A program made the position numbers and the translations under genes. DNA of 64,000 nt from Akkermansia sp. (lineage in GTDB: Bacteria > Verrucomicrobiota > Verrucomicrobiia > Verrucomicrobiales > Akkermansiaceae), in assembly GCA_045576695.1 (NCBI GenBank), contig JAZNGY010000075.1, positions 46,097-110,096 of the forward strand. Reading direction: 5' to 3'. This document shows, in pieces, positions 1-64,000 of the stretch. Numbering within the stretch: the stretch's first letter is position 1; each line of letters opens with the position of its first letter. The notes beneath the pieces were generated by a model that ran no database searches, was not told the DNA's origin, and saw only the letters and a list, made by a program, of their open reading frames with translations.

Positions 1-558
1 ATGCTGGCGGCCACCTACAACAAGATTGTGGAGCTCCAACGCCGGGGACGTGAGGAAGCAGAGCGTACCGCTGAAACCGAACGACGCCGGGCGGAGGAAG
101 CTGCCAAGCAGGAACAGGCTCGAGAGAATGCCGCTCGTGACTATGATATGGCCGTGAAGATGCTCCAGGCTGAGATTGCAGGTAATGAACGCCGTCTCGA
201 AGTCCTGAAACAGCAGCAGCGAATCACCCAACTGACGGCTGAATACCAACGTCAGGGGTTATCTGATGCCGAGGCTCGTGCTAAGCGCATGGTGGCTCTC
301 GAAAAGCAGCTCGAAGAAATGCAGGAAAAACAGAAGGAAAAGGAGCAGCGGCAACAGGGGCGTAGCCGCCAGCAAGGTACGCGTATCTCGGATTCCTTTG
401 CAGGTGTCGGCGGTGGCGGGCGTTCCGTTGTCATCGGAGGCCCACTTATCTCGGAAACGAAGAAGCAGACCCGCTTGCTGGAGGGCATTGGCAACAACAC
501 CAAGCGTCCTCCCACGGTTCAGGTTTCCGGCAATGTGGAGGCCGTTATCAGTCGTTGA
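1..558 (+). CDS. Tape measure protein, C-terminal fragment (5' truncated by window)
   Basis: Nearly the same sequence as the C-terminus of 46155-48578 (GGGGRSVVIGGPLISETKKQTRLLEGIGNN). Confidence 0.85.
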   Translation: MLAATYNKIVELQRRGREEAERTAETERRRAEEAAKQEQARENAARDYDMAVKMLQAEIAGNERRLEVLKQQQRITQLTAEYQRQGLSDAEARAKRMVALEKQLEEMQEKQKEKEQRQQGRSRQQGTRISDSFAGVGGGGRSVVIGGPLISETKKQTRLLEGIGNNTKRPPTVQVSGNVEAVISR

Positions 559-581
559 TTTTGACACCGGATTCTGAGTAT

Positions 582-1478
582 ATGGCAACATTACATACAG
601 GATTCGGCAGGAATGGCGATAGGATGGTGTGGTTCGGTAATACGGGCTACACCATCACCGGGCTGACGATTGAGCTCAGCCGAGACCGGGAAACCGGAGA
701 TACCGTAGAGCTTACCTATGAGGTACCGGAGGATGTTGCCATGAGCTCCATTCCGGAGATGGATTCTTCCATTGATGTCCTTTCTTCCGTGGCTCTGAGT
801 AAGGCCGTTGTGACTCCCGGCGTGGCCGGAATGGCCAGCGTAAAGCTGACCTATTCCAAGCCAGTTGTTGAAGAAGAGGAAGAGGACGATGACGATAATA
901 CTGGCGGCTCTGATGACGGCATGTCCGGTTCCGATGAGGAGGACAATGAGGAAGAGGGCTCTTGGACTCTCGGCGGCAATAAGTTTACCACCTCCTTTGA
1001 CGTGACCGTTGTAGACCAGCCTATCCTGACGCACCCTAAGATGGCCAGTATTTCCGGCGGGCAGTTGGAGTATCTCAAAGCCTTTATGGATGGAGCCCGC
1101 CTCTGGGAACTGGTTCCGGAGGTTGATGGCTCGGGTAAGCCGAAGCTGGATAGTGATGGGCTCCCGGTCATGAAGCAGCTCGGTAAGCTGCTCAAAACCG
1201 GGAGCAAGGCCTTTGACCTCATCAATAAGGGAGTTACCGCCTATAAGGATATTATGGCCACCTATACCGTACGCATGACCTCCCGCACGGATAAGTCCGA
1301 CATCAGCTCTGTGGGTAAAATCAACAACCCTCCCAAGGCTCCAAAGTTCCCGAATCGCACTTGGTTGCAGGTATCCTCCAACTGCTCCATGAATGATGAC
1401 GGCAAGACCTATACCATTGAGAACACATGGCTGCTCTCCGGCCTCGGTGGTTGGGACAAAGATTTGTATGGCTCTTAA
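582..1478 (+). CDS. Phage minor tail protein
   Basis: Follows the TMP; homolog of 48603-49496; acidic linker; ATG 582 follows the TTTTGACA motif. Confidence 0.7.
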   Translation: MATLHTGFGRNGDRMVWFGNTGYTITGLTIELSRDRETGDTVELTYEVPEDVAMSSIPEMDSSIDVLSSVALSKAVVTPGVAGMASVKLTYSKPVVEEEEEDDDDNTGGSDDGMSGSDEEDNEEEGSWTLGGNKFTTSFDVTVVDQPILTHPKMASISGGQLEYLKAFMDGARLWELVPEVDGSGKPKLDSDGLPVMKQLGKLLKTGSKAFDLINKGVTAYKDIMATYTVRMTSRTDKSDISSVGKINNPPKAPKFPNRTWLQVSSNCSMNDDGKTYTIENTWLLSGLGGWDKDLYGS

Positions 1479-1481
1479 ACG

Positions 1482-3440
1482 ATGAAGATTCCCGATAAAG
1501 TACGCGTTGGCGAAAAGCTGTCCGCCCGCTGGCTCAATCAGATTATCGACTGCCTGAAGGAGCTGGCCAAGGCTGCCAACATGGCAGGCAACGGAACATC
1601 TACCTCCAGCATTGAATACTCCGGCTCGGATTATCGAGATACCAAGTACCGGGGTACTGGTGGTACCGATTTGCAGGAGTTCCGAGTTGTGCCGTTCCAG
1701 TTGCGGTTGAAGCCTAAGCATCTGTGTGATGTAAGCGCAGATGGCAATTGGCCAAAGATAGCCCAGATTAAAGCTGGGGCTATCATTGACTATATGGGCA
1801 AAACGCGCCCGGTTCCGGAGAACGCCACCATCTACGACTACACGGAGGGCTGGGTTGATATCGGAGCATTTTCGGAGCAATTACACAAGGTCTTTTGCAT
1901 CATTAAGCAGAATTACAAGGGCGAAATCCTCAGCGCGGAAATTAGGAGCTCTGAGGAGAAGTTTGTCCCTTGGGGGAAGACAGAGGAGAATACCAAGGGT
2001 GATGGCGTTCTGTCTGTCTTCATTGGTTCCTACCAGCTCCGCAAGATTAACGAGGTCAACCGCGCCCATATCTATCAGGCGCATTGTGGCACGTTGGATT
2101 TGCAGACCGTGCAGGTGGAGAAAGCCTTTGATGTAAGTGAGGAGGACGGGACGGGTAGCGGTAGTGAAGATGGTAGTGCCTATTACACCGCACCGGAAAG
2201 CGAGGAGTACGAAAGCAAACCCGCCGGGCTGTTCCGCAAGCGGGATGAACACTTGTTCGTATTCAAAAAGCTCATTTGTGGAGAAGGACTGGAGCTGGCA
2301 GACGGTAAGAATCTGAAAATCACGCTACGCCGCGCCAATTCTGAGTGGTCGAATGGCTCCGGGGATGCTTCGTCACAGTCCTCCGATGCTCCTGTCATCA
2401 CGATTGGCGGGGTGGAGGATATTGTGTTCGATAGTGAGATTCTGGAACCGGAGATTGATATGGGGATTATCAGGATTCCCTTTGCAGATACCATCAAGGA
2501 TGTTACGGGAGTCATTTCCGGGCTGGTGGTTAGATACGCTCCGGCAATCCTGAATGATGACGGCACGGTTACGTTCTTGGGTGAGGACGGTTCGCGGCTT
2601 CCTGATACGCCCGCGCCCGTTGATGCCGGTTCTGATTCTGCGTCCGGTTCCGGGGCTGCATCCTACCACAATCAGATTGTTAAGGGCGTTATCTACATCA
2701 CGATTCCGATTTTCCAAGATGGCTCAGGGTCACAATCTTTGTCGGCTTCTGCCAGCGCAAGTGATTCCGCTTCCGGTTCCGGCTCCTATGAGGATACCGA
2801 ATCTGCTTCTGATTCCGCTACCGGGTCTATCTCTGATACGGTGACTGGCTCCGCATCCGGCAGCGGTTCCGGCTCCGGTAGTGGGTCTGCATCTGCCTCG
2901 GATAGTGGTTCCGCTTCCGGTAGCTCCTCGGCATCCGATAGCGGTTCGGTTTCGGCTTCGGCCTCTGTCTCCGGTAGTGAGTCTGTGGCGGGCTCTACGG
3001 TAGAGTCTTCCCCCGATGGCTCGGCTACAGAGGATTCCACCCCGGGAGGTTCAACCCCGGGCGAATCCTTACCGGGAGGCTCTACGCCCAGCGGTTCTGT
3101 TCCGGGTGGTTCCTCTCCCGGCTCTGAGGGTGGCAGTTCCTCCGTTGGATGTGATTGTGCCGTCAAACTGGAGGAGATGGCCGCCAAGATTGCAGCTCTG
3201 GAAGAGCGCATTGCAGAGCTGGAGAAGAAAGAATGCACCTGTAAATGTGGTGACCTGCTGGCTCAGATTCAGGCAGCGGTGGCAGCCGAAGCTCAGGCAA
3301 TCGCAGCAAGCATCAATTACGAGGTATCGGTCAATGGAGCCGTAGTTACCACCACGGAATACGGTACGCTCGTAGCAGACACCACCGGCTCTGTAACCGC
3401 AAACGGAGCTTCTGCTAGCTCAAACATTCACTACGAATAA
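1482..3440 (+). CDS. Ser/Gly-rich tail-associated protein with C-terminal Cys motifs and coiled coil
   Basis: 652 aa; SASASDSASGS-type low-complexity tract at ~2620-3145; CDC...CTCKC; homolog of 49503-51530. Confidence 0.7.
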   Translation: MKIPDKVRVGEKLSARWLNQIIDCLKELAKAANMAGNGTSTSSIEYSGSDYRDTKYRGTGGTDLQEFRVVPFQLRLKPKHLCDVSADGNWPKIAQIKAGAIIDYMGKTRPVPENATIYDYTEGWVDIGAFSEQLHKVFCIIKQNYKGEILSAEIRSSEEKFVPWGKTEENTKGDGVLSVFIGSYQLRKINEVNRAHIYQAHCGTLDLQTVQVEKAFDVSEEDGTGSGSEDGSAYYTAPESEEYESKPAGLFRKRDEHLFVFKKLICGEGLELADGKNLKITLRRANSEWSNGSGDASSQSSDAPVITIGGVEDIVFDSEILEPEIDMGIIRIPFADTIKDVTGVISGLVVRYAPAILNDDGTVTFLGEDGSRLPDTPAPVDAGSDSASGSGAASYHNQIVKGVIYITIPIFQDGSGSQSLSASASASDSASGSGSYEDTESASDSATGSISDTVTGSASGSGSGSGSGSASASDSGSASGSSSASDSGSVSASASVSGSESVAGSTVESSPDGSATEDSTPGGSTPGESLPGGSTPSGSVPGGSSPGSEGGSSSVGCDCAVKLEEMAAKIAALEERIAELEKKECTCKCGDLLAQIQAAVAAEAQAIAASINYEVSVNGAVVTTTEYGTLVADTTGSVTANGASASSNIHYE

Positions 3441-3442
3441 CG

Positions 3443-3685
3443 ATGGCCTGTAACTGTGAAAATATAGACACGAACGCTATCTGCAATGCAGCCCGGCAAC
3501 TCCTGCGCAAAAGGTTTGCCGAGCTGCTGCAGAATATCCCGTGTTCCCATACCAATAGGGATGCCTACTACAGCCCATCTCAGTATTGGTACGACTTAGA
3601 CCGGACTGACCGCCGCACGGTCAGCACCAGCATGAGCGTTGGCCTGCGTGGGACAACCATTGTCATTACTCTCTCTTACGCCTGA
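3443..3685 (+). CDS. Small conserved Cys-containing phage protein (MACNCEN...)
   Basis: Syntenic homolog at 51543-51785. Confidence 0.75.
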   Translation: MACNCENIDTNAICNAARQLLRKRFAELLQNIPCSHTNRDAYYSPSQYWYDLDRTDRRTVSTSMSVGLRGTTIVITLSYA

Positions 3686-3686
3686 T

Positions 3687-4889
3687 ATGAAAATTGACCT
3701 CAACAAGAACACCCGCTGCATCTCGATGTCTCCCTGGAGGCAATGCTTCATGCGCCGCATTTTCCACGAGCGCGGGCTTACCATGCCCCCGGTGACGCAT
3801 CCCATCATCCCGGAGAAGCCTACGCGCCCCAAGGAGCCCAAGGCTTATTCGAGTCTGGCTCTGACCTTTATCCGCCTGATTCTGGAAGCAGAGCGAGACG
3901 GCTTGCCGTATCTGATTATCTACGAGGACGATGCTTATCCCTGTGCAGCCCCTCAGGAAACGCTCGATAAGCTGCTGGCTGAGCACCCGCTCCCGGCTGA
4001 CTGCGGTTTGCTGTGTCTGGGTGATGCTAACGGCGTGAGCCGTTTCCGGGGGAGGCATACCATCCTGCTGGACTCCTGCCAACGGCCTTACACTCCGCTT
4101 GTTCCAAACAGGGCAGAAAACAAGGGGAGCCATGCCTTTGTGGTATTCCGGTCTGCCATGATTCCTTTCGTGCAGGCAATCGCCTCTTTTGGTGTAACGG
4201 ACATGTCGTTCTCCCGCATCCGCAATCATTGCGGCCTCCGGGCGTATGGCATCTTCTTCGACCCTATCTTTACGCAGCACCGCTTCAATGGCGGCAATGC
4301 CCCGGAGCCCGCACACCGATTCCCGGAGTACTTCTTGCATCACAAGGCAGAGCTGGATAAACGATTCCCAAGGCCTACTCAGCAGACGCGCCTATTGGCC
4401 AAATCCTCACCGCGCTTCTGGCTCTTTGCCAATCATCCCAAGGCGAATGCCGCCGCGCTGGGGATTGCTCCGGATGATGTATTGGTATTCCTGAACCGCG
4501 CCAAGCCTTATGAGCACCTGAAGGATTTGCCGAATCGAAAGCTCCTCATTGTTCGCCGCAATGCCCGGGATAAAAACTGGTTCATCCCCTATGGCAAGGA
4601 GAAAGAGATTTTCTCTCTGTTTGAGGATGTGCTGCTCCTGAGTGATAAGGCCTTGGCCAAAGAACGCTCGTGGTTCGATGAATACAAGGCTGCCACCAAC
4701 AATGCTTCACCCACAACAGGCTGGATTGCTTACCACTTGCTGCGGGATGATTTCCCGGATGCCGAGGTAGTGCTGGTCAACTTCAAGCCTGATGGCAACA
4801 ACGGCTCCTATAAGTGGCACAAGCACGATTGGCAATACGAAGCAGAGTATTACCGCAAGCACGAGATACCTATCAAAATCTTATTTTGA
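3687..4889 (+). CDS. Putative two-domain glycosyltransferase (GT25-like N-terminus, GT29/sialyltransferase-like C-terminus)
   Basis: LIIYEDDA (GT25-like DxD region); DDVLVFLN, SPTTG...EVVLVNF and HDWQYE resemble sialylmotifs L, S and VS; homolog at 51790-53001. Confidence 0.65.
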   Translation: MKIDLNKNTRCISMSPWRQCFMRRIFHERGLTMPPVTHPIIPEKPTRPKEPKAYSSLALTFIRLILEAERDGLPYLIIYEDDAYPCAAPQETLDKLLAEHPLPADCGLLCLGDANGVSRFRGRHTILLDSCQRPYTPLVPNRAENKGSHAFVVFRSAMIPFVQAIASFGVTDMSFSRIRNHCGLRAYGIFFDPIFTQHRFNGGNAPEPAHRFPEYFLHHKAELDKRFPRPTQQTRLLAKSSPRFWLFANHPKANAAALGIAPDDVLVFLNRAKPYEHLKDLPNRKLLIVRRNARDKNWFIPYGKEKEIFSLFEDVLLLSDKALAKERSWFDEYKAATNNASPTTGWIAYHLLRDDFPDAEVVLVNFKPDGNNGSYKWHKHDWQYEAEYYRKHEIPIKILF

Positions 4890-4904
4890 CACCTGATTGC
4901 AAGT

Positions 4905-6296
4905 ATGGACATCTTTATCAACACAGACAAGAGCCCGGCTCAATTGCAGGGCAAATCTACGGGTTCCCCGCTTAGCTCTTTCAAGGTGAAGCGCGGAGCC
5001 GTAGTTCCTCTGAGTGTCACGATTCTGGGCTGTTCCTCCGCTTCCGGTCTTCGCATGGGCATCAAGGCAAAGGGCAACTACGAGGGAGATTTGCTTATCT
5101 TTGCTGAAGCAGATTCCGGCACGCAGACAGAACAGGGTACCCGCTTTGATTTGAAGTTGGTTGCTTCCTCTCTTGCGCTGAATGACGCGCTCGATGTAGG
5201 GGAGGGTAAGGAGAGTACTCCGGCCACTTTGGCAGCCATGACCGAGTTTGCTTGGATGGAGGGCGGCGAAACCCGTCTTTCTGATACTCTCCAGACGACT
5301 ATCATCAATGATATTATCCGCCTTGCCACGGATGCCCCGGAGAGTGTTACCGGGGAATATCCCGCGCCGGATTTGGTGGCCACTAAGTCTTGGGTGAACA
5401 GCAAACAGGCTTCCGTTGATACCTCTGGATTCGTTATGCTGGGTACGGATGAAACTATTTCAGGTAAGAACGCTCGCCCGATAGGTAAAACTTCCTCCGG
5501 CAGTCTTGCCGTGGATATTTCCGGTCTTTCTGCATACGATATAGCCAAGGATAACGGCTTTGTCGGCACCGAAGAGGCATGGCTTGCCTCGCTCAAAGGT
5601 GAGCGCGGAGCCAAGGGTGAACAGGGCGAACCGGGGATTCAAGGAGTTCAGGGCGAGCCCGGAGAAGTAGACCCGCTCGTGGTTGCCGATGCAGTACAGG
5701 AGGCTTTGTACGAAGAGCTTTTAGAGGAACACACCTCCGTAGTAGGTACAACCGACATCAATTGCCGTTGGGCACAGCTCAGCCTTGCACATTGCCCACC
5801 CGCCGGGAATCTGAAATCCATCACGATTCCTTGTCGTTCTGCCAGTAATTCTGAAATGACCACGGCCTCTTCCTATCTCGGAGTATTCGAGGAGAACTCT
5901 TCCGGTAACTTCGTCCACGTTGGTACATCCACGAATGCGGTGAATCAGGCAGCCGGAGCCAATAGCATTTGGCTCTTCGATGGTGTATCGTTGAGTGGCA
6001 CCAAAATCCGATTGTCTCTCATGACTAACCGTACGTCCACAGCTCTGAGCACCTCACTCATTCTGGGAGCCAGAGGCGCGTATAACGATACGGACGGCTG
6101 TTATCTGAGCAATTCCAGTGGCGGCACGGAAAAGTACCTCATTGGCGCGGTATTCACAATTGGTACCCCGGGACCTCTGTTTACCCCGGCTTCGCATGAG
6201 GCCGATGCGACCCTCCATCTGACAGCCGATGAACACACGGCTTTATCAGAGCTTCTCGCCAACAAGGATGCCTTGCTGGCTCTTCTCAACCAATAA
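4905..6296 (+). CDS. Tail fibre / receptor-binding protein with short collagen-like segment
   Basis: GERGAKGEQGEPGIQG repeat; N- and C-termini shared with 55055-56452, central domain different. Confidence 0.7.
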   Translation: MDIFINTDKSPAQLQGKSTGSPLSSFKVKRGAVVPLSVTILGCSSASGLRMGIKAKGNYEGDLLIFAEADSGTQTEQGTRFDLKLVASSLALNDALDVGEGKESTPATLAAMTEFAWMEGGETRLSDTLQTTIINDIIRLATDAPESVTGEYPAPDLVATKSWVNSKQASVDTSGFVMLGTDETISGKNARPIGKTSSGSLAVDISGLSAYDIAKDNGFVGTEEAWLASLKGERGAKGEQGEPGIQGVQGEPGEVDPLVVADAVQEALYEELLEEHTSVVGTTDINCRWAQLSLAHCPPAGNLKSITIPCRSASNSEMTTASSYLGVFEENSSGNFVHVGTSTNAVNQAAGANSIWLFDGVSLSGTKIRLSLMTNRTSTALSTSLILGARGAYNDTDGCYLSNSSGGTEKYLIGAVFTIGTPGPLFTPASHEADATLHLTADEHTALSELLANKDALLALLNQ

Positions 6297-6313
6297 CCCC
6301 AAACTGCAACAAT

Positions 6314-6625
6314 ATGACCAACTCAGTTGTAACAGGCGGCATTGTGCTCGCCAATGCTCTGGCCGTGGTTACTATTGCCACCGCTACCGAGCTCAACCCT
6401 ATTCTGGAGTGTATCCAGAACGGGGCATCCGTAGGTGCCATCATGGGTATCTTCCTGTGGCGTGAAGTGAAACGCGCCGAGCGATACGAGACTCTCTACA
6501 ATGAGGAGCGTAGGCTTCGCCATGAAGCAGAGAGCAAGTGCGCTACTTGCCAGTTCGTCCGGCGAGCCAACGAGGAGCTACTCGAACGTATTAAGGACAA
6601 GGACGACAAGCATACGTCTACGTAA
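6314..6625 (+). CDS. Holin-like membrane protein
   Basis: Two hydrophobic segments and a charged C-terminus; homolog at 56477-56788. Confidence 0.5.
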   Translation: MTNSVVTGGIVLANALAVVTIATATELNPILECIQNGASVGAIMGIFLWREVKRAERYETLYNEERRLRHEAESKCATCQFVRRANEELLERIKDKDDKHTST

Positions 6626-7098
6626 GGCTCCGCTAAACGCAACAAAACGACACCTTGCCGGGTAGGAAGGGTATTTCCGGGAGCAACGGCTCCCCAACGG
6701 ACGCAGCCTCCTCTTGGCAAGGTGTTTTTTTGTACCTTGCCGGAGCCGGTTCCAAACACCCAACCGGAAAGCCTTGTCTTACGTTGAGCGAACGGAAGAA
6801 GTGTTTGCTATTAACGAGTTACGCTAAAAATAAGCTACTTCGATACCCCGCCACGTCTACCGCACCACGGAGGGAAGCGAACGCTAAGCTAATCACATTT
6901 GCAATGCTCTAAGAATAAGGATTTTGAGGTTCGTTTGAACAAAGAAAGGTAGCTGTATACTACCGCGTTTAGCGGAGGCGTGCAGAGGCGTTTGGGGTGT
7001 TTAAGCCTCCGGGATTGCATTTAACGGCCTGTTTTAGCCCCAACAGGGATGCAACCGGGTAGCGCGTAACCCGCTAAGCCATAGGCAAAAATGAAACA

Positions 7099-7128
7099 GG
7101 CGGCAGATTCACGAAAAATCTGCCGCCC
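7099..7128 (-). terminator. Hairpin downstream of tRNA-Ala
   Basis: ggcggcagatt-cacgaaa-aatctgccgcc inverted repeat. Confidence 0.7.
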
Positions 7129-7139
7129 GTCTGTAGAAG

Positions 7140-7212
7140 TGGAGCATAGCGGACTCGAACCGCTGACCCCTTCAATGCCATTGAAGTGCTCTACCAGCTG
7201 AGCTAATACCCC
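7140..7212 (-). tRNA. tRNA-Ala(GGC)
   Basis: Reverse complement GGGGTATTAGCTCAGCTGGTAGAGCACTTCAATGGCATTGAAGGGGTCAGCGGTTCGAGTCCGCTATGCTCCA; cloverleaf with anticodon loop ATGGCAT. Confidence 0.97.
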
Positions 7213-7328
7213 GTTGTGTGGTGTTGTCCGTATCGGACGGGCGAATTATACACGGATTTGCGGTGTTTGGCAAGTAAAAAGTGACAAAAAGTTTAAAAAA
7301 GGAGAAAAAAGTGTAAAAAAGCGGTATT

Positions 7329-7952
7329 TTAGGGGGTGATTTGGGGTTGACGGGCGCGGGAGTAGCGGAAAATGGCAGAGGAGAGCGCGGCGTAGAGGAG
7401 CAGTTCACTTACTTCTTCTGTGACGAAGCAGAGGTGAAGTTTCTCTGCTGTGATGCTACTGAGCACGGCTATGCTCATGAGGAGTAGCTCCCAGAAGGGG
7501 ATTTTTGTGTGGAAGACCGTTTTTTTAAGGGCCTTAAAGTTGCCTTTGCGGCACAAAGCGAGTAGGCAGAGTAGGATTACTGTGCCGCATATGCCGGTAC
7601 GTATGGTGGTACCGTGGGGAATTTCTTTCCATTTAAAATAATCTGAGGGCAGGCCGGAGTAAAAGAACTCTCCGTTACGGCTCAAAAAGAGCATGCGGCC
7701 GCAGTTTACTTCTCTGAGTATCATGAAAAAGATTACTGTGGCAAAAAACAGGTAGAGTGATTTGTCTGTCTGTGCGGTGACACAAAAGAGCAGACTGAGC
7801 ATCATGAGTATCATTTGGAGGTTTTCTAGCATGCCGTTTTCGTATGCCCATGTATCGGGCGCGTATGCATACAAGAAGGCACACGCAAGGACCACCAAGA
7901 ATGTCATGCATGTGGTGGGCAATATGGAAAAATCTAGTCTCTTTTTAAACAT
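7329..7952 (-). CDS. Host multi-pass membrane protein
   Basis: 207-aa ORF with several hydrophobic helices. Confidence 0.7.
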   Translation of the reverse strand: MFKKRLDFSILPTTCMTFLVVLACAFLYAYAPDTWAYENGMLENLQMILMMLSLLFCVTAQTDKSLYLFFATVIFFMILREVNCGRMLFLSRNGEFFYSGLPSDYFKWKEIPHGTTIRTGICGTVILLCLLALCRKGNFKALKKTVFHTKIPFWELLLMSIAVLSSITAEKLHLCFVTEEVSELLLYAALSSAIFRYSRARQPQITP

Positions 7953-8096
7953 AATTACATGGCTCTTTAGTATTCTATAATGTTAATTTAAAATTGCAAG
8001 AAAAAAGCGGACAGATTGTAGGGGTTAGGCAAAAAATAACATCGGCTCGTGGCCGAAGCCGCGAGCCGATTCCGGATGGTGATTATTTGTGACGCG

Positions 8097-11000
8097 TTAC
8101 TTGATTTTAACGGTCTTGGTTTCACCCTTCTTGAGCTGAATCTCGGGGATGAGGATGAAATCGTCCGTCAACACGGCGCCTTCCACATTGCAGCCTTTGG
8201 CATCTTGGCCGGTGGCAGCTGTGGGGAACCATACGCCAAGGCGGCCCTTGTGGTCCATATTGGCGGTGATGGTGAACTGCTTGGCGTTCTGCCATTCGAT
8301 GGTGAAGGGGCAGGGTGCCTGAGAGCAGTCCAGCGAGGCGGACCAGGCGGGGTCGCCGTAGAAGGCTACAACGTCGCGGTCATGCACATAGCCGAGGGCG
8401 TCTTTAACGTTCTTTTGTGTGAGCGCTGCGCCGGAGCTGAACACGTCTCTCTGCAGTTTTTGGTCGATTTCTTCGCCGTTGAACCGAACATTGAGCAGAA
8501 TGGGGTCAATCTCTTGCGTGTTGTGCAAGATGAACTGGTTGTTCATGAACCAAGCCTCTGCAAGGGAGGTGCCGTTGGCGGCATCGAAGAAGCAGCTGAG
8601 GGTGCCCCAACCGCCGGCGCCGTACCAAGAGGGTACCGTGTAGCCCACAACTTGGTTGCAGGTGTAGGCAGACAGTGCGGTGACAGCCATGCTGTGTTTG
8701 GTGTGGCAGGCATCGCCGAAGAGGCAGTTGCCGGCGGCCAACCAAATGCGGGTGGTGCCATCGGGCTCAATAGCGGGGGCTTTTACCTGTGTTGCCAGCT
8801 TGCCCATGAGGTTCGTATTACCTTGGCGTGCCTTGGTGAGCGGGCGGAAGAAGTAGCCCATTTGGCGTTTGCCGAGCTGGTAGAAACGGTTACCATGCGG
8901 GAAGATGAGGCCGCGAGAGAAGGGCATCTCGAGGTTGAACTGGGTGGCATGGCTGGAGGTAACTACCATTTGGGGCTTTTTGTTGGCCAAGCAATTAGCA
9001 AAGAGGCTTTGGAAACCGTGCTCGAGCAGGGCTGCGCCTTCTTTGGTGGTGGCATCGTATGTGGTGCTGGTGGGTTCTACACCGCCGGTTTGCTCCAGAA
9101 TGGGGGAGTTGGTCCAGTCTGTAATGCAGTAGCTGTACTCAAAGTGGTGCCAGCCTACATTGGTGGTACCCAGCAGGCGCTTGATAACCAAGGGTTGGTC
9201 ATCTTTGGCAATGCGCATGGCATCGTCTGCGCTGTAGCCGGTTACAATACCCCACATGCAGTCACCCCACACATCGTCATCCACCTTACGGGCGGCGCGG
9301 TGCATGTGGTTGATAGTGTCGCGCCCAACCTCTTCGGGTTTCACCACAATGCCGGCGTAGCGGGCATCTGTGCTGCGCAGTGCCTCGGTGAGGTCTTTTT
9401 CCGTGAGGGCGGGGATGACAACCTTTTGAGCACCCGGGTATTTAGCCACGAGGGCATCTGCCACGGCTACCCAGGCGGGGTCTGCTGCGGTGGTTTTGGT
9501 AATGACTACGGTGTAGTTTTCTACCGTGGGGGCTACTTTGGCAATGGGGGCTTGCTCTGCAGCGGGGGCTGCCGCAGCAGGTTGCTCCTCATCTGCCGGG
9601 GTGTAGTCCTCGGGCACGGTGAAGTAGCAGTTTACGTTGTCGTTGCCGAATACATCCTTAGCCAATTGCACGATTTCTTCGTAGGTAATGGACTTGATGT
9701 CTGCGAGCACCGTGCGAATCTCTTCGAGTTTTTTGGGGTTGCTCTGCAGGTCTGCCAAGGCTCCGCACCAGAAAGCGTTTTGGCGCATGGCTTTTTCTGC
9801 AGATGAAATGATGGGGCGGATGGCGCAATCGAAGTCATCTTGCGTAATCTCGCCACGGCCGATGGAGTCAAGAATCTCCGTCATGGCGTCATTCACCAGC
9901 TTGCGGTTGCGTTTTACACCGGCGCTGGCGGAAACGATGGTGGCGGCATTGTCCAAATCGGGGGCAGCACTGATAGATACGGAGGGGGAGTAGGTCTCTC
10001 CCATCTTGGCGCGGATGCCGTCAAACAGCTTGGCGCGGGCGATGGAGGCCAGTACCCTCAAGCGGCGCACGTGCTTGGCATCTTTACCGTTGCCGGCCGG
10101 GCGTACTTGGGTTACGATGGTCTTGTCCAAGTTGGTCGGGTAGCGGAAGAACTCTTCTTGCCCCCAGGGGCGGAAGTTGACGGTGCTTTGCTCGGGCGTA
10201 AGCTCTGTGAACTCGGGGTTGCGGGCAGGCATGGCACCGAAGGTGCGCTCAAGCACGGGTTGCACTTTCTCTACATCGAAATCACCCACGATGGTTACCT
10301 CAATAGCGCCGTTTTGCATGAAGGGCTCAATGGCGGCTTTTACTTGGTCTGCGGTAATGGCTTTTACCTGTTCTTGCGTGGGTACGGTGAAGCGGATGTC
10401 ATCGCCGTACAATGCCTTAGCGCTCTGCTTAGAGTATGCGCCGGTGGGCGTGGTCTCCAGCTGCTGGTAGGTGGCCGGCAGGCGGCGGTGAATCATGGCG
10501 ATGGCTTCTTGGCGGTAAGCGGGGTGCATAATGCCGGCTACAATCAGCTTGCATTGCAGCTCCAAATCCTCCTCTGTGGTACCGCCGGAGTAGCTCATGC
10601 GTGTGTCGCTCATACCGAAGTTGAGGTCCACATTGTGGCCCATCATAATGCGCTTCAGTTCATCGAGGTCGTGTGCCTCTAAGCCGCTGAGGCTGACAAC
10701 GGAGCCTGCCACCATGTTCAAACCGGGAATCAAGGGCATCTTAAGGCCACCGCCATCTACAGCTGCGCTTACGGTAATGGCACCCTTGCGGTAGTCTGTG
10801 TGCTTAAGGTTGACGCGTACGCCGTTAGAGAGGGTGAGGGTGGTAACATCAAGGTCCTCAATAAGCTCTTTCTTTACAATCTTGCCCGGCTCGCCGATGT
10901 TGTCGTAGGCAAAAGGCTTGGTTGCGCGCAGCTCCGGTTTTTCTACGGCTACTTTGGTAGAGGCATCGAAGGCGGCCTCAAGAGACTCTGACGTGAGGTC

Positions 11001-12461
11001 TGCCGGTATGGTGCCGGTGGCGGTAAGCTTGCTGTTGGCGGCGTTGTAGGCGCGCTCCAAAGCGGCGCGGCAGCAATCCGGGTTTTGTTGGATGAGCATG
11101 ACTGCCATTTGGAACAGGCGCAAATCCTCCATGGGGGTGGTATGCACCTCTTTATTGCCAACGGCTGCTACAAGGTAAGAGGCCATTTTGTCTGCCGGCA
11201 CACTCTCCCAAGTTTCTACACTGTGGGTGAGGGATGCCGCCATGGCAGAAAGCACCTCCGTAAACTCATGCGTTTCAAAACCGTATTGAATGGCTTTGCG
11301 CAGCTCTTGCTCTGCAAGGCTGAGGGCGGGTTGCCATTTGTCGGGCGCGGTAGATACGCTGAGGCTGAAGGTATCTGCCGTGTTGAAGATGACCTCGCTG
11401 CCAATGCCGGCGCTGTTGAAGGGGGAATCCGCCTGCTGGGCAATGCGTCTCAGGCGCTGGTTCACAATAGCGCAAGCAATTTGCAGGGGCATATCTTCAA
11501 GGCGCTTCTCCAGAGAATCGGGGCGGTCCTCATATTGCTTTACCGTGGTAACGGCAATGTTCACATTGGCTTGCTCTTTAACAGGCAGCACGCGTACGCT
11601 GCGGCCGGTGTTGGTAATGGTGCCAAGGGCAGGGTGCTCCGGGTTCTCGGCCTTGGGCATGCTCACAAAGTGATTGCGAATCCATTTCTCTGCCGTGGCA
11701 ACATCTACATCACCCGTCACAATCAGGGTCATGCGCTCCGGCACATAATGCTTCTTGTAGTACTCGCGGAAAGCCTCGTACGGTGCATGTTTAATCACCT
11801 CCTCCAAACCAATAGGCATATACTTGGCTACACGGGTGCCCTCTGCCAGCTGGTCAATCGTGGCTATCATGGCGCGGTACCCCTCAGAGTCGCGGCTCTT
11901 GAGCTCGCTCACAATAATGCCTCGCTCGTGGTCAATGGCTTCATCCTCAAGCGTTGCACCATCCGCAAAGTCGCGCATAATGGTGAAAGCAAAACTTACC
12001 GTCTCAGGGTTAAGGTTCGGCAAATCAAGCATGTACACCGTCTCTTGCAATGAGGTGTAGGCGTTTGCATCGCCACCGAATCCCAAACCCAAACGCTGCA
12101 TGGCCGGTATCAGCTCGCCTCGCTTGAAACTGCGGCTGCCGTTGAACACCATGTGCTCCAAGAAGTGAGAAATACCGCTCGTTGCCTCATTCTCATCCAA
12201 AGACCCTGTCTGCACATGCAAGCGTACACTGGCGCGCCCTGCGGGCTCCTTGGTCGGGCGGATCATGTAGGTTAATCCATTATGCAGCTTGCCCACCACC
12301 AATTGCGGGTCTTGTTGCAGCTGCAATGCCTGCTCCGGGGCTGCGGCCTGTGCCGTTTGGGCTGTTGCCTGCACCTCCTCTGCGGGCGCGGTAGCCTGGG
12401 CATAGGCATATGTTGCCGCCCCGGCCATCACCATCAGCGTTGTCGTTATGGTTCTGTTCAT
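8097..12461 (-). CDS. Secreted M16 (insulinase/PqqL-like) zinc peptidase with extra ~470-aa C-terminal domain
   Basis: Signal peptide MNRTITTTLMVMAGAATYAYA; HFLEH inverted zinc motif; tandem M16 architecture; Ala/Pro linker followed by an additional domain. Confidence 0.9.
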   Translation of the reverse strand: MNRTITTTLMVMAGAATYAYAQATAPAEEVQATAQTAQAAAPEQALQLQQDPQLVVGKLHNGLTYMIRPTKEPAGRASVRLHVQTGSLDENEATSGISHFLEHMVFNGSRSFKRGELIPAMQRLGLGFGGDANAYTSLQETVYMLDLPNLNPETVSFAFTIMRDFADGATLEDEAIDHERGIIVSELKSRDSEGYRAMIATIDQLAEGTRVAKYMPIGLEEVIKHAPYEAFREYYKKHYVPERMTLIVTGDVDVATAEKWIRNHFVSMPKAENPEHPALGTITNTGRSVRVLPVKEQANVNIAVTTVKQYEDRPDSLEKRLEDMPLQIACAIVNQRLRRIAQQADSPFNSAGIGSEVIFNTADTFSLSVSTAPDKWQPALSLAEQELRKAIQYGFETHEFTEVLSAMAASLTHSVETWESVPADKMASYLVAAVGNKEVHTTPMEDLRLFQMAVMLIQQNPDCCRAALERAYNAANSKLTATGTIPADLTSESLEAAFDASTKVAVEKPELRATKPFAYDNIGEPGKIVKKELIEDLDVTTLTLSNGVRVNLKHTDYRKGAITVSAAVDGGGLKMPLIPGLNMVAGSVVSLSGLEAHDLDELKRIMMGHNVDLNFGMSDTRMSYSGGTTEEDLELQCKLIVAGIMHPAYRQEAIAMIHRRLPATYQQLETTPTGAYSKQSAKALYGDDIRFTVPTQEQVKAITADQVKAAIEPFMQNGAIEVTIVGDFDVEKVQPVLERTFGAMPARNPEFTELTPEQSTVNFRPWGQEEFFRYPTNLDKTIVTQVRPAGNGKDAKHVRRLRVLASIARAKLFDGIRAKMGETYSPSVSISAAPDLDNAATIVSASAGVKRNRKLVNDAMTEILDSIGRGEITQDDFDCAIRPIISSAEKAMRQNAFWCGALADLQSNPKKLEEIRTVLADIKSITYEEIVQLAKDVFGNDNVNCYFTVPEDYTPADEEQPAAAAPAAEQAPIAKVAPTVENYTVVITKTTAADPAWVAVADALVAKYPGAQKVVIPALTEKDLTEALRSTDARYAGIVVKPEEVGRDTINHMHRAARKVDDDVWGDCMWGIVTGYSADDAMRIAKDDQPLVIKRLLGTTNVGWHHFEYSYCITDWTNSPILEQTGGVEPTSTTYDATTKEGAALLEHGFQSLFANCLANKKPQMVVTSSHATQFNLEMPFSRGLIFPHGNRFYQLGKRQMGYFFRPLTKARQGNTNLMGKLATQVKAPAIEPDGTTRIWLAAGNCLFGDACHTKHSMAVTALSAYTCNQVVGYTVPSWYGAGGWGTLSCFFDAANGTSLAEAWFMNNQFILHNTQEIDPILLNVRFNGEEIDQKLQRDVFSSGAALTQKNVKDALGYVHDRDVVAFYGDPAWSASLDCSQAPCPFTIEWQNAKQFTITANMDHKGRLGVWFPTAATGQDAKGCNVEGAVLTDDFILIPEIQLKKGETKTVKIK

Positions 12462-12627
12462 AATCAAAAATTGATTTTCCCTACCATACCACAATGATTA
12501 CCCTTTGTCGAATCATCTTTTTGCTGCTGACATCAAAAATACGTTTTTTAGCTGTATGACACCATTCTTTGTCTTCCTTGCTCACTTTTTGCTTGACCTC
12601 TCCCTCGCTCTTTGTTACCATGACCTC

Positions 12628-12700
12628 GGCCCTGTAGCTCAGTGGTTAGAGCAGGCGACTCATAATCGCTTGGTCGCGGGTTCGAGCCCCGCCGGGGCTA
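12628..12700 (+). tRNA. ileX: tRNA-Ile2 (CAT, lysidine-modified type)
   Basis: GGCCCTGTAGCTCAGTGGTTAGAGCAGGCGACTCATAATCGCTTGGTCGCGGGTTCGAGCCCCGCCGGGGCTA; closely resembles bacterial ileX; preceded by TTGACC...TACCAT promoter. Confidence 0.9.
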
Positions 12701-12705
12701 TTGCC

Positions 12706-12746
12706 AAAGGCTGCATTCCTGAAATTGAGGGAATGCAGCCTTTTTC
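12706..12746 (+). terminator. Rho-independent terminator after tRNA-Ile2
   Basis: aaaggctgcattcc...ggaatgcagcc followed by T run. Confidence 0.85.
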
Positions 12747-13154
12747 TGTTTATGTGCTGATATTTAATGAATTGCGGAGTCCTTAATTGTTAAAATGAAT
12801 GTATATTAAAAGGCTCAAAACGCCCTGATTTTGCCCTTTCTTACTCCCCGGGGACTCTAAAGGACTGGGGTTGCGGCATACAATAAACCCCTATTTTGAT
12901 GCAAAGGCTTAATGATGAGTGGATTGGATAAAAGTATATGGTTTACCCCTCTCAAATAAAAGTGGTGTTGATAATGAATGCGTTATGAGCCTGACCCATA
13001 AAAAGACTATACTTTTGCCCCTTTTCCTTCCCGAAAATCGGCAAGCTTTTTAATGATTCAACGGGAGTTAATGATATTGGACTGGCGGCATTTTTTTGTA
13101 AGTGTAAGTTATTGAAAATAAATGCAGAAAAAGCAAAGAAAAAGTAAAAAAAGC

Positions 13155-13182
13155 TAGACATTGGTTGCTCATGTGCTACACT
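13155..13182 (+). promoter_or_regulatory. Sigma70-type promoter (TAGACA-16-TACACT, extended -10)
   Basis: Same architecture at 31101, 37970, 53055, 53854, 56828 and 16727 (minus). Confidence 0.6.
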
Positions 13183-13222
13183 TTACAACGAGATAAAGCC
13201 TTAACGCTAAACGTATTAAATA

Positions 13223-14320
13223 ATGCACAACAAACTCCACATAACCCGCTACAACAAGACCCGCAACTGGGCCATCTGGGCGAATGAGGAACTGCTGGCA
13301 GTAACAGTATACAGAAAAGGCGCACAGGCCGTTCTCGACTACATTTACACATTAACCCAAAACACAATAAATACTATGTCCAAGACTAAGACAACCGCCG
13401 CCGCTACCACCGCCACCAACAACAACGCCGACTTCGACCCGACCATCATCAAGGCCGTCAACGGCGAGGGCAAGACCATCCGCATCAAGTTCGACCCGCT
13501 GGGCGTAAGCGTCTGCTACAACCTGAAGGGTAAGTGGTGCGCCCATGAAATCTACAACCAGCCGCTGCCTGAGCTGATTGCCGAGGGCGTATTCACCATC
13601 GAGGACGAGGATTCACAAAAGACCTACGCCAAGTATTTCAACGCTGGCAAGAAAGACAAGCGTTCCAAGGCCAAGCGCAGCAAGGCCAAGAAGCAGAAGA
13701 AGAACGCCGAGCCCCAGGAACAAGAACAGGAAGCCGCCATCGCAGCGATTGAGGAAGCCCCGCACATGGAAGCCGCAGAAATCAACGAAGAGATGGAAGC
13801 CGCCCTCTGGCAGGAGATTGAGGAAGCCCGCGAGGCTGAGCAGCTGGCAGAGGTAACGATGGAAGCTCAGGACGAGGAAGCCGCAGAAGCCGATGAAGAA
13901 AGCGTTGAGCCCGCAGCAGAGGAACCCGCCACTAACGAGCCTGAATCGAATGAAGCCGAATCTAACGAGCCCGTGACGGACGTGGAGCCGACCGCCGAAG
14001 CCCCGGCACAGGAATCCGCCGCTGAGGCCGCTCAGCCCGAAGAAGCCCCGAGCAAGCTCAGTACCTACAACCTGAAAAAAACTGGACAAGCCCCTATGAG
14101 TCTCACCCCCGGTAGCGATGATATCAAGCTGGAGCCCGGTGACCAGTTAATCCGAATCTACAAGCGCAGAATGATTGAAGTAGAGGTGACCGAGAATGGC
14201 TACAAATGGAACGGCGAGGTTTATCCTACCCTCACCCACATCAGCTGGAAAGCAGCCGGATACCAGATCAGCGGCAACACATTCTTCGGCCTCCCCAGCA
14301 AGCCCCGCAGTAAGGCTTAA
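13223..14320 (+). CDS. Acidic protein with C-terminal DUF2924-like domain
   Basis: C-terminus LIRIYK...VEVTENGYKWNGEVYPTLTHISWKAAGYQISGNTFFGL parallels the C-terminus of 16113-16652; long Glu/Ala-rich linker; alternative start at 13376. Confidence 0.75.
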   Translation: MHNKLHITRYNKTRNWAIWANEELLAVTVYRKGAQAVLDYIYTLTQNTINTMSKTKTTAAATTATNNNADFDPTIIKAVNGEGKTIRIKFDPLGVSVCYNLKGKWCAHEIYNQPLPELIAEGVFTIEDEDSQKTYAKYFNAGKKDKRSKAKRSKAKKQKKNAEPQEQEQEAAIAAIEEAPHMEAAEINEEMEAALWQEIEEAREAEQLAEVTMEAQDEEAAEADEESVEPAAEEPATNEPESNEAESNEPVTDVEPTAEAPAQESAAEAAQPEEAPSKLSTYNLKKTGQAPMSLTPGSDDIKLEPGDQLIRIYKRRMIEVEVTENGYKWNGEVYPTLTHISWKAAGYQISGNTFFGLPSKPRSKA

Positions 14321-14397
14321 TCCTCAGCCTCGAACTAAAATTGAGAACCCCAGCGTGGATGCCGGGGCTTCTCCTTGGTGCGCGATATTGCGCTTGT

Positions 14398-14838
14398 CTA
14401 ATGCGTTTCAAAGAGGATGCGCTCAATCTCATCTGGCGGTAGGTTAAGCATGTTGAGCATCCCTGTAACTGTAGGCTGTGATACGCCCAGCATTTCCGCA
14501 CATTTCGAGGCTGAGCCGTATTTCCCGGTGGTCAGGTATTCCTCAAGAATGATGGCGTTGGCCATTTTGATTGCCCTGTTTGTCGGGACTCGCATTGTCT
14601 TGCGTTGGGCAATATAGTCATCCATCTTGGTGCGCAGCCGTACAATCCTAACATTCTCCTCATTGCGTTCGAAGATGATGGGGATGGAAAAATCGCAATT
14701 TGCCTGGGGAACCACCATACCCGGCGCTGATTTTGCATGAATGTTTGGTAGTTCCACCTGAACCTGCGGCTCGGGTTCCTTTCTGGTGCGCCGGAGCTTG
14801 TTCAGCGATATCGTGTCTTGTCTTGATTCTTGTTTCAT
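14398..14838 (-). CDS. HTH protein typical of DUF2924-recombinase modules
   Basis: YGSASKCAEMLGVSQPTVTGMLNMLNLPPDEIERIL HTH; directly downstream of the recombinase. Confidence 0.7.
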   Translation of the reverse strand: MKQESRQDTISLNKLRRTRKEPEPQVQVELPNIHAKSAPGMVVPQANCDFSIPIIFERNEENVRIVRLRTKMDDYIAQRKTMRVPTNRAIKMANAIILEEYLTTGKYGSASKCAEMLGVSQPTVTGMLNMLNLPPDEIERILFETH

Positions 14839-14839
14839 C

Positions 14840-16129
14840 TTATTCGAGTCCTTTCTTGAGGGTCACGTCCAACTGCTCTCCATTGTCGTTGATAACGATG
14901 CTTTCAAATGCGGCTTGGAATACTTTTTGCAATTCTCGCGGGGTAGAATCACCTAATGCCGTGTCGATGCTGTAGAGCGCGTCTGCGATTCGCCCAGCGT
15001 CTTCATCGGGCAGCTGCCGGATAAGAGCTGCCAGTACCTGGGGGCTGTCCCTGAATCGCAGGATATAGCCTTTCAACAATTCCTCAATCTGGTCTGCTCC
15101 GAAGTGAGGGGAGGCGCAGCCCTGCAAATAGTCGTGCCTGTTGGCTGCACAGGTGTAATAGCGGCGCATTACTCCACGTTTGATGGTGTATGTGCCAAGA
15201 TATAGCCTTCCGCATTTGCCGCATTTCAGAATCCCTTTGAGCGGGTAGATAACCTTGTGTTCTTTCTGATCCAGCCCGCTGCGCAGCTCTCGTGCTTCAT
15301 TATTTCTCTGGCACGTTTTTTCGTACGTCTCTTGGTCAATGATTGGCTGGTGGATGCCTTGAATGAGTCCAGAATCCGTCTTCACATAGCCAGCGTAGAC
15401 GTAGTGAGTGAGGATACGCTTAATCGTCTGGCTGTTCCAAGGTATACGCTCGCCACTATCCTTGTTCTTGCGGTACAGCCGTTTCTCTTTATTGAGTTGC
15501 CGGGCAATGACTACTGGGCCTTTGCCTCCTATATAAAGCTCGTGGATGTAGCGGACAGTAGCAGATTCCAGCCTATCGACCACGAGCTTCTTTTCATGCC
15601 ATTTGTATCCGTAGGGCGCACTACCACATACCCAACGGCCTTGTGCTTTACAGGCGTTGATTTTATCCCTGAGTCGGGAACGGATGATTGCGGCTTCGTA
15701 GTCGGCAACTACGGCCATCATGTTCATGGAAAGCTTACCCTCCGGCGTGTGCGTTTCAATGGACTGGGTGGCGCTGACAAATGCCACATTGTGGTCACTA
15801 AACTCCTTCATCAGCGTGGTGAAGTCACCTAAGTCTCGGCTCAGTCGGTCGAGCTTGTACACCACTACACAATCAATCTCGCCCGCTCTAACCTGATGTC
15901 GGAGCATGTTGAGCTGGTCGCGGTGTACGGTGGTGCCACTCACCGCCGCATCTACGAATGAAGCTACGAACACCCATCCGTCTTTTTCATGGCGGCGTAT
16001 GCAATCCATGCACATGTCGAATTGGGCATCAAGAGAGTTGTATTCTTGGTCGAGACCTTTGGCAATGGATTTGCGGGTGTAGATAGCACACCGCTTTGTT
16101 GGCATTACTGGATTACTTGTTGTCATCAT
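14840..16129 (-). CDS. Large serine recombinase (integrase candidate)
   Basis: CAIYTRKS catalytic Ser, VVVYKLDRLSR, recombinase domain, CGKCG zinc ribbon. Confidence 0.92.
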   Translation of the reverse strand: MMTTSNPVMPTKRCAIYTRKSIAKGLDQEYNSLDAQFDMCMDCIRRHEKDGWVFVASFVDAAVSGTTVHRDQLNMLRHQVRAGEIDCVVVYKLDRLSRDLGDFTTLMKEFSDHNVAFVSATQSIETHTPEGKLSMNMMAVVADYEAAIIRSRLRDKINACKAQGRWVCGSAPYGYKWHEKKLVVDRLESATVRYIHELYIGGKGPVVIARQLNKEKRLYRKNKDSGERIPWNSQTIKRILTHYVYAGYVKTDSGLIQGIHQPIIDQETYEKTCQRNNEARELRSGLDQKEHKVIYPLKGILKCGKCGRLYLGTYTIKRGVMRRYYTCAANRHDYLQGCASPHFGADQIEELLKGYILRFRDSPQVLAALIRQLPDEDAGRIADALYSIDTALGDSTPRELQKVFQAAFESIVINDNGEQLDVTLKKGLE

Positions 16130-16652
16130 TTCTGGGAGTCATGGGGAGGTTAAAGAAGTAGTTGCCGCTTTTGGCGTAGCCGCAGATTTTCCAAGCAATC
16201 GCGGTCAGGTTGTCGTACTTCACGCCATCGTATGCGAACATGTTTTTGCCGATGACTGTGACCTCGTGGTACTTGCCTTTGTACAGGCGGCGTATGATTG
16301 TGCCGACAGGTAGATTGGTTGCGGGCGTATTGGCGTGGTTATTCTCAGGATGACTGGTATCGACTATCTCCATCGGCTTTACATTGAATCGGCGAGGCTT
16401 CAGCCGGATGAGAGTCTCATCTGCAATCTCGTGGGCTCGTTTCATTGCTCGCTCGGATATCCCTCCGTTGATGAGGGTATTGATTCTCCACGTCAGCCTC
16501 TTGATGAGGAACTGGCGATTTCTGGTTGTATAGGGTTGATTCCCGAATAGGAGTACCCACTCGCGCCGGAGTTCGCGGACTTTCATATCCTGCAAAGCGG
16601 CTATGCGGGCAGCTCCTTCCTCTGGTGTCAGTTTTGTGATGGTTTGACTCAT
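16113..16652 (-). CDS. DUF2924 domain protein
   Basis: ELRREWVLLFG...; PVGTIIRRLYKGKYHEVTV...LTAIAWKICG...SGNYFFNL; overlaps recombinase start. Confidence 0.8.
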   Translation of the reverse strand: MSQTITKLTPEEGAARIAALQDMKVRELRREWVLLFGNQPYTTRNRQFLIKRLTWRINTLINGGISERAMKRAHEIADETLIRLKPRRFNVKPMEIVDTSHPENNHANTPATNLPVGTIIRRLYKGKYHEVTVIGKNMFAYDGVKYDNLTAIAWKICGYAKSGNYFFNLPMTPRNDDNK

Positions 16653-16978
16653 GCTTGTTGTTGTAAAGGCTTAATAATAAATATTTAGTGTACCCTATAC
16701 TTTAGCACAGATTGAGCTATTTGTCTATATTTTTCTTGTATTTAACTCGCTGATTTTTAATGAGGTGGGGACTTTGTGCCTATCGGTCGCACAAACACAA
16801 TATTGGGATTTTTCAGCATGCGCAGAATCAGCGGGGCAAGAGCTTTTGCCAGCTTGTCGTGAGCCTTGGTGTGACCAAGGGGCGTGATACCAATTTGCTT
16901 CATGAGTTGAGCTAAAGTAAGGGGATTGCAGGGAGCGGGCAGACACGCGCCTACCCGCCCCCAGGGTTCCTGTTTCTA

Positions 16979-17695
16979 TCAGCCGATCGTGCGGAGGTAG
17001 TTCACGAAGTCAGGCGTATTGCGTCCAACATTTCGCAGTACCGGCACAAACACGCTGTTGCGACCGAACTTCTCGCGCTTGCTCGTAAGCTCCCACTTGC
17101 CATTGAACAGGCCATCACGCAGAGCGAACTTAGCTGCGGTCAGGATGTTCTTACCAGCGCGTGTATAAGCTACGCCACGCAGCGTCCAGACGGCCAGCCC
17201 GTATGCCTCGCCGTTGTACTCAAGCGGCAGCGCATAATCGAGCCCGGAGGGTGCTTTGAACACGAGGTTCACGTGCAGCACCGGGGTGAAGCTGGGCTTC
17301 TGGTTGCCCACCCACTCAATCGTGCCGCCAGCGGCATGCACTTCCTCAAGCGTGTTGTACACCTGGGGCTTCTCGTCAGAATCGAAGTCGAGATTCTGCA
17401 CGAACTGCTTGCGGGCTGACAGGATGGTGAGTTCCAAGGGAGCGGGCAGCACCACTTCCTTATTGAGCACCAGATCGCCGCCATTGAACAACTCAGCGAG
17501 GCTGCCTACGTTCTGCACAAGATTGAGACGAGGGATGACGATATCGTCACTCTCAATCTCCCCGGCAATGGTGCCAAGGGTGGCAGACTGGGGAGCGGCA
17601 AGCTCGGTGGTGGTTGCGGTGGTGGTAGCGGAGCTGATAACCTCCGAGGACTGACCCTCAGAGCCATTGATGTCGTATGCTTTGATTTTAGCCAT
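16979..17695 (-). CDS. Putative phage single-stranded DNA-binding protein
   Basis: IVIPRLNLVQ motif and position in the replication/recombination operon. Confidence 0.5.
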   Translation of the reverse strand: MAKIKAYDINGSEGQSSEVISSATTTATTTELAAPQSATLGTIAGEIESDDIVIPRLNLVQNVGSLAELFNGGDLVLNKEVVLPAPLELTILSARKQFVQNLDFDSDEKPQVYNTLEEVHAAGGTIEWVGNQKPSFTPVLHVNLVFKAPSGLDYALPLEYNGEAYGLAVWTLRGVAYTRAGKNILTAAKFALRDGLFNGKWELTSKREKFGRNSVFVPVLRNVGRNTPDFVNYLRTIG

Positions 17696-17739
17696 AATGA
17701 TTACTTGATTTGGGTTGATTGTGTTTGATTGTCTTGGGG

Positions 17740-18795
17740 TTAAATGCGCTTGAGGTACTTGCTCGGCGCACCTGTCGTGATGATTCCGTCCTCCGTGAGC
17801 TGAGAGACGAGTTCATCCTTGCTTTTCTGCTTCTGCCCGCGAGGAGCAATAGCGGAAATCTTGTTGCCGAGGGCATCGATGCTCACGCTGCCGCAGCATT
17901 CGATAAACGTCTCGGGTGAAATCTTGTCCTTTACCGCGCCAAAGGCGGCGAGTGCATCGGAGATGGTGCGGCGACCAGCACGATTGGCGAGCTTGTAGCC
18001 GGGGATCTCAGCACCATTGAGAGCCATGTCGATGGCGTGGTAGTTGACAGAGTCAATCCATTCCTTGAGCACCTTGGCACAGTCGAGGCATTGAGCCATC
18101 ATGCGCGGGTCTGAGATGTTGGAGGGGTGAAGCTCCTCGGGGATAGCGAGCCCAGAGTAGCGGCTGGCGATGGGCAGCGCGAGGTTGCGGAGTGCCTTGC
18201 AGGTAGCTTGCTTGCGGCAGTAGCAGCATTGCTGCCCCGGTTGCTCCTCCTTGTTCTTGGCATTGGCTCTGCGGACAATGGTGTCAATGCGGAGTCTCAT
18301 GCGCTCGGTGTCCTCGCGGGTGTAGGTGTGAGTGCTGATGTACTGGCGGCGGGGCTGAACGAAGTGAACGCTAAGCTCCTGCAGCTCCGGGAACTTCTCG
18401 AACACGCCGAGCGCATAGGCACAGCCCTGTGCATTCGATTCTGCAGGTTCGATGGCACCATAGCCGAACTTCCAGTCCATCAACACGCCCACCTTTTCGG
18501 CCACCGCAACAAAGTCGGCTGTACCGTAGGTGAGGCCGTCAGCGATGGTAAGGCGAAGTTCGCGATACTGGGCAGCGTCAGGCAGCTTAGCCAGCTCGCC
18601 ATCGCGGTAGTCTCGGCAGAGCCCGCAGAGGAACGCTTGCTCCTCATTGAGCTTCGAGTAGTCATCTGTCTCCAGAGCCTCGTGCATGAGCGTACCCTCT
18701 TCGGCGGCGGCGTTGGTGCCGCTCTTGCCGTAAAAGGCCGGGCATATTTCCTTGTAGCCGAGTGAGGACGGAGAGTGTCTTGCGTGCTTAGCCAT
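17740..18795 (-). CDS. PD-(D/E)XK (Cas4-like/DUF2800-like) exonuclease
   Basis: HSPSS, GTLMH, YGTADF, MDWKFG and CCYC...C Fe-S-type cysteines; start taken at MAKHARHS. Confidence 0.8.
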   Translation of the reverse strand: MAKHARHSPSSLGYKEICPAFYGKSGTNAAAEEGTLMHEALETDDYSKLNEEQAFLCGLCRDYRDGELAKLPDAAQYRELRLTIADGLTYGTADFVAVAEKVGVLMDWKFGYGAIEPAESNAQGCAYALGVFEKFPELQELSVHFVQPRRQYISTHTYTREDTERMRLRIDTIVRRANAKNKEEQPGQQCCYCRKQATCKALRNLALPIASRYSGLAIPEELHPSNISDPRMMAQCLDCAKVLKEWIDSVNYHAIDMALNGAEIPGYKLANRAGRRTISDALAAFGAVKDKISPETFIECCGSVSIDALGNKISAIAPRGQKQKSKDELVSQLTEDGIITTGAPSKYLKRI

Positions 18796-19018
18796 TGGGG
18801 AACAGCTCCTCTCTATCAGGCTCGTTACCGATGCTTTCGATGCGTGACTGCAAGCGCAGCACCACATCCTCGCACATGTCTTTCAGTTCGGAGTAAAAGC
18901 TACGCATCTCGTAGTTGCGTGCGTTGTTGCTCTTGGTCTCCATCACTCCCTCCATGTAGGCCAAGTGGCGTATCACATGGCCGAGGGCTTTCATCTTCTC
19001 AATGTCGGTTGTATCCAT
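18788..19018 (-). CDS. Hypothetical phage protein
   Basis: Coupled between helicase and nuclease; start taken at MDTTDIEK. Confidence 0.55.
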   Translation of the reverse strand: MDTTDIEKMKALGHVIRHLAYMEGVMETKSNNARNYEMRSFYSELKDMCEDVVLRLQSRIESIGNEPDREELFPNG

Positions 19019-19053
19019 ATTGATTGATTCTTGGGTTAAGGGGAAAATCGTTA

Positions 19054-20373
19054 TCATTGAATGGGAAAGGGTTGCATATCGCCATCGTTAAGCAGGTCAA
19101 TGTGGGCGAGCTTGGAAGCGCAGACCTGAGCCGTGTGTTCCTCACAGGTTCCGGCGGCGAAGCAAATCTTCTGGATGCTGGCAGCACCACCGGCACGATG
19201 CACTCGGCCAAGTGCCTGGCGCAGATCAGCAGCGGAGAATGTGGGCGATATGATGCTCAGGCGGGGACGCTGGCCGCTCGGGTCGTGCAGACTCACGCCC
19301 ACGCCGCCAGCCTGAATGTTGGCAATGACGACCGGAATCTCGTTGCGCTGGAAGCGGTCGATAACGGACTGGCGTTCTTCCGCAGACTGGCCACCACAGA
19401 TGATGTCGGAGCAGTTGAGCTTCGCCGCCAGAGCGCATATGGTTTCGGTGAAGTTCACCAACAGGACCACGCTCTGCCCCTCTTCGATAGCGGTCTTGGT
19501 CATTTCCACCATAGCCGGTACTTTGTGCAGCTCGATGGCTTGGCGGGCGCGGAGGACAAGTGTCAGGTGGCTGGCTTTCTTCGAGCCCAGGGCTTCGGCG
19601 ATCTCATCGAGCTTGTTGCCATCAGCTTCACGTTCTGCCTTGCGCAGCTCGTACTTCAGGTTGTCGTACTCGTCCTGAATCGCCTTGGCCTTACCTGTCT
19701 CAACGATAGCGGGCTCGATGATGGTTTCCGGGAAGTCCGGGATATCGGCGATACGGAGGCGGCTACCACGCAGCGGGAAGATAGCGTTGTGCAGTTGGCG
19801 CAAGCACTCTTCATCGCCGCTGAACTCCATGCCGAAGAAGCCCTCACGCACGCCATTCCGCTTAGCCCAGTACCAGTAGTTGTACAGGTTGTGGAGGCCA
19901 AGAGCGAAGCCGAGGGCTCGCATTTCAAGCGGGTTGCTGGCGGCGGTGGCTGAGCACAGGAGGATGCGGCAATGACGAGCGCGGGCTCCGATGAGTAAGC
20001 GAGCGTTGAGGGAGTCACGACCCTTACACTTCTGGCACTCGTCAAAGATGATAAGTGTCTCGTGCGGGACGTGCCACTCATAGCCGGTATCGGTCTTACG
20101 GCAGATATCCAGCTTGCCCCTGCGGATGTTCTCGTAGTTGGTGACAAGGAGCGGCTTGATTTCGGCAAGCTTGCATACCTTTTCCCAGCTCGGCACAGTT
20201 GCCTTGGGCGTGAGGATGATGGTGGGGATACCGAGGCGGGCAGCTACTTCGCAGCCGATATAGGTCTTGCCTGTGCCGGGGTCGCTGGCATCGAGTGCCA
20301 CTCGGTTCGGGCTGAGGAGAGCGCGTTCGATGCTCTCGGCGTGGTCTTTCTGATAGTCTAGGAGTGTTAGCAT
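19054..20373 (-). CDS. SF2 (SNF2-like) helicase
   Basis: DPGTGKT Walker A, IFDECQ, SAT, QAGGVGVSL, QALGRVHR. Confidence 0.9.
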   Translation of the reverse strand: MLTLLDYQKDHAESIERALLSPNRVALDASDPGTGKTYIGCEVAARLGIPTIILTPKATVPSWEKVCKLAEIKPLLVTNYENIRRGKLDICRKTDTGYEWHVPHETLIIFDECQKCKGRDSLNARLLIGARARHCRILLCSATAASNPLEMRALGFALGLHNLYNYWYWAKRNGVREGFFGMEFSGDEECLRQLHNAIFPLRGSRLRIADIPDFPETIIEPAIVETGKAKAIQDEYDNLKYELRKAEREADGNKLDEIAEALGSKKASHLTLVLRARQAIELHKVPAMVEMTKTAIEEGQSVVLLVNFTETICALAAKLNCSDIICGGQSAEERQSVIDRFQRNEIPVVIANIQAGGVGVSLHDPSGQRPRLSIISPTFSAADLRQALGRVHRAGGAASIQKICFAAGTCEEHTAQVCASKLAHIDLLNDGDMQPFPIQ

Positions 20374-20387
20374 GATTTTTGGCTTTC

Positions 20388-20437
20388 ACTCCTTTCAGCA
20401 GGTCGACTTCAAAAAATCGGACTACTTTTTGCAAAAA
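20388..20437 (-). repeat. 50-bp inverted repeat, left copy
   Basis: Reverse complement matches 23798-23848 at about 44 of 50 positions. Confidence 0.9.
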
Positions 20438-20545
20438 AAAATTATTGGCAGTGGAAAATGCTCTATTTTTGCAACAAAAACCACAATATGTAGTACAAAA
20501 GCAGAAAATCCTGTGCCATAATTGCGTATGCACCCTGTGCGCACC

Positions 20546-20574
20546 TTGACATCACCCTTGGTAAGGCATAAAAT
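20546..20574 (+). promoter_or_regulatory. Canonical sigma70 promoter TTGACA-17-TAAAAT
   Basis: Upstream of GTG 20597, which has an AAGGAG RBS. Confidence 0.7.
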
Positions 20575-20596
20575 ATGGCAAAGGAGTAAACACTAA

Positions 20597-22975
20597 GTGA
20601 GTAAGGAAAGTATTATAAATCATTTTTCAGACGTCGGACTCGTATACCGACTCGACAAGGCCTGTAAGGTCTTGTTCACCCCATACACAGCCCTTTTCAA
20701 GGAAAGAGGATTGGAGTTCAATTTTGAACTTGAGGGCGCAGAAAAGACGGCCCATCTTGACCGCATTCGCGACATTCTGCTCAGCTTGAGTACAGACACG
20801 GAAGCCGGGCGTAGGCTTGCAAACGTGCTTGATGAAATTGTGCTGGTAGATAAGAACTACAGCAAGGTGAGCACATACATAGAAGACATCACTCAGAAAT
20901 GGGGCGATGGCCTACGCGCATCGGGGTACAACATTGGCGAACAGCTGGAGCTTGTCGCAGCATTGTGTACAGATGAGCGCAAGGAAGTGAGCGATGCTAT
21001 GGCAATCATAGTGTCGCGCATACACTCCTTGGATTCTGCCACCAATCGTGACTACCATTGGTTTGGTGACTTTGCGGAAGAGAAAGAGGACGGCTCTGTT
21101 AAGCTGCCTGTTTTCAAAGTGCCTGATGATAAGGATTTGGCTGCTAAAAAAGAAGACCTTGAGGCACAACTTAACGCAGGATTCGAAAAGAATCACTACA
21201 CTACCGATTGCCATGTTGTGCTTCAGCCGAAATCCGCTGATGGCGAAATCTGGGCTCTGGTTGAACACAGCGGCCGCATTGTGGTTAGGGAGAAAATGGA
21301 AGATGGTAAGGCCAGTACCATCAAATATCCACCATTGACGCGAAGCATCGTTGTCTTAGATACTGAGCGCAGAATGCTACGTATCAAGTCTGGTGCTGAA
21401 TGGATGTATAATCTACTGTCCAAGAAATTCTCAAATTTCTTCTGCGGCCATGAGGAGCTATTCCAACAAGGCCAGATGTATTGGTTTGACCCTATCAGCC
21501 GACATGGCTTGGCAAAGGCTTTCAGTATTGCCGATTATAGCACCATTATCAACAAAGCGTATATCGTCTCCATTAAGTGCGATGTCATGGATGGCGCGGA
21601 GGGTGACCAGCTCACCTTAAACAATACGAAAGACAGGGATATCTGTGCCACTTGGGAGAAGTTTAGCAAAGACCATATTCTTTGGATCAGGTCTATTACC
21701 CTGCGCCTGAGAATAAAGGGGTGCAAGAACAGGGTAACTGTAAAGATTGACAAAGAGAAAGGCCTGTTTGTAAGCATGCTTAGTAAGATGGGGCTGGTAA
21801 GAAGCTGGCTGCGCAGACGTGGCTTTGAGAAGCATTACCCCATCAAGGAGTATTGCAGCAAGGAGAGTAAGGCTGCAATACCTGCTGCGTTCTGGCCCAT
21901 TGTAAGGACTCTGCTTGAAACAGGAGAAGTCAGCAAAGCGAACCTGTATAACGTGTTTGACTCGCTTGCCCCAGGTGTCGGCGACTTCGTGAATCCTCGC
22001 ATACTGAAAGAAGTTGCTTCTCCTAAATATGAGAAGAAGTGGACGGATGCGTATGGCCGCGAGTGGGACGTGAAGTATAATGAGGCTACAGACAGCTACT
22101 ATGGCAGCAACATCAATGTTGAACTCGGCATAGAAGCTGGGCCTGACATCGACCCGTCAGAAGTCGAGATTCAGCCCATTAACAAAGATGCCTTGCTGAA
22201 AGACATTCAGACCGCACTCATGAAAAACTCCAGACTCAATATGGATGACATGGGTGACGGCGTCCATCGTCTGGGGCAGCTGAATGCCCTCGGTGTCACA
22301 GCATTCTTGGCAACTGGTACGAACTGGCACCCCGCATTTAAGGGCAACAATGTGACCAACTCTTCGATTGCCGTGGTGACGTTTACCGAATCCCCTCCCG
22401 ATTTGTACAAAGAACAAATTGAGGAGTCCTATATTCAGCACGCATGGCTCGGTAAATTACTGCGCTGGGATATTGCGGAAAAGCGTCTTGTTGAGATCGC
22501 GCCGGTAGAAAGTGAAATCAATGAGAACAATACGCTCATGTTCCAGTCTAACGATACACCGCCTTGGCACAGGTGGCCGCTCGGGTTACCTGAAGAGAGA
22601 TATCGCCATTTATCGCAGGTGGAGTTTATCTTGGGTTGTGATTACGCAACCATTCGCTACGCTGGCGTTGAGAAGCGCTTCACACTTGACGAGCTTGTGA
22701 TGCTTCAGCCAAAACGGCCAAAGCGAAATCCCAATAAGGTGAAAGACCACCCCAATTTCGCCACGCTATTACGATTTATCTGGGCGAATGAGCGTAGCGG
22801 GGATATGGGCTTCGAGTTGAAAGAAACGGGGTCCTCTGGCTCTCGTAAAAATCTGAATGATGATATCGGATTGTTCTTCGGCACAAATGATTGTGTCTGG
22901 GAAGAGATACCAGAGAACCCCGGCAGGTACAGATTAGCGTTTGCTAGTTGTACCACTACTGTGGATGACGATTAA
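20597..22975 (+). CDS. Large hypothetical protein (792 aa)
   Basis: Long ORF with own promoter and RBS; no motif recognised. Confidence 0.8.
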   Translation: MSKESIINHFSDVGLVYRLDKACKVLFTPYTALFKERGLEFNFELEGAEKTAHLDRIRDILLSLSTDTEAGRRLANVLDEIVLVDKNYSKVSTYIEDITQKWGDGLRASGYNIGEQLELVAALCTDERKEVSDAMAIIVSRIHSLDSATNRDYHWFGDFAEEKEDGSVKLPVFKVPDDKDLAAKKEDLEAQLNAGFEKNHYTTDCHVVLQPKSADGEIWALVEHSGRIVVREKMEDGKASTIKYPPLTRSIVVLDTERRMLRIKSGAEWMYNLLSKKFSNFFCGHEELFQQGQMYWFDPISRHGLAKAFSIADYSTIINKAYIVSIKCDVMDGAEGDQLTLNNTKDRDICATWEKFSKDHILWIRSITLRLRIKGCKNRVTVKIDKEKGLFVSMLSKMGLVRSWLRRRGFEKHYPIKEYCSKESKAAIPAAFWPIVRTLLETGEVSKANLYNVFDSLAPGVGDFVNPRILKEVASPKYEKKWTDAYGREWDVKYNEATDSYYGSNINVELGIEAGPDIDPSEVEIQPINKDALLKDIQTALMKNSRLNMDDMGDGVHRLGQLNALGVTAFLATGTNWHPAFKGNNVTNSSIAVVTFTESPPDLYKEQIEESYIQHAWLGKLLRWDIAEKRLVEIAPVESEINENNTLMFQSNDTPPWHRWPLGLPEERYRHLSQVEFILGCDYATIRYAGVEKRFTLDELVMLQPKRPKRNPNKVKDHPNFATLLRFIWANERSGDMGFELKETGSSGSRKNLNDDIGLFFGTNDCVWEEIPENPGRYRLAFASCTTTVDDD

Positions 22976-23640
22976 GCCTTAGCCAATTCAGCTTTCAATA
23001 GCGCAGCAGTAGACTTGTTTAACTTACGGACATAGGATTCATCTACGCCAAGTAGTTGAGCTATGTCCGTATTTTTCATGCCCTCTGCGTGCCAGATAAA
23101 GCACATCTGGGTTCTTTCATCGAGTTTACTCAGATACTGCATCGCTATGGCTGCATCGTTTTTGATGCTAACTGCATTATCGGGGGCGTGTACGCTTTCA
23201 TCGTATAGCACATCACCCCATCTTGTAAACTCAGCGCCGGGCTTATCCCAAGCATCATCGGTAAAGTCATCGAACTGGCAGAAGTTCTCGCTGCCCGATG
23301 CCATTGCCGATGACTTTTTCCCTGTCCCCCGGCGGGATGCCTCACCGTAGTCACCAAGGCGTTTCATGATGAGGCCTTGCATGACAGGTTCAAAGACATC
23401 CATCTCGCAACGGAAACAAGCCAAGCTGCACAAGCTCATCCAAAGTTCTATGCCAAAATCATAGGCCGTTTGGTTGTTCATGAGCCACTTGTCCGTTCCG
23501 TGCCTACGACTGTTGATAGTCTTGGCAAGCATCTGCAAAAGAAGATACTGCCTGTACTCAAGGTCGTAGTTCTTGCTGTTTGTGTCTAATTTGGCGAGGA
23601 TTCTTTCGCCACCCAATGTTATATCGAATGTAAATACCAT
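22972..23640 (-). CDS. Sigma70 region-4-like HTH regulator
   Basis: C-terminal LSKLDERTQMCFIWHAEGMKNTDIAQLLGVDESYVRK. Confidence 0.7.
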   Translation of the reverse strand: MVFTFDITLGGERILAKLDTNSKNYDLEYRQYLLLQMLAKTINSRRHGTDKWLMNNQTAYDFGIELWMSLCSLACFRCEMDVFEPVMQGLIMKRLGDYGEASRRGTGKKSSAMASGSENFCQFDDFTDDAWDKPGAEFTRWGDVLYDESVHAPDNAVSIKNDAAIAMQYLSKLDERTQMCFIWHAEGMKNTDIAQLLGVDESYVRKLNKSTAALLKAELAKA

Positions 23641-23797
23641 AGAATCCTCGGTATACAGGATTCCAAAGTATTGTGATAAAATCCGAGGTTGAGCAGCGCC
23701 ACTTGTCCTTGAGTATCAATAATCAAAAAGTTCGCCATCCCATTTACGACCTCCATTTCCTGAACAAGCAAATCGCCAAATAGCAGTCGCAAAACAC

Positions 23798-23848
23798 TTT
23801 TTTGCAGAAAGTAGTCCGATTTTTTCATTTGCACCTGCTGAAAGGAGT
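23798..23848 (+). repeat. 50-bp inverted repeat, right copy
   Basis: ttttttgcagaaagtagtccgattttttcatttgcacctgctgaaaggagt; partner at 20388-20437. Confidence 0.9.
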
Positions 23849-23876
23849 AGCCCAAGGAACAAAGGGCTACTCAACA

Positions 23877-24242
23877 ATGGATATTAAGAACCTTACTAAA
23901 ATAGCTGAGGAAGTAGGTGCTGAGGCCGTAGCCAAGGCAAATCGTGTAAAAGGCTGGAATCTTATCTGCTGCCTGTACTCTGAACCTCGTACTGCCGAGG
24001 ATGACCTCGCCCATGCCTACGCTACCGAAGCTCGCTCGTTAAGTCTCCTGAGCCTGCGCTTAACCTGCGCCAAAGCCGAAGCCGGGCTGCGTGGTAACAC
24101 GAAGAAGTATGAACGTCTGACCAAGGCCATCGAGGAAGTTACCAAGCGCGAGATGCGCCTGTCTGCCCTCTGCCACGAAGCCATCAAGGCTGCACGTGAA
24201 GCCGATGAAAAGGCAAAGATTGATAGAAAGGAGAACGCCTGA
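23877..24242 (+). CDS. Hypothetical phage protein
   Basis: First gene of the rightward replication operon. Confidence 0.65.
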   Translation: MDIKNLTKIAEEVGAEAVAKANRVKGWNLICCLYSEPRTAEDDLAHAYATEARSLSLLSLRLTCAKAEAGLRGNTKKYERLTKAIEEVTKREMRLSALCHEAIKAAREADEKAKIDRKENA

Positions 24243-24243
24243 G

Positions 24244-24456
24244 ATGAGCTACTACCCGAAGCACCAGCTTTCTATCGCTGGCAATCGGGACGAGTTCAGC
24301 ATCCCCCATTCTGATTTGGGGGATGCCATTTGCTCGTTCCATCTTGTCTGGGGCAAAGTGAATGGCCAGATTCAGCCCTGTATCCTGCATCCGGGCGTCT
24401 ACTACCCTGGCTTTCAACCTGTAACAGCAAAGGAGGTGTACGAATATGAAGCCTGA
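24244..24456 (+). CDS. Hypothetical phage protein
   Basis: MSYYPKH...; overlaps polymerase start. Confidence 0.55.
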   Translation: MSYYPKHQLSIAGNRDEFSIPHSDLGDAICSFHLVWGKVNGQIQPCILHPGVYYPGFQPVTAKEVYEYEA

Positions 24457-26233
24457 ACCTGAAGCGAAGAAAGGCAAGGTCTTTGCGATAGACTTCGAGA
24501 CTTACTACGGCAAGGAGCTGAGCATCGACACCCACGGCCTGTACCACTACCTGCGCGATCCTGCGGCTTCTATCTACCTCGTCTCTATCTATTCTCCTGA
24601 ATCAGATGGTGAGTTTGCGTATGTAGGTAAGCCGGAAGATTTCGACTGGCAGATGCTTGATGGCAGCACGCTCTGCGCCCACAACGCCCGCTTTGACCGC
24701 GCATGCTTCGAGAGGCTGCGCGAGCTCGGTATCGTCCCGGCAGAGCTGCAGGTGGACTGGGTATGCACCGCCGATATGGCAAGTGCGCTCAGCTACGGCC
24801 GCTCTCTGAAGGCATCTGTGGAGGGAGCCTTTGGCATCAGCATCAGCAAGGAAACCCGCACCGACATGAAAGACAAGACGTGGGCAGACGCTGTGCGCTT
24901 GGGCATGGCCAAGGAACTTGGCGAGTATTGCCTGAAAGACTCTTGGTACTGCTACCACCTGTACTCCAAGCTCGGCTCACTTTGGAGCGACAAGGAACGC
25001 AGGCTGTCAGCCTTAACCCGCGACATGTGCGACTACGGCGTGTACGTGGATCAGAAGCTACTGGCCGAGGGTAAGCAGAAGCTCCTGCGCGTGATGGATG
25101 AAGCTGTCAGCAAGATTCCGTGGGCTGATGGCAGCAAGCCTATCCTGTCGCTGAAGAATCTGAAATTGGAATGCGCCAAAGCCGGCATATCAGCACCTGA
25201 TTCACTCGCTCAGGACTCTGACAGCTGTACTGCCTGGGAGGAGAAATACGGCGAGCAGTTTCCTTGGGTGGGGGCAATGCGAGACTATCGCAAGGCCAAC
25301 ACGCTGTACAAGAAATTGGAAACGCTTGAGAGCCGCATTCGCCCGGACGGCACATTCTCCTACGGGCTCAAATACTTCGGCGCTCACACAGGCCGCTGGA
25401 GCGGCGATGGCGGCTTCAACATCCAGAACTTGCCGCGCGTAGCTCAATTCGGCGTAGATCTGCGCAAGATGATTGTACCACGCCCCGGCCATACGTTCAT
25501 CATTAGCGACCTTGGCCAGATTGAGCAACGGGTCTTGTCTTGGCTGGCGGGTGACAACGCCATGATGGAGGAGCTGGAGAAAGGCATCTCGGTTTATGAA
25601 GCCCACGCCCGCGCCACTATGGGATATACAGGCAGCGAGCCCTTGAAGCACGCTAACCCTGACCTGTACCGACTGGCTAAGGCTCGTGTGCTGGGGCTGG
25701 GCTATGGCGCCGGTGCTAAGGTGTTCGTCAGGATTGCCAAGACGATGGCGGGGCTGGATATCTCGGAGCGCGAAGCTGAGCGCATCGTGAGAGACTTCCG
25801 TAACAGCAACCGCCTTATCACTAAGCTCTGGGCTAAGCTGGACCATGCCTTTAATGTGAACAAGGGCAAGGCTTGCTTCGCTCTGCCGCTGCCCTCTGGC
25901 CGCTCTCTTTACTACCGCAATCTTGCCATGACCCCCAAAGGCATAAGCGCAGAAGTACAAGGCAAGCGCTGCGCCTTTTTTGATGGCAAGCTGGCAGAGA
26001 ACCTGACATCGGCCACCGCTCGCGATGTACTGGGCGAGATCCTGCTGAATCTGGATGCCGCCGGGTATCGAGTTGTGATGCACATCCATGACGAGGTGGT
26101 AGTGGAAGTGCCGACCGAAAAAGTTGACACCGCGCTAAAGGATGTGCAGCGCATCATGACCACTGCACCAGAGTGGCTGGAGGGGCTACCCCTCGCAGCT
26201 GAAACCACCTCATCAACCTTTTACACCAAATGA
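24446..26233 (+). CDS. Phage family A DNA polymerase with 3'-5' exonuclease
   Basis: IDFET exo I, HTGRWSG, DLGQIEQRV motif A, KARVLGLGYG motif B, IHDEVV motif C. Confidence 0.95.
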   Translation: MKPEPEAKKGKVFAIDFETYYGKELSIDTHGLYHYLRDPAASIYLVSIYSPESDGEFAYVGKPEDFDWQMLDGSTLCAHNARFDRACFERLRELGIVPAELQVDWVCTADMASALSYGRSLKASVEGAFGISISKETRTDMKDKTWADAVRLGMAKELGEYCLKDSWYCYHLYSKLGSLWSDKERRLSALTRDMCDYGVYVDQKLLAEGKQKLLRVMDEAVSKIPWADGSKPILSLKNLKLECAKAGISAPDSLAQDSDSCTAWEEKYGEQFPWVGAMRDYRKANTLYKKLETLESRIRPDGTFSYGLKYFGAHTGRWSGDGGFNIQNLPRVAQFGVDLRKMIVPRPGHTFIISDLGQIEQRVLSWLAGDNAMMEELEKGISVYEAHARATMGYTGSEPLKHANPDLYRLAKARVLGLGYGAGAKVFVRIAKTMAGLDISEREAERIVRDFRNSNRLITKLWAKLDHAFNVNKGKACFALPLPSGRSLYYRNLAMTPKGISAEVQGKRCAFFDGKLAENLTSATARDVLGEILLNLDAAGYRVVMHIHDEVVVEVPTEKVDTALKDVQRIMTTAPEWLEGLPLAAETTSSTFYTK

Positions 26234-28710
26234 CCACAATGGACTCAAATCCTTCCAACAGCAACAACGCCCAGGCTCAGTCTACGGACTGGGCTTTGGT
26301 GCGTGAATTCTACCTCACTTGCCGCAGCTACAAGCAGACTGCCGAGCATTTTGGGCTCAACCCCGACACGATAAAGACACGCTGCCGCCGCGAGGACTGG
26401 AAAAACATGAACCATGAACCCTCACAGGAGGTTCAAATGGGCAATTCTGAACCCTCAGTTGAACCTTTTGGCGTGAACCCTGAACCCTCTGCTGATGCCT
26501 TTGCCGGCTTCCCGGCCTTGCCTATGCGCCCGAACCTGATGGCCGCTGCGATTTCCTTCGGCCAGCCTTGGCAGCAGCGCGTGATCGCCCACGACAAGCT
26601 CCGTGATAAAGCCGCCTACCGCTCCTACATCTGCAACCCGGCTACGAAAGATTGCCTGTTCAGCGGCATCCGCGGCATGAACAAGCATGAGATGGTGAGC
26701 CGCGAGAATCCGGCCGTCAGCATGATAGCCGTGGTAGCGGATTATGATATGGTGATGAGTGATGAGGAAAGAAAGAAAAAGACCGCAAAACTCACCATCA
26801 AGCCCAACTTCATCAGCTCCTCCTACTCCGGCGGCACACATGCGGTCTGGTTCTTGCAAGCCCCGCTGCCGCTGATGCCTAACGCCGAAATGGTACAGGC
26901 TTTGCTTGAGACGATTGTACGTAAACTCAAGCTCAAGAACGCCTACGGCCAGCTAGACGGCAAGGCTTTCTACAACACTTCGCAATACTACCACGCTGGC
27001 TGGAACTGGCAGCAGATCAGCACGGAGCCCATCGCAGAGTCCATGTCCTTACTCTGGCTGGACGAGGCTCTGAAGAAAAGCAAATTCACGACCACTGGCA
27101 CCCAGATTCCTCTCGCGCGTATATGGGAGGAAATGCAAAAGCGCGGCTGGGACAAGAAGTGGGGCGGCGATAAAGCATTTGAGCTGGGTGCGCGAGGTGT
27201 GCGCTTTTGGGATCCGCTGGCTGATTGCCCCACCGCCGCGATAGTGAAAGAAAATGGCATGATTTGCTTCACAGGCCCATTCCCGTTCCAATCGTGGGCA
27301 GACATCTTCGGCTCTGACTTCATTGACGCTTTCCGCGCCGACACGTTCGGTAAGGCCTTGAGCGAGTGCTATATGGTCAATAACACCTTCTACGTCTGCA
27401 ACGAGCTGAGAAGCGAAAATGGCAGCTACAAGCCTTGCCTACTCACCTATAACCGCCAGAACTTCGAATCCCTAGCTACAGAGAAGTACGGCCTTAACAG
27501 CAAGCCTGAACAGGAGGGTGAGGACAGCCCGGTGAAGCAGTTGGTAGCGAAAATCGCCACCTACAACACGCTTCCGGCAGCCTGTCCATTCATTTACCGC
27601 AAGGAGCGCATCATTCATATTCAGGGTGAAGCACGACTCAATACCAGCTTCCTGCGCGTACATGAGCCTGATTTGAGCAAGGGTCAGGAGTGGGGCGATG
27701 GCTTCCCTTGGATTGCTTCATTCATGGAACGCCTGTTCCCTGATATCATCCAGCGCGACCGATTTATGGCCGCTTGGGCATACGCCTACCGAAACGCTTA
27801 CAAGGGCGAGCCGAAGAACGGCCACACTATTTTCATTGCTGGATCTGTGGGCAGCGGTAAAAACTTCCTAAGTGAATGCCTGTATGGTGCAAGTATGGGT
27901 GGAGCGGTTGATGCCAGCGAGTACGTCCTCGGGCAGACTCGTTTCAATGACCACCTCATGGGCAGCGGCGTGTGGACGCTAAACGATACTGTGTCCAAGG
28001 GCGACTACCGCGAGCGTGCCATTTTCGCCAAGAGCTTAAAGAAGATGGCCGCAAACCACTTTCATTCCTGCGAAGGCAAATACAAGAGCGCCACCGGGAT
28101 TTATTGGAGTGGCCGCATCATTGTCACGCTCAACACCGACCCTGATTCCCTCCAGCTTCTTCCGGACATCGAACTATCCAACCGCGATAAGCTCAGCCTG
28201 TTCAAGACTACTGACGAGCCGATGAATGATGCCGATGGCGCTGCTAAAGCTAAAGCGGAGATGGGGGCGCTTTGCTCATTCCTGCTCAACTGGGAGATAC
28301 CTGAACATTGCGTAGGCGATGCAAGATGGGGAGTGCGCAATTATTTGCACCCTGAGCTGCTTGCAGAGGCTTCAGATTCCAGCCCTACAGCCTCGTTCCG
28401 CGAGATATTGACGCTGTTTGTAAAGGACTGCTTTGATGCGGATAAGAGCTTGCAAGAGCTGAAAGGCTCGTCTACGTGGTTCATGCAACAAATGCTGCTG
28501 CAGGACGGATTGAAAGACATGATACGAGGGGCTGTAACGCCCACGAGCATCGGCAGGCGTATCAGCAAGCTCGCCAGCGCCGGGGACTTCCCCTTGGTCT
28601 ATGATCGCCAGTCTAAAGCACGTGAGTGGGCTATCGACCGCAATGCTTTCATGGAATACCTTAACAGCCCTAATCAGGAAGGAGAACTCGATGAGCTTTG
28701 CCCATTCTAA
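26230..28710 (+). CDS. Primase-helicase (SF3/D5-like C-terminus) with N-terminal HTH
   Basis: GSVGSGKN Walker A, WTLND Walker B region; overlaps polymerase stop. Confidence 0.75.
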   Translation: MTTMDSNPSNSNNAQAQSTDWALVREFYLTCRSYKQTAEHFGLNPDTIKTRCRREDWKNMNHEPSQEVQMGNSEPSVEPFGVNPEPSADAFAGFPALPMRPNLMAAAISFGQPWQQRVIAHDKLRDKAAYRSYICNPATKDCLFSGIRGMNKHEMVSRENPAVSMIAVVADYDMVMSDEERKKKTAKLTIKPNFISSSYSGGTHAVWFLQAPLPLMPNAEMVQALLETIVRKLKLKNAYGQLDGKAFYNTSQYYHAGWNWQQISTEPIAESMSLLWLDEALKKSKFTTTGTQIPLARIWEEMQKRGWDKKWGGDKAFELGARGVRFWDPLADCPTAAIVKENGMICFTGPFPFQSWADIFGSDFIDAFRADTFGKALSECYMVNNTFYVCNELRSENGSYKPCLLTYNRQNFESLATEKYGLNSKPEQEGEDSPVKQLVAKIATYNTLPAACPFIYRKERIIHIQGEARLNTSFLRVHEPDLSKGQEWGDGFPWIASFMERLFPDIIQRDRFMAAWAYAYRNAYKGEPKNGHTIFIAGSVGSGKNFLSECLYGASMGGAVDASEYVLGQTRFNDHLMGSGVWTLNDTVSKGDYRERAIFAKSLKKMAANHFHSCEGKYKSATGIYWSGRIIVTLNTDPDSLQLLPDIELSNRDKLSLFKTTDEPMNDADGAAKAKAEMGALCSFLLNWEIPEHCVGDARWGVRNYLHPELLAEASDSSPTASFREILTLFVKDCFDADKSLQELKGSSTWFMQQMLLQDGLKDMIRGAVTPTSIGRRISKLASAGDFPLVYDRQSKAREWAIDRNAFMEYLNSPNQEGELDELCPF

Positions 28711-28723
28711 GGCTCTTTGGCTC

Positions 28724-28955
28724 GTGACACTTAACGAAGCTGTGACACTGGAGAAATCTAGTGTCACAGCAAAGTGTCATTCTGCTAAGCTGTTGCCTAT
28801 TAAGCTGTTTCTCTCCTTAATGACACTTGTGACACTTTATTGTACAGATAAAGTATATAGGGGAGAAAAGAATAATGAGAAGTGTATACGTGTGAAATTT
28901 ATATATACGTGTATAGGACTCGTTAAAAACGAAAGTGTCATCTGTCATGTGTCAC
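28724..28955. repeat. Eight RTGACAC repeats in both orientations (candidate origin)
   Basis: Forward at 28724, 28742, 28820, 28829; reverse at 28761, 28774, 28935, 28949; AT-rich core between. Confidence 0.7.
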
Positions 28956-28998
28956 AACTCGCCGCCGCACCCTACAACCTTTGACACCATACCCCCTT

Positions 28999-29562
28999 AT
29001 GTCTAAGAACGATTTATACGCCATCAAGGAAGCCTATCGGCGAAAGCTGTACGAAGAAGCCTACGAGAGTGCCGAGGCAAAAGCTTGGCGCGAGTCTCTC
29101 TCCCCGGCTGAACGCGAACGCGCCGAAGCCCTAGGACTTCTACAGGCCTTGCCTGATACGGACGTTAGCAGCCGAAGCCTTGACACCATCCCCCTCAAGA
29201 TGCAGCCCCAGGAAATCATGGAAATAGAAAGCGAAGAACAGTCGGTAGCAGCACCGCTCCGCAACAAGCTCAGTAAGAATCGCGCCGAGATTCTTACCAC
29301 GCTTGGTATGCAGGATGTACAGGAGCTGCAAGCCTTTCTGACTCAGGGCGGCAACCCGAAGCTTCGCGCCGCCTGTCTCAACTACCTACTCGACCAAGGA
29401 AGCACCACCATCGAGGAATGTGCGAAGAAGATGGGGATGAGCAAGCAAGCTTTACACTACCACGTCCGGCAGATTGAGAAGCAGCTGGGCTTGCCACCTA
29501 TGGGCAACCAGCGCAAGCAATCCTCTCGTGAATCCTATCGTCTCAGCAATCGCCGCCGCTAA
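28999..29562 (+). CDS. HTH DNA-binding protein
   Basis: TIEECAKKMGMSKQALHYHVRQIEKQLG; ATG follows the TTTGACA motif. Confidence 0.75.
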   Translation: MSKNDLYAIKEAYRRKLYEEAYESAEAKAWRESLSPAERERAEALGLLQALPDTDVSSRSLDTIPLKMQPQEIMEIESEEQSVAAPLRNKLSKNRAEILTTLGMQDVQELQAFLTQGGNPKLRAACLNYLLDQGSTTIEECAKKMGMSKQALHYHVRQIEKQLGLPPMGNQRKQSSRESYRLSNRRR

Positions 29563-29584
29563 TTTTGACAACTATTCAGAATAT

Positions 29585-30364
29585 ATGGAAACAAACACTT
29601 CTGAAATTGCAATCGAAGAAAGTGGTTGTAGTGTTAACACTACAAGCAAAATGTTACCCGGCATTGTTGAGTCCGGTGTGATAGGTATTCAAATGAGTGG
29701 CAATGGACTCATTATCAGCAAGGAGGATATTACAGCCGAGGATTACAATGCCGTATTCCGTACTGTGCTGTCCATCAACAAATCGAGCTGCTGGCTGCTG
29801 GGTGACATTCTTCTGCTCGGTGACCGCCGCTGGGGCAACCAGTACACCACAGGCAAGTACGAGGAGGCCATGCAAGCTACTGGCTTGTCACGAAATACGC
29901 TCCGCGATATCGTGCGAACGTGCAAGAAGTTCCCGGTAGACAAGCGACATCCCGGCCTGTCCTTTACGCACCACCAAGAGATTGCCCGCACCGATGCCGA
30001 CCCTGACCAGCGCGAAGAAGTCTTACAGAAAGCTGCCGAGGATAAGCTGACATGTACAGCCCTCCGCAAGCAACTGCATCAGACCAAGTTTAAGCCTGAG
30101 CCTGAGGTAGACATGAGCCACCCGCCTGTAGGCGAAGAACCTGACCGCCTGGGGATTCTCGACCTGCCGGAGCGAGTGAGCCCTGATGCCCCGCCTAAGT
30201 GGGATGCTCTCAACTTCGGCCGATGGGCAGCAAAGCAAGAGCCCTGCGAATATACTCGCGAACAATGCGATGCCGCGCTTGAGCTACTGAAGCCTTTGCT
30301 GGAATACCATGAAGAAATCATGTTCCGCCTGAAGGAGCTTGACGAAGCCGTAACCACCGCCTGA
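29585..30364 (+). CDS. LmbU-like DNA-binding protein
   Basis: WLLGD...YEEAMQATGLSRNTLR...RHPGLSFTHHQEIA resembles the LmbU-family core. Confidence 0.6.
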   Translation: METNTSEIAIEESGCSVNTTSKMLPGIVESGVIGIQMSGNGLIISKEDITAEDYNAVFRTVLSINKSSCWLLGDILLLGDRRWGNQYTTGKYEEAMQATGLSRNTLRDIVRTCKKFPVDKRHPGLSFTHHQEIARTDADPDQREEVLQKAAEDKLTCTALRKQLHQTKFKPEPEVDMSHPPVGEEPDRLGILDLPERVSPDAPPKWDALNFGRWAAKQEPCEYTREQCDAALELLKPLLEYHEEIMFRLKELDEAVTTA

Positions 30365-30824
30365 CACCAGCTAAACCTGCCTATGGGGAACACGAAAAAG
30401 CCAGTTCAGCGGGCGCTCAGCCGCCGCAAAAGCCGAATTACGGGGCTTTTGGCCTCAAAAAATCGGATTCATGGTGGCCATCGTCATCTAAGGAATCTAT
30501 TGACTGTCAATCACTAGACTTGCCCCGGCTTGTGCGAGCGCACTTCTCGCGCGAAACACTTTTTATGCTTTCCCACTTTGCAACGCCTTGTAGGGCGCGT
30601 CAGCGCCCCTCATGGCAAGCTGAGAAAAGTTCATCTAACTCTCGTAAAATCAGATGCTAAACCTCGCCTCAGTAAAGAGCGTCTCGGATGGCTTGCCAAG
30701 AGCGCAAATGAGCATAGGGTCGTTGCTCAACGGCTGCACTCCTTTCGGTGGAAGCTTTATGCGCTCCACGGCTCCCTCCAGCCCCTCATTTTTCCCATTT
30801 CCTCAACACTAAACACAACACATC

Positions 30825-31091
30825 ATGACCAAAAATACAGATAAAGACAACACCGCCGCCCGCAAGAGCAACTTGCTTGACTACATCCTTACAGCCGTTG
30901 GCTGCACGCTTATTCTGTACTGCTGCGTAGATTGGCACTTCACGTCTAAGCGCTTGAGAGCTGAGCTTGACGCCTGTCACCAGCAGCTCATGGAAAACAT
31001 GGAGGAAAGCACACGCAGAATACAGGAGGACACGGAAAGGCTGAAAGCCTTAAACGCAGAAAATCAAGCAATTACTGCCGAAGAAAAATAA
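30825..31091 (+). CDS. Small membrane-anchored coiled-coil protein
   Basis: One hydrophobic helix followed by a coiled coil. Confidence 0.55.
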   Translation: MTKNTDKDNTAARKSNLLDYILTAVGCTLILYCCVDWHFTSKRLRAELDACHQQLMENMEESTRRIQEDTERLKALNAENQAITAEEK

Positions 31092-31158
31092 AAAAACTGC
31101 TGGACTTGTACGCTCAATATGCTACAGTATAGAAAGCGATAAACCGCTAACTATAAAT

Positions 31159-31494
31159 ATGCAAGAGCTAATCAAAACAGCGTGGCCCGGAGCCTTGGTA
31201 GATGCAGAAACCCTGCAATACGAACTCTGGGGAGAATCCAAGCAACCGAAAGAGAGTCAGGTTATCGTTCACGAGCCTGACTCTTTTAATCGCGGGGGTA
31301 TCACAGTAACCTTCGGTAGCATCCAGACTCACAACGGCGCCAACATGGCAAGGGTGATAGCCCTGCCGGATGGGCTTCGCAAGCTGGAATGGTACAGAGT
31401 CACCAAGGACTTCGATATACAGCCTATCTCCACCATCATTCACCACTTCCCGGAGAACATGAAAGAGGAGTGGCTTTCCAATTTCCCCGAATAA
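31159..31494 (+). CDS. Hypothetical protein in promoter-led cassette
   Basis: Preceded by TGGACT-16-TACAGT promoter; shares an RxxAxxDGxRKLEW motif with the next gene. Confidence 0.65.
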   Translation: MQELIKTAWPGALVDAETLQYELWGESKQPKESQVIVHEPDSFNRGGITVTFGSIQTHNGANMARVIALPDGLRKLEWYRVTKDFDIQPISTIIHHFPENMKEEWLSNFPE

Positions 31495-31513
31495 CCAACA
31501 CAACACAGAATCC

Positions 31514-32170
31514 ATGAGCAACGAATACACACCTGAACAGGAAGCACAAGCCCAGAAAATCGCACTCCAGATAGCTGAGGAGCTGGCGGGCGGTCTACAG
31601 AACATCATCGTCTGCACCGGCTGCAAGGATTTCCTTGCCCTGACAGCGAATGAAGAGAAGAAGCAGCTCGGCGGGCTGGTATTCCGATACCCGCGCCGCT
31701 TTGCCAGCAACCACTCCAACGAGGTACGCATCTTCGCGATGCAGGATGGAACCCGCAAGCTGGAATGGGGCTATGTATCCAAGAAAGGATATCTGCTCCT
31801 TGAAACGGAAGAGGGCGTAAGCCCTGACAAGCTGGAGGAAGTCTGGTGGGAACACACCGCCTGTACAGTACGCCCGCCGTGGTTCATAGAAGCCTGCCGG
31901 ATTAAGGTGAAGCTGGGGCAAACAGTCGTAACTATGGGAGCCGATGAAGCCTTTACGAAAGAAGAGATAGCCAAGTGCATGAAGCGCCACTCCTACGGAG
32001 ACTGGGGCGATTGCTGCGAGGAGGACAAAAAGACCAACGATGCCGCCATCGACCCGAAAGACCCCGGAAGAGTCATGAGCGTATACAAGTTCGAAGATGG
32101 TCGCGTCCTCTGGGTTATCACGGAGTGGGACAGAAGCCGAACCACCGCGCTACTGCCGGAAGAATACTAA
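31514..32170 (+). CDS. Hypothetical protein with C-terminal HxxGDWG plasmid/phage domain
   Basis: RHSYGDWGDCCEEDKKTN...LWVITEWDRSRTTALLPEEY. Confidence 0.7.
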   Translation: MSNEYTPEQEAQAQKIALQIAEELAGGLQNIIVCTGCKDFLALTANEEKKQLGGLVFRYPRRFASNHSNEVRIFAMQDGTRKLEWGYVSKKGYLLLETEEGVSPDKLEEVWWEHTACTVRPPWFIEACRIKVKLGQTVVTMGADEAFTKEEIAKCMKRHSYGDWGDCCEEDKKTNDAAIDPKDPGRVMSVYKFEDGRVLWVITEWDRSRTTALLPEEY

Positions 32171-32220
32171 ACAGCAACAACATTAACCTTTAACCCCGCC
32201 CCGCAAGGGGCATCCCCTTT

Positions 32221-32874
32221 ATGTCGAATATCGTTACACCAGCCCAAGCCGATACAGTTCTTGAAGTCAACCGCGCCAATGCTATCAAGCAAGCTATTTC
32301 CAAGGTGAAGTCCAAGAAAACACTCACCAAGGCCGAAGTAGATTTGTTGCAATCCATCGCCTACAGTCCCGGCCAAAAGGGTGACCTGACCATTACCGAA
32401 GCCAAGACCGTTGTTGATTTGGCAGCGGCTCTGGGTGTATGCCGGAGAACGATAGGCAACTGGCGTAAGCTGGAGGGTGCGCCGGAGCCGAAACCGAATG
32501 GCACGCACGATGTCATTGCATGGCGTAAGTTTATGCACGAGAAACGGCTGGATGGTACAGAGCCCGGCGATGAAGAGGGCTTGAAAGTCCGCAAGCTCAT
32601 GGCTGAAATCCATGAAAAAGAGTTCCGCTTGGCTATCCGCAAGGGTGAGTACATCCGCAAAGACCTTGTGCGTGAAGCATGGCTGAGCCGTTGCGGGCGC
32701 GTGGTGAATCTGCTGCGTTCCAAGTTTGAAAAAGAGATGCCACCTGTCTTGGCCGGGAAAGATGCGCCGAGCATACAGGAGGCTCTGGCTCAGGCGATAG
32801 ACGAAGTGTTGACGGCTCTGCACGATGGCACAGGTGCGGACTCCGGCGGCAACAAGGAGAGCTTAACGCCCTGA
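32221..32874 (+). CDS. Terminase small subunit (Nu1-like)
   Basis: HTH DLAAALGVCRRTIGNW, coiled coil; lies before the GpA-type large subunit. Confidence 0.7.
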   Translation: MSNIVTPAQADTVLEVNRANAIKQAISKVKSKKTLTKAEVDLLQSIAYSPGQKGDLTITEAKTVVDLAAALGVCRRTIGNWRKLEGAPEPKPNGTHDVIAWRKFMHEKRLDGTEPGDEEGLKVRKLMAEIHEKEFRLAIRKGEYIRKDLVREAWLSRCGRVVNLLRSKFEKEMPPVLAGKDAPSIQEALAQAIDEVLTALHDGTGADSGGNKESLTP

Positions 32875-32897
32875 CTTTTGACAACCCGCCAGAGCAT

Positions 32898-33254
32898 GTG
32901 CCACCTAAAGCAAAACAAAAGACCTCGGTATTGGAAGAACGCTTCGCCCGCATGTGGGATGCGCTCGGTGGCCCTGTGCTGAAACGCGAGTATCAATTTG
33001 TACCGACCCGCCGCTGGCGTGCGGACTTTGCTTGGGAAGATGCCCACATACTCGTTGAGATTGAGGGCGGCGTTTGGAGTGGAGGTCGGCATCTGACACC
33101 CCGAGGCTTCCTCAATGATGCCGAGAAATACCTCACGGCCACGCTCCAAGGTTGGACTGTCATTCGCCTGACAGCCCCGCAGATTAACCCCGCCACCCTC
33201 AAACAGATTCTTGATTATGCCCGAGAACGAATATCTGGAAGCCCTGTGGCGTGA
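32898..33254 (+). CDS. PD-(D/E)XK endonuclease (DUF559/Vsr-like)
   Basis: RRWRADFAW...LVEIEGG...GRH...KY...GWTVIR. Confidence 0.75.
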   Translation: MPPKAKQKTSVLEERFARMWDALGGPVLKREYQFVPTRRWRADFAWEDAHILVEIEGGVWSGGRHLTPRGFLNDAEKYLTATLQGWTVIRLTAPQINPATLKQILDYARERISGSPVA

Positions 33255-34971
33255 AGCATGGACTCCACCCGACCGCCAAGATGTATGGGCTTGGGCTGAA
33301 CACCATATTGAAAGCATCCCATATTCGCCTATCCCGGGCAGATTCCGAGTCCTCCATTCTCCTATGCTCAAGGAAGTAATGCAGGAAATGGTGAATCCGC
33401 GTACCCGCCTTGTTTCAATCATTGCAGCTGTGCAGAGTTCCAAGTCCACCGCGATTGAGGTGGCTCTCTGCTATATCATATCCAACCTGCCTGGGCCTAC
33501 ACTCTGGCTGGATCAGAACGATGATGACGCCAAAGACCAAGCAGAGGGACGCTTGCGTAAGCTCTTTGATAGCTGCCAGCCAGTCAAAGCCCTGTACCCG
33601 GCAGACAAGTACAAGATGCGCAATACCACCATCCACTTTGCCAACGGCATGACTCTATGGGTGGAGGGCGCATACAACAAGAGCAACCTGCAGCGCCGCT
33701 CTATCCGCTGGCTGATTGGTGACGAAACATGGCGTTGGCCGCAAGGCCACATGGCTGAAGCTGAAGCTCGTACCACCGCTTTCGGCTGGCTGGGCAAGTG
33801 TATCTTCTGCTCACAGGGCGGCTTCGATGGTGACGATACGCACACCAAGTTCGGTACGACCGACCAAAGAGAGTGGATGTTCACCTGTCCGCATTGTGGT
33901 AAGGAACAGGCCTTTTCGTGGACTTGCGTTGAATGGGCAAAGGATTGCAAGGATGCTGATGGTAACTATGACTTCCGCAAGGTACGCGCTACCACTTACA
34001 TGCGCTGCGTCCATTGCCAAGCGCACTTTGAGGACAGAGACGATGTCCGGCGTGATCTCAACGCTTCAGGTCGATTTGTAGTTCAGAATCCTAATGCAGC
34101 TTCCGAATACGTGGGCTTTCATTGGAATGCGCTGGCCACCATGAGCTGGGGCATGCTGGCTGAGCTGTACCTCCGCGCCAAGGCTGCGGCGCGTAAAAGC
34201 GACTATACCCAGCTGCAGCAGTTTTACCAGAAGCGCCTCGCATTGCCTTGGAACGATGTGCAGGAGGATTACCATATCGAAACCACGCCATCTGATTACC
34301 GCATCGGTGAGCCCTGGGAGAATGAGGGTAATATCGGCGGTATATCGTTACGCTTCCTGACTGTAGACGTGCAGCGAGAAAGTTTTTATGTGGTTGTACG
34401 CTCATGGGCGTTGGATGGCAGCTCGCGCATGATGGACTGCGCGCATGTGCAGACGTGGGAGGATATTGTCTCTATGCAGGAGAAGTATGGGGTACGCGCG
34501 AATCTTGTCTTTGTGGATGCCGGCTATTCAACGTACGAGGTGTATGCCCATTGTGCGGAGCATGGATGGACTGCCCTGATGGGTGATAAGCGCAACACGT
34601 TCACACATCGCCCCAGCGGCGGGCAGACTGTTGAGCGATTCTACTCGCCTAAGCGTAGCATCAACCTCGGCTACAACAAAGGCGGTCAGAGTTTCTGCGA
34701 TATGTACTTCTGGAGTAACCTGAACGTAAAGGATGCACTCTTCCGCTTGCGAAAGAATGTTACCGCGCCCCTGTGGGAAGTACCATCCAACGCGCCTACC
34801 GAATATCTCGACATGTTGGACTCCGAAAGCCGTACCTACGATAAAGGACGTTGGATATGGAAGCAGATTGGTGAACGCCCGAACCACTATCTCGACTGTG
34901 AGGCCATGCAGGTCTGCGCAGCTATCATGCTCAAGCTTGTAGGCTCAGAGAGCGTGAGTTCGAGCGAATAA
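33217..34971 (+). CDS. Terminase large subunit, lambda GpA family
   Basis: AAVQSSKS Walker A variant, LIGDE, CPHCG, NHYLDCE nuclease motif. Confidence 0.92.
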   Translation: MPENEYLEALWREAWTPPDRQDVWAWAEHHIESIPYSPIPGRFRVLHSPMLKEVMQEMVNPRTRLVSIIAAVQSSKSTAIEVALCYIISNLPGPTLWLDQNDDDAKDQAEGRLRKLFDSCQPVKALYPADKYKMRNTTIHFANGMTLWVEGAYNKSNLQRRSIRWLIGDETWRWPQGHMAEAEARTTAFGWLGKCIFCSQGGFDGDDTHTKFGTTDQREWMFTCPHCGKEQAFSWTCVEWAKDCKDADGNYDFRKVRATTYMRCVHCQAHFEDRDDVRRDLNASGRFVVQNPNAASEYVGFHWNALATMSWGMLAELYLRAKAAARKSDYTQLQQFYQKRLALPWNDVQEDYHIETTPSDYRIGEPWENEGNIGGISLRFLTVDVQRESFYVVVRSWALDGSSRMMDCAHVQTWEDIVSMQEKYGVRANLVFVDAGYSTYEVYAHCAEHGWTALMGDKRNTFTHRPSGGQTVERFYSPKRSINLGYNKGGQSFCDMYFWSNLNVKDALFRLRKNVTAPLWEVPSNAPTEYLDMLDSESRTYDKGRWIWKQIGERPNHYLDCEAMQVCAAIMLKLVGSESVSSSE

Positions 34972-34979
34972 ACAGAGAC

Positions 34980-35286
34980 TTTAACCCCTGATTTAACCGG
35001 ATTCTTCGAGTTAAATTGAGGTCAAATCGGGGTTAAAGCGGGGTTAGATAGGAGTCAAATTAAGGTCAAATCGCTATCAAACACCTGTCAAATTAAGGTC
35101 AAATTAAGCTCAAATTAAGGTCAAACTGCGGTTAAAGCGGTCAAAAAGCGGTTAAACTGCCCGATTTTAGGTTAAACAGCTGTTAAAGAGCTGTCGAATG
35201 CAGGTCAAATCGAGGTTAGATTGAGGTCAAACTCCTGACAAATCACGGTCAAATCGGGGTCAAATCGGGGTCAAACTCCTGTTGAA
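34980..35286. repeat. Degenerate 11-bp tandem array (~25 units, core GGT(C/T)AAA)
   Basis: Cores every 11 bp at 35010-35131 (12 units) and 35171-35281 (11 units), plus 35140 and 35151; two inverted units at 34980-34999. Confidence 0.9.
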
Positions 35287-35321
35287 GTGCTATCGTCTTT
35301 GACGTGTGTGTGGCTGCGCAC

Positions 35322-35795
35322 TTAATCGTCTTGCTCGTCCTCTATTTTCTTGAGCACAATGTAACTTGCAACGCAACCTACAACCAGACCAATTAACGCA
35401 CCAAGTGCAGGATTGGCGTGTTTGAACAAACAACCAATACCAGCACCAATACCGCTTACAAGAGCTATAACATGGCATGCGATAACGAAACGGCAGACAA
35501 CTCGAACGAGCCGACACGTAGCCGGAAGATTCGCCAGATTGAGTAGCTCAGGGACGGGAAGATTCTCCTTTTCCTCATCGTCATCTTCCTCTTCAGCCTC
35601 AAGTTTAGCTGCTTTTCTTCTTGTCTTGGAGCGTGCAGCAATGACCTCTCCAAGAGGAAGCCATTTTGATTCGCCTTTTTTGCAAACTTGCGTATCATCG
35701 AAGATTTTACCTTCTTGCCGCAATATCATGATATGTTCAAAGGAATAAGTCCCTTTGACCTGATTATTATCATCCGTGTAGTAGTATTCGGCCAT
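35322..35795 (-). CDS. GYF_2 (DUF4339)-like domain membrane protein
   Basis: YYY...QVKGTYS...G.I..DTQVCKKGESKWLPLGEV followed by two TM helices; antisense to late genes. Confidence 0.7.
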   Translation of the reverse strand: MAEYYYTDDNNQVKGTYSFEHIMILRQEGKIFDDTQVCKKGESKWLPLGEVIAARSKTRRKAAKLEAEEEDDDEEKENLPVPELLNLANLPATCRLVRVVCRFVIACHVIALVSGIGAGIGCLFKHANPALGALIGLVVGCVASYIVLKKIEDEQDD

Positions 35796-35873
35796 GGCAT
35801 CCATCATAGTGACAATAGTATTATATATTTGATGGCGAGTCAAGTATGCTTTTTTGACAAGCCGCCGGAGTGC

Positions 35874-36548
35874 ATGGACACTCCACAGATTTATTGCTCC
35901 CACACCGATATCGTTGCAACAGACTCCCTGATTGAGAATCCCCGCAACCCGAACCGCCACCCGGAAGACCAGATTATCGCTCTGGCAAAAATCATACGCC
36001 ACCAAGGCTGGCGCAATCCGATTGTCGTAAGCCGCCGCTCCGGCTTCGTGGTAAAAGGCCATGGCCGCTTGCTTGCTGCCAGAATGCTGGGACTCGACTC
36101 TGTACCTGTCGATTATCAGGAGTATGAGAACGAGGCAGCAGAGTGGGCCGACATGATCGCCGACAACAAGATTGCCGAACTCTCCAACATGGATGAGCAG
36201 ATGCTTAACACCCTCATGCAGGAATTGGAGGGGGAGATTGACTTGGCACTTACAGGCTTTGACGATGCAGCTATCAGCACGATGCTGGCTCAGGCAGAGG
36301 ATATCGAGGACATTCCTGAAGCTGTACCCTTGGATGCTGACAACGACATCACAGTCACCACCATGCCGTTCATTGCGTACGGAGCCAAGAAAGCCTACAT
36401 GCAGCCGGATGAAGTAGAACGCTTTGAGCGTATGCTGAAAAACTACAGCGCAGAACATGGCAACTACAACGGCCTTGTGCTGGAGCTTCTGGAGTACGGC
36501 GATTCTCGCTTCCGTAACACCACCACTCAGAACACCCATGAAAGCTGA
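35874..36548 (+). CDS. ParB/Srx N-terminal domain protein
   Basis: ENPRNPNRHP, GWRNPIVV, GHGRLLAA, IADNK. Confidence 0.85.
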   Translation: MDTPQIYCSHTDIVATDSLIENPRNPNRHPEDQIIALAKIIRHQGWRNPIVVSRRSGFVVKGHGRLLAARMLGLDSVPVDYQEYENEAAEWADMIADNKIAELSNMDEQMLNTLMQELEGEIDLALTGFDDAAISTMLAQAEDIEDIPEAVPLDADNDITVTTMPFIAYGAKKAYMQPDEVERFERMLKNYSAEHGNYNGLVLELLEYGDSRFRNTTTQNTHES

Positions 36549-37962
36549 AAACAGTAAGAAAGCGGAGTTCATACCCTCCTATCCGCTGTCGGCCTTAGCC
36601 CCGGCAGACTACAACCCTCGTAAGCTGGATGAGGACAAGTTCATCAAGCTGCAGGAGAGTCTGCGGAAGTTCGGCGTAATTAAGCCTGTCATTATCAATG
36701 GCGAGAACGGCATCTTGACTGCTGGTCACCAGCGCACCCGAGCCATGAAAGCCATAGGCATCACCCATTGCCCGGCTATCCGACTGCAAGACATCACACG
36801 CACCGATGAAATCCGATTCAACCTCTTCCACAACAGCATCGAAACCAACAAGACTCCGGTCACGCTGAATCTGGAGGGTAGCGAGCTGGAGCCTGAAACG
36901 TACTGCTACATCGAGCCTGAGCGCATCCAGTTCAAACGCAACAACAATGCGCTTATCATTAACGGCATGAGCGGGCTTATCATGCGCTATGGCAGCTGGG
37001 GCAGCGTTGTATGTTCCGAAGATGGGCGCGTGTTGCTCAACTCTGACTACGCTGTAGCTTGCAAACAGCTGCGCGTGTCCTGTCTCTGCTACATGATTCC
37101 CCAGGAACAGGAGGCCGAGATGCTTCGTTACCTGAGTCTCGACTACGGCCAATACTTCTACGATGCCCTGGGCGTGAAGTCCTACAACCAGCTGCATTGC
37201 CAGATGCACCGATTGCAGGGACGCAAGAAGCGACTCATCGTCTCCACCCTTTACGAGAACCACGTTATCCCCACGCTGAAAAAGACCGAGCGTACTGTAG
37301 ACTTCGGTGCCGGGCGATGTGCCTACGCCAAGATGCTTTCCGAGCGCGGTTACAACCTACTTGCCTACGAGCCCCACTTTCAGGACAAGGGCGTGCTGAA
37401 TGTCCGCGAAGTCGTGAAGCAAATCAATGGACTGCATGCCGACCTGAGTCGCAATGGCCTGTATGATGCCGTGGTGCTGGACAGCGTACTCAATTCCGTG
37501 GTGAACAGCCGCTTTGAACATGCCGTGTTGACTACCTGTAACGCGCTACTGAAGCAGGACGGCCGCATCTACATCGGTACTCGCTCGCTCAATTTTACCG
37601 AGCGTCTCAAGACGTTCAAGACCTACAACAGCCACGGCCGCGATATCCAGTTCCTCGATAAAGAAAACTTCGGCGCGACCTACCGCAGCGGCGTCTGGAC
37701 AATGCAGCACTTCCATACCCACGAAAGCCTCCGGGAGTTGCTGCTTCAATACTTCGAGAAAGTCGAGTTCTTCGGTTCTGACTCGCTACCCCAGCTCTAC
37801 GCCATAGCCTACCACCCGAAGAAGCTCAGCCGGGAGAAGATTGAGGAAGCCATCAACACCGAGTTCAACATGGAATACCCCGGTAACTACCGCCACAATA
37901 AGCATGAAAAGCTGACCGCTGAACTTATGCAAAGGATTGAAAGTGAACGTGGATTTATGTAA
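36538..37962 (+). CDS. ParB-like domain fused to class I SAM-dependent methyltransferase
   Basis: PADYNPRK, AGHQR; C-terminal VDFGAGR and LDSVLNSV. Confidence 0.8.
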   Translation: MKAENSKKAEFIPSYPLSALAPADYNPRKLDEDKFIKLQESLRKFGVIKPVIINGENGILTAGHQRTRAMKAIGITHCPAIRLQDITRTDEIRFNLFHNSIETNKTPVTLNLEGSELEPETYCYIEPERIQFKRNNNALIINGMSGLIMRYGSWGSVVCSEDGRVLLNSDYAVACKQLRVSCLCYMIPQEQEAEMLRYLSLDYGQYFYDALGVKSYNQLHCQMHRLQGRKKRLIVSTLYENHVIPTLKKTERTVDFGAGRCAYAKMLSERGYNLLAYEPHFQDKGVLNVREVVKQINGLHADLSRNGLYDAVVLDSVLNSVVNSRFEHAVLTTCNALLKQDGRIYIGTRSLNFTERLKTFKTYNSHGRDIQFLDKENFGATYRSGVWTMQHFHTHESLRELLLQYFEKVEFFGSDSLPQLYAIAYHPKKLSREKIEEAINTEFNMEYPGNYRHNKHEKLTAELMQRIESERGFM

Positions 37963-38013
37963 AAAGAGTTTGAAAATTGTCCGAGATTGTGCTATACTAG
38001 ACGCTGAACCAAT

Positions 38014-38433
38014 ATGATTATCATCCGAACAATTCAGGTATCAGGCCGCTTTTCCTATCTCTGGCTCAAACACGTTCACGGAGTGAACCTGCGTGAGCAT
38101 TGTGCGCATAGCCTTATCGGAGACTACAACGCCTCTATCCGGCCAAGCATACAGGAGCTGCACAATGTGCCATTGCCGGATGCCCCATACCATTACCTGT
38201 GCGGAGTGAGTTCACCCTACGTCTGGAGCCGGAACTTCCATCTGGCATTCCGGGAGAAAGAGGGTAGCATGCTGCGAGTCTCACGTCATGGTATTGAGAT
38301 TGAAATCGAGAACGCCGAGGAGATTCCATTCAGCGAAGAGGACATCGACCCGGCAGACCCGCACATCGGGCATAAGAGTTACCGAACCTGCCGCAACTGG
38401 CAATTTGCCCACAAGATAGCCAAGTGGCTGTAA
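38014..38433 (+). CDS. Hypothetical protein with own promoter
   Basis: TTGAAA-17-TATACT at 37970-37998; terminator downstream. Confidence 0.65.
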   Translation: MIIIRTIQVSGRFSYLWLKHVHGVNLREHCAHSLIGDYNASIRPSIQELHNVPLPDAPYHYLCGVSSPYVWSRNFHLAFREKEGSMLRVSRHGIEIEIENAEEIPFSEEDIDPADPHIGHKSYRTCRNWQFAHKIAKWL

Positions 38434-38437
38434 TTGA

Positions 38438-38480
38438 AAGAGGACGTATCCACCTGAGCAGATACGTCCTCTTCTTTTTG
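38438..38480. terminator. Bidirectional terminator
   Basis: aagaggacgtatc-N10-gatacgtcctctt between convergent genes. Confidence 0.8.
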
Positions 38481-38495
38481 TGTGGTAAAGTATTC

Positions 38496-38798
38496 TTACT
38501 TGGAAAGCTTGGCCACAGCGTCCTTCAGGTTCTTACCGACCTTGAACTTCACAACTGTGCGGGCGGGGATAGCCACGTCCTTGCCGGGGTCCTTGGGGTT
38601 GCGACCGACCTTAGCTTTCACCTCCTTGGGGCAGAACGTACCGAAGTTGCGGAACACCACAGTATCGCCGTTGCTGACAGCTTCCGTGATGGAATCCACC
38701 ATCTTCTGCACAACCTCCAGTACATCTGCCTGAGTGCAGCCGTTGTCCAGCTGAGCGCAGACCATATTCACGAGTTCTCTCTTGGTGATAGTAGCCAT
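38496..38798 (-). CDS. HU/IHF-family DNA-binding protein
   Basis: TKRELV...VVFRNFGTF...KVGRNPK...IPARTVVKFKVGKNLK. Confidence 0.93.
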   Translation of the reverse strand: MATITKRELVNMVCAQLDNGCTQADVLEVVQKMVDSITEAVSNGDTVVFRNFGTFCPKEVKAKVGRNPKDPGKDVAIPARTVVKFKVGKNLKDAVAKLSK

Positions 38799-38897
38799 AA
38801 GTGTAAAAGTTTGTGACGGTTATTATAGTTCGCTCTGCCGTCTCGGTCAAGCTCTTTCGGCTTAGATTGTGTCTGTTTTTGACACGCCCGCAAGGGT

Positions 38898-39083
38898 ATG
38901 TTCAAGTACATTTTCAATCGACTGAAGGAGCGCTCTACGTGGCTTGGCCTTATCGGCCTTGTAACCGCTTGCGGAGCTACCATTTCCGCAGAGCTTGCAG
39001 AGCAGATTATCGCAGCTGGCATCGCCATTGCCGGTGCTATCGGCATTGTAACCAAAGACAAGGAGGACAATACCAATGGCTGA
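38898..39083 (+). CDS. Holin
   Basis: RLKERSTWLGL, two TM helices; overlaps endolysin start. Confidence 0.7.
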   Translation: MFKYIFNRLKERSTWLGLIGLVTACGATISAELAEQIIAAGIAIAGAIGIVTKDKEDNTNG

Positions 39084-39663
39084 TACTCTGGCACAAGTGC
39101 AAAAGGACGTGCAGTTCTGGCAGCGCTTACTGACCTTTGCCGGATACAAGCCCGGCAAGATAGATGGCGTCAATGGCCGCAAGACCAAGGCTGCAACCCA
39201 TGAATGGCTCAACGATGCGGCCCACCTGAAAACGGAGTACGGCAGCTTCGATGACCGCTCCGAGCGCAACATAGCCACGCTTACCCCGGAAGCGCAGCGA
39301 GCCGCCCGCATCTGGCTCAAAGCAGCCAAGGCTGTAGCTGAAGCCGAGGGGTACGATGTCCGCATCATCTGCGGTACTCGCACCTACAAGGAACAGGACG
39401 CCCTCTATCGTAAGCGCCCGCGCGTCACCAAAGCCCGTGGTGGCCAGAGCATGCACAACTTCGGCATTGCTTGGGACATCGGCATCTTCAAGGGTAAGGA
39501 ATACTTCGGTGACCATCCCCTGTATGCAAAAGTAGGCAAGCTCTACACTCAGATTCCGGGCATTACCTGGGGTGGAACGTGGACGAGTTTTGTTGACCAG
39601 CCCCATTACCAGCTCAGCCTGTACGCCACCAGTACATCAGCCCGAACCGAGTTTGAGAAATGA
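39076..39663 (+). CDS. Endolysin, M15 peptidase with short N-terminal PG-binding-like segment
   Basis: RTYKEQDALY, SMHNFGIAWDI, WGGTW...DQPHYQ. Confidence 0.88.
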   Translation: MADTLAQVQKDVQFWQRLLTFAGYKPGKIDGVNGRKTKAATHEWLNDAAHLKTEYGSFDDRSERNIATLTPEAQRAARIWLKAAKAVAEAEGYDVRIICGTRTYKEQDALYRKRPRVTKARGGQSMHNFGIAWDIGIFKGKEYFGDHPLYAKVGKLYTQIPGITWGGTWTSFVDQPHYQLSLYATSTSARTEFEK

Positions 39664-39926
39664 GTGCAAAAGGACTCTTCATCAAAGGCTTCACCGAGCA
39701 GGAAGTAAAGCAGATACAGGCCAATGCCAAGAAGCTGCTCATGGAGGGTAAGACCATCATGAGCTGGAATGATGGCAGCACGTCTGTTTCCAAGCAATTC
39801 ACCATGCCCATCACCGACATCTTGGAGGAATGCGCCTACGCTCTGACTCACTTCGAGCGCCAAGCCGATGACGAGTCCCATGCCTCCAGCTCATTATCCC
39901 ACGCCCCCTACCGCTTCCCCTTATGA
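39660..39926 (+). CDS. Head-tail joining protein (gpW-like position)
   Basis: Immediately before the portal, as in lambda gene order. Confidence 0.5.
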   Translation: MSAKGLFIKGFTEQEVKQIQANAKKLLMEGKTIMSWNDGSTSVSKQFTMPITDILEECAYALTHFERQADDESHASSSLSHAPYRFPL

Positions 39927-41314
39927 ACTTCATCCAACGACTTGCAGCTCGTGTATTCTTTGGCACCACCTCAGTCTTTGAGGGGGCTAATCGTTCGCCG
40001 CGCCGGGCAAGCGTGCCGGGCAGCGCTCCGCAGGATGCAACGCTCGACCTTTCCCCCGGTATCCGCTCCGAGCTGGTACGCCGCAGCCGCTACCTCGTAA
40101 AGAACAGCGGGTTCCTGCGCGAGATTGTAGGCAGCATGGCTCTGTACTCCATCGGAGACGGCATTCTGCCGCAGCCTGCATCCAAGGATGCCGCTTGGAA
40201 CGAGAAAGCCTTGGACTACTTCACCCGCTGGGCAAGGCATGCCGACATCTCCGGCCGTTTCAACCTGATACAATGCGAACACCTTGCCTGTAAGGCCTTG
40301 GACGTGGATGGGGAAATCTTCATCCTCAAAACGCTGGAAAACGGCGAGCCTAAGATACAGCTCATCGAAAGCCATCGCATCGGCTCAACCGACATCGACA
40401 ACTCCGAGTCTCCTTTCATTGATGGTGTAAAGCTTTCCGGCGTAGGCAAGCCCGTAGCCTATCGCTTGCTCAAGGACGATGGCGGCTTTACGGATCTGGC
40501 AGCTCACGATGTCCTGCACATCTTCGACCCGGATGCCGTTTCCCAGCTACGCGGATTCCCCACCTTGCAGCACAGTATCAACCACATGCTGGATGTCATG
40601 GAGCTGCTGGCCTTGGAGAAGCATGCTGTAAAGGACAACGCCGATGTGGCTCGCGTCCTCAAGACCAACAAGGTGAATGTGGATGACCGCGACTTCCGCA
40701 TTGATACGCCACGCACGCCCAGCGGCAGCGATGCCGGCTTCCTACAGACCATCCTCGGCGGCAAGCTGGTAAAGCTTCAACCGGATGAAGCTCTGGAGAG
40801 TTTTCAGAGCAACAGGCCCAGCCCCACGTTCCAAGGCTTCCTCGATTACCTGCAACGCGACAGCGCATTGGGCTTGTTACCTTACGAGTTCTCCAGCGAT
40901 TCTTCCAAAGTGGGAGGAGCCGGAGTTCGTCTTATTGTTGCGAAAGCCGACCGCCGTTTCAGTTACCGACAGAATGTGCTCATCGACCGGATGCTTCGCC
41001 CGATATGGCTCTTTGTCATCGGGCATGCCATCTCGGCGGGCAAACTGCCACCCGCAGAAAACTGGACGGAGGTCGATTTCGTGACTCCCCGCAGAGTCAC
41101 AGTCGATGCCGGGCGTGAAAGCCAGCAGAATCGCGAGGATATCAAGGCGGGGTTGAAAACGCTTACCGACCACTTTGCCGAGCTGGGCTGTGACATCAAC
41201 CATGAGCTGGAGACACGAGCCCGGGAGATGGCACTTATCCGAGAAACCGCAGCCAAGTATGGCCTCGCTCCGCAGGACTTATTTCAATCCTTTACACAAT
41301 CCTCACCGCAATGA
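39923..41314 (+). CDS. Portal protein, lambda family
   Basis: RSRYLVKN, VDGEIF, RGFP...; 463 aa. Confidence 0.9.
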   Translation: MNFIQRLAARVFFGTTSVFEGANRSPRRASVPGSAPQDATLDLSPGIRSELVRRSRYLVKNSGFLREIVGSMALYSIGDGILPQPASKDAAWNEKALDYFTRWARHADISGRFNLIQCEHLACKALDVDGEIFILKTLENGEPKIQLIESHRIGSTDIDNSESPFIDGVKLSGVGKPVAYRLLKDDGGFTDLAAHDVLHIFDPDAVSQLRGFPTLQHSINHMLDVMELLALEKHAVKDNADVARVLKTNKVNVDDRDFRIDTPRTPSGSDAGFLQTILGGKLVKLQPDEALESFQSNRPSPTFQGFLDYLQRDSALGLLPYEFSSDSSKVGGAGVRLIVAKADRRFSYRQNVLIDRMLRPIWLFVIGHAISAGKLPPAENWTEVDFVTPRRVTVDAGRESQQNREDIKAGLKTLTDHFAELGCDINHELETRAREMALIRETAAKYGLAPQDLFQSFTQSSPQ

Positions 41315-42126
41315 ACATCGTAACCGCATCCCCCACGCAGCCCTGGCTGATTACGCTGGAAGCCTACCGGAATCTCGCTGCCGCCCTCGGCACGGCTCTT
41401 CCTGTTCAGACAGGCAAAGAAGAAGCTCCTACCGCGCCCTATGCAGCCAAGAACGGAGTTGCCGTAATCCCGATTCACGGAACCATGATGCGTCAGGTTC
41501 GCCCTCAGTTGAAAGCTAGGGCTGAAGTCTGGGGCATTCGTCTGTGTGATATGCAGCAGACCTCGGACACACTACGCCAAGCTGCCGCCGATGATACCAT
41601 CCACACAGTTATCCTCGACATAGATTCCCCAGGCGGTACAGTCAACGGAACGCCGGAGCTGGCTCATGCCGTAGCCACCTTATCCGATAGCAAGCATGTG
41701 TACGCTTTCACCTCCGGGCAATGTTGCTCCGCTGCCTACTGGATTGCCAGTCAGACAGATGGCATCTACGCCAGCCCATCTGCCATCGTTGGCTCCATCG
41801 GCGTGATACTTCCCATTCTGGATGCTACCGCCCGCTACGAAAAGGAGGGCTTTAAGGTGGAAGTGTTCTCTGCGGGTAAATACAAGAGCACCGGGGTCGA
41901 GGGCACCAGCCTCACCGATGAGCAGAGAGCACGCCTTACCCAGCAGGTGCATGCGACTTGGGAGACATTCAAGCAAGCTGTTACCCGCCGCCGCAACATT
42001 GATGCTGCCGACATGGAAGGACAGACTTTTTACGGATCAGAAGCGCGGGAGCATTCATTGGTGGATGCTCTTGCCTACAACCTTGATTCCCTACAGGCGA
42101 AGCTCGCCATACGCCACCAATTTTGA
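41311..42126 (+). CDS. Head maturation protease, S49 family
   Basis: LDIDSPGG, CSAAYWIAS, VGSIGV, GKYKS. Confidence 0.92.
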   Translation: MNIVTASPTQPWLITLEAYRNLAAALGTALPVQTGKEEAPTAPYAAKNGVAVIPIHGTMMRQVRPQLKARAEVWGIRLCDMQQTSDTLRQAAADDTIHTVILDIDSPGGTVNGTPELAHAVATLSDSKHVYAFTSGQCCSAAYWIASQTDGIYASPSAIVGSIGVILPILDATARYEKEGFKVEVFSAGKYKSTGVEGTSLTDEQRARLTQQVHATWETFKQAVTRRRNIDAADMEGQTFYGSEAREHSLVDALAYNLDSLQAKLAIRHQF

Positions 42127-42142
42127 CACCCACCACACTAAT

Positions 42143-42547
42143 ATGGACACAATAGACGAACAACTCGATGCTGCCAATGCACAGGTGGCTGAGCTTACCG
42201 CCCAGCTGACTGCGCTGCAGCAGGAAAATGCCACACTACAGGCCGCCAACGAGGAACTGACCGAGAACCTGACTCATACCCGCGAACAGCTTGCAGGGAT
42301 GGAGGGCGCTCACCGCCAGGCACTCGAAGATGTACAGCGACTCAAAGCCGAAGCCAAGACCGCCGAGGAACGAGCTGCCGAGTATTACGGAGCAGCTGCC
42401 GCCCCTCAGCAGGTAACGACTAAGGGTGACCCTGATGCCGTATCGCTTCACGAGCGCTTTGCTGCCATCAAGACTCCCGGTGAGCAGACTGTATTCCTGC
42501 GCTCTCTGACTGATGCTCAGCGTGCCGAACTTTACTCCAACATCTAA
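42143..42547 (+). CDS. Scaffold-like coiled-coil protein
   Basis: Coiled coil between protease and capsid genes. Confidence 0.55.
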   Translation: MDTIDEQLDAANAQVAELTAQLTALQQENATLQAANEELTENLTHTREQLAGMEGAHRQALEDVQRLKAEAKTAEERAAEYYGAAAAPQQVTTKGDPDAVSLHERFAAIKTPGEQTVFLRSLTDAQRAELYSNI

Positions 42548-42567
42548 CCCCACACTCATACACGATT

Positions 42568-43461
42568 ATGGCTAATACACTCACAGACCTCAAAGACGTA
42601 CGTATCGCACAGGCGGCACTCCTGCCGTGGATGACCGAGTTGATGCCCCTGAGTATCTTCTCTACCAACTTCGGTCCCGATTCTGCCGACAAGGGCGATA
42701 CTGTAAAAGTCCCCATCGTTGGCGCTCCCTCGCCGTCCTCGGACTTTGCCGGTGACTATACCGCCAACGCTGACAGTCAGGCCAGCTCCATTCCGATTGT
42801 GCTCAATAAGCACAAGTTCAAGACTGTACACATGACTGCCAAGGAAGCTGCCACTACGGCAGTACCCCTCCTTGAAAAGCTCGTATCTACAGCCGCACAG
42901 CAGCTGGCTATTGATGTTCTGACCGACATCTTCAGCTGCGTTACCAAGTCCAACTTCGCCGCCGCTCTGGAGGGCGTTTCTGCGGATGAGTTCGACTACA
43001 AGGCTATTCTGGGCATCCGCGAAGCCTGCAACCTTGCCAAGATGCCTAAAGGCCAGCGTTCCCTTGTGCTCAATACCAGCCTCAATACCGCATTGCTTGC
43101 AGACGATATCGTCTCTCGCAGCTTCATTACCAATCTGGCTCAGCCCGGTGTCGTGGAAGCTCGCGTGAATCGAATCGCCGGGTTCAATGTGCATGAGACG
43201 GACTGCGTACCGAGCAACAACGAGAATCTGGCTGGTTTCGTAGCACATCCCTCTGCCGTTGCCGTAGCCATGCGCTACCTCCAGCCCATCGCCAACTACG
43301 ATGAAGCCGGGGCTGTTACGGATCCTGTAACCGGGTTGACCTTCGGCTACCTCCGCTATACGGACACCACTTCCAACAAGGTGTATATCACCCTTGAGGC
43401 TCTGTATGGTTACAAGGTTATCCGACCGGAAGCCCTGAAGCGCATTACCACCGCAGCCTGA
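42568..43461 (+). CDS. Major capsid protein
   Basis: Position, size and C-terminal LEALYGYKVIRPE (HK97-fold type). Confidence 0.8.
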   Translation: MANTLTDLKDVRIAQAALLPWMTELMPLSIFSTNFGPDSADKGDTVKVPIVGAPSPSSDFAGDYTANADSQASSIPIVLNKHKFKTVHMTAKEAATTAVPLLEKLVSTAAQQLAIDVLTDIFSCVTKSNFAAALEGVSADEFDYKAILGIREACNLAKMPKGQRSLVLNTSLNTALLADDIVSRSFITNLAQPGVVEARVNRIAGFNVHETDCVPSNNENLAGFVAHPSAVAVAMRYLQPIANYDEAGAVTDPVTGLTFGYLRYTDTTSNKVYITLEALYGYKVIRPEALKRITTAA

Positions 43462-43474
43462 GCCGATTAACACC

Positions 43475-43777
43475 ATGAGCCTCGCCGATGAAATGATTGC
43501 GGACTTTGCCGAAATCCACGCGGATTTACCATCCTACGTGGTCATTGGCGGGGCTCATATTCCGGCTTTAGTCAGTCAGGGCAGTACAGCGGAGGAGCTT
43601 GACTTAGGTGGCTTTGCCAATCAGGACTCCTTGACGATTAAGGCTAGGAAAGCCGACTGGCCAGCTGATGTAAAGGTCGGCGATATCCTCAGCTATGACC
43701 GCAGGAACTACCGCATTAACAGCATCAGCATCAAAACTTCCATTCCCCTGATTGAAATCCAATGTCTGCAAAGGTAA
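43475..43777 (+). CDS. Head-tail adaptor (FII-like)
   Basis: VKVGDILSYDRRNYRI; synteny. Confidence 0.6.
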   Translation: MSLADEMIADFAEIHADLPSYVVIGGAHIPALVSQGSTAEELDLGGFANQDSLTIKARKADWPADVKVGDILSYDRRNYRINSISIKTSIPLIEIQCLQR

Positions 43778-44316
43778 TCATCAATTCATCTTCCTTGGAC
43801 AAGAAGCTCGCCAAGATGGCTATCCTCGGGCAGAAAGGTATGGAGGAGGCTATACGAGACGGAGCCAAGCGATTTGTTTCAAACGCAATCCGTAACACCA
43901 TGCCCATGATTCTGACAAGCTCGCCCGGCACAGCTAAGACCAACTGGACAAATCGCGTGACGCATCACTACAACACGCACCGCATCACCAAGAAAGGATG
44001 GCGAAAGGATGCTGAACTTCGCAAGTTGCTTGCAGCCAAGAAGAAAAAGCTGGGCCGTGAAGCCGCTGGCTGGAATGCCGCCGCTCAGGAACTCAAGGCA
44101 ACCCGCATCCCTGCATGGGTGAAGCGACATGGTGGAGCTGAGGGTCGCTGTGTTATCCGACACCGAGGCCACTTCATTACCATCTCCGTCACGAACTCTG
44201 TTCCCTATAACGAGGACATGACCATGAGGCGTGCGGCTTTCGCCCTGCACAAAACTGAACGAGGCTTCGAGGGCAACCTCCGAGCCCTGAAACGTAAGAT
44301 TATCCGGGAAGTATAA
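43762..44316 (+). CDS. Neck / tail completion protein
   Basis: Basic protein at the lambda Z position. Confidence 0.5.
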   Translation: MSAKVIINSSSLDKKLAKMAILGQKGMEEAIRDGAKRFVSNAIRNTMPMILTSSPGTAKTNWTNRVTHHYNTHRITKKGWRKDAELRKLLAAKKKKLGREAAGWNAAAQELKATRIPAWVKRHGGAEGRCVIRHRGHFITISVTNSVPYNEDMTMRRAAFALHKTERGFEGNLRALKRKIIREV

Positions 44317-44717
44317 TGAACCCACACTCATTTTCAGAAACGCTGCGACAGGTTCTTGCTGAACGCCATCCTGAGCTTCAGCTGTATCTCCCGGTTGAGG
44401 ATGGCGAGCGTCTCTATCCCTACGTCCTTGTGACTGTAACGGCTGATGAGGAAATCATACTCATGAATCATACATGGGAATGCAGCTTGGAGATTCAGTT
44501 TCACAGCAACGCTTACGAGCTTGCCGGAGTGAGTTCCCGGCGTTATTTCTCGCAACTCTGCGCGGAGATGGAAAAGCCTGAGCTTCGCCTCTTGCTCAAT
44601 GACATAGCTCCAGACTTCTACCTTTACCGCATCGCTCTGCTTGCTGTGGATGAACCGCAGGTGCAGGACGAGTCATTTATTCAATCTGCCCGATACCGGG
44701 TTACTATCCAATTTTGA
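44316..44717 (+). CDS. Tail terminator-like protein
   Basis: Synteny (lambda U position); YPYVLV motif. Confidence 0.5.
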   Translation: MNPHSFSETLRQVLAERHPELQLYLPVEDGERLYPYVLVTVTADEEIILMNHTWECSLEIQFHSNAYELAGVSSRRYFSQLCAEMEKPELRLLLNDIAPDFYLYRIALLAVDEPQVQDESFIQSARYRVTIQF

Positions 44718-44732
44718 CACCCACACAAAGAT

Positions 44733-45095
44733 ATGGCTACTATTATCGGAACAGTTGGCGTATTCGGTTTTGATGAAGACCAGCAAGGCATCCTGCTGGA
44801 GTCTCAGGATATCGACTACAAGCCTGACAGCAAAGTACAGCGTGACTATCGCGGCAAGAAGGTCGGCATTATCTTTTACGATGACCAGACCGATGTTTCC
44901 ATGAAAGGCTACATTCCTCGCGATAACCCCACGGATATTAAGGTTGCTCAGACTCTGGTGCTGGCTAATACCGCACCTGACCATGGGCTGACCTCCGTCT
45001 CTACCGGCACCAATGTGGTGACCGGGATTAAGATTGGTTTGAAAAATGAAGACCTTGCATCGTTCGAGGTTACTTCCACCATCTACGACTTCTGA
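44733..45095 (+). CDS. Putative major tail tube protein
   Basis: Synteny; beta-rich 120 aa. Confidence 0.5.
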   Translation: MATIIGTVGVFGFDEDQQGILLESQDIDYKPDSKVQRDYRGKKVGIIFYDDQTDVSMKGYIPRDNPTDIKVAQTLVLANTAPDHGLTSVSTGTNVVTGIKIGLKNEDLASFEVTSTIYDF

Positions 45096-45529
45096 TGCTG
45101 AAGAAACCCTCAACTGATGCGTTGAACTTCATCCGCTCGCGTGATGGAGAACTCGAATCCCTGATGCTGGCAGCATGCCTGACAGCCTTGGGGATTCCGT
45201 TCTCTGAGCGTCCGGCTTTTACTGTCTCCGGCGATGCGGAGCCTGTAGTAAACTGGCTCTTTGACGAGCAATCACTTGATGGCAAATTCAAAGCTTCCGA
45301 GATGATTGCCAAGTGGCAGGATAAAGGCTGGATTACACGCACCGACAATGACCACCCGCTTGCCTACATGGCCGCAGCTATGCGCAACCTCTGCACGCTC
45401 ATTAACCACCATATCGGCCAAGCCCCCAGGGTGGAGCTGGTGAAGCGTGGCAACAAGACCCTCGTTATCCCCGAGGGGACACCTGAGTCCCAGCTGGGGA
45501 TTCTTATCAACAAGTTCACTCATTCTTAA
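45095..45529 (+). CDS. Hypothetical tail-region protein
   Basis: Translationally coupled ORF. Confidence 0.6.
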   Translation: MLKKPSTDALNFIRSRDGELESLMLAACLTALGIPFSERPAFTVSGDAEPVVNWLFDEQSLDGKFKASEMIAKWQDKGWITRTDNDHPLAYMAAAMRNLCTLINHHIGQAPRVELVKRGNKTLVIPEGTPESQLGILINKFTHS

Positions 45530-45533
45530 TCAC

Positions 45534-45953
45534 ATGCCTACAATCTCTATTTCCACCCGCGAAGACGAAAACAATCGTTCCATGGTACAGCCCTCGACTC
45601 GCACAGAGTCCGGGCTTTCTCTGCGTCCTATCTCCCTCGGTTCGCTTGAAATCCTGCGCCAGCTGGGCAACCCGCTGGCTTCCGGCGATGCCGATATGAG
45701 CAACATCGACACCCATACGCTTACCGAGTTTATCTGGGTTCACGCTGCGCCGCTTGATGAAGTTGTGGAGACTGTCTACAATGCTCCCGGTCAGGTGAAT
45801 CGTAAAGCTGCACTCTTTGCCATGAATATCAGCCCGGCTGAGTTGCGTACCATCACCTCGTCCTTGTCTGCGGATCAGGCTGCGGTACAAGCTGCATCCG
45901 CTATCCCTCAGCCGGAAGAACATGACTCCCCAAACGAGCTTGCCCCGCGCTGA
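45534..45953 (+). CDS. Tail assembly chaperone (G-like)
   Basis: Precedes the TMP; in-frame slippery C CCA AAC near the 3' end. Confidence 0.7.
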   Translation: MPTISISTREDENNRSMVQPSTRTESGLSLRPISLGSLEILRQLGNPLASGDADMSNIDTHTLTEFIWVHAAPLDEVVETVYNAPGQVNRKAALFAMNISPAELRTITSSLSADQAAVQAASAIPQPEEHDSPNELAPR

Positions 45954-46162
45954 ACGCAACTGTGATTTTCACGATTGCTAAAGCGACGGGGTGGACGGAA
46001 GAATACATCATGTGGCTTCCGCTGCGTAAGACGCTCCAATATCTTCATGCAGCTTGGGTTAGCGAGGGCGTTGAAACAGAGTGGCGCAGCGTCTCCGAGG
46101 AAGAAGCCGCCGAAGCTGCGAGCCTGTTTAACCGATTAAGATACCTGACAAAACATGCCTGA
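45929..46162 (+). CDS. Tail assembly chaperone T segment reached by -1 frameshift
   Basis: The -1 frame from 45929-45935 is open through IFTIAKATGWTEEYIMWLP to 46162. Confidence 0.7.
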   Translation, partial: PKRACPALNATVIFTIAKATGWTEEYIMWLPLRKTLQYLHAAWVSEGVETEWRSVSEEEAAEAASLFNRLRYLTKHA

Positions 46163-48578
46163 CGTTACATTCACATTCTCTGGTGACTCCACTTCCTTAC
46201 AGAATGCTCTCAACGAGATTAAGGGGGAAGTAGGTAAGACCAAGGAATCTGTACAAGGACTAGCCGGGCAATTCGTTGCCTCCTTTGCCGCTATTGGTGC
46301 TGCCATCGCTGCGGTTAAGGGGGCTTTTGCCACTCTGGGTGGTATTTCTGCGGAAGCCGCCCGCATGGAGCAGACCGGGCTTGCGTTCAAAGTCATGATG
46401 GGTGATGCCGCTGCAGCTGCGGAGTATGTTGCAAAACTCCGCGAATATGCCGCCGAAACGCCCTTTGAGTTCGGGGATATTTCCGATGCTGGCAAGACCT
46501 TGCTCTCAATGGGTACGGCTGCGGATAAAAGTATTGAGGTTATTCGTAAGCTGGGCGATATCGCTTCGGTTTCCGGCAAGCCGCTCAAAGAGCTTGCGTT
46601 CCTTTATGCCAAGGTGCAGAACTCTGGCCTGAGTAACGAAGTAGCCGAGTCCTTGGAAATGCAAGGCGTGCCGATCCGTAAGTTGATTGCCGAGATGAAA
46701 GGCATTTCTTTTGAGGACGTGTTCAAAGGCATTTCCAAGCGCCAGTTTAATCTTGATGACCTTGATGCAGCCCTCGACAAGCTGACTGGTCCCGGTGGTC
46801 TGTTGGAAAACATGACCAAGCTTCAATCGCAGACTTTCTCCGGCGCATTAAGCACTCTTACAGATGGATTCTCCGCGCTGGCCGTGGAAATGGGTACGCC
46901 TATCAATGCCGCCATTCTTCCGGTGTTAGGAGAGCTGACGGCCTATGTGGATTCATTAACTCCCACAGTTCAGCAATTTGCACAAACTCTGGCTACTGTA
47001 TTTGAGGGAGCAGTAGCAGTCATCACGCCTATTGTCTCCGGCATCGGCGAGCTTGTTTCGATTCTGGGGGGTGCGGAGACTGTCATTGCGTCTGCAGCTG
47101 CTGCCATGCTCTTGTATGTCGGCAATACCAAGACCGCAGTCACCAGCACAGTTTCATTCCGAGCGCAGCTTACAGCCCTTGGTAATACCATCAAAGGATT
47201 GTCGTTCTCTTCCTTTGTGACGGCCTATCGTACAGCTCTTTCCGGCTTACGCACGGCCATGTCCTCCACGCTTGCCGGGCTCAAGGTAACGTGGTCGATT
47301 GCTTGGTCAACAATGGCTACTGTAACCCGAGCTGCCATGGTAGCGGTAAAGGCTGCAATCGTCAGCACCGGCATCGGCCTGATTATTGTCGGCATTGGCG
47401 AAGCCCTGGGCGCTCTCTATTCTTGGTTCATGGGCAACAGCGAGGCCGCAGAGAAAGCTGCTGAATCCACGCGCCAGTTCGAGAAATCACTTCGCAACCT
47501 GAATAAGCAAGCGGATAAGGTGAAAACGTATGAGCAATACGATTCCTTTATGGAGCAACTAGACGAACGCATGGATGACCTGCGTGAGGAGCGCAGCATG
47601 GCCGTAGCCAAGGATGAGGACGAGGAGGTTATCGAGCTCTTAGACCAGCAGCTTGCACGTCTGCGGCAACGGAAACGCCATTACGAAGAAACGCTGCCGA
47701 TTCAGATTGAGGAAGCCATTGCTGCCGAGCGTGCTGCAGAAGCGATGCGCCGCCAACAGGAGGAGGCCGCAGAGCTGGAGCGTAAGCTGGCCGCAGCCCG
47801 CGATAAGCTCAACGACCTGTACCGCCGCCAGCGTGAAACGGAACGAGAGCAGTATCTGTCCGGGCTTGCCCCCGAGGTGCAGATTCAGCTTCGCCTTTCC
47901 GATGCTACAGCTTATGGCCAAGCCCGCCACACGATTGAGTCTCTGCGACAGGAGATGAAGGATATCTCCAATAAATCGATTGTGACGGATGAGGATGTGG
48001 CTCGTTACCAACTGCTGTCCTCCACCTACAATAAAATCGTGGAGCTGCAACGCCGTGGGCGAGAGGAAGCCGAGCGCACGGCTGAAGCTGAACGTCGCAG
48101 GGCTGAGGAAGCCGCCAGACAGGAGCAGGCTCGACAGCGAGCTGCCAGCGACTACGATATGGCCGTGAAGATGTTGCAAGCTGAGATTGCCGGAAATGAG
48201 AAGCGTCTTGCCGTGCTGAAACAACAGCAGCGCATTACTCAGCTTACTGCTGAATATCAGCGCCAGGGATTAGAAGATGCCGAGGCTCGTGCCAAACGCA
48301 TGGTGGCCTTGGAGAAGCAACTCGAACGCCAGCAGGAGAAGCAGCGGGAGCAAGAAGAGAGGCGCCAGCAGCAACAGGGTCGAGGTCGCCCACAGGGCTC
48401 GCGTACATCTGATTCTTTTGCAAGCGTAGGTGGTGGCGGTCGCTCCGTTGTCATTGGTGGGCCACTTATCTCGGAGACGAAGAAGCAGACCCGCTTGCTG
48501 GAGGGCATAGGCAACAACACGAGACGGCCTCCCACGATTAAGGTGTCGGGTAATGTGGAAGCTGTCATCAGCCGTTGA
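46155..48578 (+). CDS. Tape measure protein
   Basis: 807 aa; FAASFAAIG..., ETPFEFGDI tape-measure domain; helical. Confidence 0.9.
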   Translation: MPDVTFTFSGDSTSLQNALNEIKGEVGKTKESVQGLAGQFVASFAAIGAAIAAVKGAFATLGGISAEAARMEQTGLAFKVMMGDAAAAAEYVAKLREYAAETPFEFGDISDAGKTLLSMGTAADKSIEVIRKLGDIASVSGKPLKELAFLYAKVQNSGLSNEVAESLEMQGVPIRKLIAEMKGISFEDVFKGISKRQFNLDDLDAALDKLTGPGGLLENMTKLQSQTFSGALSTLTDGFSALAVEMGTPINAAILPVLGELTAYVDSLTPTVQQFAQTLATVFEGAVAVITPIVSGIGELVSILGGAETVIASAAAAMLLYVGNTKTAVTSTVSFRAQLTALGNTIKGLSFSSFVTAYRTALSGLRTAMSSTLAGLKVTWSIAWSTMATVTRAAMVAVKAAIVSTGIGLIIVGIGEALGALYSWFMGNSEAAEKAAESTRQFEKSLRNLNKQADKVKTYEQYDSFMEQLDERMDDLREERSMAVAKDEDEEVIELLDQQLARLRQRKRHYEETLPIQIEEAIAAERAAEAMRRQQEEAAELERKLAAARDKLNDLYRRQRETEREQYLSGLAPEVQIQLRLSDATAYGQARHTIESLRQEMKDISNKSIVTDEDVARYQLLSSTYNKIVELQRRGREEAERTAEAERRRAEEAARQEQARQRAASDYDMAVKMLQAEIAGNEKRLAVLKQQQRITQLTAEYQRQGLEDAEARAKRMVALEKQLERQQEKQREQEERRQQQQGRGRPQGSRTSDSFASVGGGGRSVVIGGPLISETKKQTRLLEGIGNNTRRPPTIKVSGNVEAVISR

Positions 48579-48602
48579 TTTTGACATCCTGTTCCGTTGT
48601 AT

Positions 48603-49496
48603 ATGGCAACATTACGAACAGGATTCGGCTCTGGTGGTGACAGGCTCGTGTGGTTCGGTAACACGGGCTACATTATCACCGGGCTGACGATTGAACTGAG
48701 CCGCGACCGCGAGACAGGCGATACTGTAGAATTAACCTATGAAGTGCCGGAGGCCAGCGCGATGAGTTCCGTGCCGGAGATGGATTCCGGCATTGACGTG
48801 CTTTCTTCTGTGTCTCTCAGCAAGGCTGTTATCACGCCCGGTGTGGCTGGTGTGGCCAGCGTGAAGCTGACTTACACCAAGCCCAAGGTGGAGGCCGAGG
48901 AAAGCGAGGAGGATGACGATTTGGATGGCTCTGGTGAAGAAGAAGGCTCTGATGAGGGCGGCGGCGGCGAGGAGGGTTCATGGTCTATGGGCGGTGGCTC
49001 GTTCACTACTTCCTTTGACGTGACTGTGGTTGACCAGCCTATTCTGACTCACCCTAAGATGGCCAGTATCTCCGGCGGGCAGCTGGAATACCTCAAGGCG
49101 TTTATGGATGGAGCCCGCCTGTGGGAGCTTGTGCCGGAAGTGGATGGCAGCGGCAAGCCTAAGCTGGATAGTGATGGGCTTCCGGTCATGAAGCAACTCG
49201 GCAAGCTTCTCAGGACTGGCAGTAAAGCCTTTGACCTCATTAACAAGGGGGTGACTTCCTACAAGGATATCATGGCCACTTACACAGTCAGACAGACATC
49301 CCGCTCGGATAAGTCTGATATTTCATCGGTGGGCAAAATCAACAATCCTCCCAAGGCTCCGAAGTTCCCTAATCGTACGTGGTTGCAGGTGTCCTCCAAC
49401 TGCTCCATGAATGATGATGGTAAGACCTATACCATCGAAAACACTTGGCTGCTCTCCGGCCTTGGCGGCTGGGATAAAGACTTGTACGGCTCTTAA
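48603..49496 (+). CDS. Phage minor tail protein
   Basis: Homolog of 582-1478. Confidence 0.7.
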   Translation: MATLRTGFGSGGDRLVWFGNTGYIITGLTIELSRDRETGDTVELTYEVPEASAMSSVPEMDSGIDVLSSVSLSKAVITPGVAGVASVKLTYTKPKVEAEESEEDDDLDGSGEEEGSDEGGGGEEGSWSMGGGSFTTSFDVTVVDQPILTHPKMASISGGQLEYLKAFMDGARLWELVPEVDGSGKPKLDSDGLPVMKQLGKLLRTGSKAFDLINKGVTSYKDIMATYTVRQTSRSDKSDISSVGKINNPPKAPKFPNRTWLQVSSNCSMNDDGKTYTIENTWLLSGLGGWDKDLYGS

Positions 49497-49502
49497 TCTG
49501 CT

Positions 49503-51530
49503 ATGAAACTCCCCGAAAAAGTACGTGTAGGTGAAAAGCTCTCGGCGCGTTGGCTAAATCAGGTGGTGGATTGCTTGAAAGAGCTGGGTAAGGCTTCCAA
49601 TGTGGGCAACGGCTCTTCTACCTCCAGCATTGAGTATTCCGGCTCTGATTATCGTGATACCAAGTATCGTGGTACAGGTGGTACGGATTTGCAGGAATTT
49701 CACGTGGTGCCGTTCCAGCTGCGATTGAAGCCTAAGCATCTGTGTGATGTAAGCCCTGATGGCAACTGGCCGAAGATTGCCCAGATTAAAGCCGGAGCTA
49801 TCATTGACTATATGGGCAAAACGCGCCCGGTTCCCGAGAATGCCACCATCTACGACTACACGGAGGGCTGGATTGATATCGGGGCTTTTTCGGAGCAATT
49901 ACACAAGGTCTTTTGCATCATTAAGCAGAATTACAAGGGCGAAATCATCAGCGCGGAAATCAGGAGCTCTGAGGAGAAGTTCGTTCCCTGGGGCAAGACT
50001 GAGGAGAATACCAAGGGTGATGGCGTTCTGTCTGTTTTCATTGGCTCATACCAGCTTAAACGAGTGGAGGAGGTCAACCGAGCCCATATCTATCAGGCTC
50101 ACTCGGGTACGCTGGACTTGCAGACTGTACAGGTTGAAAAGCTCTTTGATGCAGACGAAGAAGCAAAGGATGCCCCCTCTGGCAGCGGCTCGGGTGCAGG
50201 CTCGGCAGCTGGGTCTGATAATTACTACACGGCTGGGGAAAGCGAAGAATATGAGAGCAAGCCCGCCGGGTTATTCCGTAAGCGGGACGAGCATCTTTTC
50301 ATCTTCAAGAAACTTATCTGCTGTGAGGGGCTGAGCCTTGAGGATGGCAAGAATCTGAAAATCAAGCTTCGCAGAGCCAATTCCGTATGGCCTGATGGCA
50401 GCGGATCACAAGAATCCCTGGCTGATGATGAGCCTGTCATTACCCTTGGCGGTGTCGAGGATATCGTGTTCAACAAGGAGATTCTGATTCCTTTGATTGA
50501 GTCCGGCATCATTAAGGTTCCCTATGCCGATACGCTCAAGGAAACAACTGGTGTCATTTCCGGGCTGGAAGTTCGATATGCTCCGGCTGTTCGTGAGGAT
50601 GATGGCTCTGTTACCTTTCTGGGCGAAGACGGCTCACGGCTTCCACATGGCGGGGCAAATAATCCGGCTGGTGGCTCGGGTTCCGGTTCAGCTGATGGGC
50701 CTTATATCAATCAGATTGTGGAGGGTGTCATCCACCTGACTATCCCGATATTCGTGGATGAGCTTTCGGCTTCTTTGTCACAGTCTGCATCGGAAAGCAA
50801 CTCTGCTTCAAACTCAGCTTCTGAGCCGGGCTATGATACGGAAAGCGATAGCGATTCCTATTTCCCCTCAATCGGGGAATCCGAATCAGCTTCAGCAAGC
50901 GCCTCCAATTCAGCCAGCGCTTCTGCGAGTGAGTCCGCTAGTGGTTCTTCTTCCGGCTCAGCCAGCGCATCCGCTTCTGCTTCTTCTTCCGGCTCTGATA
51001 TCGCTTCTGCTTCTGACATTGCTTCCGGCTCTGATGTTCCCTCGGATTCTGTAGCAGGTTCTTCTTCCTCTGGCTCAACTGGTGGTTCATCTTCTTCCGG
51101 CGAGGGTTCGACCGGGGGAGGCTCTGTTCCCGGCGAGGGGTCTGTACCGGGTGGTGGCTCTATCCCCGGAGGCGGTTCAATTCCTGGGGGCAGCAGTTCT
51201 TCGGGGTCATCCGGCGGTAGTGGGTGTTGTGGTTGCGACTGCGCCACGAAGCTGGCAGACATGCAGGCCAAGATTGATGCCTTGGAGACTCGCATCGCTG
51301 AACTGGAGAAGAACAAGACCGAATGCAACTGCAAGTGTGGAGACTTGCTCGCCCAGATTCAGGCGGCTGTAGCAGCTGAAGCTCAGACCATCGCCAACAG
51401 CATCAATTACGAAGTCTCGGTCAATGGTGCGGTCGTGACTACCACGGAATACGGCACGATTGTTGCTGATACAACAGGCTCAGTTACAGCTAACGGAGCA
51501 AGCGCTTCTTCCAACATTCACTACCAATGA
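49503..51530 (+). CDS. Ser/Gly-rich tail-associated protein
   Basis: Homolog of 1482-3440; SASASASESASGSSSGSAS tract at ~50670-51240; CCGCDC...CNCKC. Confidence 0.7.
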   Translation: MKLPEKVRVGEKLSARWLNQVVDCLKELGKASNVGNGSSTSSIEYSGSDYRDTKYRGTGGTDLQEFHVVPFQLRLKPKHLCDVSPDGNWPKIAQIKAGAIIDYMGKTRPVPENATIYDYTEGWIDIGAFSEQLHKVFCIIKQNYKGEIISAEIRSSEEKFVPWGKTEENTKGDGVLSVFIGSYQLKRVEEVNRAHIYQAHSGTLDLQTVQVEKLFDADEEAKDAPSGSGSGAGSAAGSDNYYTAGESEEYESKPAGLFRKRDEHLFIFKKLICCEGLSLEDGKNLKIKLRRANSVWPDGSGSQESLADDEPVITLGGVEDIVFNKEILIPLIESGIIKVPYADTLKETTGVISGLEVRYAPAVREDDGSVTFLGEDGSRLPHGGANNPAGGSGSGSADGPYINQIVEGVIHLTIPIFVDELSASLSQSASESNSASNSASEPGYDTESDSDSYFPSIGESESASASASNSASASASESASGSSSGSASASASASSSGSDIASASDIASGSDVPSDSVAGSSSSGSTGGSSSSGEGSTGGGSVPGEGSVPGGGSIPGGGSIPGGSSSSGSSGGSGCCGCDCATKLADMQAKIDALETRIAELEKNKTECNCKCGDLLAQIQAAVAAEAQTIANSINYEVSVNGAVVTTTEYGTIVADTTGSVTANGASASSNIHYQ

Positions 51531-51542
51531 TTTCTCCCCGCC

Positions 51543-51785
51543 ATGGCTTGCAACTGTGAAAACATCGACATGAACAGCATCCGCGCCGCTGTCCGACAAC
51601 TCCTCTGGCAGCGGGTTGCGGAGATTGTTCAGAATATCTCCTGCACACACACCAATACCGATGGCCACTACAGCCCCTCGCAATACTGGTATGACCTCGA
51701 CCGCACCGACCGCCGTTCTGTCAGCACCAGTATGAGCGTGGGGCTGCGTGGCAATACCATTGTCATCACTCTTTCCTACGCCTAA
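51543..51785 (+). CDS. Small conserved Cys-containing phage protein
   Basis: Homolog of 3443-3685. Confidence 0.75.
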   Translation: MACNCENIDMNSIRAAVRQLLWQRVAEIVQNISCTHTNTDGHYSPSQYWYDLDRTDRRSVSTSMSVGLRGNTIVITLSYA

Positions 51786-51789
51786 CCCA

Positions 51790-53001
51790 ATGCCTGATAT
51801 GAAAATTGACCTCAACAAGAACACACGCTGCATTTCGATGTCTCCTTGGAGGCAAAGCTTTATGCGCCGCATCTTCCTTGAGCGGGGATTGCAAATGCCA
51901 CCTGTAACGTACCCCATCATTCCCGAGAAGCCTACACGACCCAAGGAGCCCAAGGCTTATTCGAGCCTCGCCCTTACGTTTATGCGGCTAGTTCTGGATG
52001 CAGAGAAAGAGGGCTTGCCGTATCTGATTATCTACGAGGACGATGCTTATCCCTGCAATGCCCCACAGGCTACGCTCGACAAGCTACTTGCCGACCATCC
52101 TCTTCCATCTGACTGTGGGCTTCTGTGCCTGGGGGACAGGAATGGCAACAGTCGGTATCGTGGTCGGCATACGCTCTTGCTGGAGGACTGCCAAGCTCCG
52201 TACACGCCCCTCGTGCCGAATCGTGCCGAGAACAAGGGCAGTCATGCTTTCGTGGTATTCCGACCTGCCTATATCCCATTCGTGCAAGCTATTGCCAGCT
52301 TCGGAGTGACTGATATGTCGTTCTCGCGCATCAGGAATCATTGTGACCTGCAAGCCTATGGTATCTTCTTCGACCCCATATTCAGCCAGCATCGCTACAA
52401 TGGCGGCAATGACCCGGAGCCCGCCCACCTGTACCCTGAGTATTTCATGCACCACAGGCGGGAGCTGGATAAAAGATTCCCTCGGCCTACGCAGCAGACT
52501 CGGTTGCTGGCGAAGCCCGCTCCCCGCTTCTGGTTGTTTGCCAACAATCCCAAGGTGGATGCTGAGGCGTTAGGCATTGCCCCCGATGATGTGCTGGTAT
52601 TTCTCAACCGGGCAAAGCCTTTCGAGCATCTGCGGGACTTACCTAATCGCCGCATCCTCATTGTTCGCCGTAACGCCAGAGACAAAAACTGGTTCACTCC
52701 CTACGGCAAGGACAAGGAACTCTTTTCTCTATTCGAGGACGTGCTGCTTCTGAGTGACAAGGCTTTGGCAAAGGAACGCAGATGGTTTGCTGAATACAAG
52801 TCTGCTACGAAGAACGCTTCTCCTACTACCGGCTGGATCGCGTACCAACTCTTGCGTGAGCATTACCCGGATGCGGAGGTGGTGCTGGTGAACTTTGTGC
52901 CGGATGGCAACAACGGCTCATACAAATGGCAGAAGCATGACTGGCAATATGAGGCTGAGTATTACCGGAAACACGATGTCCCTTGCCGAGTTTTGCTGTG
53001 A
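51790..53001 (+). CDS. Putative two-domain glycosyltransferase (GT25-like + GT29-like)
   Basis: Homolog of 3687-4889 with all motifs retained. Confidence 0.65.
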   Translation: MPDMKIDLNKNTRCISMSPWRQSFMRRIFLERGLQMPPVTYPIIPEKPTRPKEPKAYSSLALTFMRLVLDAEKEGLPYLIIYEDDAYPCNAPQATLDKLLADHPLPSDCGLLCLGDRNGNSRYRGRHTLLLEDCQAPYTPLVPNRAENKGSHAFVVFRPAYIPFVQAIASFGVTDMSFSRIRNHCDLQAYGIFFDPIFSQHRYNGGNDPEPAHLYPEYFMHHRRELDKRFPRPTQQTRLLAKPAPRFWLFANNPKVDAEALGIAPDDVLVFLNRAKPFEHLRDLPNRRILIVRRNARDKNWFTPYGKDKELFSLFEDVLLLSDKALAKERRWFAEYKSATKNASPTTGWIAYQLLREHYPDAEVVLVNFVPDGNNGSYKWQKHDWQYEAEYYRKHDVPCRVLL

Positions 53002-53022
53002 TGTAAAGCGTTGAAAATAAGT

Positions 53023-53162
53023 GCAAAAAGGTGAAAGAAAAAGTAAAAAAGTCCTTGCATCTTGTTCGCAATCTGCTATACTTTCACCATAGACAAAAGG
53101 CTAACGCTTAATACATTACAACACGCAATACGACCATGAGCACCACCACCAAGACCGCCGCC
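53023..53162 (+). repeat. 140-bp direct repeat copy 1 (UP element, promoter, leader, first 9 codons)
   Basis: Matches 53822-53961 with about 3 mismatches. Confidence 0.92.
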
Positions 53163-53528
53163 GACAACGCCGCCCTGAACGAGCTGAAGCGTAACAGCAT
53201 CGCCCGCGAGTACAAATACCAGCTCCTGAGCTTCATGACCGAGTACGAGACTCTGGAACAGCACGAGCATCAGAAAGCCGCCCTCCTGCGCCGAGCTGAA
53301 TACAGCACAGAACTCCTCCACATCCTCGATACGCGCAGCGCCGTAGAAGTGATGGAGGATTTCAAATCTGAGAATGAGCGTATCAAAGACCGCATCAAGG
53401 AGCAGAAGCGAATCGTTACGTACAAGGCAAACAAGCTGATGGAAGCCGTAGCCCTCATGAATAACGAGCTTGGCATCCAAGTCGCCAGCCCCGCATTGGA
53501 AATCGCTAAGCAGTTCATTAACGCCTAA
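53136..53528 (+). CDS. Small helical protein, paralog family member 1
   Basis: MSTTTKTAA start; C-terminal ELGIQV...IAKQFINA. Confidence 0.75.
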   Translation: MSTTTKTAADNAALNELKRNSIAREYKYQLLSFMTEYETLEQHEHQKAALLRRAEYSTELLHILDTRSAVEVMEDFKSENERIKDRIKEQKRIVTYKANKLMEAVALMNNELGIQVASPALEIAKQFINA

Positions 53529-53542
53529 CCTGATATCGACCC

Positions 53543-53809
53543 ATGAGCGCAACTATCAAGACCGTATACTACAGCAAGGCTGGTGAAATCGTCAGCAGCT
53601 GGGATGAAGCTGAGAGCGTGACCTACCACACCATCTGTACCAACGAGCAAGCAGACGCAGCCGAGGCCAAGTTGGTAGCTCTGGCCCACGAGTTTGCCGA
53701 GAAGCACTACAAGGAGGTACAGAAAGAGAACTACAGCATTCGCGGAGCCAAGCTCAACGATGGCACCTACTACATGCAGACGAAGGTGTGGAAGCAAAGC
53801 TGTAAGTGA
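53543..53809 (+). CDS. Small hypothetical protein
   Basis: 88-aa ORF within the cassette. Confidence 0.7.
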   Translation: MSATIKTVYYSKAGEIVSSWDEAESVTYHTICTNEQADAAEAKLVALAHEFAEKHYKEVQKENYSIRGAKLNDGTYYMQTKVWKQSCK

Positions 53810-53821
53810 TTGGAAATAAAC

Positions 53822-53961
53822 GCAAAAAGGCGAAAGAAAAAGTAAAAAAGTCCTTGCATCTTGTTCGCAATCTGCTATACTTTCACCATAGACAAAAGGC
53901 TAACGCTTAATACATTACAACACACAATACAACCATGAGCACCACCACCAAGACCGCCGCC
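53822..53961 (+). repeat. 140-bp direct repeat copy 2
   Basis: See 53023-53162. Confidence 0.92.
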
Positions 53962-54303
53962 GCCCTGAAGTACAACGTCCTGTCCTACTACAAGTACCAC
54001 TTCGTGAAGTTCCTGAAGGAGATGGACAAGCTGGATGAATACCAGCGCCAGCTGGAAGCCCTCGACCGCCGTGAGGCTCTGACCAAGAGCCTGATGGAGC
54101 AGATGGATAAGGGAAGCGCCGAGCATCTTGCTAAGGATTTCCAGTTTGAACGTGAGTGCATCGAACAGAACATCGCAGATACTGGGTACTACTTGGAAGG
54201 CAAATCAGAAAAGCTGATTGCCGCCGCAGAGAAGATGGCTGAGCTTGGCCTCCCGGTAGAGGAAAGCGTCATCACTATGGCCAAGGTTTACATTAACGCC
54301 TAA
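53935..54303 (+). CDS. Small helical protein, paralog family member 2
   Basis: MSTTTKTAA; C-terminal ELGLPV...MAKVYINA. Confidence 0.75.
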   Translation: MSTTTKTAAALKYNVLSYYKYHFVKFLKEMDKLDEYQRQLEALDRREALTKSLMEQMDKGSAEHLAKDFQFERECIEQNIADTGYYLEGKSEKLIAAAEKMAELGLPVEESVITMAKVYINA

Positions 54304-54316
54304 TCCCTTAACTACA

Positions 54317-54625
54317 ATGACCGAGTTATACGACATCGAGAGCGACACCGCCCAGATTTACGAAGAGCGAGCAACCGCATTGAAAGCGACCTTGAGCGAA
54401 ATCGACAAGTGGCTGGATTTCTACGATAAGGCAGTCGAGTCTGAGGACAACCTAGAAAAGTATGAATCCGCTCTGGCTCAATACACTTGGAACATGACCA
54501 AGCTCGAAGAGAAAGCTATCTGGCAGAGTAAGGACTTTTGGCGAATCGCCGGGCTCGCCATGTCCCACGGTCTGGAGGTAGACATTGAGCTACTGGGTAA
54601 AGCCGCTTCCTATAGAAGCCTCTGA
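54317..54625 (+). CDS. Small acidic helical protein, paralog member 3
   Basis: YEERATALK...IAGLAMSHGLEVD. Confidence 0.75.
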   Translation: MTELYDIESDTAQIYEERATALKATLSEIDKWLDFYDKAVESEDNLEKYESALAQYTWNMTKLEEKAIWQSKDFWRIAGLAMSHGLEVDIELLGKAASYRSL

Positions 54626-54666
54626 TAACACTAACAAATTTCCCCAACAACAAACACAATACAACA

Positions 54667-54981
54667 ATGATACACGCAACAAAAGAAGAAATCGGAAAGG
54701 CCTACGAGGCCAAGGCAACGGAACTCCGCAACGCCCTCGAAATGACGATGGAAATCATGGACAACTACGAAGCCGCCGTCATTGAGGACACCGACAAGGA
54801 GACGTACGACAAGGCCAAGGCTGCCTACTGCAACAACATCGTACAGTACGCAGAGAACAATGACCGCCTGAGTCTGGAGTTCAGCAAGATTGCCGGGCTT
54901 GCCTTATATTACGAGCTGGAGGTAGACATGAAGCTGTTGAAAATAGCCATGAACTACGTAGACCAGCATCGGCCGGAATAA
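54667..54981 (+). CDS. Small acidic helical protein, paralog member 4
   Basis: YEAKATELR...IAGLALYYELEVD. Confidence 0.75.
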   Translation: MIHATKEEIGKAYEAKATELRNALEMTMEIMDNYEAAVIEDTDKETYDKAKAAYCNNIVQYAENNDRLSLEFSKIAGLALYYELEVDMKLLKIAMNYVDQHRPE

Positions 54982-55001
54982 CGAGAAATCCTAGCGATTT
55001 C

Positions 55002-55036
55002 CCCGGGAGCAGACACCACGCTGCCCCGGCTTTTTT
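55002..55036 (+). terminator. Terminator closing the small-gene cassette
   Basis: ccgggagcag...ctgccccgg followed by T6. Confidence 0.7.
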
Positions 55037-55054
55037 GACGTGCCGCCCCTTGGT

Positions 55055-56452
55055 ATGGATATCTACATCAATCCCGACAAGTCTCCGGCAGCTGTACAGG
55101 CAAGAACCAGCGGTACGCCTATCTCTTCGCTTCGCCTCAAGCGCGGAGCCAATCTCAACTTTTCCGTGGTTATCATTGGCAGCAAAGCTGCAAGCAATCT
55201 ACGTTTCGGCATCAAGGCCAAGGGCGATTACGAGGGCTCACTCCTCGCGTATGCGGAAGCCACTACCGGGCAAGCTACTGACGAGGGGATGAAGTTCGAC
55301 CTGAGCCTTACTGTGGCAAGCATGGCTCTGAATGAAGCCCTTGATGTTGGCTCTGGTAATGCGGTCGCTGCGGCCTCTCTTTCCGCAGTAGCCGAGTTTG
55401 CTTGGCAAGACGATGGTGCAGAACGAATTTCCGATACCATCAATACCACGCTCCTCAATGATATTATCCGCTTGGCTACGGAAGCCCCCGAGGCTGCGGC
55501 TGGTGAATATCCGGCTCCTGACCTCGTGGCCACCAAGTCTTGGGTGAACAACAAGCAAGCAACGGCTGATGCTTCCGGCTTCGTGAAGCTGGGAACTGAT
55601 GAAAAGCTTTCCGGCAAGAATATTCGCCCTGTAGGCAAGACGGATGCAGGAGGCTTGGCGGTGGATGTCTCCGGGCTCTCCGCTTACGAGATTGCCAAGG
55701 CTCAGGGCTTCGTTGGTACTGAGGAAGCATGGCTTGCTTCCCTAAAGGGTGAGCGCGGTTCTAAAGGGGAAAAGGGCGAGCCCGGCATCCAAGGTGAGAG
55801 CGGAGCATCTGCCTATGATGTATGGCTGACTGAGGGTAACACAGGCGACAAGACTGCCTTCTTTGCTGACTTAGGCACGTCTGCCTTGGCAACGCTGTAT
55901 GAGTCGCCCGCCGGAGTAGCCACCGATAATGCCAACATCTATGGCTTCGGCATGGTGATGAAAAACAGGGGACAAGTACGCGCTCTCTCCACTCAATGCC
56001 GAACTGGCGGTAACGCTGCTCCTGCCAACACGGATATTTTGGCCAAGGTATGGAAAAAGGACAGCAGCGGCAACAAGACTCTCCTTGCTACCAGCACGAA
56101 CTATCAGCAGCATAGTGTAGGCGAGACTCTCCGTTGGAAGTTTGACCCGTTTGAGGTGGAAGCCGGGGATATGCTTCTGGTTACGTTCCATACCAGCGAC
56201 TATGAGGATGGTACTCAGTATGCAGCTGGGCATCAATGTTGCTTCGCAGTCACCAGCACCAGCGAACCAGAAACCGGGTGCATTGGTGGCGATGGCCAAT
56301 GGCAGTATACCAATCTTATTCCACTCTACACTTGGGAACTTCAGGTACGGCATGCTTACGACACAATCTCACACTTAACCCCCGATGAACACACCGGGCT
56401 TGCGCAGCTCCTCGCAAGGAAAGACGCTCTGCTCGCTCTCCTTAACTCTTAA
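55055..56452 (+). CDS. Tail fibre / receptor-binding protein
   Basis: Homolog of 4905-6296; collagen-like segment; different central domain. Confidence 0.7.
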   Translation: MDIYINPDKSPAAVQARTSGTPISSLRLKRGANLNFSVVIIGSKAASNLRFGIKAKGDYEGSLLAYAEATTGQATDEGMKFDLSLTVASMALNEALDVGSGNAVAAASLSAVAEFAWQDDGAERISDTINTTLLNDIIRLATEAPEAAAGEYPAPDLVATKSWVNNKQATADASGFVKLGTDEKLSGKNIRPVGKTDAGGLAVDVSGLSAYEIAKAQGFVGTEEAWLASLKGERGSKGEKGEPGIQGESGASAYDVWLTEGNTGDKTAFFADLGTSALATLYESPAGVATDNANIYGFGMVMKNRGQVRALSTQCRTGGNAAPANTDILAKVWKKDSSGNKTLLATSTNYQQHSVGETLRWKFDPFEVEAGDMLLVTFHTSDYEDGTQYAAGHQCCFAVTSTSEPETGCIGGDGQWQYTNLIPLYTWELQVRHAYDTISHLTPDEHTGLAQLLARKDALLALLNS

Positions 56453-56476
56453 CCCTCTCATTTATCCATTTTTCTT

Positions 56477-56788
56477 ATGACCAATTCAGCAGTAACAGGC
56501 GGTATCGTTATCGCAAATGCTCTGGCCGTGGTTTCCATTGCTACGGCTACAGAGCTTAACCCTATACTTGAGTGCATCCAGAATGGTGCATCAGTCGGCG
56601 CGATCATGGGCATCTTTCTTTGGCGTGAGGTAAAGCGAGCTGAACGCTACGAGCATCTTTACGACCAAGAGCGCAAGCTCAGGCTGGAGGCCGAGAACAA
56701 ATGCAAGAGTTGTCCTTTCGTGCAGCGTGCCAACGAGGAGTTTATCGACAGGCGCATTGATGAAGAAAGACAAGATGCAAAGCATTGA
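56477..56788 (+). CDS. Holin-like membrane protein
   Basis: Homolog of 6314-6625. Confidence 0.5.
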   Translation: MTNSAVTGGIVIANALAVVSIATATELNPILECIQNGASVGAIMGIFLWREVKRAERYEHLYDQERKLRLEAENKCKSCPFVQRANEEFIDRRIDEERQDAKH

Positions 56789-56884
56789 GTATTAAGAAGA
56801 AAAAGAAAAGAAAAATGCAAAAAGTTCTGGACTCTTGTGCCTGATGTGCTATACTGTGATAATAGATAAAAGCACTAAGTAGCA

Positions 56885-57172
56885 ATGAATAACGATAATA
56901 TAGACAAGCTGAAAGCCTACGGCATCGACCCCGCCAAGTATGATGAATACGAGATGGAGGAAATCGCCAACACTCTGAACACCTACGAGGAAAACAAGGC
57001 ATACGCCGACAGCTACCGCAAGGAGCTGGAAGCCGGGGATGAATCCGACAACGGCTACCACGAGTTCTTGCAGGGGATGGCCGACCGCGAAATCATCAGC
57101 CTGTATGAAAATTACGGCATCGTTACCAACATCAAAATCGAGGGCTGGGAACCCACTAAGAACGAGCATTAA
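56885..57172 (+). CDS. Small acidic protein in promoter-led cassette
   Basis: TGGACT-16-TATACT promoter at 56828-56855. Confidence 0.7.
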   Translation: MNNDNIDKLKAYGIDPAKYDEYEMEEIANTLNTYEENKAYADSYRKELEAGDESDNGYHEFLQGMADREIISLYENYGIVTNIKIEGWEPTKNEH

Positions 57173-57184
57173 CCTTTTACAACC

Positions 57185-57598
57185 ATGAGCAGTACATCAA
57201 TCGAAAGAGGAGACATAGTCCGAATCAAGTCGGAATGGCTTGACGCAGGAGAGAACGCAGAGCTGAAGTATGTGGTGTTGCAGGATAACGGCAACAATCG
57301 CGTACTTATCCGAGCCCTCGACACAGGTCTGCCATTACCCCCGGTAAATGAAGCCGATAAAGATTGGCTCGTGTACTGCGGACGAGCTTACCCCAAATAT
57401 GAACCCGAACAAATACCATCAGGCATGAACGTATACATCGAAGCAAGCTTCACCATCCAAAGCACAGGTGAGCATAAAAGGATAGAAGTCAAGATTAACG
57501 AAGACCTCATCCCCTGGGGCGTGGCGAAGTTCCTTGAACGCCGCTACGGCGAAATCACGGGGCTGTGCTTCCACTTCACACGAGAAGCCAACGACTAA
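57185..57598 (+). CDS. Hypothetical protein
   Basis: Second gene of the cassette; followed by agccgcc...ggcggct-T terminator. Confidence 0.7.
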   Translation: MSSTSIERGDIVRIKSEWLDAGENAELKYVVLQDNGNNRVLIRALDTGLPLPPVNEADKDWLVYCGRAYPKYEPEQIPSGMNVYIEASFTIQSTGEHKRIEVKINEDLIPWGVAKFLERRYGEITGLCFHFTREAND

Positions 57599-57655
57599 AG
57601 GCCCAGCCGCCCACAAGGCGGCTTTTTCTTTGCCTTTTGACAAGTGTCCTCAAGT

Positions 57656-58858
57656 ATGGACACTCACTTTCATTCCAATACTTCCGTTCGGTCTTTCTTC
57701 AAATCCATCACGTCCGAGTCAATGGGCTGCGGCCACCCGGACAAAGTTGCAGACGCTATCTCTGACGCTATCCTTGATGCTTGCTTAGCGCAGGATCCAG
57801 AAAGCCGTGTTGGCTGCGAGACTCTGGTAAAGGGCAATCAGGTTATCCTTGCCGGGGAAATTACCACCAAGGCAAAGCTGGACTACGAGCGGATTGTCCG
57901 CGATACAGTTCACCGCATTGGCTACCGCACAGCTCAGGATGACCCAGTATTCAATTCAGAATCCCTCAACGTGACGAACCTAATCTGCGAGCAAAGCCCT
58001 GACATCGCGCTCGGCGTTGATGAAAACAAGGGAGAGGGCAAAGAGCAAGGAGCTGGTGACCAAGGTATGATGTTCGGCTACGCTTGCAATGAAACGCCGG
58101 AGCTGATGCCAGCCCCTATTATGTTCGCCCACCGCATCATGAGAAAACTGGAGGAGGTCAGGAAGAGTAGGGCGGTTGCTTGGCTTCGACCGGATGCCAA
58201 ATGCCAAGTGACAGTTGAATATGGTTACGAAAATGGTTATGCGGGCAAGCCTTGCCATATAAGCGCGGTCGTGCTCAGCACCCAGCATTCCCCAGACGCA
58301 ACAAGGGAAGAGATTGAGAAGCTATGTCTCGAAGTCATCAAATCCAGCCTCCCGGCATCACTTGTATCACCCGCAACTCAATTCCATATCAACCCCACCG
58401 GACGCTTCGTTACAGGTGGCCCACAGGCCGATTGCGGTCTGACAGGCCGTAAGATTATCGCCGACACCTACGGCGGCGTAGGGCGGCATGGCGGGGGCGC
58501 TTTCTCGGGAAAAGACGCCAGCAAGGTTGACCGCAGCGCAGCTTACATGTGCAGATGGGTTGCCAAGCACATCGTGGCTTCTGGGCTGGCCAAGCATTGC
58601 GAGGTTCAGGTGAGCTATGCTATCGGCAAGGCTGAGCCTGTTTCCGTGGAGGTGCTGAGCGATTGCAGCTTCCTGACCTCTGATGAATTGGCAAGGCGAG
58701 TAAAGGAAACATTCTCATTCAAGCCCGCTGATATTATCGAAGCCCTGGGGCTGAAGAATCCGATATTCTCGGCTACTACGAATTACGGCCACTTTGGCAA
58801 AGCCGACCTGCCTTGGGAAAAGCTGGATCAGAAGAAGCTCGATAAGTTGAAATCATAA
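57656..58858 (+). CDS. metK: S-adenosylmethionine synthetase
   Basis: SES...[33 protein letters not shown]. Confidence 0.95.
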
Positions 58859-59056
58859 ACGAAGCGGGGCAGTCCAGTCTCTCTCTCTTAAACAAAGCGT
58901 AAGAAGATGAATGATTCTTCTTACGCTTTGCCTTATGCCTGATAGCAAGGGGAGGGCAGAAAAATGAAACATTGACTACGCCGAGTTCTGCGCGTACTTG
59001 GCCGAGCGCGAGGCCATGGACGAGGAGGAGCTGGACGAAGAGGGCTACTTCATGGA

Positions 59057-59449
59057 CTAAGCCCAAAGCTCGTCCTCATCCTCATCGTTTGGGAAAAGCT
59101 CGTCTAATCGCTGTCGGATTGAATCGACTTGCTGAGGATGATTCCTCTGTAGCTCGTCAGCGATATCATACGCAATCTGGGCAAGCATAAACACCTTGTC
59201 ATCGAAGCGGTCGGCATCCTCGTTGGTGATTCTTTCGAGTAGCTCCAGCTCAAACCTTACGACATCGGCTGTCACGAGAAGTTGGCATAATGATTCCAGT
59301 TCCGATATAGCCACTTTGCCCTTATACTGCCCTGCAAGCTCAGTCTTGAACCAGATGCCATCTCTAGCCATAACTCGGTCAATAAGGGCATCCATCATGC
59401 GCTCTGTCTCGTTAAATGACTTCATCAACACGTTTACGTCCGTATTCAT
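59057..59449 (-). CDS. Acidic hypothetical protein
   Basis: Start taken at MNTDVNVLM. Confidence 0.6.
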   Translation of the reverse strand: MNTDVNVLMKSFNETERMMDALIDRVMARDGIWFKTELAGQYKGKVAISELESLCQLLVTADVVRFELELLERITNEDADRFDDKVFMLAQIAYDIADELQRNHPQQVDSIRQRLDELFPNDEDEDELWA

Positions 59450-59616
59450 GGAGCCTATTTTATCAGGCAGCGCAGCATGAGTAAAAAGAAAATGACCTTC
59501 CGCAGGCACTTTTCACAAATTAGTATACAAGATTGCCCCGGAGCTACGTACAACGCTATCGTTCACTTGCAGAGTTTGTAGCTTCGGGGTGTGTTGCTTG
59601 AATACACTATGTCAAC

Positions 59617-60366
59617 TTATAGGGTAATTCGTTTTACCCCAGTCCTCTTTTCTATCATCTGTATGTATTCTTCTTCCTTGTCACAGACAATACACTTTCT
59701 GTTGTTTTTAAGAGCACATGCTGCTGTTGTTCCTGAGCCAGCCATTGGATCAAAAACAGTCTCCCCCTCACACGTTGCCATCAGTATCAACTTGTTGTAT
59801 ACCGCTTCAGGTTTTTGAGAAGGGTGACCGGTTCTTTCTTTTTTTCCAACGAAGCCAACAATGAGAGGCTCTTCTATAACGCTAGACGGCCCAGGAATGA
59901 AACGCATCTTACCTGTCTCTAATCTTTCTTTTTGTTCGGGCGTCAGAAAATGTTCAGGGTGCATGTGATAACCCTGCCTCGTGTACTGAATACATGCGTT
60001 CTGGCTAGATCTCCAGCCTCGTATTACTGATGGACAATTTTTATAATACCAAGTGAGCCACGCGCTCACTGAAAATCCCTTGGGCGCATTTCTTACATAA
60101 GGTCCGATAATCTCAGGGAATCCCCATAAATAAACGACATGCGACATCTTGCCAGCATTTTCCAAAAGATTGATTATGAAATTATCATATTCAACCAAAG
60201 GTAATTCTCCGCCAAAACCTTTATTGTACCACGGGTCAAGCATCACGCAAGAAGCATTGACATGGTTCGAAAGCAGAAGATTGAAGGACTCGAAAACATC
60301 CATCGGCGGAAGAATAGCTACTCCATATTCTTCCAACGCCTTATTGATTTTATCTTTAATAGACAT
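59617..60366 (-). CDS. Amino (N6A/N4C) DNA methyltransferase, beta class
   Basis: Motif IV variant DPWY, HPSQKP, motif I FDPMAGSGTT. Confidence 0.85.
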   Translation of the reverse strand: MSIKDKINKALEEYGVAILPPMDVFESFNLLLSNHVNASCVMLDPWYNKGFGGELPLVEYDNFIINLLENAGKMSHVVYLWGFPEIIGPYVRNAPKGFSVSAWLTWYYKNCPSVIRGWRSSQNACIQYTRQGYHMHPEHFLTPEQKERLETGKMRFIPGPSSVIEEPLIVGFVGKKERTGHPSQKPEAVYNKLILMATCEGETVFDPMAGSGTTAACALKNNRKCIVCDKEEEYIQMIEKRTGVKRITL

Positions 60367-60367
60367 A

Positions 60368-61885
60368 TTAAAAATTCTTTACAAAGCCTTTTTCGATTAA
60401 CCACTGAATATCATCAACAGCATCTTGGGGAGTTACCCATAACGTATTGGCTTGTTCTATAGAAAGCGCCTTCTTAGTAATGGCACTCATCATAGAGCCA
60501 TAATATTGAGAATACCCCGGAATCAGTAGTACACCTCGATTGCGATTACTACTATGTTGTAGCTCGCCGATGTTAGCAATCATATCCAACATACAATACC
60601 GCCGAATGAGAACCTTGCGCTCTTCCTGAACTGTGAGGACATCTCCAATACAAGCAAGTTTGCCGTCCCTGACAAAAGCTTCTATTGTTGAGTTCACTGT
60701 CTCCTCGCTATAGTTTTCGTTCGTTAATAAACACCTGACGGATTCCTTTTTACCGTCCGTACTTACTATGGCATGCTCAACTTCCAGAAGAGTGAGGAAC
60801 TGTATAGATTGCAACTCTCTCCTTAATTTGATGGGAGCAGTTTTGATTTGAAAGAAGTTCTTTGTAGTTGACTTTAACAGCATCTTTTTCAAATCACCAT
60901 TCAACGATGCGTAGTATCCAGCTCCATCTAAATATTCGACAAAGACTGCATTGGGAAACTTCTGTAGCGTAACATTGCGAGAGCTATCTGTTTGGTCAAC
61001 TACTTTATGAGATACACTACCGGAGTCTCCTGCATAAAACTGGCATTGAACGAATATCCTAGAACCCTCAAAGTCAGTATTGAATGGCAATATGAAATCA
61101 TACTTCCTTTTCTTTTTCCCTGTATCATGAGGAATCGAATCTAGCAATTCTTCAAAATCGACATCATTGGCGTTGTAGTCAATCTCTGCAACCATTCCCC
61201 AGTCGTTCATATACTCTCGTAATATAGCTTCTGGTATATGTCCCTGCGTCGCTGTTATTGACCCGCGCGAATGGAATATTGCAAAAGTGCAGAGTAAGGC
61301 AGACGCTCGTCCTTCATTTTTCGCAGTAAGATAAGCCAACCCTATGCTATATAATTGGAGAGAATATTGTGCGTCAGATACAACAAGTTCTAAATATGCT
61401 TTAAGGAGATTTCTCTGCGTTGTTTGATTTCCCTTCAACAATGCAATGTATTTAGTCGCTTTTGATAGCTCAAAAGTGCGAGGTAACTTAACCAGTCTGA
61501 CATTACCATTCTTTACTATCTGGATTGAGTCTAGATCATACTCAGAAACAAGTTTCTTGTGAAATTGACATTTGAGATTGTTGTCGGTTTTACCCGTGGT
61601 AAGTAACAATGCCTCGAAAACTACATTCAAAAAAGCCTCTGTTTCATCTACAGTCAACGACTCAATATGTTTAATGGCAGCGGAAGTTAAACACTCTGCA
61701 GAACAAGAATTTGAAGATGCAAAATTATCGGTCAAAGAAGCTAAAGCATCAAGTCCGGAGACAAGCCGATTCATAACATTGGTAAACTCATCGGTTTCGC
61801 GGATATCTCCTAAAGACGGGGTTACCCAGAGGTCGAACTCTGCCATTTTTTCGTCTATTGTCGCTGAATATTGCTTCAATTTCAT
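60368..61885 (-). CDS. Putative type II restriction endonuclease (DpnII/MboI-like catalytic core)
   Basis: RKYDFIL...VQCQFYAGDSGS...FVEYLDGAGY resembles DpnII KRFDF...EVNFYSGSGS...WITDGQGW; directly upstream of the MTase. Confidence 0.6.
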   Translation of the reverse strand: MKLKQYSATIDEKMAEFDLWVTPSLGDIRETDEFTNVMNRLVSGLDALASLTDNFASSNSCSAECLTSAAIKHIESLTVDETEAFLNVVFEALLLTTGKTDNNLKCQFHKKLVSEYDLDSIQIVKNGNVRLVKLPRTFELSKATKYIALLKGNQTTQRNLLKAYLELVVSDAQYSLQLYSIGLAYLTAKNEGRASALLCTFAIFHSRGSITATQGHIPEAILREYMNDWGMVAEIDYNANDVDFEELLDSIPHDTGKKKRKYDFILPFNTDFEGSRIFVQCQFYAGDSGSVSHKVVDQTDSSRNVTLQKFPNAVFVEYLDGAGYYASLNGDLKKMLLKSTTKNFFQIKTAPIKLRRELQSIQFLTLLEVEHAIVSTDGKKESVRCLLTNENYSEETVNSTIEAFVRDGKLACIGDVLTVQEERKVLIRRYCMLDMIANIGELQHSSNRNRGVLLIPGYSQYYGSMMSAITKKALSIEQANTLWVTPQDAVDDIQWLIEKGFVKNF

Positions 61886-61943
61886 TATACCGTTTATTCT
61901 ACCCAAAATTATTCTGAAGGTCAATCTATAATACCATGATGAC

Positions 61944-62378
61944 TTACTTTGTGGCGGACTGCCGGACATCCACAACGTCCTCAACCTTAATCCTCGTACC
62001 ATCCTCCATGATAATCAAGCTCTCATGCGGTACGAGCTTCTTTATACGCCCATAGACCTCGGCAAAGCTTCCCCCGGTCTTACGGGCGTCAGGGACGAAG
62101 TAAACGATATTTAAGGCTATACTAGGAGCAGCGGCTGCAGCTTGTAATCGGTCGGATATTTCCAGCTTCACAGACTCATCGAGGATAGGTCTTTCGTCTG
62201 TGAGTCGGGCAGCTTCGGCAATAGCTGCATCGTGGCCAGTCAGCGCAGCAAAGGGTGAGAACTGTGCAGCCCGGTCGGCCATGCTCATTGGCGCATGCTG
62301 CCTAGAAACGTGATGCGGCAGGTTGATGATATCCGCGTAAATATCTTCGGCTTCCTTGTTCATTCGTTCTCTGCTCAT
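61944..62378 (-). CDS. YolD-like protein
   Basis: YADIINLPHHVSRQHAPMSMADRAAQFSPFAALTG; coupled to the Y-family polymerase. Confidence 0.8.
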   Translation of the reverse strand: MSRERMNKEAEDIYADIINLPHHVSRQHAPMSMADRAAQFSPFAALTGHDAAIAEAARLTDERPILDESVKLEISDRLQAAAAAPSIALNIVYFVPDARKTGGSFAEVYGRIKKLVPHESLIIMEDGTRIKVEDVVDVRQSATK

Positions 62379-63877
62379 GCCTTGTGACCTCCTATCTGCG
62401 AATTGCGGTCGCGGGTGGTTGCGCCCTCTTCCAAGTTCATCCCCCTAAGAATTGCATTCTTGCCGAACTTCCCTCTGATGCTGAGCAATGCCTGTTGCAT
62501 TTTGCGCTCCTTGGCCAGCTGAGTCTCTTCCTCTTGTTTCCTTACTTCCTCAGCCTCATAGTCAGTAAAGAGGTCGAGTTGTTGAACAGATTGCTCTTGC
62601 CTGGGGGCTTTGTCCTCCGGCACAACGTGATTAGCAACGATGTTCAGTCTACGCACCAGCAGATTCATATCCACCAGCCTGTCTGCCAGTTCATTCACGG
62701 CTTGCAGGATAAGCTTGGTTGAGGACGTGTAGCGGCCAAGATTGTGAGTGCCATGCGAATGAGCCGGAACCTCGCGACCATACGCATCGGTATGGATGGC
62801 GCCCCGGTAATTTCTACGCCGCTCAGGATTCGTAAGGTTCTCGATGTCGTAGCCTACAGTAATGACGATTTGGTCGGTCATGAGGCCTTTCTCTACCAGA
62901 TCCAGCACGAGGAGGTCGGCCATTTCACGCAGCACCAGCTTGGCTTTCTCTGGCGAGTATGGCTCATGCAGCACTTGCCCTGAGCCTAGGCTCTTGCTCT
63001 CCGGGTGGTAAGCTTTGATGGCTTCTACAGTACAGGGCTCCCAGCCCCAGGCATGGTCGATAAGCAACTCCGCATTCTTGCCGAACATGCGGTACAGGGA
63101 TTCTTCATTCTGCACAGACCGCCGGGCAATATCGCCCATAGTGTAGAGCCCGTGTTGTTCCAGCTTGCGGACGTAGCCCTTGCCTACGCGCCAGAAGTCT
63201 GTGAGTGGTCGGTGAGTCCACAGCTGGCGGCGGTAGCTCATCTCGTCCAGCTCTGCGATTCTCACGCCATCAGCATCAGCCGGAATGTGCTTGGCTACAA
63301 TATCCATAGCCACCTTGGCCAGATACAAGTTGGTGCCGATGCCAGCGGTCGCAGTAATGCCGGTGGTAGCCAATACGTCTCTTATGATTCTGCGAGCGAG
63401 TTCATGAGCCGAGCATTGGTAAGTCGCAAGGTAAGGAGTCGCATCAATGAACACCTCGTCAATCGAGTAGACCACGATATGCTCAGCCGAGACATACTTC
63501 GTGTACACGTTGTAGATGCGGGTGCTGTACTCCATGTAGTGAGCCATGCGTGGTGGCGCAATCAGGAAATCAAGGGCGAGCTTATGATTCTGCTGCAGCT
63601 CGGAATGGAAATGTGATGCGCCGTTGAGGCCGCGAGCCTTGTACTGCCGTTCCCTATTTACTTCATCCACCTTCTGCCTGACCTCAAATAATCGCGGTCT
63701 GCCGGGAATGCCGTAGGACTTGAGAGCCGGAGTAACGGCCAAGCAAATTGTCTTGTCGGTACGGGATTCATCTGCCACCACCAGATTCGTGTCGAGCGGG
63801 TCGAGCCCTCGCTCAATGCATTCAACTGATGCATAGAACGATTTGAGGTCGATGGCTATGTACGATTTACCCGGCAT
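62375..63877 (-). CDS. Y-family (UmuC/ImpB-like) error-prone DNA polymerase
   Basis: YIAIDLKSFYASVE, YSIDEVFID, TAGIGTNLYLAKVA, DFWRVG. Confidence 0.93.
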   Translation of the reverse strand: MPGKSYIAIDLKSFYASVECIERGLDPLDTNLVVADESRTDKTICLAVTPALKSYGIPGRPRLFEVRQKVDEVNRERQYKARGLNGASHFHSELQQNHKLALDFLIAPPRMAHYMEYSTRIYNVYTKYVSAEHIVVYSIDEVFIDATPYLATYQCSAHELARRIIRDVLATTGITATAGIGTNLYLAKVAMDIVAKHIPADADGVRIAELDEMSYRRQLWTHRPLTDFWRVGKGYVRKLEQHGLYTMGDIARRSVQNEESLYRMFGKNAELLIDHAWGWEPCTVEAIKAYHPESKSLGSGQVLHEPYSPEKAKLVLREMADLLVLDLVEKGLMTDQIVITVGYDIENLTNPERRRNYRGAIHTDAYGREVPAHSHGTHNLGRYTSSTKLILQAVNELADRLVDMNLLVRRLNIVANHVVPEDKAPRQEQSVQQLDLFTDYEAEEVRKQEEETQLAKERKMQQALLSIRGKFGKNAILRGMNLEEGATTRDRNSQIGGHKA

Positions 63878-64000
63878 GTCTTGGGCAAATAGTCTACACC
63901 AGATGCGGCTTTCATGCAAGACAGGAGGGGCATAATCAGGAGTGCTGACGCAGCAAAATTCGTTTGGATGTACATACAATCCGCTTGCCAAGGTGAAGAG

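Follow-up and report, generated by a model that had tools for sequence, protein, structure and literature searches.

A probable moron cassette of variable gene content beside the tail-fibre gene of an Akkermansia prophage

The cassette, its promoter units and its terminators

The window analysed here, a stretch of 64,000 nucleotides, contains a 2-kb block of five small genes (A to E) lying between two tail-region genes of an Akkermansia prophage, hereafter prophage 2, in the order promoter unit copy 1, A, B, promoter unit copy 2, C, D, E, terminator and tail-fibre gene (Table 1). A preliminary description of this DNA had set the 15-nt spacing of the putative glycosyltransferase-like (GT) and tail-fibre genes in prophage 1 against the five ORFs, two promoter units and terminator that separate them in prophage 2, and both arrangements are present as stated. 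No remnant of a promoter unit was found at the empty site of prophage 1, and the related prophage L043 has one gene in the slot; the block thus occupies a site between two genes that a related phage has side by side, as is required of a moron. GT is 81-84% identical to the counterpart gene in related prophages and in prophage 1, and a Pfam search with it returned no match. It is the usual left neighbour of the cassette and not a universal one, a 796-aa TMP_3 protein taking that place in L010 and L012, while the tail-fibre gene is the constant right neighbour among the related prophages.

Table 1. Coordinates of the cassette, its flanks, the second accessory unit and the empty site, in positions of the window
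Feature	Position	Strand	Description
GT, left flank	51748..53001	+	ORF; 417-aa putative glycosyltransferase-like gene
Direct repeat	53002-53163 / 53801-53962		Promoter units with the shared first codons
Promoter unit copy 1	53002..53135	+	Repeat; heads A; homology between copies extends to 53163
Copy 1, A-tracts	~53010-53052	+	
Copy 1, -35	53055-53060	+	TTGCAT
Copy 1, extended -10	53074-53082	+	TGCTATACT
Gene A	53136-53528	+	ORF; 130 aa, A/C family; predicted long alpha-helical hairpin and short C-terminal helix
Gene B	53543-53809	+	ORF; 88 aa; unrelated to A, C, D and E
Promoter unit copy 2	53801..53934	+	Heads C; -35 at 53854-53859, extended -10 at 53873-53881
Gene C	53935-54303	+	ORF; 122 aa; paralog of A
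Gene D	54317-54625	+	ORF; 102 aa; "d102" subfamily of the D/E family
Gene E	54667-54981	+	ORF; 104 aa; "e104" subfamily; predicted helical hairpin and short C-terminal helix
Cassette terminator	55003-55037	+	Intrinsic-terminator-like hairpin and U-run; -20 kcal/mol, z = -3.98; closes the cassette ~18 nt before the tail-fibre ATG
Tail-fibre gene, right flank	55040/55055-56452	+	Collagen-like segment; PHROG tail-fibre matches
Promoter unit copy 3	56776..56884	+	Diverged, 72% identity (match region 56776-56872); -35 TGGACT 56828-56833, -10 TGCTATACT 56847-56855
Second accessory unit	56885..57632	+	Two genes and terminator; headed by unit copy 3; host metK next
95-aa acidic protein	56885-57172	+	ORF
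137-aa protein	57185-57598	+	ORF
Second-unit terminator	57605-57623 and T-run	+	Fold
Empty site, prophage 1	4887..4907	+	GT stop to tail-fibre start, 15 nt
GT homologue, prophage 1	3639-4889		
Tail-fibre homologue, prophage 1	4905-6296		

The first seven codons of B (MSATIKT) are similar to the starts of A and C, and in nearly all relatives E is the last gene ahead of the terminator and the tail-fibre gene. The cassette products had been characterised as small acidic proteins, which holds for D and E (net charge -10 and -9, pI 4.4-4.7) and not for A, B and C, whose net charge of -1 to -4 (pI 5.3-6.3) is not clearly acidic. Neither a hydrophobic segment nor a signal peptide was found in the cassette proteins.

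The direct repeat covers 162 nt at 94% identity (153 nt at 96% by BLAST), and its two copies are near-identical through codon 9 (MSTTTKTAA) and diverge abruptly after it, so that the alignment agrees with the earlier description of a promoter-leader-MSTTTKTAA unit present twice with diverged coding sequence downstream. A 41-nt core of the unit has exactly two occurrences in the window, where 100 shuffles gave an expectation of 0, and copy 2 begins within the final codons of B. Copies of the unit exist beyond this pair: there are at least nine in this genome, and the diverged copy 3, which heads the second accessory unit at the right end of the prophage, has a counterpart in every examined related prophage that extends that far. 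In a comparison of 17 distinct copies, drawn from several prophages, conservation of the unit extends from about -95 to +25, with TTGCAT-N13-TGCTATACT and 50 nt of upstream A-tracts kept. The leader (~48 nt) is unstructured (fold z = +0.9) and has no Shine-Dalgarno sequence, and an Rfam search of units and leaders found nothing. We also considered whether the two units of a phage generally evolve in concert and rejected the idea, given that identity was 0.85 within loci and 0.83 for copies from different loci that head the same downstream gene; the pair in the window is simply among the most similar.

In the tRNA genes of the host, A/T-rich UP regions precede TTGCAA-N14-TGCTA(T/A)A(A/C)T, the same architecture as in the unit, and the earlier suggestion of host-type promoters is borne out in so far as the unit matches the tRNA promoters of this genome in sequence. 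The -35 hexamer agrees with the E. coli consensus at only three of six positions. A generic promoter scan missed the TTGCAT/TGCTATACT site and listed TAGACA-16-TACATT inside the leader, a candidate that we rejected because unit 3 does not conserve it. Recognition of the unit by the phage's own sigma-like protein was likewise rejected, since the twin promoters of the phage (20388 and 23798) are unrelated in sequence and the host tRNA promoters match. The conserved block from +1 to +25 could be an operator, in which case expression would be regulated and not constitutive.

At the other end of the cassette, a hairpin equivalent to the one in the window lies at the same place before the tail-fibre gene in L009 and L043, and a downstream factor-independent terminator, as morons have, is therefore present to judge from sequence. 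There is no terminator after B in the window; relatives have one there.

Composition, selection and turnover among related prophages

The genes directly 3' of the units have a codon usage like that of host ribosomal genes. The codon adaptation index (CAI) relative to the latter was 0.60 for A (94th percentile), 0.59 for B, 0.62 for C (95th percentile) and 0.62 for the 95-aa gene of the second unit, which places these genes in the 93rd-95th percentile of length-matched host windows, compared with 0.54 for the major capsid gene, 0.42 for the tail fibre and 0.33 for GT. The same trend was seen in L009, and the codon adaptation of D and E is merely average to moderate. As the GC content of the cassette (0.50) is close to that of the prophage (0.53), there is no compositional sign of foreign origin, and the deviating composition expected of a moron was not found; only GC3 and CAI deviate, towards the highly expressed genes of the host.

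All five genes are under purifying selection, with dN/dS values of 0.08-0.25 over many allele pairs (0.22-0.25 for A, 0.12 for B, 0.14-0.17 for C and 0.08 for E). These values contradict the idea that the ORFs arose by chance or are decaying remnants between copies of a repeated non-coding element, an idea that could appeal to the absence of homologues of known function and to the narrowness of the family, which forms eight clusters at 50% identity among 1.84 billion proteins. Since intact homologues number in the hundreds, the AF2 models are confident and codon adaptation is high, we give this explanation practically no credence. The homologues of A, 294 in a database of 5.8 billion proteins, are all named hypothetical proteins of Akkermansia or of mis-binned MAGs, and A/C genes occur in one of the 151 species representatives of the family, namely in this genome only.

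Related Akkermansia prophages carry 0, 1, 3, 4, 5 or 6 cassette genes in at least ten layouts, as a result of which the locus, described beforehand as an insertion relative to prophage 1, proved also to be a site of variable gene content. Because the same parts recur in so many arrangements, we regard it as an accessory ("moron") cassette that changes fast. Whereas neighbouring genes are 80-90% identical, identity to the common alleles falls to 57% for the d102 allele of the window (the value for D against the d102 gene of L009) and to 47% for its e104 allele.

The proposal that recombination shuffles these genes was supported, the events being visible at conserved gene ends. Relative to the common layout, A and C have traded places in the window between the two slots that promoter units head. 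Unit 2 of L031 directly drives a d102-type gene, and in L038 a crossover within the shared 5' codons has removed the body of B together with unit 2, which left the 5' codons of B fused to C at the shared CAAGACCG. P0225 is a chimera of C and e104, and P0247 is a tandem fusion with promoter units on its flanks. The slot also takes other cargo, a PA14/M60-like peptidase in L031 and a PEP-CTERM protein in L030, both of a secreted, host-benefit type.

Whatever its left neighbour, the cassette always lies directly upstream of the tail-fibre gene, and the e104-type gene is nearly always the last before the fibre gene, which would suit virion-assembly helpers such as tail-fibre chaperones or assembly factors tied to that gene. 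However, what the cassette contains is independent of the type of tail fibre: L009 and L010 have the cassette in common (92-100% identity) with fibres only 48% identical, and L009, L032 and L034 share the same fibre and carry different cassettes. Furthermore, D and E are absent from prophage 1 and L043, prophage 1 lacks all five genes, the cassette has a putative host-type promoter of its own and a terminator between itself and the fibre gene, and no match to tail-assembly families was obtained in Pfam or PHROGs, nor was anything of the Tfa/gp38 chaperone type found. An assembly role for these genes is therefore very unlikely.

Protein families and candidate roles

The preliminary description had spoken of four paralogs. 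Two robust pairs were recovered by BLASTP, A with C (36% identity, E 3e-20) and D with E (33%, E 3e-15); A/C against D/E was not significant, and the two pairs are linked only by the same AF2 topology, a C-terminal motif and a weak profile score. With hhalign, the A/C and D/E profiles gave P 0.027 over 19 columns and, with enlarged families, P 0.0086 over 55 columns, at a probability below 5%, and a search of 1.84 billion proteins with the A/C profile did not retrieve D/E. The pattern V-x7-A-x2-[FY] at the C-terminus is common to both pairs, is built on the invariant residues of each family and falls in the same structural place. The predicted topology is identical, an all-helical hairpin followed by a short C-terminal helix, in the models of A (pLDDT 91.2; helices 3-56, 58-63, 66-112 and 119-128) and E (pLDDT 89.9; helices 6-39, 44-81 and 88-99).

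None of the five genes matches a known protein family or a structure that has been solved. Foldseek with the AF2 models of A and E against the PDB, and of A against BFVD, returned at best E 0.12, to generic helical hairpins (tubulin cofactor A, designed bundles); Pfam, PHROGs, PADLOC and NCBIfam searches of A to E and their neighbours gave noise only, and a PDB sequence search with profiles gave nothing usable. Two weak matches may be taken as leads only, one between the A/C profile and the helix-loop-helix with which Mre11 of T. maritima binds Rad50 (E 0.0035 over 32 helical residues), and one between E and the PADLOC Csx21 model (E 1.5e-4), the sole match below E 0.001 across the databases. 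The deposited phage collection holds no DNA or protein match to the cassette, IMG/VR holds a single related locus, and the capsid of the prophage shares only 25% identity with the capsid of Verrucomicrobia phage P8625. In the literature on Akkermansia prophages, morons and anti-CRISPR we found nothing about the locus.

The size, acidity and promoters of the cassette genes had been taken to fit anti-defence or anti-CRISPR candidates, that is, inhibitors of host immunity made from strong host-type promoters at DNA entry and diversified in an arms race. Variable sets of homologue-less small proteins, placed between conserved structural genes behind an apparently strong promoter of their own, do resemble the acr-aca loci of Mu-like Pseudomonas phages (the JBD30 and D3112 group). 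The acidity of D and E, the high divergence of the d102 and e104 alleles compared with their neighbours, the 40-repeat CRISPR array of the host and the Mre11 and Csx21 leads could be read in the same direction, as could the BREX/RM-type defences of Akkermansia (PMC10799925). However, we obtained no direct support for such a role. None of the 39 spacers of the CRISPR array of this genome (contig C192) matches the resident prophages or related loci, the best self-match being one of 31 nt with three mismatches on C160, and there is thus no self-targeting that would require an Acr. Unlike the acr-aca loci, the cassette has no aca-type HTH repressor gene in or next to it, no HTH or other Pfam or NCBIfam domain being detected in A to E or the neighbouring small genes, and no similarity to Acr or anti-defence entries was seen in Pfam or the PDB. 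Within allele groups, the gene-wide dN/dS values do not point to an arms race, the same slot accepts secreted cargo of host-benefit type, and an unrepressed promoter of tRNA strength would keep the proteins on in the lysogen, which is usually costly. An anti-defence function is accordingly possible and rather doubtful.

A bolder version of this idea places A/C and D/E in a single new superfamily of helical-hairpin proteins that inhibit host immunity or DNA repair, are expressed from tRNA-strength promoters, dock on Rad50/SMC-like coiled coils and are shuffled as a repertoire matched to its targets. If it were true, the weak likeness of the A/C hairpin tip to Mre11 would mean docking on SbcCD or on the ATPases of Lamassu/Wadjet-type defence, and cassette shuffling would amount to matching an inhibitor repertoire to different host targets; we consider it speculative and distinctly improbable.

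The genes could also protect the lysogen by providing immunity or exclusion in the cytoplasm, directed at superinfecting phages or interbacterial toxins, or by acting as toxin-antitoxin or abortive-infection pairs. Small helical paralogs arrayed in tandem, with a content that varies, are typically seen in orphan immunity-gene arrays, and the seemingly constitutive host-type promoters with their terminators, the high codon adaptation and the acceptance of lysogenic-conversion-type cargo by the slot would be consistent with such a role. However, at least four cassette-bearing sister prophages coexist with prophage 1 in this genome, which argues against strong exclusion within the phage family. 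The cassette proteins also lack the membrane segment that is a feature of many exclusion proteins, no toxin-like partner is recognisable, and PADLOC, Pfam and NCBIfam gave no match, so that we hold protection of the lysogen to be unlikely.

Moron-like organisation and its meaning

Taken together, our data suggest that the locus, which lies in the tail region of a family of siphovirus-like Akkermansia prophages, is probably a moron cassette that is hypervariable and transcribed autonomously. It would be made of self-contained transcription units, each with a portable module of ~120-160 nt. Phased A-tracts, TTGCAT and the extended -10 TGCTATACT make up the module together with a leader that is unstructured and has no Shine-Dalgarno sequence; in the case of A and C it also takes in the first ~9 codons. 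Each module appears to mimic the tRNA-class sigma-70 promoters of the host and may drive between one and four small genes, after which an intrinsic terminator usually follows. Given this mimicry, host RNA polymerase should need no phage factors to transcribe the units and would do so in the lysogen and/or right after DNA entry, independently of the surrounding late operon. The A/C and D/E products are predicted to be soluble proteins of the cytoplasm that fold into an alpha-helical hairpin followed by a short C-terminal helix, B being small and unrelated; none has an enzymatic signature, and they most likely bind and modulate another protein, perhaps in phage-host or phage-phage conflict or in lysogenic conversion. 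Turnover would proceed by recombination at conserved ends, with the promoter unit and shared 5' codons on one side and the ...AK.[FY]INA-stop 3' end on the other, which would make A and C alternative cassettes in two slots and allow genes to be gained, lost, fused or replaced by other cargo.

Phage morons, following the definition of Juhala and Hendrix, are promoter-gene-terminator units between late genes of lambdoid phages, such as lom and bor of lambda and gp15 of HK97; morons of Pseudomonas phages were reportedly treated by Tsao et al. in 2018. The Akkermansia cassette is like them in that it is inserted between genes adjacent in a sister prophage, carries what appears to be a sigma-70-type promoter of its own and a downstream terminator, and lies in the tail region beside the tail-fibre gene, where it is dispensable and variable in content among relatives. 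It is unlike them in that its promoter is a conserved portable module, used at least three times per prophage and at least nine times in the genome and joined to the opening codons of a paralog family, in that two families are shuffled between slots, and in that its GC content does not differ from that of the phage backbone.

Accessory and defence hotspots are also known from temperate phages and their satellites, among them the P2/P4 hotspots and the central variable region of cluster N mycobacteriophages. The cassette shares with these a fixed slot, a high turnover of cargo among syntenic prophages and the presence of host-benefiting cargo (the M60-like peptidase and the PEP-CTERM protein); it differs in that its main cargo consists of two families of ~100-130-aa helical hairpins and not of recognisable defence enzymes, and in that the slot lies inside the tail module. 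As the architecture of morons and accessory hotspots is well known, the locus is of value for its candidates and its clear recombination anatomy and offers no new principle.

Akkermansia is a key mucus-associated commensal of the gut, and little is known of expression by its prophages. The portable promoter-leader module resembles the strongest promoters of the host and could serve as a genetic part in Akkermansia, and the two or three homologue-less families, being conserved, codon-optimised and reshuffled, are good candidates for altering host or phage biology. The cargo found in the slot of relatives, including the mucin-type M60-like peptidase, hints at an effect of these prophages on colonisation traits.

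Anatomy of the cassette and its promoter unit

In prophage 2 the genes are ordered as in siphoviruses, from the large terminase through portal, protease and major capsid to the tape measure. Downstream of the tape measure it encodes 299-aa, Ser-rich 675-aa and 80-aa proteins, then the glycosyltransferase-like GT, the cassette of five small genes A-E and the tail fibre. The fibre is followed on its 3′ side by a 103-aa protein whose N-terminal segment is hydrophobic, two more small genes and the host metK. The capsid shares 25% identity with the one from Verrucomicrobia phage P8625, and no deposited phage was found to share the cassette. The source genome comprises 3.14 Mb in 237 contigs, with the window at positions 46097-110096 of contig C75, and the relatives of the window's proteins are labelled Akkermansia sp. 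or stem from mis-binned gut MAGs.

The insertion, repeat, open reading frames and terminator given in the preliminary description were confirmed by ORF calls, repeat alignment and hairpin folding, and by comparison with prophage 1, where the GT and tail-fibre homologues are only 15 nt apart and no trace of the unit was found at their junction. The direct repeat of 162 nt ahead of A and C (94%; by BLAST, 96% over 153 nt) aligns almost perfectly to codon 9 (MSTTTKTAA), beyond which the alignment collapses, and the window contains its 41-nt core exactly twice, versus zero expected from shuffles.

Features of the two prophages and their surroundings (CAI, reference of 12 host ribosomal protein genes)
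Feature	Position	CAI	Remark
tRNA-Ala(GGC)	7139-7212		minus strand, between the prophages (ARAGORN)
CAT-anticodon tRNA	12628-12700		plus strand, between the prophages; Met by ARAGORN
Fourth unit copy, weak	13112-13151		left end, ahead of 365-aa gene
Fourth unit copy plus 365-aa gene	13112-14320	0.57 (gene)	
Large serine recombinase	14840-16129		adjoins 365-aa gene
Second DUF2924 protein	16113-16652		adjoins 365-aa gene
Inverted twin promoters	20388, 23798		flank sigma-region-4 protein
Major capsid gene		0.54	
GT-like gene, 417 aa	51748-53001	0.33	left flank of cassette
Repeat, first copy	53002-53163		ahead of A
Gene A, 130 aa	53136-53528	0.60	93rd-95th percentile of length-matched host windows
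Gene B, 88 aa	53543-53809	0.59	93rd-95th percentile
Repeat, second copy	53801-53962		ahead of C
Gene C, 122 aa	53935-54303	0.62	93rd-95th percentile
Gene D, 102 aa	54317-54625	0.43	intermediate
Gene E, 104 aa	54667-54981	0.50	intermediate
Terminator	55003-55037		hairpin and U-run closing cassette 3′, z = -3.98
Tail-fibre gene	55040/55055-56452	0.42	right flank of cassette
Second accessory unit	56776-57632		diverged unit, 95-aa gene, 137-aa gene, terminator; host metK next
Third unit copy, diverged	56776-56872		heads 95-aa and 137-aa genes at right end
Right-end 95-aa gene		0.62	93rd-95th percentile
Right-end terminator	57605-57623		after 95-aa and 137-aa genes

Genome-wide, BLAST recovered at least nine copies of the unit over six contigs; in sister prophages each stands ahead of a gene of type A or C, in the interval from GT to the tail fibre, and at the right end of the prophage a diverged form lies upstream of an acidic gene of 93-95 aa. 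Among 17 distinct aligned copies, conservation extends from about -95 to +25 and covers GTAAAG..TTGAAAATAAGTG, phased A-tracts, TTGCAT, a 13-nt spacer, TGCTATACT and ACCATAGA.AAAAG.CTAA; the leader, which has no Shine-Dalgarno sequence, is unstructured (z = +0.9). Seven host tRNA genes are preceded by an A/T-rich region and then aaagcTTGC(A/C)A-N14-TG(C/A)TA(T/A)A(A/C/T)T. Since these upstream regions share the form of the unit, the latter, judged by its sequence, mimics the strong sigma-70 promoter class of the host, with an extended -10 and an UP-like element, in line with the host-type promoters proposed earlier. In the host tRNA promoters of contigs C28, C43, C87 and C110, a long A/T-rich tract is followed by aaagcTTGCAA, a 14-nt spacer and TGCTA(T/A)A(A/C)T. 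The host RNA polymerase would transcribe the units autonomously and strongly. The site escaped a generic scan for the E. coli consensus, since TTGCAT fits TTGACA at only three of six positions, and the phage's own inverted twin promoters are unrelated to the unit. Several contigs stop at or beside a unit, and the repeats may therefore contribute to the fragmentation of the assembly.

Codon adaptation forms a gradient along the cassette (length-matched host windows have a median CAI of 0.385), which is repeated in the related locus L009; the pattern is consistent with strong expression of the genes closest to the promoters, but is no proof of it. The right-end accessory unit, whose 95-aa protein is very acidic (net charge -14), is kept in all related prophages that reach that far, and its 137-aa gene is broken up in contigs C77 and C113 and loci L013 and L015, leaving ORFs of roughly 72 and 57 aa. 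The fourth copy retains A-tracts, CTAGACA..TGCTACACT and a similar leader, and the 365-aa protein behind it has an acidic low-complexity middle and a DUF2924-like C-terminus (Pfam 8e-13).

Reshuffling among related prophages

The genome of the window carries at least four cassette-bearing sister prophages besides the cassette-free prophage 1 (contigs C60, C40, C22, C171, C77, C113), and comparison with related loci reveals extensive reshuffling.

Gene layouts between GT and tail fibre (P, promoter unit; T, terminator; TF, tail-fibre gene; d100, d102 and e104, subfamilies of the D/E family, the window's D being d102 and its E e104; L, related loci; C40 and C22, contigs of the window's genome)
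Layout	Where found
GT-P-C-B-T-P-A-d100-d102-e104-T-TF (commonest)	L009, L011, L014-16, L033
Cassette as in L009, after 796-aa TMP_3 protein, not GT	L010, L012
L009-type minus d102	L032, L035, C40 + C22
GT-P-A-d100-d102-e104-TF	L034
GT-P-A-T-TF	L043
P-C-B-e104-TF	L039
P-C-B-e104, then PEP-CTERM gene on opposite strand	L030
P-A-B-e104-TF	L036
P-C, 60-aa ORF, d100-like gene, TF	L040
P-A, second A/C-type gene, P	L024
GT-P-A-B-P-C-d102-e104-T-TF	window
As window, but d102 directly under unit 2; PA14/M60-like peptidase gene between GT and unit 1	L031
A, C, e104 in that order	L038
Empty site	prophage 1

From these layouts, A and C behave as alternative cassettes in two promoter-headed slots. Both have in common the 5′ unit, first codons included, and the 3′ end (...AK.[FY]INA, AACGCCTAA), and breakpoints lie inside such conserved gene ends: the C gene of L038 starts with ATGAGCGCAACTATCAAGACC joined to GCCGCCGCC, so that the start of B runs into C within the shared CAAGACCG; relative to a layout of the window type, unit 2 has been deleted together with the body of B. 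The protein P0225 is a C/e104 chimera. The recombination postulated in the preliminary description is thus borne out, at conserved ends, by the slot swaps of A and C and by the L038 breakpoint in shared 5′ codons. It was also considered whether the two units of a phage evolve in concert, and this is not generally so.

A role of the cassette proteins as chaperones of the tail fibre is unlikely, since their genes are missing from prophage 1, their content and the fibre type vary independently, and a terminator stands between them and the fibre gene. In L010 and L012 (2650-5163) the Ser-rich protein, the 80-aa protein and GT are all absent, and therefore the GT block is itself optional.

The slot is also used for other cargo. 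In L031, a close relative of prophage 2 (A is 98.5% identical), the interval between GT and unit 1 holds a 799-aa secreted protein (1375-3774, minus strand; Pfam 1.2e-19) with PA14, M60-like N-terminal, Peptidase_M60 (HEHGH motif) and Ig-like domains, and in L030 a 243-aa protein (6103-6834, minus strand), which bears a signal peptide as well as a PEP-CTERM sorting motif, lies between the e104 and tail-fibre genes.

Protein families and possible function

All five genes are under purifying selection (dN/dS 0.08-0.25) and are therefore real genes. The four paralogs of the preliminary description stand as two pairs in BLASTP, A with C (36% identity, E 3e-20) and D with E (33%, E 3e-15), but there is no significant match between A/C and D/E, and B is unrelated to the other four. 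Nevertheless, a common origin of the two families is plausible. The AlphaFold2 models of A (pLDDT 91.2; helices 3-56, 58-63, 66-112, 119-128) and E (pLDDT 89.9; helices 6-39, 44-81, 88-99) have like predicted folds: in each, a long antiparallel hairpin leads through a loop of six residues into a short helix at the C-terminus. In this C-terminal module the invariant residues of either family are a loop Val, an Ala eight residues on and a Phe/Tyr at +3 from it (V116, A124, F127 in A/C; V86, A94, Y97 in D/E). Profile-profile comparison aligned the region of this module (P 0.027), and with enlarged families 55 collinear columns (P 0.0086), the HH-suite probability being below 5% in both cases.

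The A/C family has 294 relatives in a set of 5.8 billion proteins, forms only eight clusters (50% identity) in another of 1.84 billion, and is present in one of 151 Akkermansiaceae species representatives, namely the window's genome; D/E has 127 relatives in its three subfamilies. The A/C clusters include a 260-aa tandem fusion and a clear member, P0248 (L028:6001-6360, profile E 2.7e-14), on an 82-kb, clearly non-Akkermansia contig of 31% GC, and thus the family is not confined to Akkermansia phages. Around P0248 are many small unknown genes, a weak WYL_2 match and, close by, a GNAT acetyltransferase.

Searches of protein families, solved structures and predicted viral structures gave no match for A-E beyond two weak leads. 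Positions 35-66 of A/C (about 36-66 in the window's A) resemble the Rad50-binding helix-loop-helix at the C-terminus of T. maritima Mre11 (3qf7 chain D, E 0.0035, 20 bits), which may be mere helical composition, and E matches the PADLOC Csx21 model (E 1.5e-4). None of the five proteins has a hydrophobic segment; they would work in the cytoplasm by binding other proteins, and could play a part in lysogenic conversion or in conflict between phage and host or among phages.

The anti-defence or anti-CRISPR role first suggested is compatible with the anatomy of the cassette. However, it found no positive support: an aca-type regulator and homology to known inhibitors are absent, and none of the 39 spacers (34-39 nt) of the genome's CRISPR array (C192:17949-20789; 40 repeats of 36 nt, CCGCCATTCAGTAACACCAACATCAGCGAGTGCAAC) matches these prophages. 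Spacer 9 matches C160:58238-58268 at 28 of 31 positions.

The cassette fits three of the five features of the classical phage moron, the putative promoter on sequence only; its composition is not deviant, and its layout is similar to those of acr loci and accessory hotspots. Particular here are the portable tRNA-like promoter and leader module used at least three times per prophage, the two paralog families exchanged slot by slot, and new protein families largely limited to prophages of one Akkermansia species. The host tRNA promoter form is possibly a handy working consensus for strong Akkermansia promoters, and L031 is a case in which the prophage cargo of a mucin-degrading host includes a gene of the mucinase type.
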